DNA of 40,000 bases. It comes from an uncultured Alphaproteobacteria bacterium. Its GTDB lineage: Bacteria > Pseudomonadota > Alphaproteobacteria > Rhizobiales > Beijerinckiaceae. Location of the stretch: NCBI GenBank assembly GCA_963851175.1, contig CAWKNU010000002.1, positions 308,357-348,356 of the forward strand, written 5' to 3'. The position numbers and the translations under genes are program-made. Shown here piece by piece: positions 1 through 40,000 of the stretch (positions within the stretch are counted from its first letter, which is position 1; the number at the start of each line of letters is the position of its first letter). The notes under the pieces are model-generated. The model had not been told where the DNA came from, searched no databases, and was given only the letters and a program-made list of their open reading frames with translations.

Positions 1-239
1 ATCCGACCGGCGTTTCCTCGCCCGCAGGACTTGGGCAGGCCGTCAATCTCGGCTTTCGAGTCATGTCGGAGTTCGTGGCCTCGGTCGTAGTAGGCGCGGT
101 GATCGGCTGGGCGATCGACCATTGGTTCGGCTCCTCGCCTGTCGCACTGATCCTGTTCATCGGATTAGGCACGGCCGCCGGCTTCTGGAACGTCTACCGA
201 ATCGCGGTGGGTTCGTCGGGGCGTCCCGGCGGACGGTAG
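1..239 (+). CDS. atpI: AtpI/AtpZ-like ATP synthase protein I, 3' part (5' end outside window)
   Basis: The frame starting at base 3 reads ...SEFVASVVVGAVIGWAIDHWFGSSPVALILFIGLGTAAGFWNVYRI... and ends at TAG 237-239. It is hydrophobic, has the AtpI-type pattern, and lies directly upstream of atpB. Confidence 0.7.
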   Translation, partial: PTGVSSPAGLGQAVNLGFRVMSEFVASVVVGAVIGWAIDHWFGSSPVALILFIGLGTAAGFWNVYRIAVGSSGRPGGR

Positions 240-317
240 AGTTGTGATGCTGCGGGTGCAGGCCCTGCGGCATCTTGAACGTGCCCCCCGGGGACGAGCG
301 AAACACGAGGTTGGGAC

Positions 318-1079
318 GTGCCCGAGAACGCGATCGATCCGATCCACCAGTTCAATGTCGAACGGCTGATCAATTTCCATCCCATGGGCATGATGGATGC
401 GTCGTTTACGAACGCGTCGTTGCTGATGGTGATCATCCTGGGCTTGATCACGCTGCTGATGATCGCCGGCACCTCGCGTCGTTCGCTGGTGCCGGGCCGG
501 CTGCAGGCCGCGGCCGAGATGTCGTATGAATTCGTCGCCAATACCGTCACAAGCACGGCCGGGCAGGAAGGGATGCGCTTTTTCCCCTTCGTGTTCAGCC
601 TGTTCATGTTCGTGTTCTTCGCCAACATCCTCGGCTTGCTGCCGTTCAGCTACACGGTGACGAGCCAGATCGTGGTCACCTTCGCGCTCGCGGTCCTGGT
701 GATGACCGTGGTCATCGTCTACGGTTTCGTCCGGCACGGGCTCCATTTCCTGAAGCTGTTCGTGCCGTCCGGCGTGTCGCCGGTGCTGCTGCCCTTCATC
801 GTGCTGATCGAGGTTATCTCGTTCGCGGCCCGGCCGATTTCCCTCTCTGTGCGTCTTTTCGCCAACATGCTGGCTGGCCACATCACGCTCAAGGTCTTTG
901 GCGGCTTCATCGTTCTGCTGCTTGGGGCCGGCGGCGTCGCCGCCCTGCTCGCTCCCCTCCCCCTTATTGGCATCATCCTGCTGACGGCACTCGAACTGCT
1001 CGTCGCCGTCCTGCAGGCCTATGTGTTTGCCATCCTGACTTGCGTCTACCTGAATGACGCAATCCATCCGGGTCACTGA
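318..1079 (+). CDS. atpB: F0F1 ATP synthase subunit a
   Basis: The 253-aa ORF is polytopic and contains ...[12 protein letters not shown]..., ...[17 protein letters not shown]... (the conserved Arg region of subunit a) and [22 protein letters not shown] lies 8 nt upstream of the GTG start. Confidence 0.95.
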
Positions 1080-1129
1080 TAAATATCCGAACAACATATA
1101 GTGCCCGAAATTTACAACCGGAGTTGAAC

Positions 1130-1390
1130 ATGGATCCCACTACCGCCAAGGAAATGGCCGCCGCTTACGTTGATGCGGCAAAATACATCGGCGCCGGCCT
1201 TGCGGCGATCGGCATGGGCGCCGCGGCAATCGGCGTTGGCGCCATTTTCGGGAACTTCCTGTCGGGCGCGCTTCGCAACCCGTCGGCTGCCGACGGCCAG
1301 TTTGGCCGTGCCTTCATCGGCGCCGCGCTGGCGGAAGGTCTCGGCATCTTCGCGTTCCTCGTGGCGATCCTGCTGCTGTTCGTGAAGTAA
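1130..1390 (+). CDS. atpE: F0F1 ATP synthase subunit c
   Basis: The sequence ...[38 protein letters not shown]...[19 protein letters not shown] is the typical c-subunit hairpin. ATG at 1130 follows GGAG (1119-1122). The listed ORF start at 1124 is a TTG two codons upstream. Confidence 0.93.
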
Positions 1391-1444
1391 TTGCGATCGG
1401 CCGGCCTTCGGGCCGGCCACACTTTGTTGGTTTCAGGAGCTTCC

Positions 1445-2005
1445 ATGGCTGCCCCCGATCCGAATGCCGTCATCGCCGGTGCCGAGAATTCGCCCGACCT
1501 GGTGAACCCGGCCGGAGTCTTCCCGCCGTTCGATGCGCATAATTTCGTGCCGCAGATCGTCTGGCTGGTCATCATCTTCGGGGCGCTATACTGGCTCATG
1601 TCGCGGGTGGCCTTGCCCCGTGTCGGCGGCATTCTGGAAGCCAGAAAGTCCCGCATCGACGGCGATCTCGCCGATGCGGCCCGCATGCAGGAACAGGCGG
1701 CGGCCGCCAGTGCCGAATACGATTCCAAGTTAAATAGCGCCAAGACCCGGGCCCAGGCCCTGGCCCAGGAAACTCACGACAAGCTGCATGCCGAGACGGA
1801 GGCGAAGCGCCACGCGCTCGACGCCGAGCTCAACCGCAAGCTCGCTGCCGCGGAAGCTCAGATCGCCGAAACCAAGGCGCGGGCCATGACCAACGTGGAG
1901 GGCATCGCGCGGGATGCCGCGAGCGCCATCATCGAGCATCTGACCGGCCGCACTGCCTCGCCGGAGGCGGTCGCTGCCGCCATGGCTGCGGCAAAGACGA
2001 ACTGA
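1445..2005 (+). CDS. atpF2: F0F1 ATP synthase subunit b' (second b-type subunit)
   Basis: It has one N-terminal TM segment (FVPQIVWLVIIFGALYWLMSRVALPRV) followed by a long Ala/Glu/Lys helical region. It occupies the position between atpE and atpF, as in alphaproteobacterial F0 operons. ATG at 1445 follows CAGGAG. Confidence 0.85.
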   Translation: MAAPDPNAVIAGAENSPDLVNPAGVFPPFDAHNFVPQIVWLVIIFGALYWLMSRVALPRVGGILEARKSRIDGDLADAARMQEQAAAASAEYDSKLNSAKTRAQALAQETHDKLHAETEAKRHALDAELNRKLAAAEAQIAETKARAMTNVEGIARDAASAIIEHLTGRTASPEAVAAAMAAAKTN

Positions 2006-2016
2006 AGGGCCAGCCA

Positions 2017-2503
2017 ATGCATTTCGACGCCGAGTTCTACGTAGCGGTCGGTTTTCTCATCTTCGTGCTGTTCCTGGGCTATCAAGGTGTACACAAGCAG
2101 CTGACCAAGGCTCTCGACGACCGCGCCGGCCGGGTCGCCAACGAGCTCGGGCAAGCCAAGAAATTGCACGATGAAGCCGCTGCCCTGCTCGAACTCGTTC
2201 AAGCGCAAGGCGGCAGCGGCCGAAGCCGAGGCGGCCGCGATCGTGGCGCAGGCCAGGCGCGAGGCAGAATTGATGGCCCGTGAAACCGAACTGCGCATGG
2301 CCGAGTTCGTGGCTCGCCGCACCAAGCAGGCGGAAACCAAGATCGCCATGGCCGAATCCCAGGCCGCCACCGATGTGCGGGCCGCAGCGGCGGATGCTGC
2401 CGTCAAAGCCGCGGAGATCATGCTTCGGCGCGACCCCCAGGGCACCGGCGCTTCCGACCTTGTCGCTGGCGAAATCAAGCGCCTCGCCGATCGCCTGCAC
2501 TGA
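2017..2503 (+). pseudogene. atpF: F0F1 ATP synthase subunit b, interrupted by an apparent +1 frameshift
   Basis: The N-terminal ~60 aa (MHFDAEFYVAVGFLIFVLFLGYQGVHKQL...AKKLHDEAAALL) lie in the frame of 2017. The C-terminal ~100 aa (FKRKAAAAEAEAAAIVAQARREAELMARE...MAEFVARRTKQAETKIAMAESQA...) lie in the next frame and end at 2503. The switch is near 2191-2200 (gaactcgttcaag). The 487-nt span is 3n+1. Confidence 0.8.
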
Positions 2504-2536
2504 ACGGGAATGGGCACCGGCTGCTGCTCAATGAAT

Positions 2537-2566
2537 AAGGCCGAAACCAGCGCTGGTTTCGGCCTT
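2537..2566 (+). terminator. Hairpin terminator after the atp operon
   Basis: aaggccgaaacca-gcgc-tggtttcggcctt forms a perfect 13-bp stem with a 4-nt loop, followed by attggg. The T tract is weak. Confidence 0.6.
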
Positions 2567-2597
2567 ATTGGGTAAAATGGATTTTTTGACCGGCGGA

Positions 2598-2699
2598 TTA
2601 CATCTGCGCGTGAGCGACCCTATAGATCACGTCGGCGACGAGAATCGCCTGGAACACCACCCAACCCACAGCCAGAAGGCCAATTCGAAACTGCGTCAC
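2598..2699 (-). CDS. Candidate 33-aa hydrophobic small protein
   Basis: The minus strand reads GGAGGtcttacGTG, then MTQFRIGLLAVGWVVFQAILVADVIYRVAHAQM and a stop. It has a strong SD at ideal spacing and a single predicted TM helix. It is below the 60-aa cutoff of the ORF track. No homology was recognised. Confidence 0.3.
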   Translation of the reverse strand: MTQFRIGLLAVGWVVFQAILVADVIYRVAHAQM

Positions 2700-2785
2700 G
2701 TAAGACCTCCGCGCTCGCTCTCTGCAAACCACATCCGCTTGGTTCGGATAACGGTTAACAAAGGATCAAGTTCCCTGCTTCGGGC

Positions 2786-2821
2786 GCTCCAGTCATTTAT
2801 ACCGCACTTTATGACTGGAGC
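2786..2821. repeat. Perfect 11-bp inverted repeat with a 14-nt loop
   Basis: gctccagtcat (2786-2796) pairs with atgactggagc (2811-2821). It lies between the small ORF and the csbD-like gene. Its function is unknown; it could be a terminator or an operator. Confidence 0.5.
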
Positions 2822-2928
2822 GTGAGCGGTTCGAGACAACAAAGAGATTGACCTAACCCGAGACTAACACGCGCGCCAAGGCGGCCCGGGCGTGCGGTTC
2901 ACACCCGGGGCAGCCAGCGGCGCGGTCT

Positions 2929-3444
2929 TCAGCCCCGCCCGTGGATCAGCAGCGCCAGCCCATAGCCGATCGCACCTGCGATCAGCAGGGCAAGCAGCGG
3001 ATTTTCCTCGACCTGGTGTTCGATCACGTCCGTGCCCTGCCGAAGATAGCGGCCGGGATTGTTGTAAGCGTCCTGGGCCGCATCCGAAGCGCTTCCGGCT
3101 ACGCCGCGTACCGCATCCTGCGCACGGCTTACATATTCGCCGGGGTTGTTGTACGCCCGCTGGGCGAAATCCGTCGCGCTGCCGGCAGCGCCGAGCACGG
3201 CGTCCTTGGCCTGACCGAGATATTCATCCCGCTTCTCGAAGGCGTTGTGCGCCATGTCGGACGCGGAACTGGCCGTGTCGCGAATGGTGTCCTTCGCCTG
3301 CCCGAGGACGTTCTGGCCCTTGCCTTCGGCCTGCCGGAAGCGCCCCTCCAACTCGGTCTTGTTGTCACCGGTCAGGTTGCCCACAGCGCCCTGAACTTTG
3401 CCGCCAACTTCCTTGGCTGCACCCTTGAAACGATCCGTGTCCAT
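2929..3444 (-). CDS. CsbD-like general stress protein with internal repeats and a C-terminal membrane anchor (ElaB/DUF883-like tail)
   Basis: MDTDRFKGAAKEVGGKVQGAVGNLTGDNKTELEGRFRQAEGKGQNVLGQAKD is a CsbD motif. Repeats of the type AQ(R/D)AYNNPG.Y follow. The C-terminus is NPLLALLIAGAIGYGLALLI. ATG at 3444 follows GGGAGA. Confidence 0.8.
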   Translation of the reverse strand: MDTDRFKGAAKEVGGKVQGAVGNLTGDNKTELEGRFRQAEGKGQNVLGQAKDTIRDTASSASDMAHNAFEKRDEYLGQAKDAVLGAAGSATDFAQRAYNNPGEYVSRAQDAVRGVAGSASDAAQDAYNNPGRYLRQGTDVIEHQVEENPLLALLIAGAIGYGLALLIHGRG

Positions 3445-3473
3445 TGTTGTCTCCCTTGGACCCACCTGCCGAA

Positions 3474-3498
3474 AACTATCCAGCGGGGCCAAGGTTCC
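3474..3498 (-). promoter_or_regulatory. Possible EcfG (general stress sigma) type promoter for the csbD-like gene
   Basis: The minus strand reads GGAAC-N16-AGTT about 30 nt upstream of the RBS. The alphaproteobacterial EcfG consensus is GGAAC-N16/17-CGTT, and csbD genes are typical regulon members. Confidence 0.3.
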
Positions 3499-3574
3499 GG
3501 TCTAGGCCAAGTCAAGGCGATAAAGCCGGTTCCCATGCCGGGCGCGGCTCGATCAAGGGCGACTGCCGTTAGGT

Positions 3575-4234
3575 TTAGCCGCGGGTACCGCGCTTGCGCG
3601 TCCGAGCAGGCGCCTTGGCGGCGGGGGTCGCCCCGTGCTCATCGAACCCAACGAGAATCGTGTAGTCTTCATCGGCATTGGTCTGCAGCAGTGGTACCGT
3701 CAACGGCTCCGGCACCAGCGTGAAGTCGCCCTCGGTCTGGCCTGACGCGACCGTGGCAGCCACCTGGTACAGTTTTGCCACCGCGGGCTTCTGGTCGCTT
3801 TCGCGACGGACTGCGATTCGGACCGGGATGGAGAACGTGCCGGGTGCGCCCGCCGGTCCAAGCAGCACCCGCCCCTCGACCCCGACCTTGATCACGATCT
3901 CCTTGCCGGCTCGCGAACATTCCCGAGCGACGTCCCCCATCGAATATTGGTAGCGCACATTGTCGTTGCTCTGGTCGGCACCGTTGTAGACCCGAATCGA
4001 TGCGGTTCCGTCCAACACCTCGATGGGGGGGCATCGCAGCGGCTCTTCCTTGTTGCCCGCTACCGTCGCAACCGCCGCAGGATGGGTGGTGTTGAAAGCG
4101 AGCAGATTGCCGAGCGCCGAGCCGGAGCCCCCCTTCGAGGCGAGGAAATCGTCCCCGCCCCCCGCGCAGCCGGCCAGAGAGACGGCGACCAGGCACATCG
4201 CCGCTCCAAAACATGCAACCACCGCTCGTTTCAT
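3575..4234 (-). CDS. Lipoprotein of unknown function
   Basis: MKRAVVACFGAAMCLVAVSLAGC is a signal peptide with a lipobox (LAGC). ATG at 4234 follows GGAG. The listed 438-aa ORF is an upstream over-extension. Confidence 0.75.
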   Translation of the reverse strand: MKRAVVACFGAAMCLVAVSLAGCAGGGDDFLASKGGSGSALGNLLAFNTTHPAAVATVAGNKEEPLRCPPIEVLDGTASIRVYNGADQSNDNVRYQYSMGDVARECSRAGKEIVIKVGVEGRVLLGPAGAPGTFSIPVRIAVRRESDQKPAVAKLYQVAATVASGQTEGDFTLVPEPLTVPLLQTNADEDYTILVGFDEHGATPAAKAPARTRKRGTRG

Positions 4235-4290
4235 TCCACGCTCCGCCTTGCACGTTCCGGCGTGCCCCCGATCCCCACCACGCGTGCGGG

Positions 4291-4824
4291 TCAGGGAAGC
4301 TTTTCGAATCCGTCCTTGAAACCGGTCAGGGTCATCGGAATGCCTATACCCTCTTCCGGGGTCTGAAAGATGATGAAGGTCGCCGTCGTGCCGTTGCGCA
4401 ACTGGTCGACGAGCTTGTCCTCCATGGTGACCTCGGCGATGCAGCCTGTCGGCAGACATCGCACAAAGCCGGCCCGGCCGATGTCGGCTTGGTCGACCTT
4501 CAGGCCCAATCCGGACGGCAACAGGACGCCCAAGGGCGCCACCACCCTGAGAAGCCGGCTCTTGCCATCCGCGGTCTTCAAGACGATTACCACCAGATTG
4601 ACGTTGGGCCGATCCTCGGCGGCAACGCTCTGAATCAGCGCGCATTGCTCGCGGCTGGCGCCGGGCGGAGTTTCGCACCGCATCTCCCAATCGCCGTATT
4701 TGGCCTTGACCACCCCTTGCGCCACGGCCCCATTGGTGGTGCCGCAGAGCAGAACGAGCCCTAACCCCAGGACCGATCGAACCCCATGGATGGCGCCCGA
4801 ACGCCATGCCCGCTTCGCTCGCAT
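4291..4824 (-). CDS. Invasion-associated locus B (IalB) family periplasmic protein
   Basis: A signal peptide is followed by ...KYGDWEMRCETPPGASREQCALIQSV...LRVVAPLGVLLPSGLGLKVD...FVRCLPTGCIAEV..., the IalB family pattern. The start could instead be 4836. Confidence 0.8.
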   Translation of the reverse strand: MRAKRAWRSGAIHGVRSVLGLGLVLLCGTTNGAVAQGVVKAKYGDWEMRCETPPGASREQCALIQSVAAEDRPNVNLVVIVLKTADGKSRLLRVVAPLGVLLPSGLGLKVDQADIGRAGFVRCLPTGCIAEVTMEDKLVDQLRNGTTATFIIFQTPEEGIGIPMTLTGFKDGFEKLP

Positions 4825-5044
4825 CGCGCTCGCCATTCCGTCTCCAAATCCAGGCCGAGCTGCCCGGTACATCGCGATCACACCGCGCCACCCTGCACTG
4901 GGTATCGGTCGCATGCTGTCCCGCCCCATCTCTCGGCTGCGTAACAAATAGGCCGCGAGTGTCAAGCCGATGCCGGAGCCCCGCACGAGGCCATGGCTCC
5001 GTGCAGACCCGGGCATGCCGGCGCAGACCTGCCCCGCCGCTCGA

Positions 5045-7363
5045 TCACCTGACCGCGCCGGCGTTCGCGGGTGCGCCGTTGAGTGCCGCAAACACCCGCG
5101 AGGGCGTCGCCGGCATGTCGATGTGGATAACACCGCCGGCGCGATACAGCGCGTCCACCACGGCGTTCATCACGGCTGGACAGGCTCCGATCGTGCCGGC
5201 CTCCCCGGCGCCCTTCAACCCGAGCGGGTTGGTGGTGGACGGGATGTTGCGGGTCTTGAAGTTGATGAACGGAACGTCGGCGGCGCGTGGCAGGCAGTAA
5301 TCCATCAGGCTCGCCGTCACCAATTGCCCGTCCGACCCGTAGACCGTGCGTTCCAGCAAGGCCTGCCCGACTCCCTGGGCCACGCCGCCATGCACCTGTC
5401 CGGCAAGAAGCAGCGGGTTCAGGGTCATGCCGAAGTCGTCGCAGATCGTGTAGCGCTCGACCGCCACGATGCCGGTCGTCGGATCGAGTTCGACCTCGCA
5501 CACATGCGTGCCGTTCGGGTAGGTGGCCTGCGGCGGGGTGTACTCCTCGGTGGCGGTCCGGATCTGTTCCGTGGCGCCCGGGAGCTTGGCGATCTGCTCG
5601 TAGCTGATCGCCCTGTCCGTACCTGCGACCCGCACGCCGCCGTCAGCAATCTCGAGGTCCCCTACGGCGGCCTCAAGTTCTTCCGAAGCGAGCTCGGTCA
5701 GCTTGCGGGCCAGCGTGTCGGACGCCCGCGACACCATCGCGGCCCCGACCGGAATGGAACGCGAGCCGCCCGTGCCGTGACCGGTCTTCACCCGGTCGGT
5801 GTCGCCCTGCACGACGCGTACGCGTTCGAGCGGAACATCCAGATATTGGGAAACGGTCTGGGCATAGGCGGTGGCATGGCCTTGGCCATTCGACTGCGTG
5901 CCGACCAGAACCGTGAAGGTCCCATCCGGCTCGAGCGCAACGGACCCCTCCTCGCCATCGCCCCAGGCGGTGCATTCGATATAGCTGGCGAAGCCGATGC
6001 CCCGAACGGTTCCGCGCTTCTTGGCATCCTCGGCCCGCCCCGCAAAGCCGGAATAGTCGGCCGCGGCCAGCGCTTCGCGCATGGCGCCTTCGAAGTCCCC
6101 GACGTCGTAAGTGCGATCGGTCTGGGTCTTGTAGGGCATCTGCGAGGACTTGACGAAATTGCGGGCCCGCAATTCTTCCCGCGGGATGCCGGTCTCGCGG
6201 GCGCAGGTATCCACGAGTCGCTCCAGCACATAGGCGGCTTCAGGTCGCCCGGCGCCTCGGTACGCGTCCACTGGAACCGTGTTGGTATAGATCCCGCGGC
6301 AGCGCGCATGCACCAGCGCGATATCGTAGGTCCCGGTCGCCATCGTGGCCCCGAGCCAGGGGATGTAGGGCCCGAACTGCGACAGGTAGGATCCGAGATT
6401 GCCGAGGATGTCCACCCGCATGGCCAGGAACCGGCCGTCCTTGTCGAGCGCCATGGAGGCCGTGGTGTAATTGTCGCGGCCCTGGGCATCGCCCAGGAAA
6501 TGCTCGGACCTGTCGGAAACCCATTTCACCGGGCGGCCGGTACGCTTGGCGGCAACCAACAGCAGCGGGTATTCGCGGTACACGACCGCCTTGGTGCCGA
6601 AACCGCCGCCGACGTCGGGCGTGATCACGCGCAGCTGTTCGGGTGGGATCTTCAGGATGTTCTCGCTCAGCGAAGCGCGCAATCCGTGGACGCCCTGGCT
6701 GCTGGTCGTCAGCGTATAGCGGCCCGAGCTCGGGTCGAACTCGCCCGAAGCGGCACGCGGCTCGAGATAGTTGGCGACCAGGCGATTGTTGACGACGGTG
6801 AGGCTGACCACCTTGGCGGCCGACGCGAAGGCGGCATCGGTCCCGGCCTTGTCGCCAAGTTCCTTTTCATAGGCGATGTTGGTGGGCTCTTCGGCCCAGA
6901 TCGAGGGCGCCCCAGGCGCGATCGCGTCCGTCACTTCGACGACCGCGGGAAGCGCTTCGTACTCGACCTCGACGGCTTCGGCCGCCTCGCGGGCCATCTC
7001 GATGCTGTCGGCCACGATCATCGCGACCGCATCCCCGACATGGCGCACGGTTCCATCGGCCAGGATCGGATAGACCGGCTGCCGCATCATGCTGCCGTCG
7101 GTATTGTCCAGCGGCGCCAGGCAAGGCAGACCACCCAGATCGGAAACGTCGGCCGCGGTCAGGATGAGCTTGACGCCCGGCAGGGCCGCCGCCTGGGCGG
7201 TGTCGACGGTGAACCTGGCGTGAGCGTGCGGCGAGCGCAGGAATACCGCATGCAAGCTGCCGACCCGCTCGACATCGGCCGTGTACTGCCCCTGCCCCGT
7301 TATGAATTTCGCATCTTCGACCCGCTTGACCGGCTGACCTATTCCGAACTTCATCGGTTTCAT
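5045..7363 (-). CDS. Xanthine dehydrogenase/CO dehydrogenase family molybdopterin-binding large subunit (form II CoxL-like)
   Basis: The 772-aa protein starts MKPMKFGIGQPVKRVEDAKFITGQGQYTADV (a/b hammerhead start). It contains the active-site loop VDAYRGAGRPEA (AYRGAGR, the form II type, not the AYxCSFR of true CODH) and GTGGSRS. ATG at 7363 follows GAGGAA. Confidence 0.9.
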   Translation of the reverse strand: MKPMKFGIGQPVKRVEDAKFITGQGQYTADVERVGSLHAVFLRSPHAHARFTVDTAQAAALPGVKLILTAADVSDLGGLPCLAPLDNTDGSMMRQPVYPILADGTVRHVGDAVAMIVADSIEMAREAAEAVEVEYEALPAVVEVTDAIAPGAPSIWAEEPTNIAYEKELGDKAGTDAAFASAAKVVSLTVVNNRLVANYLEPRAASGEFDPSSGRYTLTTSSQGVHGLRASLSENILKIPPEQLRVITPDVGGGFGTKAVVYREYPLLLVAAKRTGRPVKWVSDRSEHFLGDAQGRDNYTTASMALDKDGRFLAMRVDILGNLGSYLSQFGPYIPWLGATMATGTYDIALVHARCRGIYTNTVPVDAYRGAGRPEAAYVLERLVDTCARETGIPREELRARNFVKSSQMPYKTQTDRTYDVGDFEGAMREALAAADYSGFAGRAEDAKKRGTVRGIGFASYIECTAWGDGEEGSVALEPDGTFTVLVGTQSNGQGHATAYAQTVSQYLDVPLERVRVVQGDTDRVKTGHGTGGSRSIPVGAAMVSRASDTLARKLTELASEELEAAVGDLEIADGGVRVAGTDRAISYEQIAKLPGATEQIRTATEEYTPPQATYPNGTHVCEVELDPTTGIVAVERYTICDDFGMTLNPLLLAGQVHGGVAQGVGQALLERTVYGSDGQLVTASLMDYCLPRAADVPFINFKTRNIPSTTNPLGLKGAGEAGTIGACPAVMNAVVDALYRAGGVIHIDMPATPSRVFAALNGAPANAGAVR

Positions 7364-7558
7364 CAAGGGTTCCTCTGGCTTTGACGATCTGCCGGACCTT
7401 GCGGCGGCAAACGGTGCCGCTCCCAATACCACGCTCGGGGCAAGTTGGTACCCCGTTGCATGCGTCTAGGAGCGGCTTTGGCGTGCAATATGGGCTCGCA
7501 CGGAGGCGCTACGGCGCGCAGGATAGACGATGTCAGGATGCAGGGCTCGTCGCCGCCG

Positions 7559-9367
7559 CTAGCCAACCGCCTCCCGGGGCCGCGCTGCCGCCGCAGTTCC
7601 GGCCCGGATCACCTCGTCGCGCCGCTTGCGGGCCAAGGCCGCCTCGCCGCCGGTGGTGACGTGATAAAGGTCGAGTGTCTCGAACTCATCCGAGCGCGGC
7701 GGCTCGATCGCGGTATCGGTGTAGGTCATGCGGTCCGGTGCCGCGAGGACCTCCTTCAAGGTGGCTTTGGAGCGCCGATAGAAGCTCCAATATCCAGCCA
7801 CCTTGCGCAGCGTCTCGGCCCAATAGCGCGGGTAGAACGCCAGCGGGCTTTCGATCGGAAGCGTGCTGCGGCGATCGAGACGGGACTTGCGCCGGAACGC
7901 GCCACCCTCGAGCGGGTGCACGTTCTCGTAATCGATCATCAGCTTGAACCACATGATGGTGGACAGCGTGGTTCCGGGCCGACCGATAGGGTTGGCAGCG
8001 GCCCGGCGCAGGATCGTGCGGATGTGGTCGGGCGTGTAGAAAGCCTCCCAGGCAGCCCGATAGGCCTCTTCCCACTCGGAATCCGACATGGTCGCGTGGT
8101 GCGAGACCCGATGGTTCAGATCGTATTTGTTGACGTCGGGATCCATCCAGACGCCCTTCGCCAACATGGTCTTGTGGTCCTCCGAGCCCGGCAAGGGTGT
8201 CAGGAAGAAGAACTCCAGGATGTCCAGCGGCAGTTCGCGCTTGATGATCTCGATGTCGCGCAGGATCGAGGCCTTGGTGTCGGCCGGAAAACCCAGGATG
8301 TAGCCCGCATAGGTGATGGCCCCGTGGGTGCGCCACTTCTGCAGCATATCCCGGTATTCGGTGATCTTGTTCTGCCGCTTCTTGGCCGCGATGAGGTTGT
8401 CGGGGTTGATGTTCTCCAGCCCGATGAACACCCGGCGCACCCCGGCAAGGCCCGCCTTCTCGATGAAGTTCGGGATCTTGTGGCAGAGCGTGTCGACCTG
8501 GATCGTGAAGCCGATCTTCAGCCCCTCCGCGCGCAGTTCGATCATTTTGTCGAAAAGCACCTCCCAGCGCGAGTTGCGGGCGAAGTTGTCGTCGGTAATG
8601 AAGAACCGCTTGATGCCCTGGGCGTAGTTCTCCCGGATGATGTGCTCGAGGTCCTCCGGCGAGCGAAACCGGCTCTTGCGTCCCTGCACGTTGATGATCG
8701 TGCAGAACGAGCACTGGTAGGGACAGCCGCGGCCGAGATCGATGCTGGAGAGCGAGCCGGAGGTTCGCTTGACATGGGTGCGGGGCAGGATCGGCGGCGG
8801 CTCGCCTTCGAGCGGCGGCAGATCGTCCATGTAATTATAGATCGGCTGCAGCCCGGGCCCGGCGGCATCGCGGATCACCTGGTCGAGCCGACCGCTCTCC
8901 GCCTCGCCGGCGAAAAACGAAATGCCCAGGGCCTGGGCGTCCTTCATCTCGGCCGGCATCTCGGGCAGCATGGCGAGGCACCCGGAGACGTGGAAGCCGC
9001 CAATGCAGACCGGATAACCGGCCGCCATGAAGGGCTTGGCGAGATCGACGGCGCGCGGAAACTGGTTCGACTGCACGCCGACGAGACAGATGAGGCCCCG
9101 CCCGCCCGCCTTTTCGATCATGCGGACGATGCGCTCGGGACGGGTGCGGCGGTTGGTCTCGTCGAACGTGTGCAGACGAATGTCGACGTCAGGGCCAAGC
9201 ACCTGCCGCCGAACCAGGTCTTCGGCGAGCCCGTTCATGCAGGCCAAGGTGTTGGACGGAATCGCCGACCGGTACCACTGGATGGGGTATCCGTCGTCGT
9301 CGTAATGCGTCGGCTTTATCATTACGACGTTAAAAACGCCGCCGCGTGGCCCGGGGATCTGTTCCAT
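7559..9367 (-). CDS. Cobalamin-binding-domain (class B) radical SAM protein, paralogue A
   Basis: The 602-aa protein has the N-terminal domain FNVVMIKPTHYDDDGYPIQW...LVGVQSNQFPRAVDLAKPF...IGGFHVSG. The radical SAM cluster motif is GRGCPYQCSFCTI (CxxxCxxC). It also has ...FFITDDNFARN...FIGLENINP... and a ~200-aa C-terminal extension. ATG at 9367 follows CAGAGG. Confidence 0.9.
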   Translation of the reverse strand: MEQIPGPRGGVFNVVMIKPTHYDDDGYPIQWYRSAIPSNTLACMNGLAEDLVRRQVLGPDVDIRLHTFDETNRRTRPERIVRMIEKAGGRGLICLVGVQSNQFPRAVDLAKPFMAAGYPVCIGGFHVSGCLAMLPEMPAEMKDAQALGISFFAGEAESGRLDQVIRDAAGPGLQPIYNYMDDLPPLEGEPPPILPRTHVKRTSGSLSSIDLGRGCPYQCSFCTIINVQGRKSRFRSPEDLEHIIRENYAQGIKRFFITDDNFARNSRWEVLFDKMIELRAEGLKIGFTIQVDTLCHKIPNFIEKAGLAGVRRVFIGLENINPDNLIAAKKRQNKITEYRDMLQKWRTHGAITYAGYILGFPADTKASILRDIEIIKRELPLDILEFFFLTPLPGSEDHKTMLAKGVWMDPDVNKYDLNHRVSHHATMSDSEWEEAYRAAWEAFYTPDHIRTILRRAAANPIGRPGTTLSTIMWFKLMIDYENVHPLEGGAFRRKSRLDRRSTLPIESPLAFYPRYWAETLRKVAGYWSFYRRSKATLKEVLAAPDRMTYTDTAIEPPRSDEFETLDLYHVTTGGEAALARKRRDEVIRAGTAAAARPREAVG

Positions 9368-9390
9368 TCTGAGACCTCTGACTGGAGCCA

Positions 9391-9419
9391 CTCTTAGAGC
9401 GTGCCGACCTCAATATCAA
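9391..9419 (-). promoter_or_regulatory. Putative sigma70-type promoter of rSAM paralogue A
   Basis: The minus strand reads TTGATA-N17-TAAGAG. It lies inside a leader that is conserved with the one upstream of paralogue B. Confidence 0.3.
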
Positions 9420-9545
9420 AGCCGGAGGTTAGCCGGTCGGTCCGCCCGACCACTCGGCTCCGGCCAAAAGTTCGCGATCGGGTTCCGATCAGGCCCTTTC
9501 GATGCGCCCCGGACGGACTTCCTACGCCGCCCGGCCGCGACCCAC

Positions 9546-11363
9546 TCAACCGACCGCGACCTGCGGCCGGGCCGTGACGGCGCTCGCGGCCCGGATCGCC
9601 TCGTCCCGCCGCTTGCGGGCGAGCGCGGCTTCGCCCCCCGTCGTCGCATGATAGAGCGACAGTTCCTCGAACTCCTGGGTCTCCTGCGGCGTGATGGCCA
9701 CATCGGTGTAGCTCGCCCGGTCGGGTGCGTCGCGCACCTCCTTCATGATGGCCTTGAACTGCAGGATTGTGGACCAGTAACCGCCGAGCTTGCGGACGCT
9801 TTCGCGCACCATCCGGGGGTAGAACGCAAGCGGACTTTCGATCGGCAGGCCAGGGCGGCGGTCCTTGCGGAATTTGAGCCGCAACGCGCCGCCTTCGAGC
9901 GGATGCAGGTTCTCGTAGGCAATCATCAGGTGGAACCAGAGCAGCGTCGAGAGCAGCGACTTCAGGTAGCGCAAGCGGTTGACGCCAGCGCGCCGCAGTA
10001 TCGTCCTGATGTGATCGAGACTGTAATAGGACGCCCAGGCCGCCCGATAAGCCTCTTCCCATTCGGAATCAGACATCTTGCCGTGATGCGAGACGCGGTG
10101 GTTGAGATCGTATTTGTTGAGGTCCGGATCCATCCAGACGCCCTTGGCCAGCAGATTCTTGTGGTCTTCCGAGCCGGGGAGCGGCGTCAGAAAGAAAAAT
10201 TCCAGCAGGTCGAGCGGCAACTCGCGCTTGATGATCTCGACATCGCGCAGGATGCTTTCCTTGGTGTCGGCCGGAAAGCCCAGAATGTAGCCCGCGCAGG
10301 TCAGCGCACCGTGGTCGCGCCACTTCTGCATCATGGCCCGGTATTCCGTGATCTTGTTCTGCCGCTTCTTGGCTGCGATCAGGTTCTCGGGATTGATGTT
10401 CTCGAGCCCGATGAAGACGCGGCCGGCACCGGCGCGCGTCGCCTTCTCGATGAAGTTCGGGATCTTGTGACACAAAGTGTCGACCTGGATGGTGAAGCCA
10501 AGCACCATCCCTTCTTCCTCGCGCAGCTTGATGATGCGGTCGAAGAAGGCTTCCCAGTCCTTGTTGCGGGCGAAATTGTCGTCGGTGATGAAGAAGCGCT
10601 TGACCCCCTGGGCGTAGTTCTGGCGCAGGATGCGTTCGAGATCGTCGGCCGTACGGAAGCGGCTCTTGCGGCCCTGGACGTTGATGATGGTGCAGAACGA
10701 GCACTGGTACGGGCAGCCGCGTCCGAGATCGAGGCTCGAGAAGGTCCCCGTGGTTCGGCGCACCTTGGTGCGAGGCAAGATCGGCAGCGGCTCCCCGTCG
10801 AGTGCCGGCAGGTCGTCCATGTGATTGTAGAGCGGCGCCATCTTGCCCGCATAGGCGTCGCGCAGAACCTCGTCGAGGCGCCGGTCCTCGGCTTCGCCGG
10901 CGAACAGCGAAATGCCAAGCTCCTGGGCAGCACGGATCTCGGGGGGCAGTTCCGGCAGCATGGCGATGCAGCCGGAGACGTGGAAGCCGCCGATGCCGAC
11001 CGGCAGCCCGGCGGCCCGGAACGGCTTGGCGAGATCGACCGCGCGCGGAAACTGGTTCGACTGCACGCCCACGAAGCACACGAGGCCACGCCCGCCGGCC
11101 GTCTCGATCATGCGGATGATGCGCTCTGGGCGGACCCGGGTGTTTGTCTCGTCGAACGTATGGAGCCGGATCTGGACATCGGGGCCGAGCACCTGCCGAG
11201 TGGCCGCATCTTCGGCGAGTCCGTTCAGACAGGCCAGGGTGTTGGACGGGATCGCCGAGCGAAACCACTGGATCGGGTAGCCTTCGTCATCATAATGCGT
11301 AGGCTTGATCATCACGACGTTGAAGATGCTGCCGGCGCCGCCGGACCCTGAGACCTGCTGCAT
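9546..11363 (-). CDS. Cobalamin-binding-domain (class B) radical SAM protein, paralogue B
   Basis: The 605-aa protein is colinear with paralogue A along its full length. By eye, roughly three quarters of positions are identical (not computed). It has the same GRGCPYQCSFCTI motif. ATG at 11363 follows GAGAGG. Confidence 0.9.
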   Translation of the reverse strand: MQQVSGSGGAGSIFNVVMIKPTHYDDEGYPIQWFRSAIPSNTLACLNGLAEDAATRQVLGPDVQIRLHTFDETNTRVRPERIIRMIETAGGRGLVCFVGVQSNQFPRAVDLAKPFRAAGLPVGIGGFHVSGCIAMLPELPPEIRAAQELGISLFAGEAEDRRLDEVLRDAYAGKMAPLYNHMDDLPALDGEPLPILPRTKVRRTTGTFSSLDLGRGCPYQCSFCTIINVQGRKSRFRTADDLERILRQNYAQGVKRFFITDDNFARNKDWEAFFDRIIKLREEEGMVLGFTIQVDTLCHKIPNFIEKATRAGAGRVFIGLENINPENLIAAKKRQNKITEYRAMMQKWRDHGALTCAGYILGFPADTKESILRDVEIIKRELPLDLLEFFFLTPLPGSEDHKNLLAKGVWMDPDLNKYDLNHRVSHHGKMSDSEWEEAYRAAWASYYSLDHIRTILRRAGVNRLRYLKSLLSTLLWFHLMIAYENLHPLEGGALRLKFRKDRRPGLPIESPLAFYPRMVRESVRKLGGYWSTILQFKAIMKEVRDAPDRASYTDVAITPQETQEFEELSLYHATTGGEAALARKRRDEAIRAASAVTARPQVAVG

Positions 11364-11385
11364 TATGACCTCTCTGGCTCAGGAC

Positions 11386-11413
11386 ATTCTAAAGCGTGTC
11401 GACATTCATTCAA
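11386..11413 (-). promoter_or_regulatory. Putative sigma70-type promoter of rSAM paralogue B
   Basis: The minus strand reads TTGAAT-N16-TAGAAT, ending about 20 nt upstream of the ATG. Confidence 0.4.
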
Positions 11414-11561
11414 AGCAGCAAGTGCAACCGCCCTACTAACCACTTGACCGTCGCTTGGCGCCGAGGGCGAGCAATTCGTGTCGGCCCCGTCAAACCCATC
11501 ATAGCGAAAGCGCGTAACGAGCAGAGGCGATCACCATCGCGACCATTATCAGGGAGCCCAC

Positions 11562-12362
11562 ATGCTGCTTCGCAAATCCGGCGAAGACGTCATCGCCATT
11601 CCCCAGCCCAGCCATTCCTGGCTCTCCGGCCAGATGGCGCGGGCCTGGGGCAACGAGCGTTTCGCGCGCCCGGAGCCGCATGCCGAGTTCTGCCTCGGAG
11701 CCGAGCAGCACGACCTCGGCTGGCTCGGTTGGGAACTGGCTCCCGAGCTCGACCCCGACACCGGACTGCCGCGGGAGTTCATGCGACTGCGACCGCCCGA
11801 CCATGTGGCGCTCTGGACGGATGGGGTGAGGCGCGCCCGGCTGTACGGCAGCTATCCGGCCCTGCTGGTGTCGCTGCACGCGGAAACCATCTATTCGCGC
11901 CACTTCGATTTCGACGCGGCCACCCCGGACGACAGGCGCATCGTTCGATCCTTCCTGGATGATCAGCGCGCGTTTCGCCATGGCGTGACCGCCGCGCTGC
12001 ATGCCGACAAGCGCTTGGCAGCCGTGACGACCGAGGACGTGCTCGAACATAATCGGCTGCTGGTTGCGGCGCTGGATTGGATGTCGCTGCAGATCTGCTG
12101 GGGCGTTACCCAGGAGGCGCGCCTGCCCGAGGTTCCCGTGACCGGCGAGGAGAGGGTCGAACTCACGCTCCGGCCGGGTACACGTGTGGCGGAGACCGTT
12201 GTGGTCGATCCCTGGCCCTTCGCGGTGGATCAACTCGAGGTTCGGGCGGAGGGTCGTTTCCTCAAGGGTCGGTTTGCAAGCGACGAGGCCCTGCATTCGG
12301 CGCTCAAGCGCGCCGATCCGAGGCTGGTCACGACGATACTAGTGCCCAACCCCGACTCTTGA
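11562..12362 (+). CDS. Hypothetical protein, DUF3891-like (assignment tentative)
   Basis: The 266-aa ORF has ATG after GGGAG. Its N-terminus MLLRKSGEDVIAIPQPSHSWLSGQMARAWG resembles the DUF3891 N-terminal pattern as I remember it (..I.Q..H...SG..A..W). This has not been verified by search. Confidence 0.6.
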   Translation: MLLRKSGEDVIAIPQPSHSWLSGQMARAWGNERFARPEPHAEFCLGAEQHDLGWLGWELAPELDPDTGLPREFMRLRPPDHVALWTDGVRRARLYGSYPALLVSLHAETIYSRHFDFDAATPDDRRIVRSFLDDQRAFRHGVTAALHADKRLAAVTTEDVLEHNRLLVAALDWMSLQICWGVTQEARLPEVPVTGEERVELTLRPGTRVAETVVVDPWPFAVDQLEVRAEGRFLKGRFASDEALHSALKRADPRLVTTILVPNPDS

Positions 12363-12500
12363 CCGCGACCATTGTTGGCGTCGGACTACATCCCGCTAGC
12401 AAATGGGCATCGCGGCCTAAATCCCACACCTCTAAAAAATTTCAGTTAACGCCTTCAAATTCGATTTGGTTCCCCATAATCTCGAAAATTATCTCTAAAA

Positions 12501-14312
12501 GTGGGGTGGCCCGTGTCAACCTTCCACATCGAGATCATCAAGCCGTCGCACTACGACAAGGATGGCTACGTTATTCAATGGCTGCGGGCGTGGATCCCGT
12601 CGAATTCCATGGCGTGCCTCTACTCGATAGCACAGGACTGCGCAGGCCGCCGGGCTTTGGGCGACGACGTCGCGATCGAGATCGCGGCCTACGACGAGAT
12701 GAACATCAAGATCCCGATCGGGCGCATCGCACGCACGATCAAGCGTCCCGGTCACGCCGGGCTTGTCTGCCTCGTGGGGGTCCAGTCGAACCAGTTTCCG
12801 CGGGCCATGGCCATCGCGAGACAGTTCCGGCAACGCGGCGTCGCGGTCGCGATCGGCGGCTTCCATGTCAGCGGCGTGCTCTCGATGCTGAAGGAATTGA
12901 CGCCCGAGTTGCAGGAGGCAGTCGACCTTGGCGTTACCCTCTACGCCGGGGAAGCCGAGGAGCATTTCGAGGCCTTGCTGAAGGACATCTACGCCGGCCA
13001 GGCCCAGCCGCTCTATAATTACATGGACGATCTGCCGAACCTCCAGGGACAGACCATCCCGTGGCTGCCGCGAGATATCGTCAAACGCTATGATGGCGTG
13101 ATCTCATCCTTCGATGCCGGGCGCGGCTGTCCCTTCCAGTGTTCGTTCTGCACGATCATCAACGTCCAGGGACGCAAGTCGCGCTGGCGCGATGCCGACG
13201 ATATCGAGCGAATCGTGCGCGAGAATGCCAGGCAGGGCATTTCGCGTTTCTTCATCACCGACGACAACTTCGCGCGCAACCGGAATTGGGAGCCGATCTT
13301 CGACCGGATGATCGAGTTGCGCGAGCAGCAGGGTCTAAGGCTGTCTTTCCTGATCCAGGTCGACACGCTCGCTCATAAGATCCCGAACTTCATCGAGAAG
13401 GCGGTTCGCGCCGGATGCCGCTACGCTTTCATCGGGCTCGAGAGCATCAATCCCGACAATCTCGCCTACATGAAGAAGAACCAGAACCGGATCACTGAAT
13501 ACCGGAAGATGTTTCAGGCGTGGAAAACTGCCGGCGCTGTGACCTATGCGGGATTCATCATGGGGTTGCCGGGAGACACCCCGCAGTCGATCCGCAGGGA
13601 TGTGGAGATCGTCCAGCGTGAACTGCCGGTCGATCTGCTCGAATTCACCATGCTGACGCCGCTGCCTGGATCGGAAGACCATCAGAAGCTGCATCAGCAG
13701 GGCATCTGGATGGATCCGGATCTCAACAAGTACGATCTCGAAACCGCCACCGTCGAGCATCCACGCATGAGCCGCGACGAGTGGCAACAATGCTATCGTG
13801 ACATGTGGGACTGGTATTACACGGATGAGCACATCGAGCGCATGATGCGCCGCAATTTCGCCTACGGCATCAATCCTGTCCGCATCATGCGCGGCGTGCT
13901 GCAAGTGTACGGCGCGATGGCGTTCGAGGGGGTTCATCCGCAGCAGTGCGGCTATTTGAGGCGGAAGGACCGAACCCAACGCCGGCCCGAGCTTCCCCAA
14001 GTGCCCGCGGGGCTGTTCCACATCCGCCACGCCTGGAAGAGCGCCGTTAAATACGTCCGCTTTGCACGCTACGGATGGAAGCTGATCCGCATGCGAGACC
14101 AAGTTCGCAAGGACCCGGCCGCCCGGAACTATTCGGACCTCGCGATCACACCGGTGGTCGACTCGGCCGAAGAGAGCCTCGACATGTTCGCTCTGAACAA
14201 CTCGTCAAAGGCCGCCGTCGCAAAGGCCCGACGCCAAACTCGGCGGACCACGGTGGCAGACGAAGCGCCGGTCTTGCATGAACAGGGCGCACAGCCGGAG
14301 GTGACGGCCTAG
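12501..14312 (+). CDS. Cobalamin-binding-domain (class B) radical SAM protein, paralogue C (divergent copy)
   Basis: The 603-aa protein has the same architecture: FHIEIIKPSHYDKDGYVIQW, GVQSNQFPRAM, GGFHVSG, GRGCPFQCSFCTI, FFITDDNFARN. It is clearly more diverged than A is from B, and its C-terminal tail differs. The start is GTG at 12501 or GTG at 12513. Confidence 0.9.
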   Translation: MGWPVSTFHIEIIKPSHYDKDGYVIQWLRAWIPSNSMACLYSIAQDCAGRRALGDDVAIEIAAYDEMNIKIPIGRIARTIKRPGHAGLVCLVGVQSNQFPRAMAIARQFRQRGVAVAIGGFHVSGVLSMLKELTPELQEAVDLGVTLYAGEAEEHFEALLKDIYAGQAQPLYNYMDDLPNLQGQTIPWLPRDIVKRYDGVISSFDAGRGCPFQCSFCTIINVQGRKSRWRDADDIERIVRENARQGISRFFITDDNFARNRNWEPIFDRMIELREQQGLRLSFLIQVDTLAHKIPNFIEKAVRAGCRYAFIGLESINPDNLAYMKKNQNRITEYRKMFQAWKTAGAVTYAGFIMGLPGDTPQSIRRDVEIVQRELPVDLLEFTMLTPLPGSEDHQKLHQQGIWMDPDLNKYDLETATVEHPRMSRDEWQQCYRDMWDWYYTDEHIERMMRRNFAYGINPVRIMRGVLQVYGAMAFEGVHPQQCGYLRRKDRTQRRPELPQVPAGLFHIRHAWKSAVKYVRFARYGWKLIRMRDQVRKDPAARNYSDLAITPVVDSAEESLDMFALNNSSKAAVAKARRQTRRTTVADEAPVLHEQGAQPEVTA

Positions 14313-14416
14313 GCATTCGGCCCGGGGAGAGAGCGCCTACCCCCTTCAAGGACCTGCCGAACACACCAAACCTGATCCATGTGCGGGGCGTCTCGCGGCT
14401 TTGTTCTTGGTGCCAT

Positions 14417-14476
14417 GGGGGCGACCCGAGGCTGGTCACCACCACGCTCGTGCCGGAACCCGTCTCGGCGCCTTGA
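14417..14476 (+). pseudogene. Remnant of the 3' end of a second DUF3891-like gene
   Basis: 14420-14476 aligns with 12312-12362 at roughly 37 of 48 nt by hand. It translates to GDPRLVTTTLVPEPVSAP*, compared with ADPRLVTTILVPNPDS*, the C-terminus of the 11562..12362 protein. I recognised no intact upstream ORF. Confidence 0.5.
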
Positions 14477-14491
14477 TCGGACAGGTTGGGA

Positions 14492-15460
14492 TCACGCGAA
14501 GGACGCCTCCAGGCGCGCCGCATCGATGGCTCCGGTCCGGTAGGTTTCCCCGCCTTCGATCGCGGTCACGATGACGGCCGCGGGACTGAAGAGATGCGGG
14601 TCGATGCCGTAGAAATCGCCGCCGACGCGCGCAAAGATCTCGCGAAAGGGCTCGCCGTAATCGCGCGACATCGTGCTCGGAAGATGCTCGGCCAGACGAC
14701 GCGCATCGGGGGCCGGACCTGTCACGAAGAGATGCACCAGCCCCCCATAGATGAGGGCGTCGTTGGTCCGGCCCATCGCCACCCCATGATCGGGATGGGG
14801 TGGAGGCAAAGGCGCCGATCCAAGACCCTCGACGATGCGCTCCAGCGGAAAATCGGCCTGGTGAGCCTTGGACAGAGCCACTTCAAGCACGCGGGCCGCG
14901 ACCTGCACGCTCCCTGACAGGGACTCCGTGGGCACCAGGATAATGGTCAATTGGAGCGGATCGATCCTGCAAGCCCTTGCGACCTCCGCCACCACGGACG
15001 CGGGCGGCGGGGTGTGGCTCTCGACGACCAGCACGCTTTGCCCGGCCGTTTCGGAATAGCCGAGAAGCTTGAAGATCGGCTCGAGCCCCGCCAGTGCCCG
15101 CGCCGGCCCGGAGCCGAGCCCGTCATAGGAGTCCTTGGCATCGCGTCCAAGCTTCCAGCCCGCATATTGGCTGCAGAGGCAGGCCACCACCGGCTGGGAA
15201 GAGCGAACCGACACGCGCCAGGGCCAGAGCGGTGTCAGCGCCGAATCCTGCAGGCTGATGTCGGCCAGTCCACCCATGGTGATGCGGGCCAAAGCCAGAC
15301 CGGCCCCGATGCTCCCAGGCACCTTGGCCCCAGTGTCGATCAGGCGCTCGCCGAGCGACCCGACCGATAGCGCGACCCGTAAAGCCGCTGCGTCGTCGAC
15401 GAGATCTTCCACCAGGCGCAAGGCCCGGCGGTTGAGACCGAAATCCCGCCGCTCCACCAT
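14492..15460 (-). CDS. mch: Methenyltetrahydromethanopterin cyclohydrolase
   Basis: The 322-aa protein contains ...IDTGAKVPGSIGAGLALARITMGGL..., CSQYAGW, LSGSVQVAARVLEVALSKAH, GRTNDALIYGG and LFSPA. These are all hallmark Mch blocks. ATG at 15460 follows GGAGGAGGAGG. Confidence 0.9.
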   Translation of the reverse strand: MVERRDFGLNRRALRLVEDLVDDAAALRVALSVGSLGERLIDTGAKVPGSIGAGLALARITMGGLADISLQDSALTPLWPWRVSVRSSQPVVACLCSQYAGWKLGRDAKDSYDGLGSGPARALAGLEPIFKLLGYSETAGQSVLVVESHTPPPASVVAEVARACRIDPLQLTIILVPTESLSGSVQVAARVLEVALSKAHQADFPLERIVEGLGSAPLPPPHPDHGVAMGRTNDALIYGGLVHLFVTGPAPDARRLAEHLPSTMSRDYGEPFREIFARVGGDFYGIDPHLFSPAAVIVTAIEGGETYRTGAIDAARLEASFA

Positions 15461-15495
15461 GATCGCTGCTCCTCCTCCTCCGCTGGTACGAGCCC

Positions 15496-16317
15496 TCAGT
15501 TCCAGAAATCGGGCAGGACGGGGCTGAGTTTTCCGCCGATCCGAACGGGCGCAATCTGGAGGGCCAGGCCGGTCGCATCGTCGGTTTCCACCGCTACGCC
15601 GCAGAGAGTCGCGGGCCCGTTTGCCGGCTCGAAGCGGCCGCCCGGCAGCTTGCGGATGAAGCGCCGGATCGGTTCCTCCTTCTCGACCCCGATGACGCTG
15701 TCGTAGTCGCCGGTCATGCCGGCATCGGTGATATAGGCCGTGCCGCCCGACAGCACGCGGTGGTCGGCTGTGGGTATGTGGGTGTGGGTGCCGACCACCA
15801 GGCTCGCCCTTCCGTCGAGCACGTGCCCGATGGCGTTCTTCTCGCTGGTCGCCTCGGCATGGACGTCGACGATCACGGCGTCGCACGCCCGCCCGAGCGG
15901 GCAGGCCTCGATCTCCCGTTCGAGGCCCGCGAGGGGATCGTCGAGGGCGTCCATGAAGACGCGACCCATGACGTTCATGACCAGGACCTGGCGGCCGTCG
16001 GCCAGGGTCACCAGGGTGGCGCCCCGGCCCGGTGTTCCAGGCGGATAATTGAGCGGGCGCACGAGCCGGGGCTGCCGATCGATGAAGATCAGGGCTTCGC
16101 GCTGATCGAAGGCATGGTTGCCGAGTGTCACCGCGTCGGCTCCGGCCCCCAGAATGTCGTTGCATATGGCTTCGGTGATGCCCGCCCCACCGGCCGCATT
16201 CTCGCCGTTCACCACCACGCAATCGAGCGCGTAGCGGGCTCGCAGGCCGGGCAGTTCGGCCAGGATTGCGGCGCGGCCGGAGCGGCCCATCACGTCACCA
16301 ACGAACAGAATGCGCAT
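15496..16317 (-). CDS. YmdB-like metallophosphoesterase (TIGR00282 family)
   Basis: The sequence is MRILFVGDVMGRSGR...VVVNGENAAGGAGIT...TLGNHAFD...DVHAEATSEKNA...GTHTHIPTAD...ITDAGMTGDYDSVIG. Confidence 0.85.
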   Translation of the reverse strand: MRILFVGDVMGRSGRAAILAELPGLRARYALDCVVVNGENAAGGAGITEAICNDILGAGADAVTLGNHAFDQREALIFIDRQPRLVRPLNYPPGTPGRGATLVTLADGRQVLVMNVMGRVFMDALDDPLAGLEREIEACPLGRACDAVIVDVHAEATSEKNAIGHVLDGRASLVVGTHTHIPTADHRVLSGGTAYITDAGMTGDYDSVIGVEKEEPIRRFIRKLPGGRFEPANGPATLCGVAVETDDATGLALQIAPVRIGGKLSPVLPDFWN

Positions 16318-16321
16318 TCGT

Positions 16322-16909
16322 CTAGCCCCGCCCGCAGAACATCACGTCGGTCTCGGTGATGATGGCGTCGAGCGGCTGGTCGTGCGGTTCGGTCGGCACG
16401 CTTGCGACCTCCTGGACCGAAAACGCGACCCCGATCGCGAGGACCGGCTTGCGGGTGCGCAGCGCCGCCAGGGTATTGTCGTAGAACCCCGCCCCATAAC
16501 CGAGGCGGAAGCCGCGCCTGTCGAAGGCGGCGAGCGGGACGAACAAAAGATCGGGATCGACCGAAGGAGCGGTGGAAAGCGGTTCGGGGATGCCCCAATT
16601 GCCGGGCGCAACCGGATCGCCCGATCGCCACAGAAGAAACCGCAAGGCGTGGCCGCGCGCGACCGTCACGGGCAGCGCCGTGGCAATGCCGGCCTGCGTC
16701 AGGGCCTGGAAAAGGGGAACCGTATCTGCCTCGTCGCGGATGGGATGGTAGACCGAGACCGTGCTACCTCCACCGGCATGGCGGTGGACGAGGTCCGGGC
16801 CGATCTCGGCGAGTCGTTGGGCGAAGCTCTGCCGCACGCCGGGCGAGACTCTGGCCCGCTGGGCCAGAACATCCTTCCGCAGCGCAGTCTTGTCCGCGGG
16901 AAGATTCAT
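16322..16909 (-). CDS. 5-formyltetrahydrofolate cyclo-ligase
   Basis: The sequence contains ...KTALRKDVLAQR... and ...LFVPLAAFDRRGFRLGYGAGFYD.... The GYG.G.YD motif is typical of the family. ATG is at 16909, and the stop lies 4 nt before the ymdB-like start. Confidence 0.85.
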   Translation of the reverse strand: MNLPADKTALRKDVLAQRARVSPGVRQSFAQRLAEIGPDLVHRHAGGGSTVSVYHPIRDEADTVPLFQALTQAGIATALPVTVARGHALRFLLWRSGDPVAPGNWGIPEPLSTAPSVDPDLLFVPLAAFDRRGFRLGYGAGFYDNTLAALRTRKPVLAIGVAFSVQEVASVPTEPHDQPLDAIITETDVMFCGRG

Positions 16910-16931
16910 CGAGGCAGGACGTCCAGGAAGT

Positions 16932-17128
16932 GCGGAGCCACAGTGGCCGTGGGACATCGATCCCGGGAACCTACAACGTAGGTGGGCGCCATGTGACCAA
17001 GCCCACGAGCGAGGTCAGGGACAGCTCCCTTCAGAATCGATAAGGCCCCGGGAATACAGATCCACACGCACCCCGCAGCCCCGCCCGACCAATGTAGAGC
17101 CGCCCGGCCAAAATTGCCAGAGCCCCGC
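16932..17128 (-). ncRNA. ssrS: Candidate 6S RNA (SsrS)
   Basis: This non-coding gap lies immediately upstream of, and co-directional with, the 5-formyl-THF cyclo-ligase gene, the classic ssrS-ygfA synteny. On the minus strand the 5' arm GCGGGGCTCTGG..TGGCCG pairs with the 3' arm CGGCCA CTGTGGCTCCGC. Inner helices CTACA/TGTAG and GGT-GGGCG/CGCCC-ACC flank a large central region containing a small hairpin, GGGAgctgTCCC. The ends are approximate. Confidence 0.5.
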
Positions 17129-17174
17129 GGACGGATTTCATGCCCCGGCGCAGCATCTGCGGTGCGTCCTCGCA

Positions 17175-17858
17175 TCAGGCCGCAAGGCTGCGAAAAAGGC
17201 CGAGTCCGTCGGTCCCGCCGGTCAGCGGGTCGACGGCGTTTTCCGGATGCGGCATCAGGCCCAGCACGTTGAGGCTCTCGGAATAGATGCCGGCGATGTG
17301 GTTGCGCGACCCATTCGGGTTGCCGCCATGGCCGGGATCGCCTTCCGGACCGCAATAGCGGAGCGCTACTCGCCCCTCGCCCTCGAGCCGTTCGATCGTG
17401 GCATCGTCCGCCGTGTAGTTGCCTTCCCCGTGCGCCACGCAGAACTGAACCACCTGGCCGCGATCGTAGCCCGCCATGAACGGGGTATCGGTGCGCTCGA
17501 CCTTCAGATGCTGCATGCGGCACACGAAGTGCAGATCGGCATTGCGCATGAGGACGCCCGGCAGCAGGCCCGCCTCGCAGGCGACCTGAAACCCGTTGCA
17601 GATGGCGAGAACCCGCCCGCCCCGGCCGGCATGGGCCCGCACCGCATCCATGATGGGGGAGCGCGCCGCGATGGCGCCGCAGCGCAGGTAATCCCCATAG
17701 GAGAAGCCGCCCGGCAGGAGCACGAGGTCGGTGCCGGCCGGCAGGCTCGTTTCGTTATGCCAGACGAGGTCCGGCTCGCGTCCGGTCACGAGCCGCAGGG
17801 CCCGCGCGGCGTCCCGCTCGCGATTGATCCCGGGGAACAGGACGATCGCCGCCCTCAT
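17175..17858 (-). CDS. purQ: Phosphoribosylformylglycinamidine synthase, glutaminase subunit PurQ
   Basis: The sequence is [16 protein letters not shown]...[12 protein letters not shown]...ICNGFQ...MPHPE. The ATG overlaps the purS stop (ATGA). Confidence 0.93.
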
Positions 17859-18106
17859 GGGCGCCCGTCCAGGATCTCGATGGCGTAGTCCTCGACCACG
17901 AGATTGGCCAGCAGCCGTTCGCAAGCCGCCCGCAACTCCGCCTCGGCCTTGGCGGGATCGTTTTCGGCAACGACGATGTCGAAGAGCTTGCCCTGCCGCA
18001 CGCTGTCGATCGCCGGAAAACCGAGCCCGTGCAAGGCGCCCTCGATGGCCTTTCCTTGAGGATCGAGAACGCCGGCTTTCAGCGTGACGGTGACGCGCGC
18101 ATGCAT
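17855..18106 (-). CDS. purS: Phosphoribosylformylglycinamidine synthase subunit PurS
   Basis: [30 protein letters not shown]...VRQGKLFDI... is 83 aa and typical of PurS. The listed ORF start at 18166 is an upstream extension. Confidence 0.88.
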
Positions 18107-18355
18107 GGAGAGTGATCTCGGGTCGGGAACTCTCCCAGGCTTAGCCAGGATGATGCCTCGAAGCAATCCGGCGAACCTGTGCCGAGAACTCCTGGTCGGG
18201 CCCTTCGGCTCAGCATGGGGCGGAAAGGGCCGTCACCCGATTGCCCTGGCATCCTGGTCGGCTTTCCTTGGCTTCGGGAACCTGCGATGAGGGCATCGCG
18301 CCACAGATCGAGCGAACCTGGCTCCGGCGCGCCATCCATCGGTCGAAGGAGAACC

Positions 18356-19013
18356 ATGACCCCGCAAATGATCGTGTTCGACTGCGACGGCGTCCTGGTC
18401 GACAGCGAGGTCCTCTCGATCCGCGCCATGACGGGCGTGCTGAAGGACGCCGGGGTTCCGGTGACCTACGGAATGATCGCCCGCTACTTCGGCATGAAGC
18501 AGGCCGACATCCTGATCAAGCTGGCCAACGAGACCGGGGCGAACATCGGGGTCGAGGTCGCCGAGCGGATCTGGCCGGCCATCCGGGATCTGTTCGAGCG
18601 GGAACTCAGGCCGATGCCGGGCATCATCGAGTTTCTCGAGCGGCATTCGGAGGTCAAACGCTGCGTCGCCTCCTCGTCCAGTCCGGAGCGCATCAGGAAC
18701 AGCCTGCGCCTGACAGGGCTGACCGGATATTTCAACGAGGCCATCTTCAGCTCCTCGCAGGTTGCGCGCGGCAAGCCGGCCCCGGATCTGTTCCTGTTCG
18801 CTGCCGCCACGATGGATGTCGATCCGCGATCCTGCGTGGTGATCGAGGATTCCCAATTCGGCGTAAAGGGCGCCATCGCGGCCGGCATGAGCCCGATAGG
18901 CTTCGTGGGCGGAAGCCATATCGAGGCCCATCATGCGGATGCGCTGGTGTTCAGCCGGAGCGATCCATGTCGAGAGTTCCTGGGCCGCGGTGGAACAGCG
19001 CCTCTTCGGCTGA
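18356..19013 (+). pseudogene. HAD-IA family hydrolase with an apparent +1 frameshift near the C-terminus
   Basis: The sequence is MTPQMIVFDCDGVLVDSE...ASSS...GKPAPDLF...VVIEDSQFGVKGAIAAGM...GGSHIEAHHADALV. The original frame then runs into an Arg-rich tail to 19189 that overlaps a minus-strand lipoprotein ORF. The next frame gives SAGAIHVESSWAAVEQRLFG*, ending at 19011-19013. The switch is near 18947-18951. The 658-nt span is 3n+1. Confidence 0.6.
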
Positions 19014-19053
19014 ACCGAACATCGCGATCGGAGGAGCGCCCCTGCGGCGCAAT

Positions 19054-19194
19054 TCAGCGTGGCCCGGGAGCCTCATGGCACGAGTGGGGCTTGGCGAAGG
19101 GATCGACCAGGAAATTGTCGGCGCACTTGTCGCAGGCCGCCAGGGTGGCCGCGATCAGCAGGAGGCCGACGAACCGAAAGGCGCGATGACGCAT
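19054..19194 (-). CDS. Candidate 46-aa small lipoprotein
   Basis: MRHRAFRFVGLLLIAATLAACDKCADNFLVDPFAKPHSCHEAPGPR has a signal peptide plus a lipobox (LAAC). GGAG lies about 11 nt upstream. No homology was recognised. Confidence 0.4.
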   Translation of the reverse strand: MRHRAFRFVGLLLIAATLAACDKCADNFLVDPFAKPHSCHEAPGPR

Positions 19195-19316
19195 CGTGGG
19201 TGAGGCTCCGTTGACGCCGGGGTCCTCCGGCGATGGTCGCGATCGCACGATAGCAGATGGCAGGGCTTCGCGCAGCAAGCTCGCTTTCGCCCGGGCCAGC
19301 GTGTAGAAGCCGCCGC

Positions 19317-20033
19317 ATGTCTCCCACCCTGCTCTTCGACATGGACGGTACGCTCGTCGATACCGACCATCTCCATTTCGCCGCCTTTCAGACCATTTTG
19401 GCCCCGCACGGCGTGACCCTGGACTGGAGCACCTATCGCAAGTTCGTGATGGGCAAATCCAACGAGGTGGTCGGCGCCAAGCTGCTTCCGCACCTGCCCA
19501 GCGACCGCCATGCGGCGATCCTTGACAGCAAGGAAGCCGAGTACCGGACCATGGTCGGCGACCTCGACCCGGCGGACGGCCTCCTCGATCTGCTGGATTG
19601 GGCCGATGCGACCGGCATCGCGGTGGCGGTCGTCACGAATGCGCCGCGCGAGAGCGCCGAGCATGTGCTCAAGGCGCTGAACATCCGGGCCCGGTTCAAG
19701 GCCATCGTCACGGCCGATGAGGTCGCAAGCCCCAAGCCGCACCCGATGCCTTACCTGACCGCGATCGAGCTTCTCGGGGGCGATCTGCGGCGTTCCGTGG
19801 CGTTCGAGGATTCGAGCGCCGGCGTGTCCTCGGCCGCGGCGGCGGGATTGCCGGTGGTCGGGATCGCGGCGCCTCTCGATGAGAACGACCTGCGCGGGCA
19901 CGGGGCCTCGCTGCTGATCCAGGATTACCGCGACCCGCTCCTGATGGGATTCCTGCGCCGTCATCTCGGGATCGAGGAGGGCAGATCCGGTCCGCACGAC
20001 ACATCGACCTCCGGCGCGACAGCCGGAGCGTAG
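19317..20033 (+). CDS. HAD-IA family hydrolase (beta-phosphoglucomutase-like subfamily pattern)
   Basis: The sequence is MSPTLLFDMDGTLVDTD...VVTNAPRE...SPKPHPMPYL...AFEDSSAGVSSAAAAG. ATG is at 19317. Confidence 0.8.
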   Translation: MSPTLLFDMDGTLVDTDHLHFAAFQTILAPHGVTLDWSTYRKFVMGKSNEVVGAKLLPHLPSDRHAAILDSKEAEYRTMVGDLDPADGLLDLLDWADATGIAVAVVTNAPRESAEHVLKALNIRARFKAIVTADEVASPKPHPMPYLTAIELLGGDLRRSVAFEDSSAGVSSAAAAGLPVVGIAAPLDENDLRGHGASLLIQDYRDPLLMGFLRRHLGIEEGRSGPHDTSTSGATAGA

Positions 20034-20192
20034 ATCAGGGAATTCAAGCCGTGATTCTGCGGCCGGCCGGTCCGCGTTCCCTGGTCTGAGGGCGTCGATG
20101 CTTTCTTTTGCGGCACTCGAAGGCTAAAAGGTCGGCACCTTGGTGATCGTCGCCGACCAGGCGCGGCAGCGTCGTTCGTAAGTGGAAGGCCA

Positions 20193-20837
20193 TTGCCAAA
20201 GCACATGCCTTCATCGAACGACCACTGGTTCCCGCAGGACTTGCCCACACCTATGCGCCTCTCCCAGGTACTCACGACGCTTGCGGCCGAGCCTGAGGAG
20301 CGCATCAGCTTTCGATCCATCCTCGGCCTGCTGAGTGATCGCTCCTTCGCGATTCTTGTGGTGCTGCTCGGGTTGCCGAATTGCCTGCCGATGCCTCCAC
20401 CGGTGCCCACCGCGTCGGCGCTGCTGCTGATCCTGCTCGCGACCCAGATCGCGACGCGCCGCTCCGAACCGTGGTTTCCGCGCGCCGTCTTGAAGAGTTC
20501 GGTCGCCCAGGCGGATCTTCGACGCGCTGTGGGCCGCGCCCTGCCACTGGTAAGTATTCTCGAACGATGGTCGCGCCCGCGCTGGCACGTCTTCGACCCG
20601 CGAACCGGAGCCGTGCTGAGCGCGGTGCTGCTGATCACCATGGCGCTCGGCATGCTGACCGCCGCGCCGTTGATCGGCCAGGTGCCTTATGGCCTCGCGG
20701 TCTGCCTGATCGGCTTGGGACAGGTCGAGCGGGACGGCATGCTGGTGATGTCGGGCCTCGTAGCCGGCCTGATCGGAGCCGCGCTGAGCGCGGGTTTCAT
20801 CTACGGCGTCTGGCTGGCGGTCCGCGATCTGATCTGA
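20193..20837 (+). CDS. ExoD family exopolysaccharide synthesis membrane protein
   Basis: The sequence contains ...ISFRSILGLLSDRSFAILVVLLGLPNCLPMPPP...P.FP...GLGQVERDGMLV..., the ExoD pattern, with several TM segments. Confidence 0.8.
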   Translation: MPKHMPSSNDHWFPQDLPTPMRLSQVLTTLAAEPEERISFRSILGLLSDRSFAILVVLLGLPNCLPMPPPVPTASALLLILLATQIATRRSEPWFPRAVLKSSVAQADLRRAVGRALPLVSILERWSRPRWHVFDPRTGAVLSAVLLITMALGMLTAAPLIGQVPYGLAVCLIGLGQVERDGMLVMSGLVAGLIGAALSAGFIYGVWLAVRDLI

Positions 20838-20970
20838 AGGGCGCTCCAGCGACTCCGCCCGAACCGCTTGATCGTCGCCTGCAAGGCAAAGATCACCGCC
20901 TGCCGATCAGCACAACGAACGCCCGGCTGCTGTCCTGGACCTTCCCCTGTCGAGATCCTTCCGCCGAATC

Positions 20971-22509
20971 ATGCCAAGCAAACCCAACATCCTCATCGTG
21001 ATGGTCGACCAGTTGGCGCCCGCGTTCCTGCCGGTCTATGGGCATCCGCTGGTCAAGGCGCCGAACCTCGAGGCCCTGGCAGAGCGCGGCGTCGTGTTCG
21101 AAAGCGCCTATTGCAACAGCCCGCTGTGCTCGCCCTCGCGCACCGCCTTCATGACCGGCACCCTGCCCTCGCGGTCAGGCGGATACGACAACGCCGCCGA
21201 GTTCCGGGCCGATCTTCCCACCTTCGCGCATTACCTGCGGCGGCAGGGGTATCGCACCATCCTGTCCGGCAAGATGCATTTTTGCGGGCCGGACCAGTTG
21301 CATGGCTTCGAGGAACGGCTCACCACGGACATCTACCCTGCGGATTACGGCTGGACGCCGGATTGGGAGCATCCGCTCGAGCGGCCCTCCTGGTACCACA
21401 ACATGAGCTCGGTCACGGACGCCGGGCTTTGCGTGCGCACCAACCAGATTGACTTCGACGAGGAGGTCGCCTTCGCGGCCGAGCGGGCGATCTACGACCA
21501 CGTGAGGGGCAAGGACGACAGGCCCTTCATGATGGTGGTGTCGCTGACCCATCCTCATGACCCGTTCGCCATCACGCCGGACTACTGGAACCTCTACCGC
21601 CACGAGGACATCGATTTGCCGCGCGTGAGCGGCGCAGACGTCGCGCTCGACCCTCACAGCGCGCGCATCCGGCATGTCTGCGCCATGGACGCGGTCAAGA
21701 TCACCGACGAGCAGATCCGCAATGCCCGGCACGCCTATTACGGCGCGATCGCGTTTTGCGACGCGCAGCTCGGCCGGCTTATGCAGGCCCTCAAGGCCAC
21801 CGGGCTCGACGACACCATCGTGTTCTTTCTCGGCGACCATGGAGAGATGCTCGGTGAGCGTGGCCTCTGGTACAAGATGAACTTCTTCGAAGGGGGCGCT
21901 CGCGTACCGCTGCTGATCTCCGCGCCGGGCCTTGTCGAGCCCGGCCGCGTATCGGCGTCCGTGTCGCTGGTCGACGTGCTCCCGACGCTGGTCGAACTGA
22001 CCGGCGGAGATCCGGCCCGCTTGGCAAGCCCCATCGATGGCCGGAGCCTGGTGCCGCATCTCACCCGCACCGGGGGGCACGACGAAGTGATTGGCGAATA
22101 TCTGGCCGAGGGTGCGGTCGCACCGATGGTCATGATCAGGCGAGGACGCTACAAGTTCATCCATTCGCCGGCCGACCCCGACCAGCTCTACGATCTCGAG
22201 GCCGATCCGGATGAGACCATCAACCGGGCGGGCGAAACCGAGCATGCCGGCCTCGTGGCCGAATTCCATGCCGAGGTCGCCAAGCGCTGGGATCTTCCGG
22301 GGCTCGACCGGGCGGTGCGCGAGAGCCAGCAACGCCGGCATCTCGTCGATGCTGCCCTCACGATCGGCACCACCAAAGCCTGGGACTTTCAGCCCTTCCG
22401 GGACGCCTCGCGCCAATACATGCGCAACACCATCGACCTCGACGAACTGGAAGGCATGGCGCGTTTTCCCCGAACGGCTCCGGCCAGCAAGGCAGAACCG
22501 GAGCCTTGA
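20971..22509 (+). CDS. betC: Choline-sulfatase
   Basis: MPSKPNILIVMVDQLAPAFLPVYGHPLVKAPNLEALAERGVVFESAYCNSPLCSPSRTAFMTG carries the sulfatase CxPxR signature (CSPSR). It is followed by ...LSGKMHF.GPDQLHGFEERLTTDIYPADYGWTPDW... The 512-aa length is typical of BetC. Confidence 0.88.
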   Translation: MPSKPNILIVMVDQLAPAFLPVYGHPLVKAPNLEALAERGVVFESAYCNSPLCSPSRTAFMTGTLPSRSGGYDNAAEFRADLPTFAHYLRRQGYRTILSGKMHFCGPDQLHGFEERLTTDIYPADYGWTPDWEHPLERPSWYHNMSSVTDAGLCVRTNQIDFDEEVAFAAERAIYDHVRGKDDRPFMMVVSLTHPHDPFAITPDYWNLYRHEDIDLPRVSGADVALDPHSARIRHVCAMDAVKITDEQIRNARHAYYGAIAFCDAQLGRLMQALKATGLDDTIVFFLGDHGEMLGERGLWYKMNFFEGGARVPLLISAPGLVEPGRVSASVSLVDVLPTLVELTGGDPARLASPIDGRSLVPHLTRTGGHDEVIGEYLAEGAVAPMVMIRRGRYKFIHSPADPDQLYDLEADPDETINRAGETEHAGLVAEFHAEVAKRWDLPGLDRAVRESQQRRHLVDAALTIGTTKAWDFQPFRDASRQYMRNTIDLDELEGMARFPRTAPASKAEPEP

Positions 22510-22604
22510 GGGGCAGCAGGCCGGTTTTCGAGCCGCCCTTGCGGTCCAGGGGGCGCCTCGTGCAAGGTCCGGCGTCATTCGCGGCTCTCAGGAACGGAAC
22601 CCGC

Positions 22605-22844
22605 ATGCGCAGCATCATCGCAATTGGCTTCCTGGCGGCATCCATCGCCGGTACGCCCGCAAAGGCCAAGGAGGCGCCTCGGCCCCAGCAAACCCATCAT
22701 GCGACCGGATGCGAGTGGGCCGGGCCGGGCTTCGTCAAAGCCGAAGGAAGCGACACCTGCCTGCGGGTCGGTGGCTCCATGCGGGCGGAATTCTCGGCCA
22801 CCAGCCGCAAGCCCGCCTACCTGCCTGGTCTCCCGGACAACTGA
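22605..22844 (+). CDS. 79-aa signal-peptide protein resembling only the N-terminus of Rhizobiales porins (Porin_2-like fragment)
   Basis: The sequence is MRSIIAIGFLAASIAGTPAKA, then ...GCEWAGPGFVKAEGSDTCLRVGGSMRAEF.... The pattern C..(Y)GAGF...G(T/S)DTCL(K/R)(I/V)GG..R.(E/D) is the start of the beta-barrel in that family. The ORF stops after about 80 codons. Confidence 0.5.
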   Translation: MRSIIAIGFLAASIAGTPAKAKEAPRPQQTHHATGCEWAGPGFVKAEGSDTCLRVGGSMRAEFSATSRKPAYLPGLPDN

Positions 22845-22853
22845 CCGTCGATT

Positions 22854-24237
22854 TTAGTAGGCACATTCCGCAAACACGGGATCGACGCTTCCCTTCCACG
22901 GACCATTGAATTGCTCGATCAGATCCTCGGCCAGGGTCCGGCCCCGGTCCACGATCTTTTCGAGCGGTGCGAGATAGCCGGTTTCGTCATGCCCGGCACT
23001 GTCCAGCTTGCGCCGTCGCTGGAGGCCGCCCTTGGCCAGTGCCAACACGTCCCGCGCCACCTCACGCACGCTCTGACCACAGATTTGCGCCCCGAGCCCC
23101 AGGCGTGGAACCTCGTCGCGCAACTTCTGGCGAGACTCAGTGTCCCAGGGGCTGACCAACTGCGCCGCTGAATCGAGCGCGGCTGCGTCATACAACAGCC
23201 CTGCAAACAACGCGGCTAGAGCGGCGATCATCGGAGCAGGACCGACGTCCGCGCCGCGCATCTCGAGATAGCGCTTCAGGCGGACTTCAGGAAAGATCGT
23301 GGACAGGTGATTGGCCCAATCCGAGAGGGTCGCTCGCTCGCCCGGGAGATCCGGCAATTGTCCCGCCAGCAGATCGCGAAAACTCCGGCCGGTCACGTCG
23401 TGATAGGTGCTGCCGCGCTTGACGAAGTACATCGGCACGTCGAGCGCATAATCGACGTAGCGCTCGAAGCCCATGCCCGGCTCGAACGCGAACGACATCA
23501 TGCCCGACCGCGCCTTGTCGGTGTCGAGCCAGATGTGGGAGCGAATCGACTGCAGTCCGTTGAGCTTGCCGTTCGGTGAAGGGCGAATTGGCGAACAAGG
23601 CGGCCACGACGGGCTGCAGCGCAAGCGACACGCGAAGCTTCTTCACCATGTCGGCCTCGCTCGCATAGTCGAGGTTGACCTGCACGGTCGAGGTCCGGAA
23701 CATCATGTCGAGGCCGCGAGTGCCCACTTTCGGCATGTAATTGGCCATGATCCGGTAACGCCCCTTGGGCATGACCGGGGTTTCCGCAAGGCTCCATTTG
23801 GGACTAGCACCGAGGCCGAGGAACCCGATGTCGAGCGGCTCGGCAACCCGCTTCAGATGCGCCAGATGCCCATCAAGTTCATCGCGCGTCTGGTGCACCG
23901 TGTCGAGCGGCGCGCCCGAAAGCTCGAACTGGCCGCCGGGCTCGAGGGAAATCGCACCCCCGGCACCATCGTTCGCAAGTCCGATCAGGTTGCCGTTGTC
24001 CTCGATCGGTTCCCAGCCCGAGCGCTCCTGCAGGCCTTCCAGCAGAGCCCTGATCCCGCCTCGTCGCGCTCCCGGCCCTTCATAAGGCACGGGGGCCAGG
24101 TCGGTGCGGAAAAAGGGGAACTTCTCGTGCTCTGTTCCGATCCTGGAGGCATCGCCGGACTTGCTGCCCTGCTCGAACCAAGCCGCCAGTTCGTCACGCG
24201 ATTCGATGGGCGTGGAGTCCGTTGTGTCGCGAGCCAT
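22854..24237 (-). pseudogene. gshA: Glutamate--cysteine ligase (plant/alphaproteobacterial GCS2 type), interrupted by an apparent +1 frameshift
   Basis: The N-terminal part (24237 downward) is MARDTTDSTPIESRDELAAWFEQG...IGTEHEKF...ALFANSPFTE. The C-terminal part, in the next frame, is GKLNGLQSIRSHIWLDTD...RYLEMRGAD...FAECAY*. The junction on the minus strand is acc gaa [c] ggc aag, at about 23570. The 1384-nt span is 3n+1. Confidence 0.85.
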
Positions 24238-24467
24238 GCTGTCCGTTCACGCCGATGGCCGGCATGGGATGCCGGAGGAAAAAAGCAGGCCGCGGGGCCG
24301 CGCACGCTAGATAGGCGCAAGGGCCGCCACTGGCAACGCCGTGCCGATTTGGCCGATCCAGCACATTGGATCGCTCCTATCGAAACAATCTGTTTCGCCG
24401 CGCGTTGCCGCAACACTATGCTGCTTTGCCGTTCTCGCGCGGGAACGGCTTTCCAAGGGAGTGCAAA

Positions 24468-24707
24468 ATGACCTCGTTCAAAAAATCGCTGATGCTGGCT
24501 TGCGCGGCCTCGGTCCTCGGAATCGGCATGGCCGTTGCCCAGACCGATCCGAACGCGGCGGCCCCGGCCGCGGACCCCGCAATGGCCGCACCTGCGGCTG
24601 GCGCAGCGGCTCCGGCTGCTAGCGATGCCACTGCGATGCCCAAGAAGAAGCACTCGAGCAAGAAGCATCATCACGCGAAGAAGCACAAGAAGATGAAGTC
24701 CATGTAA
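24468..24707 (+). CDS. Small secreted Ala/Pro-rich protein with a His/Lys-rich C-terminus (Asr-like composition)
   Basis: AAGGGAG precedes the ATG. MTSFKKSLMLACAASVLGIGMAVAQ is a signal peptide. It is followed by TDPNAAAPAADPAMAAPAAGAAAPAAS and then MPKKKHSSKKHHHAKKHKKMKSM. A strong terminator follows. Confidence 0.6.
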   Translation: MTSFKKSLMLACAASVLGIGMAVAQTDPNAAAPAADPAMAAPAAGAAAPAASDATAMPKKKHSSKKHHHAKKHKKMKSM

Positions 24708-24721
24708 CTTTAGGTTACAGA

Positions 24722-24757
24722 AGCCCCGGCTCGCGATGCGAACCGGGGCTTTTTCTT
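24722..24757 (+). terminator. Rho-independent terminator
   Basis: agccccgg-N13-ccggggct is followed by ttttctt. Confidence 0.65.
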
Positions 24758-25034
24758 GCCTATTAGGCTCTCCGTCTTTCTTGTCCACCCATAGCGGCAC
24801 CTGATCTCGATGTCGCCTAAGACAGACCAAGACCGGCGTCGCACCTATCGCTTCAGCCCGAACCGCTGGCTGATCTGGCCACGGCGCGATTGTCGCACTC
24901 GCTCGCCAAAGACACTTTGGCCGCGGCCGATTTAGCTTTCGGTGATTAAATCGACGTAGGTCTTATTCCGCCAGCAATAATCGAAATTGTTAACATGCGG
25001 GGGGTAGTCTCTGGCCGAACCAGAGACCCAGACC

Positions 25035-25196
25035 ATGTTGCTGATTCGGCGATTCCTGAGGGCTACGGAGGGAGCCACGGCAATCGAATATTGCATGATC
25101 GCCGGGTTGATCGCCATCGCGGTTGTCACCGGGGTGACCGGCATTGGCTCGCACCTCAACGGCTTTTTCGGCGCTGTCAGCGCGGGATTGAACTGA
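25035..25196 (+). CDS. Flp/Fap family type IVb pilin
   Basis: MLLIRRFLRATEGATAIEYCMIAGLIAIAVVTGVTGIGSHLNGFFGAVSAGLN (53 aa) carries the Flp motif G-ATAIEY-x-[LM]IA with a hydrophobic stretch. It is below the ORF-track cutoff. Confidence 0.8.
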   Translation: MLLIRRFLRATEGATAIEYCMIAGLIAIAVVTGVTGIGSHLNGFFGAVSAGLN

Positions 25197-25238
25197 TTCG
25201 CGCCACCTGGACCTGAGACGGCGTCCGCCCGGAAGCGC

Positions 25239-26132
25239 TCACTCAGCCGCCAAAGCGCCTCGCTCGGTTTTCCCCGAAAGATTGTCGAGACTGGATACGA
25301 TGTGACCGGCCAGCGCGTTCGACAGGGCCGAAGGTTCACCCCTGTTTCGTAGCAAGGCGATCTTGCAGGATGGCAGCGACGGGAAACCGTCACCGGCGCC
25401 GAGAATCCGCATGCCTGACCGCACCGCACTCTCCGGCAGCACCGAAACCGCGAGACCGGCCAGCACGGCAGCGCCCACCGCGGTCGAATTCCAACTCGAG
25501 TAAAGCACCCGATAGCGTCGCCCGACTGCTTCGAGCGCCATGGATGCCGCATGTCGCCAATTGCAGCAGCTTCGCCCGAGCGCCAGGGGCAGCGGATCGA
25601 GTTCCTGCACCGAATGGCGGACCGACGTGACCCAGAGCAAGCGCTCGCGCCGGATGATCGATGCTGCGCCGCGCGATTCCACGTGCGTCACGATCGCAAG
25701 ATCGAGATCCGACGCGTCGATCCTTTCGCACAACATCGCCGTGGGCTCGCACACGACCGTGACTTCGACCCGTGGATTGGATTGCGAGAATCGCGCGAGG
25801 ATTTCCGGCAGGTAGCGATCCGCGTAATCGTCCGGCACGCCCAGACGCACCCTTCCGGCCAGTTCGGCTTCGGCAAAGCTCGCCAAGGCTTCGCCGGACA
25901 AGCGCACGATCCGCCGAGCATAGTCGAGGAGCTTCTCGCCATCCTCAGTGAGTTTGGAGGCACGACCATCCCGTTCGAACAAGGCGCGCCCGACACCCTC
26001 CTCTAGCTTCTTGATCTGCATGGAGACGGCCGATTGCGTCTTATGCACGGTCTCGGCAGCGCGGGTGAACGTCCCCGCATCCGCGATGGCGACGAACGTT
26101 CTCAACTGATCGATATCAAGCAGGGCCGGCAT
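25239..26132 (-). CDS. LysR family transcriptional regulator
   Basis: LDIDQLRTFVAIADAGTFTRAAETVHKTQSAVSMQIKKLEE is a LysR wHTH. It is followed by a substrate-binding domain. The protein is 297 aa. Confidence 0.92.
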   Translation of the reverse strand: MPALLDIDQLRTFVAIADAGTFTRAAETVHKTQSAVSMQIKKLEEGVGRALFERDGRASKLTEDGEKLLDYARRIVRLSGEALASFAEAELAGRVRLGVPDDYADRYLPEILARFSQSNPRVEVTVVCEPTAMLCERIDASDLDLAIVTHVESRGAASIIRRERLLWVTSVRHSVQELDPLPLALGRSCCNWRHAASMALEAVGRRYRVLYSSWNSTAVGAAVLAGLAVSVLPESAVRSGMRILGAGDGFPSLPSCKIALLRNRGEPSALSNALAGHIVSSLDNLSGKTERGALAAE

Positions 26133-26293
26133 TTTGGCTCAATCAGCGCAAGCGAAGGGTGCGACTCTGAGGCCATACTGACCGCAGAGCCCGACCTCCG
26201 TATCACTATCCGTGATGAAAGCCATAAGAAACATTCGTTTTTATGATTTCCCCCTTCCCGCTATTCTGTTCGTTGCAGAATGAGGGAAACGTC

Positions 26294-26626
26294 ATGCATG
26301 CCGACACCGTCTTGGCGAGATCGATGGCCAGCCTATCGGGGCTGATGGGCTGGAGTCACGGGTTGCAAGTGGCATGGCGCCGCCGCAAGGTCATGGCCGA
26401 ACTCGCCACCCTCGACGATCATCTGCTTCGCGACATGGGAATCACGCGGCAGGACGTCGAATCCGTGCTTGCGGACCCTAGCGAGGGCGATCCAACCTTG
26501 CGCCTCGCCGGACGCGCCCGGGAAGCCCGATGGGGTCGGCGTGCCAGCGCCAGAGAAGAGCGGCGTTGGGCGACGCTGCTCGAAGAGGCGGAAAAGCCAT
26601 CCGCATCCGACCGCCGCGCCGCGTAA
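26294..26626 (+). CDS. DUF1127 domain protein with a C-terminal extension
   Basis: ...WRRRKVMAELATLDDHLLRDMGITRQDVESV... is the DUF1127 motif. The gene is divergent from the LysR gene. ATG at 26294 follows GAGGGA. Confidence 0.7.
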   Translation: MHADTVLARSMASLSGLMGWSHGLQVAWRRRKVMAELATLDDHLLRDMGITRQDVESVLADPSEGDPTLRLAGRAREARWGRRASAREERRWATLLEEAEKPSASDRRAA

Positions 26627-26644
26627 TCAGGCCGTCCAAGAAAG

Positions 26645-28210
26645 CTACCGCAGCCCGCGGAAGACCAGCACGACGGCGATGACCCAGAGCGCCAGAGTCA
26701 GCCAGCGCACGCGCTTGGCCTCGGCGCGGGCCATCGCCTCGATGGTTTCGCCTGACAGGCCGAGACCTTCTTCGGCGGCATCCTCCAGCGCCGAAACGAT
26801 CCGTTCCGCCCTGATCAGAAGCTCCGGCACCGCAAGGCTGGTCCGCGCGAAAGCCATCAGGGTCGAGGCCGCATCGCCGATCTTTCCCGCGGGTCCGAGA
26901 TTGTCCTCGATCCAGCTGCGCACAACCGGCTCGGATGTGGCCCACATGTCGAGCTTGGGATCCAGCGTGCGGCCGACGCCCTCGACCACCACCATGGTCT
27001 TCTGCAGCATCACGAGTTCGGTCCGCGTGCGCATGTCGAACAGCGCCGTGATCTCGAACAGCAGGGTCAGCAGTTTCGCCATCGAGATCTGGTCGGCGGT
27101 GCGCGAGTGGATCGGCTCGCCGATGGCGCGGATCGCCTGTGCGAAGTCCTCGACCCTGTGGGTGTGCGGCACGTAACCGGCCTTGAAATGCACCTCCGCC
27201 ACGCGGCGATAATCGCGCGTGATGAAGCCGTAGAGGATCTCGGCCAAAAAGCGCCGCTCCTTTACGCCGAGGCGCCCCATGATGCCGAAATCCACCGCCG
27301 TCAGCCGCCCCTGGGGATCGACGAAGAGATTGCCCTGGTGCATGTCGGCGTGAAACAGCCCGTCCCGCATGGCATGGCGCAAGAAGGCCTGGATCACGGT
27401 CCGGCCGAGTCGCGGAAGATCGAAGCCGCGCGCCTGCAAGCTGGCCAGGTCCGACAAGGACGTGCCGTCCACCCATTCGAGGGTCAGCACGTCCTTGGCA
27501 GTGAGATCCCAGTCGATAGCCGGCACGTGGAAATCGGGATCCGCGGCGACGTTCTCGGCAAATTCCGATGCCGCCGCGGCCTCGATCCGGAAGTCCATTT
27601 CCATGGTGACGGAACGGGCCAGCGTGTCCACCACCTCGACCAGTTTCAACCGCTTGGCCTGAGGCGACCAGCGTTCCGCGAGGTGCCCGGCGAAATACAT
27701 GTCGGACAGGTCGCGCTTGAAGCGACGTTCGATGCCTGGCCGCATGATCTTGACGGCAACCTCGCCGCCGCCCCGCCTTTCCGTGAGGCGGGCCTTGTGG
27801 ACCTGCGCAATGGAGGCCGCGGCGACCGGTTCGCTGAAGCTCGAGAACGTTTCCGCGATCGGCCGGCCGAACGCCGCCTCGATGGTTTGCACGGCGACGC
27901 TGCGCGGAAACGGCGGCACCCGATCCTGCAGGCTTTCGAGGTCCTTGACGGCCGCCACCCCGACGACATCCGCCCGGGTCGCAAGAAACTGGCCGAGCTT
28001 GACGTAAGAAGGCCCAAGGCGGACCACCGCGGCCACCAGCCCCGAGGTGCCGCTGGTCGCCCGTGGGCGCGCGATGAGCTTCGCCAAGGCGAGCGGCAGA
28101 CGCCCCTCGACCGGTACGGCTCTCGCGTCGACGTCCGAAAAGACGCCTTCACGGGCCAGCACAAAGCCGGCGCGCGCCAGGCGCACGACATGGCCGATGG
28201 TTGCGAACAT
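26645..28210 (-). CDS. ubiB: Ubiquinone biosynthesis protein kinase-like UbiB (ABC1 family)
   Basis: The 521-aa protein contains LGPSYVKLGQFLATRAD, AAASIAQVHKA, VAVKI.RPG, HADMHQGNLFV and C-terminal TM helices. It lies immediately downstream of ubiE. Confidence 0.92.
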   Translation of the reverse strand: MFATIGHVVRLARAGFVLAREGVFSDVDARAVPVEGRLPLALAKLIARPRATSGTSGLVAAVVRLGPSYVKLGQFLATRADVVGVAAVKDLESLQDRVPPFPRSVAVQTIEAAFGRPIAETFSSFSEPVAAASIAQVHKARLTERRGGGEVAVKIMRPGIERRFKRDLSDMYFAGHLAERWSPQAKRLKLVEVVDTLARSVTMEMDFRIEAAAASEFAENVAADPDFHVPAIDWDLTAKDVLTLEWVDGTSLSDLASLQARGFDLPRLGRTVIQAFLRHAMRDGLFHADMHQGNLFVDPQGRLTAVDFGIMGRLGVKERRFLAEILYGFITRDYRRVAEVHFKAGYVPHTHRVEDFAQAIRAIGEPIHSRTADQISMAKLLTLLFEITALFDMRTRTELVMLQKTMVVVEGVGRTLDPKLDMWATSEPVVRSWIEDNLGPAGKIGDAASTLMAFARTSLAVPELLIRAERIVSALEDAAEEGLGLSGETIEAMARAEAKRVRWLTLALWVIAVVLVFRGLR

Positions 28211-28213
28211 CCG

Positions 28214-28987
28214 CTAGAGTTTCCAGGCCGAATGGATCGCCACCACCCCGCCGGTCAGCCGCGTGGCCGAAACCCGCCGGAACCCAGCCTCGGCGATCAT
28301 GTCGGAAAACGTGTCCACGTCCGGGAAGCGCCGGATCGACTCGACGAGATAGCGGTAGGGCTCGCCGTCGCCGGCGATCAGGCGGCCCATGGTCGGAATG
28401 ACGTTGAACGAAAAAGCGTCATAGATCCGGTCGAGAGCCGGCACGTCGACGGCTGAAAATTCCAGGCACAGGAAGTGGCCGCCGCGCTTGAGCGTGCGAT
28501 AGGCTTCGGCCAGGGCCAGCGGTATCCGGGGGACGTTGCGGATGCCGAATGCGATCGTATAGCAATCGTAGGAGCGGTCGGGCAGCGGCAGCGACTCGGC
28601 ATTGCCGGCGACGAAGCGCAACGCGCTCGCCTGTCGCCCGAGGCGGCTCCTGCCGACCCGCAGCATGTCGGGATTGATGTCGAGCACCGTGACCTCGGTG
28701 CGGGCGCCCCCGGCCTTGGCGACCCGGCGGGCCACGTCGCCCGTGCCGCCCGCCACGTCAAGGTGCCGGTAGAGACCGCGGTGCGACGGCTTGACCATCG
28801 AGACCAGCACATCCTTCCAGACGCGATGCAGGCCGCCCGACATCACGTCGTTCATGATATCGTAGCGCTCCGCGACAGTGTGGAACACGTCGTCGACGAG
28901 CCGCTGCTTGGAGTCGAGCGCAACGTCGGTGAAACCGAAATGCGTGGTTTCCGGACCTGGGGATCTGCGAGGAGGCGAGGACGTCAT
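28214..28987 (-). CDS. ubiE: Ubiquinone/menaquinone biosynthesis C-methyltransferase UbiE
   Basis: The sequence contains ...THFGF..V....K...[24 protein letters not shown]...LDVAGGTGD...FGIRNV... Confidence 0.92.
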
Positions 28988-29069
28988 CGGGCCCTTGTGA
29001 AGCTTGGGACCGCCTGGCGCAGAGACCGCCTCGACCCCAATCTAAGATCTGAACGGACGCTTTAGCATC

Positions 29070-29951
29070 ATGCCCGAACTTCCCGAAGTCGAAACCGTGC
29101 GACGCGGCTTGGCCGCAGCCATGACGGGCGCCACCATCCTCGGCGTGCAGCAGAACCGGCCCGACCTGCGGTTTCCCTTTCCGGACGATTTCCCGCAGAG
29201 GCTTCTCGGGCGGCGTATCGAGGCCATCGAGCGACGCGCCAAATATCTGATGATCGGGCTCGACGACGGAACCGTGCTCGCGTCTCACCTCGGCATGACC
29301 GGGTCGTTCCGGATCGAGGCGGACGGTGCCGAAAACGTGCCAGGCGCCTATTACCGCGCCCGCGCTCCTGCAGGACTGCACGACCACGTTCGGTTCGAGC
29401 TCGATAGCGGCATTGTCATAACGTACAGCGACCCCCGTCGCTTCGGCTTCATGGTGCTGGTCCCGCGATCGGAACTCGGAGGGCATCCGCTGTTTCGCGA
29501 CATAGGCGTCGAGCCATTGAGCGCGGATTTCGACGGCGCGGTGCTCGCGACCCTGCTGGCCGGCAAGGGGACGCCGCTCAAGGCCGCGCTTCTCGACCAA
29601 CGGCTGGTCGCCGGACTCGGCAACATCTACGTTTGCGAAGCCCTGCATCGCGCCGGCCTGTCGCCACGGCGAGCCGCCGCCACCCTGGCCCGCAAGGACG
29701 GATCACCGACGGTCCGGGCGATGCGCCTGGCCGCCGCGATCAAGGACGTGTTGCGGGAAGCCGTCGAGGCTGGCGGATCGACGTTGCGAGACTATCGCCA
29801 TGCCGACGGTTCGCTCGGCATGTTTCAGCACGGCTTTCGCGCCTACGACCGCGAGGACCATGCCTGCCAGACGCCGACGTGCCGCGGAACCATTCGCCGC
29901 ATCGTGCAATCCGGCCGTTCGACCTTCTTCTGCGCGGAGTGCCAGCGGTGA
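29070..29951 (+). CDS. mutM: Formamidopyrimidine-DNA glycosylase
   Basis: The sequence starts [14 protein letters not shown], continues with ...[17 protein letters not shown]..., and ends in a C-terminal zinc finger, C..C.....[11 protein letters not shown]. Confidence 0.93.
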
Positions 29952-30023
29952 CACCCTCGCCTGCCGATGCCGGACCGGACCAGCACAGGCCCGGGCCGAG
30001 CATGGCTGGCAGCGGCGTCGCGT

Positions 30024-30590
30024 TCAGTTGCTGACCACGGACTCGATGGCTGCCTGGGTGTGCGAGCCGGAGCCGAATGCCGCCAGGATCTTTTCCCGCA
30101 ACGAGGCCGCGATCTCTTCCTCCACGGTCGCCTGCTGCTCCGCGGCCTGGGCACGGATCTCGCCGGCTTCGGCGCGCGCCTCGGCCGCCTCCAGGCGCTG
30201 TTGCAGCCCCGCGATGCGGGTCTCGCATTCCTGCAATTGGGTCTTCATGGCGGTGGCAAGCCGCTCCCAATCCTTGATGACCCGTTCTGCTGTGTCGGTT
30301 TCGGTCCGCAGGCGTTCGCGCAGCTCTGCCGCATTCGCTTCGAGCTGGTTGCAGCGGGTCTGCAGGACGTCGATCGTATTGGCGGCGCGCGTTACGAGAT
30401 CGAGCGCGACGTCGTTGTCGGCCTCGGTGTCCGCGAGCTGCTCCCGCGGCGGCGCCCGATGATTGCGGTCGCGGTTGCCTCGGGCCGCCATTTCCTTGTC
30501 CAGAAGGCGCGAGCTGAAGCCGGACGCGTTGATCCCGTCATGCTTCCGGATCATCTGCGTGGGCTGCTGACTGTGGTCGGTCAAGCTCAT
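30024..30590 (-). CDS. Coiled-coil protein of unknown function, paralogue 1
   Basis: ATG follows GAGGA. A disordered N-terminus is followed by IDVLQTRCNQLE...WERLATAMKTQLQECETRIAGLQQRLEAAEARAE...REKILAAFGSGSHTQAAIE. It is colinear with the ORFs at 30911 and 31795. Confidence 0.7.
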   Translation of the reverse strand: MSLTDHSQQPTQMIRKHDGINASGFSSRLLDKEMAARGNRDRNHRAPPREQLADTEADNDVALDLVTRAANTIDVLQTRCNQLEANAAELRERLRTETDTAERVIKDWERLATAMKTQLQECETRIAGLQQRLEAAEARAEAGEIRAQAAEQQATVEEEIAASLREKILAAFGSGSHTQAAIESVVSN

Positions 30591-30910
30591 GTTCGTCCTC
30601 AAAGTGGTGTCATTCCGATGTGGACAAACTTAATAAAATATTGACAAAAGGCAATCAGCCTCAGCCCTGTTTGGCACAATGCTCGTAAGCACGGTTAACA
30701 TCGCGCATTAATCGTCAGCTGGCTGCGGTCCGGGTCTATGCTTGCTCGCGGAGAGCTACGGCCGATTTACAACTTATGTAAGGTTAATGCGTTCGGGCTT
30801 GCCGTGCAAAAGTACGGGCTTCTTGCGGGTCAGACCCTGGGAGTGCAGTCGAAACCTTGGCTTTCGTTCCGGCTGCCACGCCATGGTCCGCCGCTCAAGC
30901 AGGTGTCGGT

Positions 30911-31468
30911 TCAGAGGCCGAGGGTGTCGAGGGCGTTTTGGGTGCGGGTCCCGGTCCCGAACGCGGAGACGATCTTGTCGTGGAACCGGGCGGATTGGTC
31001 CGCCTCCTCGGCCGCAAGGTGCTGCAGGGAGTCGAGTTTCTCCTTCAGCTGTTCGGCACGGGCCTCTGCGGCATCGCTGTTCTGCTTCATGGTCGCCAGC
31101 CGCTTCTCGCAATCTTCGAGCTGGGTCTTGGTGGCCCGTGCTAGCCGCTGCCATTCGGCCGCGAGACTTTCGGCGGCCTCCACTTCGAGCCGCGAGCGCT
31201 CGCGAACCTCCCGGGTTTCCAGTTCGAGTTGCCGAACCCGGGCCTGCAAGGCGTCGATGACGTGCGATGCCTTGTCGACCAGTTCCATGGCGGCGGTGAA
31301 ATCGCGTCTGGGACTAGGTGCATGATCGGGCCTGGTGAACACCAGGGCCGGCTCCCGAAGCTTCGGGGCAGCGCCGTTGTCATTGTCCATGGAATAATTC
31401 TTTGGGCTGCCGGCGTCGCCCATCAGTGCGGCCTTGTCGGAGGCGGGCGGATTCTGCACCAAGGTCAC
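30911..31468 (-). CDS. Coiled-coil protein of unknown function, paralogue 2
   Basis: GTG follows GGGAGA. The sequence is ...IDALQARVRQLE...WQRLARATKTQLEDCEKRLATMKQNSDAAEARAE...FHDKIVSAFGTGTRTQNALD. Confidence 0.7.
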   Translation of the reverse strand: MTLVQNPPASDKAALMGDAGSPKNYSMDNDNGAAPKLREPALVFTRPDHAPSPRRDFTAAMELVDKASHVIDALQARVRQLELETREVRERSRLEVEAAESLAAEWQRLARATKTQLEDCEKRLATMKQNSDAAEARAEQLKEKLDSLQHLAAEEADQSARFHDKIVSAFGTGTRTQNALDTLGL

Positions 31469-31735
31469 TGGCTTTCTCCCGACGGATCGCGGCGATCGTC
31501 AAAGCTCGAAAGTTTATTCCAGGCAGCTTGCGTTAAAACGGCGCTAATCGACCGGTGCAGGATTGCGGTTTGCGGCAAGATAATCGGGAATCTCGGTGGT
31601 TGCTGGAGCCGGTTTCAGTCGAAACCACGCCGGTCGGCGCGACCACACCTGGGTAATCCGATGTTGAGGGGTGCCGGTTCCCGCACCGTGGACCGGTCCC
31701 ACAGGCACGCGCGCACGAGCGTCAGCAGGACGGCG

Positions 31736-31751
31736 TTAACCATTTGTTAAC
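31736..31751 (+). promoter_or_regulatory. Perfect CtrA box (TTAA-N7-TTAAC)
   Basis: TTAA ccatttg TTAAC lies at 31736-31751, 44 nt upstream of the ATG of paralogue 3. Confidence 0.5.
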
Positions 31752-31794
31752 CATCCGGGGTCTTTGCTCGCTTGGTGGACGGACGGAGGATTCG

Positions 31795-32403
31795 ATGGCT
31801 TTGCGGCAACAGCTTCAGCGATCGCAAGTGGGGCGCGAGATGGTGGAGCACACTGGATCCTCGCCGAGCAGCCTACCGGTCGGTCCCGACTTTGCCAGCT
31901 TGATGCACAAGGTGGTCCAGCAAACCGGAGCGCCGGCCGAACAGTTGCAGTCGAACAAACCCAGGCGCGACTACGAGACCGCATTCGGGCTTCTCGATCA
32001 GGCTTCGACCGCGCTCGACACCCTGCTGCAGCGCTGTCAGCAACTGGAACAGCAAGTCACCGATGTGACCGAGCGCGCCCAGGCAGAAGCGGCAGCGGCC
32101 GAGGACGTGACATCGCAGTGGCAGAAGCTTGCGACCGCCATGAAGGTGCAGGTCGAGGAATATGAAAAGCGCATGCTCGCCATGAAGCAGCGAGCCGAAG
32201 CGGCCGAGGCCCGCGCCGCGGCGATCCAGAACCGCGCCTTGGCGGCCGAGCAGGCTGCCTCGGAGAAGGAGGATCTCTCCACGAGGTTCCACGACAAGGT
32301 CGTCGCGGCATTCGGCATCGGCTCGCGCGCTCACGGGGTCCTGGAAGCCGTCGCCAAAGGCGCAATTCCGGACGGCCAAGCCGCCAGTTCGGCCGCGGGC
32401 TAA
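31795..32403 (+). CDS. Coiled-coil protein of unknown function, paralogue 3
   Basis: ATG follows GGAGGA. The sequence is ...LDTLLQRCQQLE...WQKLATAMKVQVEEYEKRMLAMKQRAEAAEARAA...FHDKVVAAFGIGSRAHGVLE. Confidence 0.7.
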   Translation: MALRQQLQRSQVGREMVEHTGSSPSSLPVGPDFASLMHKVVQQTGAPAEQLQSNKPRRDYETAFGLLDQASTALDTLLQRCQQLEQQVTDVTERAQAEAAAAEDVTSQWQKLATAMKVQVEEYEKRMLAMKQRAEAAEARAAAIQNRALAAEQAASEKEDLSTRFHDKVVAAFGIGSRAHGVLEAVAKGAIPDGQAASSAAG

Positions 32404-33152
32404 GGGAAGCTCGGGCCTATAGTTTCGGACCTGGATCTCCCGTCCGCGTCCGACGGCTGCGCCTTCACGCGCTCCCCCGCCTCCCCGGCGGATTTGGCCG
32501 CATGGGCTTGTCGATTGATCGCCTGCAGGTTGGGGCCGCCCCAAAACGCCAGCAGGTCGGGCCACGGCAGATGCCGGTGGTCACGCCACACCCGGAACAA
32601 GGGAACGCGGTGGTCAACCTCGGCAGTCTTGAGCAGGCGCTTGCCGGTCAGGACGCATTTGCGGCCTTGGAGCCGCCGCAATAGCCCGATGCGATCGTTC
32701 GGCGCGATCCAGAACTTCCAGGCCGCGACGCAGCAGGCGTGCCAGTTCGCCCTGGCGTTCGGCTTGCCATCGTTCCACAGGTCGCGGTGCCAACCGAATC
32801 TGAACACCGGCTGGCCGCAGATGCAGCAGCGGCCGCGGCCCAATGCTCTGGCTTTTTCCCGAAACGGCGCCGGCGGCGAGCGGAAGGTGCGACCGAGCCC
32901 AGGGTCGGAGCCCCTGGACAGCCTCCAGGTCCAGCCCTGGGGCGTGCCGGACTGACGCGCGAGCGCGCGGGCGAGACGATCTGCGCGGAGGGGATGGGCC
33001 GCCCAATAGCTTTCGACGGCGAGGCGCGGCAGCGGCGGTATCAGGGCCCGCGCCAGGGCATGCACTCTGACCTGCACCGGGAAGATGGGAGGCATCGCCT
33101 TCAGCAACCGTGCCCGCGAGAGCGCGTTGCGGTCGTCCCTCCATTGCGACAT
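32400..33152 (-). CDS. HNH endonuclease family protein
   Basis: The C-terminal half reads CCICGQ...H..CC...C.LTGKRL..AEVDHRVPL...NLQAINRQAHAAK, giving Cys pairs and an H-N-H arrangement. The N-terminal ~110 aa are unassigned. Its stop overlaps the stop of the convergent gene (CTAA). Confidence 0.7.
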   Translation of the reverse strand: MSQWRDDRNALSRARLLKAMPPIFPVQVRVHALARALIPPLPRLAVESYWAAHPLRADRLARALARQSGTPQGWTWRLSRGSDPGLGRTFRSPPAPFREKARALGRGRCCICGQPVFRFGWHRDLWNDGKPNARANWHACCVAAWKFWIAPNDRIGLLRRLQGRKCVLTGKRLLKTAEVDHRVPLFRVWRDHRHLPWPDLLAFWGGPNLQAINRQAHAAKSAGEAGERVKAQPSDADGRSRSETIGPSFP

Positions 33153-33247
33153 CGATTCGGCCTGCTCCAGGGGGGCGAGGTGTAATGGAGCTTCAGTCGC
33201 GGTTCAAGCAATCGCGCAGCGTCGGAGGAGGGTTCCGGCACAGCCCA

Positions 33248-35650
33248 TCAAGCGGCTTCGGCGTCCACCGGCTTGGCGAAGGAGAACCTCAGCTTGTTGG
33301 CAGGCTGGGGCCGATCGAACAGATAGCCCTGGACCTGGTCGCAACCGACGGACCGCAATTGTGCGAACTGGTCGGCCGTCTCGACGCCTTCGGCGGTGGT
33401 GGTCATGCCGAGGCTCGAGCCGAGTGCCGCGATCGATCCGACGATCGTTATGCAGTCCGGACGAGTAGAGAGTTCGCGCACGAACGACTGGTCGATCTTG
33501 ATCTTGTCGAACGGGAAGCTTCGAAGATAGCTCAACGAGGAATAGCCGGTACCGAAGTCGTCCATGGCGATGCGGATGCCGAGCGTGCGCAGCTGATGCA
33601 AGGTCATCAGCGTTGCATCGCTTTCGCTGAGCAGGACCGTTTCGGTGATTTCCAGTTCGAGCCGCGAAGCGGAAAGTCCGGTGGCCGTCAAGGCGCGTTG
33701 TACGGCCTCGACCAGATTGTTGGTCTTGAACTGGGCGGGCGAGAGATTGACCGCGACCGTGATCCTGCCGGGCCAGGTCGCGGCTTCAGCACAGGCCTGC
33801 CGCAGCACCCATTCGCCGAGTGCGGAAATCAGCCCGATGTCTTCCGCAACGGGAATGAATTCAGCCGGAGACACCATCCCGCGAGCCGGGTGGTGCCAGC
33901 GCAGGAGGGCCTCGAACCCGGAGACCTGCAGTGTTCGGACGTCGACGATCGGCTGGAAATAGAGTTGGAATTCCCCGTGCGCCATGGCCTTGCGCAGGTC
34001 CACCTCGAGGGCTCGCCGGGCCTTGATCTCGAGGTCCATGTCGGCTTCGAAGAAGCGGAAGCCGCGGCGCCCCTCGGCCTTGGCCCGGTAGAGTGCCAGA
34101 TCCGCGTTCTTCATCAGATCGTCAGCCGCGCAGTCGTTCATCGGACCCATGACGATACCGATGCTGGCGCTGATGACCACTTCCGAACCGTCGAGGACGT
34201 AAGGGCGACTGAGGCATTCGATGAGGCGTGTCGCCATGGCGCTGCTGCTCTCGGGCCCCTCGACATCGACCTGCAGAATAGCGAATTCGTCGCCCCCGAG
34301 CCGGGCCACGACGTCCCCCTCGCGTGCGCTCTCCTTGATGCGTGTTCCGACCTCCCTGAGGAGCGCGTCGCCGATGGGGTGGCCCAGGGAATCGTTCACG
34401 TCCTTGAACCCGTCGAGATCGAGGCAAAGGACGCCGAGACGGCTTCCGTGCCGCTCCGCCCGGGCGAGGGCGGATTTGAGCTGCTCGTGGAAATAGCGGC
34501 GATTGACGAGGCCGGTCAGCCCATCGTGGTGGGCCAGATAGGTGATCTGCGCCTCCGCTTGGCGCCGCTGGGTAATGTCCTCGTAGGTGGCCACCCAGCC
34601 GCCGTCCGGCATGGACTGATGTGCCACGGAGATCGTGCGCGTATCCTCGAAGTCCTGCACGAAGCTGACGAAGGATTTGTCTCCGCGAAGGCCGCCCTGC
34701 CGGGCGTAGATTTCCCTGAGATGGGTGCTGGCGCTGAGATTGATCAGATCGGGGAGCAGCATTCCTGGCATGGGGGCGAAATCGAGCGCAAACAACTCGG
34801 CAAAACGCTGGTTGTAGACCACCAGCTGTTCCGCCGCGTCCACCATGCACAGGGCCTGCGACATGTTGTTGAGCGCGGCGTCGAACCGCTTGTTCTGCGT
34901 GCCGAGTTCGCGGTCGCGACGCTGCAGGATCTCGTTGCGCGAGTGCAGTTCGGAATTCACCGATTGGACTTCGGAATGGGCGAGCTCGAGATCGGTCGAG
35001 GTCCGCCTGAGGTCCTTGGTCAGCGTATCGAGGTGGGAGCGTGCGCGTTCGAGAAGCTGGTTGTGCCAACCCAGCAGGCCGACCAGGAAGAATCCGCAGA
35101 GCAGCAGCCCGGCCACCATGACCGAAAAGGTCCAGTGCAGCCGAAGCAGTTCGGCCTGGTCCTGCGCCACCTTGTCGCCGCTGTAGGTGTGCGCGGCCGA
35201 CGCGATGTAGGCGAGCTTGCTGTCCAGCGGCGCGAGGATCTCGAGAGCCCTGACGATCGAACCCGGGCGGTCCAGCTCACCGACCAGGGCCTGGACCTGC
35301 TTGATGGCTCGCGACAGAAACTGGATCGTCGCCAGGATCTCGCGATCATGGGATGCGAAATCCTTGAATTCACCATGGTCGATGAGTTCGAGGCGGTTGG
35401 ACAGAATATCCAGCCTGAGCTGAACCTCGTCGCTGTCGATTTTCGAACCTGGAATGCCGGCAGCGGCGATCCGCTGCTCCAGCCGTACGAATTCCGCGCC
35501 GGCCTGACTGGCCAGCCAGGTTATGTCGTAGCGCGAAACGCGACGGAGGGCATCATGACGCTCGGCGGTCAACGTGGAAACGTAAATGGCGGCAACGGCT
35601 AAGCCGCACATGACCATGAACAGAATGATTTTTCCGGCTCGAAGCGACAC
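33248..35650 (-). CDS. Transmembrane sensor with a periplasmic domain, coiled coil, PAS, GGDEF and EAL domains (DcpA-like dual diguanylate cyclase/phosphodiesterase)
   Basis: The 800-aa protein has TM1 (IILFMVMCGLAVAAIYV), a ~150-aa periplasmic segment and TM2 (FSVMVAGLLLCGFFLVGLLGW). It has an I-site REGD five residues before an intact GGDEF, then EALLRW, DDFGTGYSS and EGVE. GTG follows GGAGG. Confidence 0.92.
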   Translation of the reverse strand: MSLRAGKIILFMVMCGLAVAAIYVSTLTAERHDALRRVSRYDITWLASQAGAEFVRLEQRIAAAGIPGSKIDSDEVQLRLDILSNRLELIDHGEFKDFASHDREILATIQFLSRAIKQVQALVGELDRPGSIVRALEILAPLDSKLAYIASAAHTYSGDKVAQDQAELLRLHWTFSVMVAGLLLCGFFLVGLLGWHNQLLERARSHLDTLTKDLRRTSTDLELAHSEVQSVNSELHSRNEILQRRDRELGTQNKRFDAALNNMSQALCMVDAAEQLVVYNQRFAELFALDFAPMPGMLLPDLINLSASTHLREIYARQGGLRGDKSFVSFVQDFEDTRTISVAHQSMPDGGWVATYEDITQRRQAEAQITYLAHHDGLTGLVNRRYFHEQLKSALARAERHGSRLGVLCLDLDGFKDVNDSLGHPIGDALLREVGTRIKESAREGDVVARLGGDEFAILQVDVEGPESSSAMATRLIECLSRPYVLDGSEVVISASIGIVMGPMNDCAADDLMKNADLALYRAKAEGRRGFRFFEADMDLEIKARRALEVDLRKAMAHGEFQLYFQPIVDVRTLQVSGFEALLRWHHPARGMVSPAEFIPVAEDIGLISALGEWVLRQACAEAATWPGRITVAVNLSPAQFKTNNLVEAVQRALTATGLSASRLELEITETVLLSESDATLMTLHQLRTLGIRIAMDDFGTGYSSLSYLRSFPFDKIKIDQSFVRELSTRPDCITIVGSIAALGSSLGMTTTAEGVETADQFAQLRSVGCDQVQGYLFDRPQPANKLRFSFAKPVDAEAA

Positions 35651-35713
35651 CGAACCTCCGCGGGCCCACCACCCCTCTCGGCTTGATGGCGCGACGATAA
35701 AGAGGAATTCTTA

Positions 35714-36211
35714 TCAAACCATGGAGTAGATCGCGGAATTCCCGCCATGCTCCTTCACCTCGACGCTTTCCGTCCAGGCGCGCCCTTCGCTCAACTGGCG
35801 AATGATTGCATCTACTTTGTCGTACACATATTTCGCGGTCGCCTCGCAGCCTACCGACGGCATGATGCGGATGTCCACGAGACCCTCGCGCGCGAGCGCC
35901 TCGAAGCGCTCCCGCTCGGGATCGTCAACAGCCACGATCATGGTGTGGTCGAACATCTCGTGCAGCCAAGCCTTCACGGGCTTCAAGGCTCCGAAGTCGA
36001 AGCACCAATTGCATTCGTCCAGCTGATGCGAGCAGAACACGAACCTGAACGCCAGCGCGTAGCCGTGAATCAGGCTGCAGTGGGAATGCTTGGCCCGCCA
36101 TTGCCGGAAGCAGCAGGACAGGCCTTCGTTGTGGTCGTAGGTCTTGGTCGACCGATAGATGCCGGCGGTTCGCACCGGCTGAAAAGGCTGAACGCCGATC
36201 TGATGGTTCAA
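35714..36211 (-). CDS. 6-pyruvoyl-tetrahydropterin synthase / QueD family protein
   Basis: The sequence is ...YRSTKTYDHNEGLSCCFRQWRAKHSHCSLIHGYALAFRFVF....DECNWCFDFGALKPVKAWLHEMFDHT.... It has the PTPS/QueD fold pattern with a CxxxHG motif. The start is uncertain: TTG at 36211 follows GAGG, and 36238 and 36175 are alternatives. The listed 226-aa ORF overlaps folE and is over-extended. Confidence 0.8.
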   Translation of the reverse strand: MNHQIGVQPFQPVRTAGIYRSTKTYDHNEGLSCCFRQWRAKHSHCSLIHGYALAFRFVFCSHQLDECNWCFDFGALKPVKAWLHEMFDHTMIVAVDDPERERFEALAREGLVDIRIMPSVGCEATAKYVYDKVDAIIRQLSEGRAWTESVEVKEHGGNSAIYSMV

Positions 36212-36252
36212 GACCGCCTCGCTGCCAAGTGCTCGCACGGGTTGTGCCGGGG

Positions 36253-36924
36253 TCAGTCCGCGTTGCGGTCCAGGATGGCGCATTCCTGCAAGAACTCGGA
36301 CCTGAGTTCCTTGTCTGTGAGCATGTCGCCGTAATAGGAGCTGTTGACCATCCGGCTGGAGCGCGGTGCCAAGACGCCGCGATGGGTCTTGCACATGTGC
36401 ACCGCACTGATCCGCACCGCGAGCCCGCGCGGTTCCGTCGTATCGACGATGAAGCGCTCGATCTGCTTGACCAGTTCTTCCTGGATCTGCAAGCGAGAGG
36501 CGAAATATTCGACGATCCGGTCGTATTTCGAAAGGCCGATGATCCGGCCATTGGCTGCCGGCAGGATTCCAATCGTCGCATGTCCGTAGATGGGCATGAG
36601 ATGGTGGGCACAGGTGGACCGCAAGGCGATGGGTCCAGTGACTATGAGCTGGTCGTAGTGCTCGACGTTCTCGAAATCGGTAATGCGCGGCGGCGACGTA
36701 AAGCGCCCTCGCATGGTTTCCTCGACGAACATCTTCGCCACGCGGGCCGGTGTGTCGCGCGTATTATGGTCGCTGCGATGGTCGATGCAGAGGATGTCGA
36801 ACAGTTCCTCGATTTTTCGGGCCGCGGCCTCTTTCATGGCTTCGCGATCGGCTTCGTTCATGAACCCGCGCACGGCCTCGTTGCACAGGCTTGGGACCAC
36901 CATCGGATTTACATGCTTGTTCAC
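36253..36924 (-). CDS. folE: GTP cyclohydrolase I (FolE type)
   Basis: The sequence contains ...NTRDTPARVAKMF..., ...STCAHHLMPIYG...IGILP...IIGLSKY.RIVEYFA.RLQIQEEL... and ...AVHMCKTHRGV.... Confidence 0.9.
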   Translation of the reverse strand: MNKHVNPMVVPSLCNEAVRGFMNEADREAMKEAAARKIEELFDILCIDHRSDHNTRDTPARVAKMFVEETMRGRFTSPPRITDFENVEHYDQLIVTGPIALRSTCAHHLMPIYGHATIGILPAANGRIIGLSKYDRIVEYFASRLQIQEELVKQIERFIVDTTEPRGLAVRISAVHMCKTHRGVLAPRSSRMVNSSYYGDMLTDKELRSEFLQECAILDRNAD

Positions 36925-37010
36925 GGGCGCAACCCTAATCGGACCCTGCGGGCGATAACCTGGGTTATATATGAATCGCGCGTTAGTGAAAGGAGTTAAT
37001 TTAACCTGAA

Positions 37011-37087
37011 ATGGTTAATTGGCATTAACGACCCGCCTCGGTTGCGCCCTAACATTTGCGATGTTTTGTCGCAATCATGGTTAATTC
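37011..37087. repeat. Direct repeat of ATGGTTAATT (x2) flanking the inverted repeat TTGCGA-N7-TCGCAA in the folE/pruR-like divergent intergenic region
   Basis: atggttaatt occurs at 37011-37020 and 37078-37087. ttgcga (37056-37061) pairs with tcgcaa (37069-37074). Additional TTAA/TTAAC elements lie at 36996-37029. Confidence 0.5.
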
Positions 37088-37222
37088 TTCCGTAGTTGTG
37101 TCATCCTAGCACAAAACGCGCCGCTAAACGCTTCGAGCGGGGCGCTTCATTAACGATATTGTATTCACGCGCCTTTAAGCGATTTCTGGCATGGAGGTGC
37201 GTCGCAACTGGAGTTCGGGCAC

Positions 37223-37747
37223 ATGATGGCCAACAAAACACGTTCGTGGATCGGTGGTGTGGCCCTCGCGTGCGCCGGTATCCTGGCCGCCGTATCGGCC
37301 CAGGCAGGTTCACTCGGCACGCCCAAGGATAAGCCGATCCTGACGATCTCAGGGGACATCACCGAAACCAACAGCCCCGATGGCGCCCAATTCGACCGCG
37401 GCATGCTCGAAGCGCTGGGCATGGTGACGGTCGAAACCACAACGCCTTGGTACAAGGGACCCATGAAGTTCGAGGGCGTCCCGATGGACAAGCTGATGGC
37501 CGATGTCGGGGCCAAGGGTGGCCATGTGGTCGCCTATGCGCTCAACGACTACAGCACCGAAATCCCGATGGAAGACTTCACCAAGCACCACACGATTTTG
37601 GCCCTGAAGCGGAACGGCGAATACATGCCGGTACGCGACAAGGGTCCGCTGTTCGTCATCTACCCTTATGACAGCGACCCCGAACTCAAGAGCCAAACCT
37701 ACTACAGCCGCTCCGCATGGCAGGTGGCTCGCCTGGTCGTCAAGTAA
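37223..37747 (+). CDS. Periplasmic SUOX-fold (oxidoreductase molybdopterin-binding domain-like) protein, PruR-like candidate pterin-binding protein
   Basis: The Sec signal is MMANKTRSWIGGVALACAGILAAVSAQA. The ~145-aa mature domain reads ...FDRGMLEALG...TTTPWYKGPMKFEGVPMDKLM...YALNDYSTEIPMEDF...ALKRNGEYMPVRDKGPLFVIYPYD..., resembling the small molybdopterin-binding-domain family. The mature region has no cysteine, so it has no Mo-ligating Cys. Confidence 0.7.
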   Translation: MMANKTRSWIGGVALACAGILAAVSAQAGSLGTPKDKPILTISGDITETNSPDGAQFDRGMLEALGMVTVETTTPWYKGPMKFEGVPMDKLMADVGAKGGHVVAYALNDYSTEIPMEDFTKHHTILALKRNGEYMPVRDKGPLFVIYPYDSDPELKSQTYYSRSAWQVARLVVK

Positions 37748-37755
37748 CCGGCCCA

Positions 37756-37775
37756 GGGGCGGTTTGCGCCGCCCC
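37756..37775. terminator. Possible bidirectional hairpin between convergent genes
   Basis: ggggcgg-tttgcg-ccgcccc forms a hairpin. There is no clear T tract on either side. Confidence 0.3.
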
Positions 37776-37810
37776 CGATACATTCTGCCAACGCTCAACT
37801 GCGGGGCGCA

Positions 37811-40000
37811 CTATATTGCCGCCTCGACAGCCTCAATGAGCGCTGTGGCCGGCGCGCCGTCGAGCCCCGGAACCTCGATCTCATCCCCCTCCTCCGCACC
37901 GGCCAGAACTTGGCCGAGAGGCGTTGTCAGCGACACCGATCCACGCGCTTCCCCGGCGCCGTCCTGCGCAATGCGGATCGTCAAGCGCTTGCGATCGGCA
38001 AACAGTAGCGCGACCCGATCTCCGACCTTGATGCCGGTGCCGGCATGGGGCGCGAGGTCGGCGCCGTTGATGCTCTCGGGCGCGGGCAGTTCCTTGTCCC
38101 CCGGAGGTGTTGGCGGGTCGGATGTTGCCGTGACGATACGATGTTCGGTCAACCGGTACGCCGCCCTGGCCCCTGCCGTGCCGGTCAGCGGCTCGACATC
38201 CTGCTTTTTCAGCGCGTCGACCAGGTCCGTCATGACGCCATCCGGATCGCGATAGAAGCTCGACGCGAAGCAGCGCCAGAACCGCCAGCCGACCCGCTCC
38301 AGTATCCGCTGCCGGCGCATGTCCTCGCGCCATTGCTGCGGGCCATGGAAGCTGTCCCCGTCGCATTCGATCGCGAGACGGCGGCCCTCGGCACCCTCGA
38401 CGACAAGGTCGATGCGAAAGCCCTCGGCGCCGACCTGCGGCTCGACCCGGTAGCCCAGTTCCAGCAGGCGGCGCATCACGTCCCGCTCGAACTCCGAGTC
38501 GCAGGCTGCATAAAGGTCCTCGGCTTGGCTGGGCCGCGTCGGCATCGGATCGGCGAAATGGGCGATCAGCTTTGCCTTCAGGTCCTTGGGATTGAGATCC
38601 TCGAGCGGCACCGAGCGCACCAGCACGAGCCGATCCCGGGCCCGCGACGCGGCGACGTTGAACCTCTGCTCGTAGCGCAGCATCGTCAGCGTCGTGCGGC
38701 GCTTGCGATCGGCCACCATGGACAGGAACACGATGTCGCGTTCGTTGCCCTGGAAGGTGGCGCTGTCGCCGCACAGGATCGCATGGCGCTGCATCATCTC
38801 TTCGCCGAAGCGGTCCGACAACATGACCCGGACCAGTTCCGCCTGCTCGGCGCCGATCAGCGAGATCACGCCGATGGAACGGTGCCGGTGCGCTGGGTTC
38901 TCGAGCAGCGTGGCGATCTCGTCGACGATGACCTGGGCCTCGGGACGGTTGATCTTGCGGCCGCCGTCCCGGATGCCGTGCGGCACGAAGATATCGACGA
39001 GCGGCGGGTCGAGTCGCTCCTGCGCAGAGGGGATGCGCAGCGGGATCAGCTTCTCGGGGTAGAACTGCATGGAGAAGCGGATGATCGGCTCGACGCAGCG
39101 GAAATGCTCCTTCAGCATCAGCCGACTGTCGGGGAACACGGCCCGCATGAGATCGTACAGGCTCTCGCCCGGCTCCAGCAGGCTGCGGTACGGCAGATCC
39201 CGCAGGTAATGGTGACGCAATTGTTCGATCTTGGTCTGTGTCACGAAAGGCGCGGTCGGGCTGACCTGCCTGTCATCCCCGACGGCCAGGATCTTGCGGC
39301 CGCGCAGCAGTGCCGGGATTTCGGTCACGTCCGATTGGGAGGCCTCATCGAGGATCACGAGATCGAAGGCGGCGAGATCGGACGGTAATTGTTCTGCGAC
39401 GCGCCAGGTCGGCATGATCCAGCACGGCACGGCATCGTAGCATCGGGCCATGGCGTCGCGGGCGGCGCGGCGGTGGTGACCGGCGCCTTTGCCCGTCCCC
39501 TTACCGAGCCGGCCGAGCGCTCGAACATATTCGACAAGCGCGGATTTGACACGCGGCGATAGCCGGCGCTCCAGGGCATGAAAGGCACGTTCACGCACGA
39601 GTTCGACGAAGAGCTTGCGTCCGCGCCGGTCCGCCGCGTCGCGCTCGCGGGCGAGCGCCAGCAGGTCCTCGCGACCGTCCATGCGAGCGAGATGCCCCTC
39701 TGCGGCACCGCTATCCCATGCGGCGCGCCAGTCATCCGGAACGAGCGCGTCGCCATCCGGGTCAGGCGGCACGGTCCTCAGCCGGTGCGCCCAGTCCGGC
39801 GCGCCCGCCGCGGCCACCCGCGCGCATAGGGCCGCGAGTGCTTGGAGGTGACCGGCCACGGCGCGCAGTTTCGCGATACGCGCCTCGATGCCGCTCCAAA
39901 GCGCCTCGATCCTGGCCGTGTCGACCCCCTCTCGGCCTATTATCTCGGCGAAGAACTGGCGCGCCATCGTCGAGGTACGGTCGTCGCCCACGAACAGCGC
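37811..40000 (-). CDS. Superfamily 1 (Upf1/DNA2-like, AAA_11/AAA_12-type) helicase fused to a DUF559/Vsr-like nuclease-fold domain and a GreA/GreB-C-terminal-like domain; N-terminus outside the window
   Basis: The helicase motifs are DLVILDEASQ (II), ILAVGDDRQ (III), SATFQGNERDIVFLS (V) and RFNVAASRARDRLVLV (VI). EFERDVMRRLLELGYRVEPQVGAEGFRIDLVV....LAIECDGDSFHG......D..R...LERVGWRFWR is a DUF559-type pattern. The tail is KVGDRVALLF.....LTIRI......G.VSLTTPLGQVLAGAEEGDEIEV. The reading frame stays open to base 40000. Confidence 0.85.
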   Translation of the reverse strand, partial: ALFVGDDRTSTMARQFFAEIIGREGVDTARIEALWSGIEARIAKLRAVAGHLQALAALCARVAAAGAPDWAHRLRTVPPDPDGDALVPDDWRAAWDSGAAEGHLARMDGREDLLALARERDAADRRGRKLFVELVRERAFHALERRLSPRVKSALVEYVRALGRLGKGTGKGAGHHRRAARDAMARCYDAVPCWIMPTWRVAEQLPSDLAAFDLVILDEASQSDVTEIPALLRGRKILAVGDDRQVSPTAPFVTQTKIEQLRHHYLRDLPYRSLLEPGESLYDLMRAVFPDSRLMLKEHFRCVEPIIRFSMQFYPEKLIPLRIPSAQERLDPPLVDIFVPHGIRDGGRKINRPEAQVIVDEIATLLENPAHRHRSIGVISLIGAEQAELVRVMLSDRFGEEMMQRHAILCGDSATFQGNERDIVFLSMVADRKRRTTLTMLRYEQRFNVAASRARDRLVLVRSVPLEDLNPKDLKAKLIAHFADPMPTRPSQAEDLYAACDSEFERDVMRRLLELGYRVEPQVGAEGFRIDLVVEGAEGRRLAIECDGDSFHGPQQWREDMRRQRILERVGWRFWRCFASSFYRDPDGVMTDLVDALKKQDVEPLTGTAGARAAYRLTEHRIVTATSDPPTPPGDKELPAPESINGADLAPHAGTGIKVGDRVALLFADRKRLTIRIAQDGAGEARGSVSLTTPLGQVLAGAEEGDEIEVPGLDGAPATALIEAVEAAI

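Follow-up and report, generated by a model that had tools for sequence, protein, structure and literature searches.

Three radical SAM paralogues, here called A, B, and C, lie within 7 kb of each other in the genome of an uncultured member of the Beijerinckiaceae, and they raise the question of whether they form a small pathway with the genes around them or whether each of them works alone. The window analyzed here is the whole stretch of 40,000 nucleotides that contains them (contig CAWKNU010000002.1). The original prediction saw in it an uncharacterized modification locus, in which the three enzymes would act with a DUF3891 gene, a CoxL-like gene, and mch on a small molecule, a lipid, or a C1 carrier. 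We consider it probable instead that A, B, and C are functional, stand-alone enzymes from a large, uncharacterized radical SAM family that moves horizontally between genomes, and that they share no pathway with these neighbors.

The three genes are full length and of one architecture, as predicted. A occupies positions 7559 to 9367 on the minus strand (PF04055, E = 4e-16), B positions 9546 to 11363 on the minus strand (E = 3e-17), and C positions 12501 to 14312 on the plus strand (E = 4e-19). From its ATG at 9367, A encodes 602 amino acids and is identical to public protein P0025 (602 amino acids); the first GTG, at 9391, would extend the ORF to 7559-9391 and the product to 610 amino acids. 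B (605 amino acids) is identical to P0001, and C encodes 603 amino acids. The translations contain the motifs GVQSNQFPRA, GGFHVSG, GRGCP(Y/F)QCSFCTI, FFITDDNFARN, and FIGLE(N/S)INP that had been quoted for them, the exception being V.MIKP, at the position of which C reads IEIIKPSHYDKDGYVIQW instead. A sigma-70-like site is located just upstream of B (11413-11386), although counts of such sites are not above chance.

A and B are 75% identical over 605 amino acids, compared with 53% over 582 amino acids for B and C (BLASTP, E = 0 in both cases), which agrees with the description of A and B as a close tandem pair and of C as an older paralogue. In a simple neighbor-joining tree of the family, built without support values, A pairs with one homologue (L001) and B with another (L002), and C clusters with L003 to L012 rather than with A or B. 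A and B are products of an old tandem duplication (dS of about 0.8, dN of 0.17), and for each of them a separate, closer relative exists in some other genome; C is from another clade of the family, split deeply from theirs. Three copies within 7 kb could also be redundant or decaying duplicates without distinct function, and in locus L083 of a relative with about 96% identical DNA, A and B are indeed called as fragments. However, that fragmentation is due to many 1-nt indels that affect the DUF3891 gene there as well, a pattern typical for assembly errors. In the window itself, the three frames are intact, at about 600 amino acids each; purifying selection on A and B is strong (dN/dS relative to L083 of 0.05 and 0.03, respectively), in line with the retained function expected from intact frames; and the divergence of A from B, with their separate closer relatives, likewise speaks against decay, which we regard as the least credible of all the readings considered here.

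The neighbors are also as described. The ORF of 266 amino acids between B and C (11562 to 12362, plus strand) is a DUF3891 gene (PF13030, E = 5e-51); a CoxL-like Mo-hydroxylase large subunit, recognized by Pfam and NCBIfam matches, is encoded downstream of A (5045 to 7432, minus strand); and mch, encoding methenyl-H4MPT cyclohydrolase, is convergent with C (14492 to 15460, minus strand; PF02289, E = 1e-109). An ORF of 576 amino acids at 14492-16222 is an artefact, as mch has about 322 codons in relatives. No credible small ORF was found in the intergenic gaps, and an Rfam search of the window yielded no cobalamin riboswitch, its sole match being a 6S RNA; both results had been anticipated.

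The case for a modification locus, for example, one for C-methylation of a methanopterin-type pterin, is that these genes are physically adjacent in both the window and L083, that mch is genuine (TIGR03120, 331 bits versus a cutoff of 229), and that a CoxL-like gene adjoins a family member in three further loci (L019, L022, and L025). The adjacency is not conserved, however. In three more distant relatives (L084, L088, and L090), DUF3891 directly adjoins mch and no radical SAM gene is nearby, and synteny among these loci and L083 places mch in an ancestral DUF3891/mch/ymdB/5-FTHF-ligase/purQ block. Elsewhere, DUF3891 is found beside an ATP synthase operon, again without a radical SAM gene. Neither DUF3891 nor mch occurs within 10 kb of a family member in any of 82 loci, and none of 80 CoxL-homologue loci has a radical SAM gene of this family nearby. 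In L019, L022, and L025, the only loci where a CoxL-like gene adjoins a family member outside the window and L083, the arrangement is opposite to that of the window; the CoxL-like genes of the two arrangements belong to the same subfamily and are 47% identical. A weak, lineage-restricted link between the CoxL-like gene and the family is a minor possibility. The neighborhood check set beforehand thus came out against the original prediction, in that the adjacency with DUF3891, the CoxL-like gene, and mch is not conserved across the loci compared and family members are scattered, nearly always as single genes; DUF3891 and the CoxL-like gene are neighbors, not conserved partners, of the radical SAM genes.

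The comparison with L083 further accounts for the position of C. L083 carries A, B, the CoxL-like gene, DUF3891, and mch in the order of the window, and exactly positions 12359 to 14421 are missing from it: blastn aligned 1707-12358 at 95.4% and 14422-24528 at 96.6% identity, with nothing in between. This C-only segment of 2,063 bp has a GC content of 0.599 versus 0.644 for the window, and a value this low is found in just 3% of windows of its size. Its junctions are marked by an imperfect direct repeat of 45 nt on the plus strand, with 78% identity between the copies. The first copy (12314 to 12358, left junction) is the 3' end of the DUF3891 gene, and the second (14422 to 14466, right junction) is a remnant of such an end (ending in DPRLVTTTLVPEPVSAP and the stop). 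L083 has a single copy, which looks as if the first part of copy 1 had been fused to what follows copy 2 in the window. Within the inserted segment, an AT-rich spacer (12363 to 12500, plus strand, 45% GC) precedes C and has no homologue in any fetched locus. A terminator-like hairpin followed by a T-run (14382 to 14397, plus strand) lies downstream of C, although it is weak evidence, as the counts of terminator-like sites are not above shuffled expectation. The adjacency of C and mch was created by a single-gene insertion in the lineage of the window alone, and the idea of a pterin or C1 carrier as the substrate depends on this adjacency. Moreover, the family occurs in Rhizobium, Phyllobacterium, and Roseibium, which to our knowledge lack the H4MPT pathway. 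A, B, and C are together through a lineage-specific history. Comparison with related genomes shows separate arrivals and no pathway in common with the genes around them, so this is not a biosynthetic locus, and we hold a joint pathway to be very improbable.

The wider distribution of the family is consistent with enzymes that act alone. Searches returned more than 8,000 matches among those listed, and the family comprises 1,204 clusters at 50% identity (E < 1e-30) and is present in at least 587 genome loci from Alpha- and Gammaproteobacteria, Acidobacteriota, Binatia, Planctomycetota, and Anaerolineae. Away from the window, its members almost always occur singly, in contexts that have nothing in common. 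No conserved neighbor was found in 82 loci; the 80 genome loci examined were ranked by similarity to C, so that contexts of the A/B type are less well sampled. Close orthologues of B (77 to 84% identical) each lie in a different housekeeping context, five of which were seen, and two plasmid homologues likewise stand alone.

A mobile gene without partners might also encode a modifier of rRNA, tRNA, or a ribosomal or translation protein, spread horizontally as a resistance or tuning factor like Cfr, RimO, or MiaB. Such a role would fit the behavior of an accessory gene, with a context that changes even from one close orthologue to the next, as well as the C-terminal region, which has a conserved, strongly basic motif (R494, R495) and a long basic helix. 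In addition, MiaB is among the structural matches of C, and one homologue is located between rpsL and rpoC, although this position was seen only once. However, the proteins lack a TRAM domain or any other domain for nucleic-acid binding, as well as cysteines for an auxiliary cluster, the MiaB/RimO model scores 29 to 32 bits versus a cutoff of 251, and several deeply divergent paralogues per genome better fit varied small substrates. We therefore think a macromolecular target unlikely.

Returning to the stand-alone enzymes, what can be said of their chemistry depends on architecture. PF04055 is the only Pfam domain found in A, B, and C; of the domain searches suggested for these proteins, the one with PF02310 (B12 binding) detected nothing at E < 0.01, and this model matches just 2 of 44 family members. 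Each protein has one CxxxCxxC cluster motif, and the only invariant cysteines across the 44 members are C210, C214, and C217. An AlphaFold2 model of C (pLDDT 92), together with its Foldseek matches, upholds the assignment to the radical SAM enzymes and shows the domains in the order usual for class B, namely, a Rossmann-like N-domain, a radical SAM barrel, and a helical C-terminal part. The model aligns over 490 to 566 columns with AprD4, QCMT/MgmA, CysS, TokK, TsrM, and OxsB. As predicted, no characterized orthologous group with a known substrate contains these proteins: no NCBIfam threshold was reached, with 16 to 73 bits versus cutoffs of 250 to 775. The top-scoring curated families are class B enzymes of the hopanoid, bacteriochlorophyll, and phosphinate pathways (HpnJ, BchE, and PhpK), led by HpnJ for C (73 bits) and BchE for A and B (55 bits). 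They have the class-B-type architecture in common with the family, but the scores are 6 to 10 times below the cutoffs (481 to 600 bits), the alignments cover mainly the barrel, and no hopanoid, photosynthesis, or phosphonate genes are found near A, B, or C.

The best match in both structure (Foldseek, E = 1e-18; TM of 0.72 on AprD4 length) and profile searches of PDB sequences (E = 8e-25, versus 9e-17 for QCMT) is AprD4 (PDB 6FD2; NF033070), the radical SAM 1,2-diol dehydratase of apramycin biosynthesis. AprD4 is encoded in an antibiotic gene cluster together with its reductase AprD3, unlike the stand-alone A, B, and C. It shares with the family the order of N-domain and barrel and a post-barrel segment (PGSE.H...W.D...N.YD..H...MS), through which the profile alignment continues to about residue 436. 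On the other hand, identity is about 20%, NF033070 gives A, B, and C 40 to 52 bits versus a cutoff of 500, and AprD4 (457 amino acids) lacks the family-specific helical, basic C-terminal region of about 120 amino acids; in a printed alignment, its second and third cluster cysteines are one residue farther apart than in the CxxxCxxC of the family. As AprD4 does not bind cobalamin (PMC12931638), the "cobalamin-type" label given to A, B, and C is unproven.

It is possible, then, that the family is cobalamin free and that the N-domain only shapes a substrate pocket. The 5'-deoxyadenosyl radical would in that case act on a hydroxylated small molecule, for instance, a sugar or glycoside, and start a dehydration, elimination, or rearrangement in it. 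The missing PF02310 match and riboswitch would agree with this, but the sequence match to AprD4 covers the barrel and not the N-domain, where very strongly conserved loops (GVQSNQFPRA; invariant R101, G119, G120, and G150) fit a cofactor site. NCBIfam alignments of C to TIGR04014 (the cobalamin-dependent QCMT family), TIGR04013, and TIGR04072 do reach into the N-domain, from residues 73 to 104, and most characterized enzymes of this architecture bind cobalamin. Over 490 to 590 aligned columns, the overall fold is that of the class I cobalamin-dependent enzymes (QCMT/MgmA, 9CCB; TokK, 7KDX; TsrM, 6WTE; CysS, 9N1B; OxsB, 5UL2), although identities are 12 to 18%, no threshold is met, and the modeled N-domain of C has seven strands, including a conserved N-terminal hairpin (Y18-D19...G22), versus the five described for class I. 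The hydrophobic Ile219 of the family, two residues past the third cluster cysteine, aligns in the printed alignments with TokK W215 and TsrM E236, which separate the cobalamin from the cluster. Wherever a group has at least one characterized enzyme, C-methyltransferases are among its members (PMC12931638).

We suggest that, in each paralogue acting alone, the [4Fe-4S] cluster would reductively cleave SAM to a 5'-deoxyadenosyl radical, which would abstract hydrogen from an unactivated C-H; the substrate with this bond would be held where the Rossmann-like domain faces the barrel. As a best guess, to which we give somewhat less than an even chance, a methyl group would then be transferred in the second half-reaction from methylcobalamin in the N-domain. 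A cobalamin-free dehydration or rearrangement of the AprD4 type is only slightly less probable. The basic motif conserved in the C-terminal region suggests that the substrate may be an anionic or phosphorylated small molecule, and A, B, and C most likely differ in substrate or site.

JGI names C-type homologues YgiQ (UPF0313, COG1032), and the two share the COG-level assignment and a stand-alone radical SAM character. With 16 to 20 bits for A, B, and C under the YgiQ model (TIGR03904, cutoff of 462), the name is a coarse COG label and not family membership. Finally, tandem pairs of divergent paralogues recur in the window, in L079, and in Afifella pfennigii (L176), so that paralogues might work together, either as a heteromer or in consecutive steps, and not independently.

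The window carries three long open reading frames (ORFs), each in the frame whose third codon positions are GC rich: radical SAM paralogue A at 7559-9391 on the reverse strand (602 aa in the public gene call, which starts from the ATG at 9367), paralogue B at 9546-11363 on the reverse strand (605 aa), and paralogue C at 12501-14312 on the forward strand (603 aa). All three translations contain the motif GRGCP(Y/F)QCSFC and match the radical SAM profile PF04055 at 60 to 70 bits (cutoff, 29.5), which places them in the radical SAM superfamily; Pfam found no domain beyond the radical SAM core in A, B, or C. The original prediction of three intact paralogues of about 600 aa with these motifs was confirmed, as was its reading of A and B as a close tandem pair and of C as an older paralogue: identity is 75% between A and B along the full length and 53% between B and C, and C lies far off in the tree. 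Across 44 homologues, the sole invariant cysteines are C210, C214, and C217 of the CxxxCxxC motif, which argues against an auxiliary cluster.

Profile libraries offered no closer identification. About 20 class B families of NCBIfam (BchE, HpnJ, PhpK, QCMT, AprD4, HpnR, and others) match the three proteins, at 16 to 73 bits against cutoffs of 250 to 775, and because every score is far below its cutoff, no family can be assigned from them. None of the curated class B equivalogs (HpnJ, BchE, HpnR, PhpK, QCMT, KedN5, BzaD, and others) reached its cutoff; the top score was that of HpnJ (73 bits versus 577.6), followed by BchE (55 versus 481) and QCMT (TIGR04014; 55 versus 360), and the AprD4 family diol dehydratase model (NF033070) gave 40 to 52 bits against an equivalog cutoff of 500. 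The proteins do not qualify as MiaB/RimO methylthiotransferases, with 29 to 32 bits to TIGR00089 (cutoff, 251), no TRAM match, and no conserved cysteines outside CxxxCxxC. Nor do they qualify as RiPP-maturing radical SAM enzymes: auxiliary cysteine motifs are absent, the intergenic gaps contain no credible small ORF or precursor peptide gene, and matches to ApyD and rSAM_ocin_1 are far below their cutoffs. The absence of a precursor peptide gene had been noted originally, together with that of a B12 riboswitch, and both observations held, Rfam returning 6S RNA as the only regulatory RNA in the window and no cobalamin or other riboswitch. Among anti-phage defense models (PADLOC), only the core domain matched, at 27 to 40 bits, to the candidate PDC-M51A, with no full-length match; no MJ0619-type match was returned by the libraries searched. 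The search for a group of known substrate that had been proposed at the outset gave only core-domain matches in Pfam, NCBIfam, and PADLOC, with no family cutoff reached, and our literature search found no paper describing a family member. Judged by these profiles, A, B, and C belong to no curated family and form part of an uncharacterized group of radical SAM enzymes with class B architecture, which already carries a generic NCBI label.

The architecture is best seen in an AlphaFold2 model of C built with 44 diverse homologues (pLDDT 92, confident to about residue 555), in which an alpha/beta N-domain of alternating strands and helices (residues 7 to 173) precedes the radical SAM barrel and a helical C-terminal part with a long basic helix (503 to 537). 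In this model, the N-domain is predicted to be a Rossmann-type, B12-binding-like domain in the position typical of class B; its residues Y18, R101, G119, G120, and G150 are invariant in the 44 homologues, and NCBIfam alignments to TIGR04013, TIGR04014, and TIGR04072 begin inside it, at residues 73 to 104 of C. At the profile level, evidence for such a domain is weak: PF02310 matches 2 of the 44 family members but does not match A, B, or C. A Foldseek search of the PDB ranked AprD4 (6FD2) first (E = 1e-18; TM score of 0.72 on AprD4 length; about 20% identity), followed by the cobalamin enzymes QCMT/MgmA, CysS, TokK, TsrM, and OxsB and then by MiaB; the alignments to TokK, TsrM, QCMT, CysS, and OxsB are full length. 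Comparison of the family profile with PDB sequences gave the same ranking (AprD4, E = 8e-25; QCMT, E = 9e-17). AprD4, the closest solved relative, has the same domain and yet contains no cobalamin (PMC12931638). According to a 2026 review, AprD4 and ArsL homologues bind no cobalamin even though they possess a domain of this kind, methylases cannot be told from enzymes of other chemistry by any sequence feature, and the radical SAM enzymes whose domain is of the B12-binding type fall into more than 100 sequence groups, most of them uncharacterized (PMC12931638). Given the AprD4/ArsL precedent and the lack of a discriminating sequence feature, the enzyme class and class-B-type architecture of the original prediction stand, but its designation of the proteins as cobalamin type is not established.

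The analysis showed a single cluster motif, a class-B-type fold, no partner gene, and strong selection, and we hypothesize that each enzyme acts alone. In such a mechanism, the [4Fe-4S] cluster of the enzyme would cleave SAM to yield a 5'-deoxyadenosyl radical, which would then take a hydrogen from a substrate held between the N-domain and the barrel; a conserved basic C-terminal motif (H479, G484, R494, and R495) suggests that this substrate is anionic or phosphorylated. By analogy, the second half-reaction could be a cobalamin-dependent methylation, to which we assign somewhat less than an even chance, since cobalamin-dependent C-methylases make up most of the characterized enzymes that share this architecture (PMC12931638) but the closest relative is cobalamin free. 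That AprD4 ranks first by both structure and profile would fit a cobalamin-free dehydration or rearrangement, to which we give a somewhat lower chance. Modification of a macromolecule seems improbable, and other second half-reactions take up the remaining share.

The genes around the three paralogues had been proposed to form a modification locus with them, including a speculative link through mch to a pterin or C1 carrier. A CoxL-like molybdenum hydroxylase large-subunit gene (5045-7432, reverse strand) lies downstream of A. The gene between B and C (11562-12362, forward strand; 266 aa) is a DUF3891 gene, as had been predicted (Pfam E = 5e-51). The methenyl-H4MPT cyclohydrolase gene mch (14492-15460, reverse strand; 331 bits versus a cutoff of 229) is convergent with C. 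A 576-aa ORF at 14492-16222 (reverse strand) was rejected as the mch gene; it is an artefact that arises because the frame stays open farther upstream. Only its residues 263 to 575 make up the mch domain, and the YmdB gene (15496-16317), in another frame, occupies the upstream part. The surroundings are ordinary chromosome, with genes for ATP synthase F0, IalB, YmdB, 5-formyltetrahydrofolate cyclo-ligase, PurQ, and HAD hydrolases; further genes in the window encode ExoD, choline sulfatase, LysR, UbiB, UbiE, and Fpg. No gene for the small or medium subunit (CoxS or CoxM) adjoins the CoxL-like gene, whose product scores below the cutoff of every curated family (best, glyceraldehyde dehydrogenase alpha, 588 bits versus 790) and is an orphan, unclassified Mo-hydroxylase subunit.

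Conservation of this neighborhood had been named beforehand as the decisive check, and its outcome went against the locus reading. In a sample of 82 family loci (plus or minus 10 kb), tblastn detected neither DUF3891 nor mch near any family member, and all-against-all ORF clustering revealed no conserved neighbor; the largest neighbor cluster, of generic ABC ATPases, covered at most 18 loci, and the other recurring neighbors, short-chain dehydrogenases and generic components of ABC transporters, occurred only in small subsets restricted to particular lineages. A link to the CoxL-like gene was rejected because none of 80 metagenome loci of CoxL homologues (44 to 77% identical to the window protein, one at 77%) has a radical SAM gene within 6 kb; in three fetched loci (L019, L022, and L025), a divergent CoxL-like gene 47% identical to that of the window adjoins a family member. 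A link to DUF3891 was ruled out by its contexts without a radical SAM gene in L084, L086, L088, and L089/L090. The adjacency to mch is likewise absent in relatives, L083 (about 96% identical to the window in DNA) lacking C at this site and L084, L088, and L090 lacking a radical SAM gene there, which leaves the pterin link unsupported. Across unrelated genomes, no conserved cluster of radical SAM, DUF3891, CoxL-like, and mch genes was found, and the arrangement in the window is not a new system.

Instead, the three paralogues seem to have entered an older block. DUF3891 (75 to 80% identical) and mch converge with their ends 10 to 20 bp apart in L084, L088, and L089/L090, where they are followed by ymdB, a 5-formyltetrahydrofolate ligase gene, purQ, and purS, and neither flank has a radical SAM gene; the convergent pair is kept in four related lineages (L083, L084, L088, and L090). 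Since the same block occurs without a radical SAM gene in distant relatives, it is ancestral. Comparison of these gene orders indicates that A and B joined it in the lineage that the window shares with L083 and, most parsimoniously, that C was added in the window lineage alone. L083, a 1.12-Mb contig with 95 to 97% DNA identity to the window, is collinear with positions 1707-12358 and 14422-24528 and lacks 12359-14421. This 2,063-bp segment consists of a 45%-GC spacer, gene C, and a terminator-like hairpin and nothing else, and its GC content is 0.599 versus 0.644 for the whole window. On each side it has one copy of an imperfect direct repeat of 45 nt (12314-12358 and 14422-14466; 78% identical), which derives from the end of the DUF3891 gene at its 3' side. 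L083 has just one copy, which resembles the first part of repeat 1 continued by what follows repeat 2, a junction consistent with an empty site and also with a deletion from one repeat to the other. The noncoding flanks of the insert match nothing among the fetched loci that could point to a donor.

The state of the copies was judged from selection and their history from phylogeny. Comparison of the window with L083 gave a dN/dS of 0.05 for A and of 0.03 for B, below the values for the CoxL-like gene (0.08), DUF3891 (0.13), and mch (0.27), which shows that A and B are functional. In L083 (5850-10690), A, B, and DUF3891 each carry about 3 to 6 single-base indels relative to the window, and the gene calls are fragmented; as dN/dS is low and DUF3891 is affected too, these are most likely assembly or sequencing errors rather than signs of pseudogenes. 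In a neighbor-joining tree, A groups with L001, B with L002, and C, far off, with L003 to L012. Because A and B pair with separate relatives, their duplication is old (dS of about 0.8), and the position of C in a different clade points to a separate acquisition. The cultured Afifella pfennigii (GCA_000688515.1; L176, 8001-11617) has a C-type copy (74% identical) and, 60 bp farther on, another member of the family (56% identical to B), and a DDE transposase adjoins this pair at the contig end. Another locus, L079, likewise carries two divergent paralogues in tandem, and some cooperation between paralogues is conceivable.

The family is large and widely spread. Two protein searches each returned at least 8,000 matches at E < 1e-10, an exhaustive profile search gave 1,204 clusters (50% identity) at E < 1e-30, and a genome scan located at least 587 genome loci. 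Members occur in at least five phyla, with 52 to 60% identity maintained across phyla, and were found in many orders of Alphaproteobacteria and in Gammaproteobacteria, Acidobacteriota, Binatia, Planctomycetota (Scalindua and Pirellulales), and Anaerolineae. Close B orthologues (72 to 84% identity) sit in different places: after metK (L175), after a DegP-like protease gene (L174), and near a 4-alpha-glucanotransferase gene (L173). In L002 (10001-11902), a lone B-type gene (72% identical), oriented opposite to its neighbors, separates rpsL from rpoC, a striking single-gene insertion into a ribosomal and RNA polymerase gene block that is otherwise canonical. An A-type gene lies among aromatic-catabolism-like genes (L001), and both plasmid copies of the family are likewise stand-alone. 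These contexts are evidence that the family may behave as a mobile single gene. The apparent cluster of three enzymes, DUF3891, and mch is a product of lineage-specific history, and for this reason guilt by association will not reveal what the enzymes do.

Of the unexplored families encountered in this analysis, this is one of the larger, and it has no member with a known substrate. It is an unlikely possibility that it performs a chemistry new to this architecture on a small molecule or lipid common to soil and marine bacteria and spreads as a single gene into housekeeping blocks, the insertion sites being DUF3891/mch in the window, rpsL/rpoC, and the position after metK; if so, the window and L083 strains would form a natural pair, nearly isogenic but differing in the presence of C, in which to look for the product. 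The clean presence/absence polymorphism of C between two genomes about 96% identical and the strong selection on A and B make comparative metabolomics and direct biochemistry a sensible route. Overall, the original prediction was partly supported, its observations and enzyme class having been borne out for a family that is uncharacterized.

The DUF3891 protein itself was modeled by AlphaFold2 (pLDDT 95) as a helical bundle with a C-terminal beta domain, for which Foldseek found nothing significant in the PDB (best E = 0.05). Its invariant residues (H18, H50-D51, H81, H106, and D172) are similar to a metal site of the HD type, but the Pfam HD model matched only 1 of 33 homologues (E = 0.18). 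DUF3891 may be an unrecognized metalloenzyme fold; we found no paper mentioning it.

Some features elsewhere in the window were also observed. A 6S RNA (16931-17084, reverse strand; RF00013, 78 bits versus a gathering score of 46) lies directly upstream of the gene for 5-formyltetrahydrofolate cyclo-ligase (16322-16957, reverse strand), which we take to be the classical ssrS-ygfA pairing. The GCS2-type glutamate-cysteine ligase gene (22854-24237, reverse strand) is broken into two ORFs (22854-23624 and 23287-24237) that overlap; in L083 it is one intact 460-aa gene, and since the window carries an extra base near 23572 by comparison, either a frameshift or an error of assembly accounts for the break. 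A second low-GC stretch of the window lies at 36001-38000 (GC content of 0.595).

Follow-up and report, generated by a model that had tools for sequence, protein, structure and literature searches.

Predicted pterin-making genes beside a PruR–DcpA pair: a c-di-GMP switch that may carry its own ligand supply

In the stretch of DNA analysed here (the window, 40,000 nucleotides), a sensor pair known to read pterins and to set the biofilm messenger c-di-GMP lies beside genes for two predicted pterin-making enzymes. This linkage recurs across genomes and is probably a newly noted variation on the known PruR–DcpA system, that of the Agrobacterium tumefaciens PruA–PruR–DcpA pterin signalling pathway (PMC4488946, PMC11194511; reviewed in PMC13259868). 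With no biochemical or genetic data to hand, we lean towards a PruR–DcpA pterin-to-c-di-GMP switch carrying its own ligand supply. The recurrent presence of the enzymes hints at the identity of the PruR signal, which is still unidentified.

The sensor pair

Is the 174-aa protein encoded at 37223..37747 (plus strand) a genuine PruR? By phmmer it is 67% identical, without gaps, to the crystallised A. tumefaciens PruR (PDB 7KOS, E = 1.3e-62), and it matches a second PruR structure, 7RKB (E = 1.5e-54). Pfam finds Oxidored_molyb (PF00174) in the frame at 2.3e-09. The crystallised PruRs bind pterin, and the residues that bind the ring are known from them (PMC11194511); P75-W76, N108, Y110 and W166 of the window protein correspond to P69-W70, N102, Y104 and W160 of the A. 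tumefaciens protein. The signal peptide spans approximately residues 1–28 (…SAQA, then G), and the only cysteine, C17, lies within it. Both proteins are periplasmic, with a Cys-less SUOX fold, and both have the PW motif and an N/Y/W pterin pocket. We conclude that this is a true PruR ortholog, by orthology a periplasmic pterin-binding protein; every pterin-binding residue is kept, as is the PW motif.

Its partner, an 800-aa dual-domain c-di-GMP enzyme (33248..35650, minus strand), is of the DcpA type. Hydrophobic segments at approximately residues 1–27 and 175–197 enclose a periplasmic loop of about 145 aa that carries W45x7E53; beyond TM2, Pfam finds PAS_7, GGDEF (4e-47) and EAL (4e-77). The motifs R443xxD (I-site), G452GDEF, E580AL and DDFGTG are present. 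Agrobacterium DcpA is 29–32% identical in the periplasmic domain (E = 1e-27 to 1e-30) and 50% identical over GGDEF-EAL, the topology agrees, and the WX7E motifs are in register. The two proteins share two TMs, the WX7E periplasmic loop and GGDEF-EAL; the PAS_7 domain is extra in the window protein.

The arrangement of the genes differs. In A. tumefaciens pruR lies upstream of dcpA in a bicistronic unit, and folE (Atu1749) and pruA are elsewhere. In the window pruR is divergent, while dcpA follows a folE gene and a COG0720 gene, so that the pterin supply genes adjoin the pair. The gaps are short, 41 nt between folE and the COG0720 gene and 63 nt between that gene and dcpA. From this layout we infer that dcpA is co-transcribed with both enzymes, with pruR diverging from a shared control region.

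The two enzymes

The first enzyme is a 223-aa paralog of GTP cyclohydrolase I (36253..36924, minus strand; Pfam GTP_cyclohydroI, 1.5e-43). The motif S-T-C-A-H-H replaces the canonical C-E-H-H, so that the conserved Glu beside the zinc-binding Cys is missing; the H-M-C motif is intact. The protein scores 138–144 bits, under all four NCBIfam FolE cut-offs (162–202), and is 38–41% identical to a canonical alphaproteobacterial FolE. CAHH is found in all 24 FolE copies near pruR or beside a gene of the second enzyme's type, and one Microvirga strain has three such copies on three plasmids; NCBI records name them only ‘GTP cyclohydrolase I’. The CAHH FolE is thus a distinct paralog in a clade of its own, although whether the source genome also has a canonical folE is undetermined.

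The second enzyme, of 165 aa (35714..36211, minus strand), is a QueD-like T-fold protein of COG0720 (Pfam PTPS, 2.6e-13). Its AF2 model has a pLDDT of 95.4, and Foldseek matches it to 3JYG, E. coli QueD, QueD2 and PTPS. We call it the Cx3HGY type, after its signature S32-C-C-F-R-Q-W … S-H-C45-x3-H49-G-Y51, D88-H89, E123, E154. Among solved structures the top profile match is QueD2 (E = 4.6e-15), the Cx4HGH low-zinc paralog of QueD (PDB 7V0F; PMC9894224), which shares the T-fold, as does QueD itself (Cx3HGH; PDB 4NTM). The window enzyme has the catalytic Cys and the Asp-His dyad of QueD, with the same Cys-to-His spacing, and the conserved Glu residues are also retained. However, the otherwise universal HGH zinc motif has Tyr instead of its second His (270 of the 271 proteins in the family have Y51), and Phe takes the position that aligns with the N-terminal zinc His. 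No solved structure is more than 20% identical, and the score of 31 bits is far under the QueD equivalog cut-off of 89. The enzyme departs from all characterised COG0720 classes, and with HGY and Phe at zinc positions its activity and product cannot be read from homology.

What might it make? The available clue is contextual. Cx3HGY proteins 40–57% identical to it occupy the QueD position of preQ0/7-deazaguanine clusters (FolE-QueD-QueE-QueC; PMC6884629), arranged queE-queC-X-folE in phages and a plasmid; examples are Rhizobium phage RHph_N17, Aminobacter plasmid pSR3 and many metagenome contigs. This placement supports QueD-like chemistry on dihydroneopterin triphosphate, and 6-carboxy-tetrahydropterin is the likelier product than that of a classical PTPS-II, an inference without biochemical data. 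Some Cx3HGY copies are annotated by NCBI as 6-carboxytetrahydropterin synthase. Variants of FolE that are likewise non-canonical (C-S-H-H) occur with these proteins too. All pruR-linked copies, in contrast, group in a single clade, separate from the que-linked and the phage clade; most have additional cysteines (SCC…, WCxDFG). They are partnered with CAHH FolE, and no queE, queC or dpdA lies near any of them.

An initial annotation, made from the sequence alone, had described folE, a PTPS/QueD-family gene and a GGDEF-EAL gene on the minus strand, divergent from an exported protein across 298 bp. That layout held, and the coordinates of all four frames were verified. The claims that the exported protein is PruR-like, with a Cys-free mature part, and that the GGDEF-EAL protein is DcpA-like, with intact I-site, GGDEF and EAL motifs, also held; the PF00174 search it proposed is the positive one given above. 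Its description of the latter protein omitted the cytoplasmic PAS_7 domain (residues 260–366). The COG0720 start is corrected to TTG 36211, the most likely start: a GAGG Shine–Dalgarno sequence precedes it at 36220–36217, and the resulting 165 aa is the length of most homologs. ‘PTPS-like’ is refined to Cx3HGY-type, QueD-like.

Linkage across genomes

The co-occurrence survey that the same annotation had suggested was run on 65 PruR loci from different species. An atypical FolE paralog (CAHH), an atypical COG0720 enzyme, or both, were found at 35. The COG0720 enzymes are of two types, Cx3HGY, accompanied by CAHH FolE at 13 loci and without it at 4, and a Cys-less QueD-like type that has lost the loop bearing the QueD catalytic Cys27, with CAHH FolE at 6 and without it at 11; one locus, at a contig end, has CAHH FolE only. 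No pterin gene is linked at the other 30, a point against a built-in ligand supply. None of the 16 Agrobacterium-group loci examined has such a link. It is present in Lichenihabitans/Lichenibacterium, Microvirga, several Rhizobiaceae, Nitratireductor and Roseomonas-type Acetobacteraceae, among others, and in MAGs of Beijerinckiaceae, Xanthobacteraceae and Rhodospirillales. There are at least seven gene orders (divergent, co-directional and downstream among them) in two orders of Alphaproteobacteria. Since the adjacency recurs in 35 of 65 independent loci and in several gene orders, it exceeds chance.

Sampling from the enzyme side gave PruR, DcpA and FolE(CAHH) together at 8 of the 10 loci whose flanks were long enough; the count was 3/3 for genome homologs and 5/5 for metagenome contigs with sufficient flank. 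In about 30 neighbourhoods only pruR and dcpA recur, and no other gene family does.

Comparative genomics thus supports the claim that sensor pair and predicted pterin-forming enzymes are linked as one unit, its function being inferred. No description of the linkage was found in the literature searched, and within that scope its novelty stands. ‘Self-contained’ was too strong, because the window encodes no exporter and what the enzyme produces is unknown.

Proposed mechanism

The CAHH FolE would convert GTP to 7,8-dihydroneopterin triphosphate, which the Cx3HGY enzyme would convert in a single step to a 6-substituted 5,6,7,8-tetrahydropterin, with 6-carboxy-tetrahydropterin favoured and 6-pyruvoyl-tetrahydropterin or a derivative as the alternative. 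Enzymes of COG0720 such as PTPS and QueD bring dihydroneopterin triphosphate to the tetrahydro level without a separate reductase, and a PruA-type pteridine reductase would therefore be unneeded. By some route not yet known, the pterin would enter the periplasm, where PruR would hold it between Y110 and W166. Liganded PruR would dock on the WX7E loop of DcpA and toggle c-di-GMP synthesis against breakdown, in a direction that is likewise only inferred.

Is the predicted product the PruR ligand? This too is inferred. The in-vivo ligand is unidentified, and some PruR–DcpA carriers lack a pteridine reductase (2026 review, PMC13259868). On the other hand, A. tumefaciens genetics points to a PruA-dependent, PruA-reduced monapterin derivative, from another branch of pterin metabolism (PMC11194511), which counts against the QueD/PTPS-type tetrahydropterin that the window enzymes suggest.

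Alternative explanations

Might the cassette pterin serve as a cofactor, antioxidant or secondary metabolite, PruR–DcpA merely monitoring the pool? Photorhabdus plu2792-2799, a pepteridine-type NRPS–pteridine cluster (PMC5384830), also carries its own GTP cyclohydrolase I and PTPS homologs, dedicated to a specialised pathway and distinct from housekeeping copies; similar clusters are the NRPS/SDR/folE cluster of R. rhizogenes pC6.5b, with a same-clade Cx3HGY gene and no pruR, and Streptomyces NRPS clusters with 40%-identical Cx3HGY genes. A Neorhizobium replicon has the CAHH FolE–Cx3HGY pair alone, without pruR, and pterins are also excreted for non-signalling reasons. The window differs from the pepteridine cluster in its output, which consists of a receptor in the periplasm and an enzyme of c-di-GMP turnover where the cluster has an NRPS product, and it lacks a reductase, a kinase and a condensation enzyme. 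Against this reading, some 30 loci show no recurrent consumer enzyme, hydroxylase, NRPS or reductase, and in window-type loci dcpA is apparently co-transcribed with both enzymes. We regard it as unlikely. Less likely still is the view that the linked COG0720 proteins modify, inactivate or sequester the ligand, as turnover enzymes or cytoplasmic carriers, with FolE feeding another step. Both types are changed at catalytic or metal positions (HGY for HGH; the Cys27 loop lost), and E. coli QueD uses other substrates besides dihydroneopterin triphosphate (PMC9894224). But the Cx3HGY type keeps its catalytic residues and takes the place of QueD in phage pathways that depend on a working enzyme, and the frequent pairing with a GTP cyclohydrolase suggests a biosynthesis starting at GTP.

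Least credible is that these are ordinary folate or queuosine genes, next to pruR by functionless inherited synteny. In its favour are the preQ0 relatives and the NCBI synthase names, and second copies in the source genome are undetermined. Against it stand the many gene orders in two alphaproteobacterial orders, the recruitment of two unrelated COG0720 subtypes into one position, the sub-cut-off CAHH clade with three plasmid copies in one strain, the lack of queE or queC beside any pruR-linked locus, and the absence of a folate riboswitch (Rfam). The dedicated-supply switch remains our preferred reading.

The control region

Between folE and pruR lie 298 bp (36925..37222) of 48–55% GC, against about 62% around. 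No Rfam family, folate riboswitches included, matches this region upstream of folE, and no conserved block was found in 17 homologous divergent regions. It carries five of the window's six GTTAAT/ATTAAC hexamers, among them the palindrome GTTAAT-TGGC-ATTAAC at 37014–37029, and two CtrA-type half sites (TTAACCAT, which reads ATGGTTAA on the plus strand) at 37011–37018 and 37077–37084.

The PruR–DcpA pair

Four genes make up the module. On the minus strand lie a GTP cyclohydrolase I paralog, which we call FolE(CAHH) (36253–36924; Pfam GTP_cyclohydroI, PF01227, 1.5e-43), a COG0720 gene ending at 35714 (Pfam PTPS, 2.6e-13) and a dcpA-type gene (33248–35650; Pfam PAS_7, GGDEF at 4e-47 and EAL at 4e-77). 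On the plus strand lies pruR (37223–37747; Pfam Oxidored_molyb, PF00174, 2.3e-09).

Is the 174-residue product of pruR a genuine PruR? In phmmer comparisons it matched the crystal sequence of Agrobacterium tumefaciens PruR (7KOS/7KOU) with an E value of 1.3e-62 and 67% identity, ungapped, over 147 aa, and the Klebsiella and Vibrio PruR structures with E values of 1.5e-54 (7RKB) and 1.4e-22 (7KP2). By homology to these solved structures it has the degenerate SUOX fold of the family. The features by which PruR was defined (PNAS 2024) are a signal peptide, the absence of Cys from the mature protein, a PW motif and the residues that stack on, or hydrogen-bond to, the pterin. All are present. Residues 1–28, read by eye, form a secretion signal with a basic n-region, a hydrophobic core and AQA/G. 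The sole Cys, C17, lies within this signal, leaving the mature protein Cys-free. P75–W76 aligns with P69–W70 of the Agrobacterium protein, the Trp replacing the Mo-ligating Cys. N108, Y110 and W166 correspond to the pterin-ring residues Asn102, Tyr104 and Trp160; barring two Y-to-F changes and one alignment gap at W166, they are kept in 33 of 33 PruRs from loci linked to pterin genes and in 34 of 34 from unlinked loci. We conclude that this is a genuine PruR. That it binds a pterin and controls DcpA is inferred.

Position 77 and some other PruR residues differ between linked and unlinked loci. This contrast was set aside as phylogenetically confounded: the unlinked set is dominated by the 16 Agrobacterium-group species, which supply 17 of the 34 sequences at the columns that discriminate.

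How well does the 800-residue DcpA-type protein match its namesake? Hydropathy peaks at about residues 1–27 and 175–197 flank a loop of about 145 aa (family range 138–150 aa). W45…E53 is in register with the WX7E motif, W40…E48, of Agrobacterium DcpA in a 10-sequence alignment, and the GGDEF, RxxD I-site, EAL, DDFGTG, KID and QGY motifs are intact. Unlike Agrobacterium DcpA, the protein has an added cytoplasmic PAS_7 domain. The two proteins are a genuine PruR–DcpA pair, and gene order is the sole defining feature that they fail to meet. The published systems are bicistronic pruR>dcpA operons with pruR immediately upstream, an order retained in most related linked loci, whereas here pruR is on the opposite strand and the FolE(CAHH) and COG0720 genes stand between it and dcpA. 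The initial annotation had described these four open reading frames, a SUOX-like protein Cys-free when mature, and a DcpA-like GGDEF–EAL protein with a loop of about 150 aa and intact motifs; all three descriptions held, with PAS_7 additional.

A second module occurs in the Lichenibacterium ramalinae genome that also supplied locus L005. This locus (L156, QYBC01000001.1, 7001–10649) has the order folE(CAHH)>Cx3HGY>dcpA, no pruR was found within 7 kb of it, and in its DcpA a Leu substitutes for the Trp of WX7E. It is possibly a PruR-independent or trans-acting variant.

The GTP cyclohydrolase paralog

FolE(CAHH) is a FolE-domain protein with its zinc ligands (Cys, His, Cys) and catalytic His intact; S-T-C-A-H-H and H-M-C are both present. 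At 138–144 bits it falls below every NCBIfam equivalog cut-off (162–202). C-E-H-H is the signature of the FolE family (PROSITE pattern). In 24 of 24 copies found near pruR or beside a Cx3HGY gene the Glu is replaced by Ala, giving C-A-H-H where canonical FolE has C-E-H-H, and these copies are 38–41% identical to one canonical alphaproteobacterial FolE. NCBI records label them merely 'GTP cyclohydrolase I'. Three copies reside on three plasmids of one Microvirga strain, and Lichenibacterium ramalinae carries two modules. The multiple Microvirga plasmid copies provide indirect evidence on canonical folE, queD and pruA elsewhere in carrier genomes. FolE(CAHH) is a distinct, specialised paralog; its enzyme activity is inferred.

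On those three Microvirga plasmids a PACE-family efflux transporter directly follows FolE(CAHH) (L157:7729–8178, L158:7730–8179, L160:7729–8163). In two cases the gene after that is a Cys-less QueD-like one, and plasmid pMVF16-2 has a dcpA-type gene as well. The transporter is a possible pterin exporter, export itself being inferred. Phage-like metagenome contigs (L103, L109, L110, L122, L123, L130, L131, L139, L140 and L144) pair Cx3HGY QueD-like genes with C-S-H-H variants of FolE, and it is conceivable that non-canonical FolEs and Cx3HGY enzymes travel together more generally.

The Cx3HGY enzyme and its product

The COG0720 gene probably starts at TTG 36211, since GAGG precedes it by five bases and the 165 aa so encoded equal the length of most homologs. 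The AlphaFold (AF2) model of its product (pLDDT 95.4) is a T-fold. The nearest structures by Foldseek, each at no more than 20% identity, were an uncharacterised Wolinella protein, E. coli QueD, QueD2 and PTPS.

To which class does it belong? QueD and PTPS-I have Cx3HGH, both His binding zinc. The motif here is C45-x3-H49-G-Y51, and the enzyme scores 31 bits against a QueD equivalog cut-off of 89. The second His of HGH, used by all characterised COG0720 classes, is thus a Tyr, and the position aligned with the N-terminal zinc His is a Phe. C45 (the catalytic Cys), the D88–H89 dyad and two Glu are invariant in the family. queE and queC are absent from the window and from every pruR-linked locus; such clustering was seen solely for relatives of 40–57% identity. 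PTPS-II, with Cx5HGH (PMC5041015), is not matched either, given the Cx3 spacing and the terminal Tyr. A 2017 network study (PMC5445326) called a CxxxHGY cluster with a FolE neighbourhood 'PTPS-II-like' on neighbourhood grounds only, and mentions no PF00174 or GGDEF neighbours. Phillips et al. 2012 (PMC3262898) reportedly defines signatures for PTPS-I to -VI. The subfamily is large, with 1,217 representatives at 50% clustering, and S-H-C-x3-H-G-Y is found in 270 of 271 sampled sequences.

What might the enzyme make? Relatives at 40–57% identity fill the QueD slot in folE-queD-queE-queC clusters of Rhizobium phage RHph_N17 (108 phage records overall), Aminobacter plasmid pSR3 and many metagenome contigs. 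In the preQ0 pathway (as in PMC6884629) the QueD product is 6-carboxy-5,6,7,8-tetrahydropterin. Since these relatives occupy the QueD slot, and since the Cys-to-His spacing, Cx3, is that of QueD and not of PTPS-II, we rank 6-carboxy-tetrahydropterin first among the candidates, though the evidence leaves the matter evenly balanced. 6-Pyruvoyl-tetrahydropterin or another 6-substituted tetrahydropterin remains possible. COG0720 chemistry reaches the tetrahydro level; its transfer to the Cx3HGY enzyme is an inference. On that inference both candidates would already have the tetrahydro form preferred by PruR, with no need for a PruA-type reductase.

In a neighbour-joining tree the pruR-linked Cx3HGY enzymes form their own clade, most with extra cysteines (SCC…, WCxDFG). 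The clade also takes in a copy alone with FolE(CAHH) on a Neorhizobium replicon and a copy within an NRPS/SDR/folE cluster of R. rhizogenes pC6.5b, which recalls the pepteridine pathway. The nearest relatives without pruR were uninformative: two are phage-like without Pfam matches (L085, L090) and one is a stand-alone chromosomal gene (L095).

Two plasmid loci, that of R. rhizogenes pC6.5b (L069) and one of Streptomyces californicus (L071), combine Cx3HGY-family genes with NRPS condensation/carrier proteins, SDR reductases, a HAD hydrolase and canonical or variant folE; they may be pepteridine-like NRPS-pteridine clusters. On Aminobacter sp. SR38 plasmid pSR3, a repABC plasmid (L070, 1593–8235), a pruR–dcpA pair lies 1.8 kb from a queE-(Cx3HGY)-queC cluster, flanked by acyl-homoserine-lactone synthase and LuxR-type genes. 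The Cx3HGY gene there is a member of the que-linked rather than the pruR-linked clade.

Conservation of the linkage

Is the linkage peculiar to this contig? A PruR scan of one genome per species yielded 65 loci, and these were screened using the proteins of the window plus HMMs of two COG0720 types. The Cx3HGY enzyme accompanied a FolE paralog in 13 loci and stood alone in four. A Cys-less QueD-like COG0720 enzyme accompanied a FolE paralog in six and stood alone in 11. One locus, at a contig end, had a FolE paralog alone, and 30 had no linked pterin gene. Among these 30 are 16 closely related Agrobacterium-group species and eight loci whose PruRs, from Rhodobacterales or Sphaerotilus, have no recognisable DcpA-type partner.

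Gene order varies. With X for the COG0720 gene and a slash between divergent genes, we found dcpA<X<folE / >pruR (the window type), X<folE / pruR>dcpA, folE>X>pruR>dcpA, X>folE>pruR>dcpA, X< / pruR>dcpA or a DTB-type kinase, and pruR>dcpA>X. The carriers include Lichenihabitans/Lichenibacterium, Microvirga, several Rhizobiaceae, Nitratireductor and Roseomonas-type Acetobacteraceae, together with MAGs of Beijerinckiaceae, Xanthobacteraceae and Rhodospirillales. Approached from the Cx3HGY gene, FolE(CAHH), PruR and DcpA adjoin it in three of three genome homologs (Microvirga puerhi, Pararhizobium sp. and Siccirubricoccus sp.) and in five of five same-clade metagenome contigs with enough flank. 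An all-against-all ORF comparison of 28 linked loci revealed no further recurrent neighbour family such as a reductase, FolX, phosphatase or transporter.

Members of the Cys-less subfamily are about 120 aa long and neighbour pruR–dcpA in 17 of the 65 species (L008–L010, L028, L035, L038, L043, L045, L047 and L049–L056; for example L052:9370–9729, minus strand), six of which also have FolE(CAHH). The QueDs of E. coli and P. aeruginosa are close to them (E about 1e-22), but they score below the QueD equivalog cut-off, and a six-residue deletion takes out the loop with the catalytic Cys27 of QueD. Contigs labelled 'MAG: Janthinobacterium lividum' (L006, P0298, P0351) carry Lichenibacterium-like modules 75–81% identical to the window proteins; the labels likely reflect mis-binning.

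Comparative evidence (35 of 65 loci) thus supports the linkage of pterin genes to the sensor pair that the initial annotation had proposed. It also supports reading them as a functional unit, in which ligand supply, export and regulation are inferred. Two labels are sharpened: its 'PTPS-like' gene encodes a Cx3HGY QueD-like enzyme, and its folE is the distinct CAHH paralog. The co-occurrence survey added a second COG0720 type in the same positional role elsewhere, and the absence of the linkage from Agrobacterium, the model organism. The view of the initial annotation that the linkage was undescribed held within the open-access literature searched.

Layout and control region

Between the three genes on the minus strand are gaps of 41 and 63 nt. 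This spacing fits a single folE(CAHH)-COG0720-dcpA transcript, which is an inference. A simple and uninformative scan returned no promoters, and terminator-like sites no more frequent than expected from shuffling. Rfam matched only 6S RNA across the whole window, and a permissive scan of 36850–37300 gave nothing credible. No operator block was common to 17 homologous divergent intergenic regions.

The 298-bp folE–pruR region (36925–37222) does contain repeats. Five of the window's six GTTAAT/ATTAAC hexamers fall within it (36995–37154), among them those of the palindrome GTTAAT-TGGC-ATTAAC (37014–37029); this array is common to the window and its closest relative, L001, only. CtrA-type half sites (TTAACCAT) occur twice, at 37011–37018 and 37077–37084. 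Outside the window, TTAACCAT turned up in just a few loci; single TTAACCAT or full CtrA-type sites are found 5' of pruR in L001, L007, L011 and L067. Cell-cycle control is thereby suggested as no more than a possibility, confounded by the AT-rich composition of intergenic regions. A full TTAA-N7-TTAAC site with two more half sites lies at 31735–31754, at the start of a coiled-coil gene (31744–32403).

Elsewhere the window has the genes of an ordinary chromosome (ATP synthase F0, ubiE/ubiB, 6S RNA, 5-formyl-THF cyclo-ligase and a xanthine-dehydrogenase-type Mo enzyme), without a PruA-like reductase. The closest relatives of the module are in Hyphomicrobiales MAGs and Lichenihabitans/Lichenibacterium.

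Proposed mechanism

How might the four products act together? FolE(CAHH) would turn GTP into dihydroneopterin triphosphate, which the Cx3HGY enzyme would turn into a tetrahydropterin. This would reach the periplasm by an unknown route and be bound there by PruR. Liganded PruR would dock on the WX7E loop of DcpA, and the balance of c-di-GMP synthesis against hydrolysis would shift. The analysis establishes which genes these are, their motifs and the conservation of the linkage. What the enzymes do, which ligand PruR binds, how it is exported, whether the genes form an operon and in which direction regulation runs are all inference.

Several observations weigh against this scheme. The active sites of both enzymes are atypical, the genetics of A. 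tumefaciens point to PruA-dependent monapterin, 30 PruR loci are unlinked, and the cassette is also found without pruR. Might the gene instead be a housekeeping folE under folate-riboswitch control? Rfam scans detected no folate riboswitch upstream of it, and this reading is therefore unlikely.

A bolder reading goes beyond the proposed mechanism. PruR–DcpA/DTB would be the receptor half of a producer–receptor system across many Alphaproteobacteria, its cognate signal made from GTP by a two-step route that is dedicated to it, needs no reductase and runs through CAHH FolE and one of the two atypical COG0720 enzymes. PruRs of this clade would have a 6-carboxy- or 6-acyl-tetrahydropterin as their natural ligand in place of PruA-derived tetrahydromonapterin. 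The cell would make and export this readily oxidised compound itself, and PruR occupancy would for that reason reflect periplasmic redox/oxygen or cell density. Both the Cx3HGY and the Cys-less enzymes would then count as new functional classes within COG0720, and the pterin exporter that the scheme lacks could be the PACE transporter beside FolE(CAHH) in Microvirga. Taken as one joint claim, we lean slightly against it.

Relation to published work

Two primary papers and a June 2026 review treat pruR–dcpA as a two-gene operon and folE merely as a generic first step of the pathway. According to the review, the in-vivo PruR ligand is unknown, some carriers have no reductase, and no pterin exporter is known. 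In open-access full text we found no paper on linkage of PruR with GTP cyclohydrolase, QueD, PTPS or tetrahydropterin synthase; the PNAS supplement, Phillips et al. 2012 and subscription-only literature were outside the scope. PruR–DcpA itself is already known. What is new, within the literature searched, is the conserved atypical pterin-synthesis cassette and the re-wired operon of the window. The linkage was probably missed because the model organism is among the minority of sampled lineages without it, and because the published survey sought adjacent pruR–dcpA pairs.

The PruR–DcpA pathway is conserved in thousands of Proteobacteria, pathogens included, and about 5,600 pruR pairs have been published. 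The linkage offers a direct way into the identity of the PruR ligand and the source of reduced pterin in the absence of a pteridine reductase, with an exporter candidate besides. Through it, two COG0720 subfamilies that had not been characterised gain a likely biological role, as does a FolE paralog that is at present grouped with housekeeping enzymes by annotation pipelines.

Other features of the window

Starting 96 bp 3' of dcpA on the same strand is a Cys-rich ORF of 250 aa (32400–33152, minus; CCICG…HACC…DHRVPL) with an HNH-like look. It has no Pfam or NCBIfam match and is not kept in other linked loci. Beyond it are three paralogous coiled-coil ORFs of about 190–220 aa (30024–30602 and 30911–31468, minus; 31744–32403, plus) that coiled-coil families in Pfam match only weakly and below threshold; they have a C-terminal motif in common, …FHDK[IV]V[AS]AFG.G.R…. 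Convergent with pruR, and running past the window end, is a gene (37811–39991, minus; 1612 aa in L155) for a large fusion protein that joins an AAA_11/AAA_12 helicase to an MTES_1575/DUF559 nuclease and ends in a GreA-like domain. In NCBIfam it came closest to the anti-phage proteins ProA and Hhe, though far below their cut-offs.

Three paralogous radical-SAM proteins of about 600 aa (7559–9391 and 9546–11363, minus; 12501–14312, plus) cluster with a DUF3891 protein (11562–12362, plus), and the cluster adjoins a molybdopterin-dependent aldehyde-oxidase/xanthine-dehydrogenase-type subunit (5045–7432). The 6S RNA (16931–17084, minus; 78 bits) lies directly 5' of the 5-formyltetrahydrofolate cyclo-ligase gene (16322–16957), the classic ssrS-ygfA arrangement.

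One further contig, L155 (ENA contig_9613), encodes an identical FolE and is 96.3% identical to window 26304–40000, with 64 gap openings. Either this assembly is rich in errors or it comes from another strain. The dcpA, ubiE and ubiB gene calls are broken in it, whereas dcpA of the window is intact.
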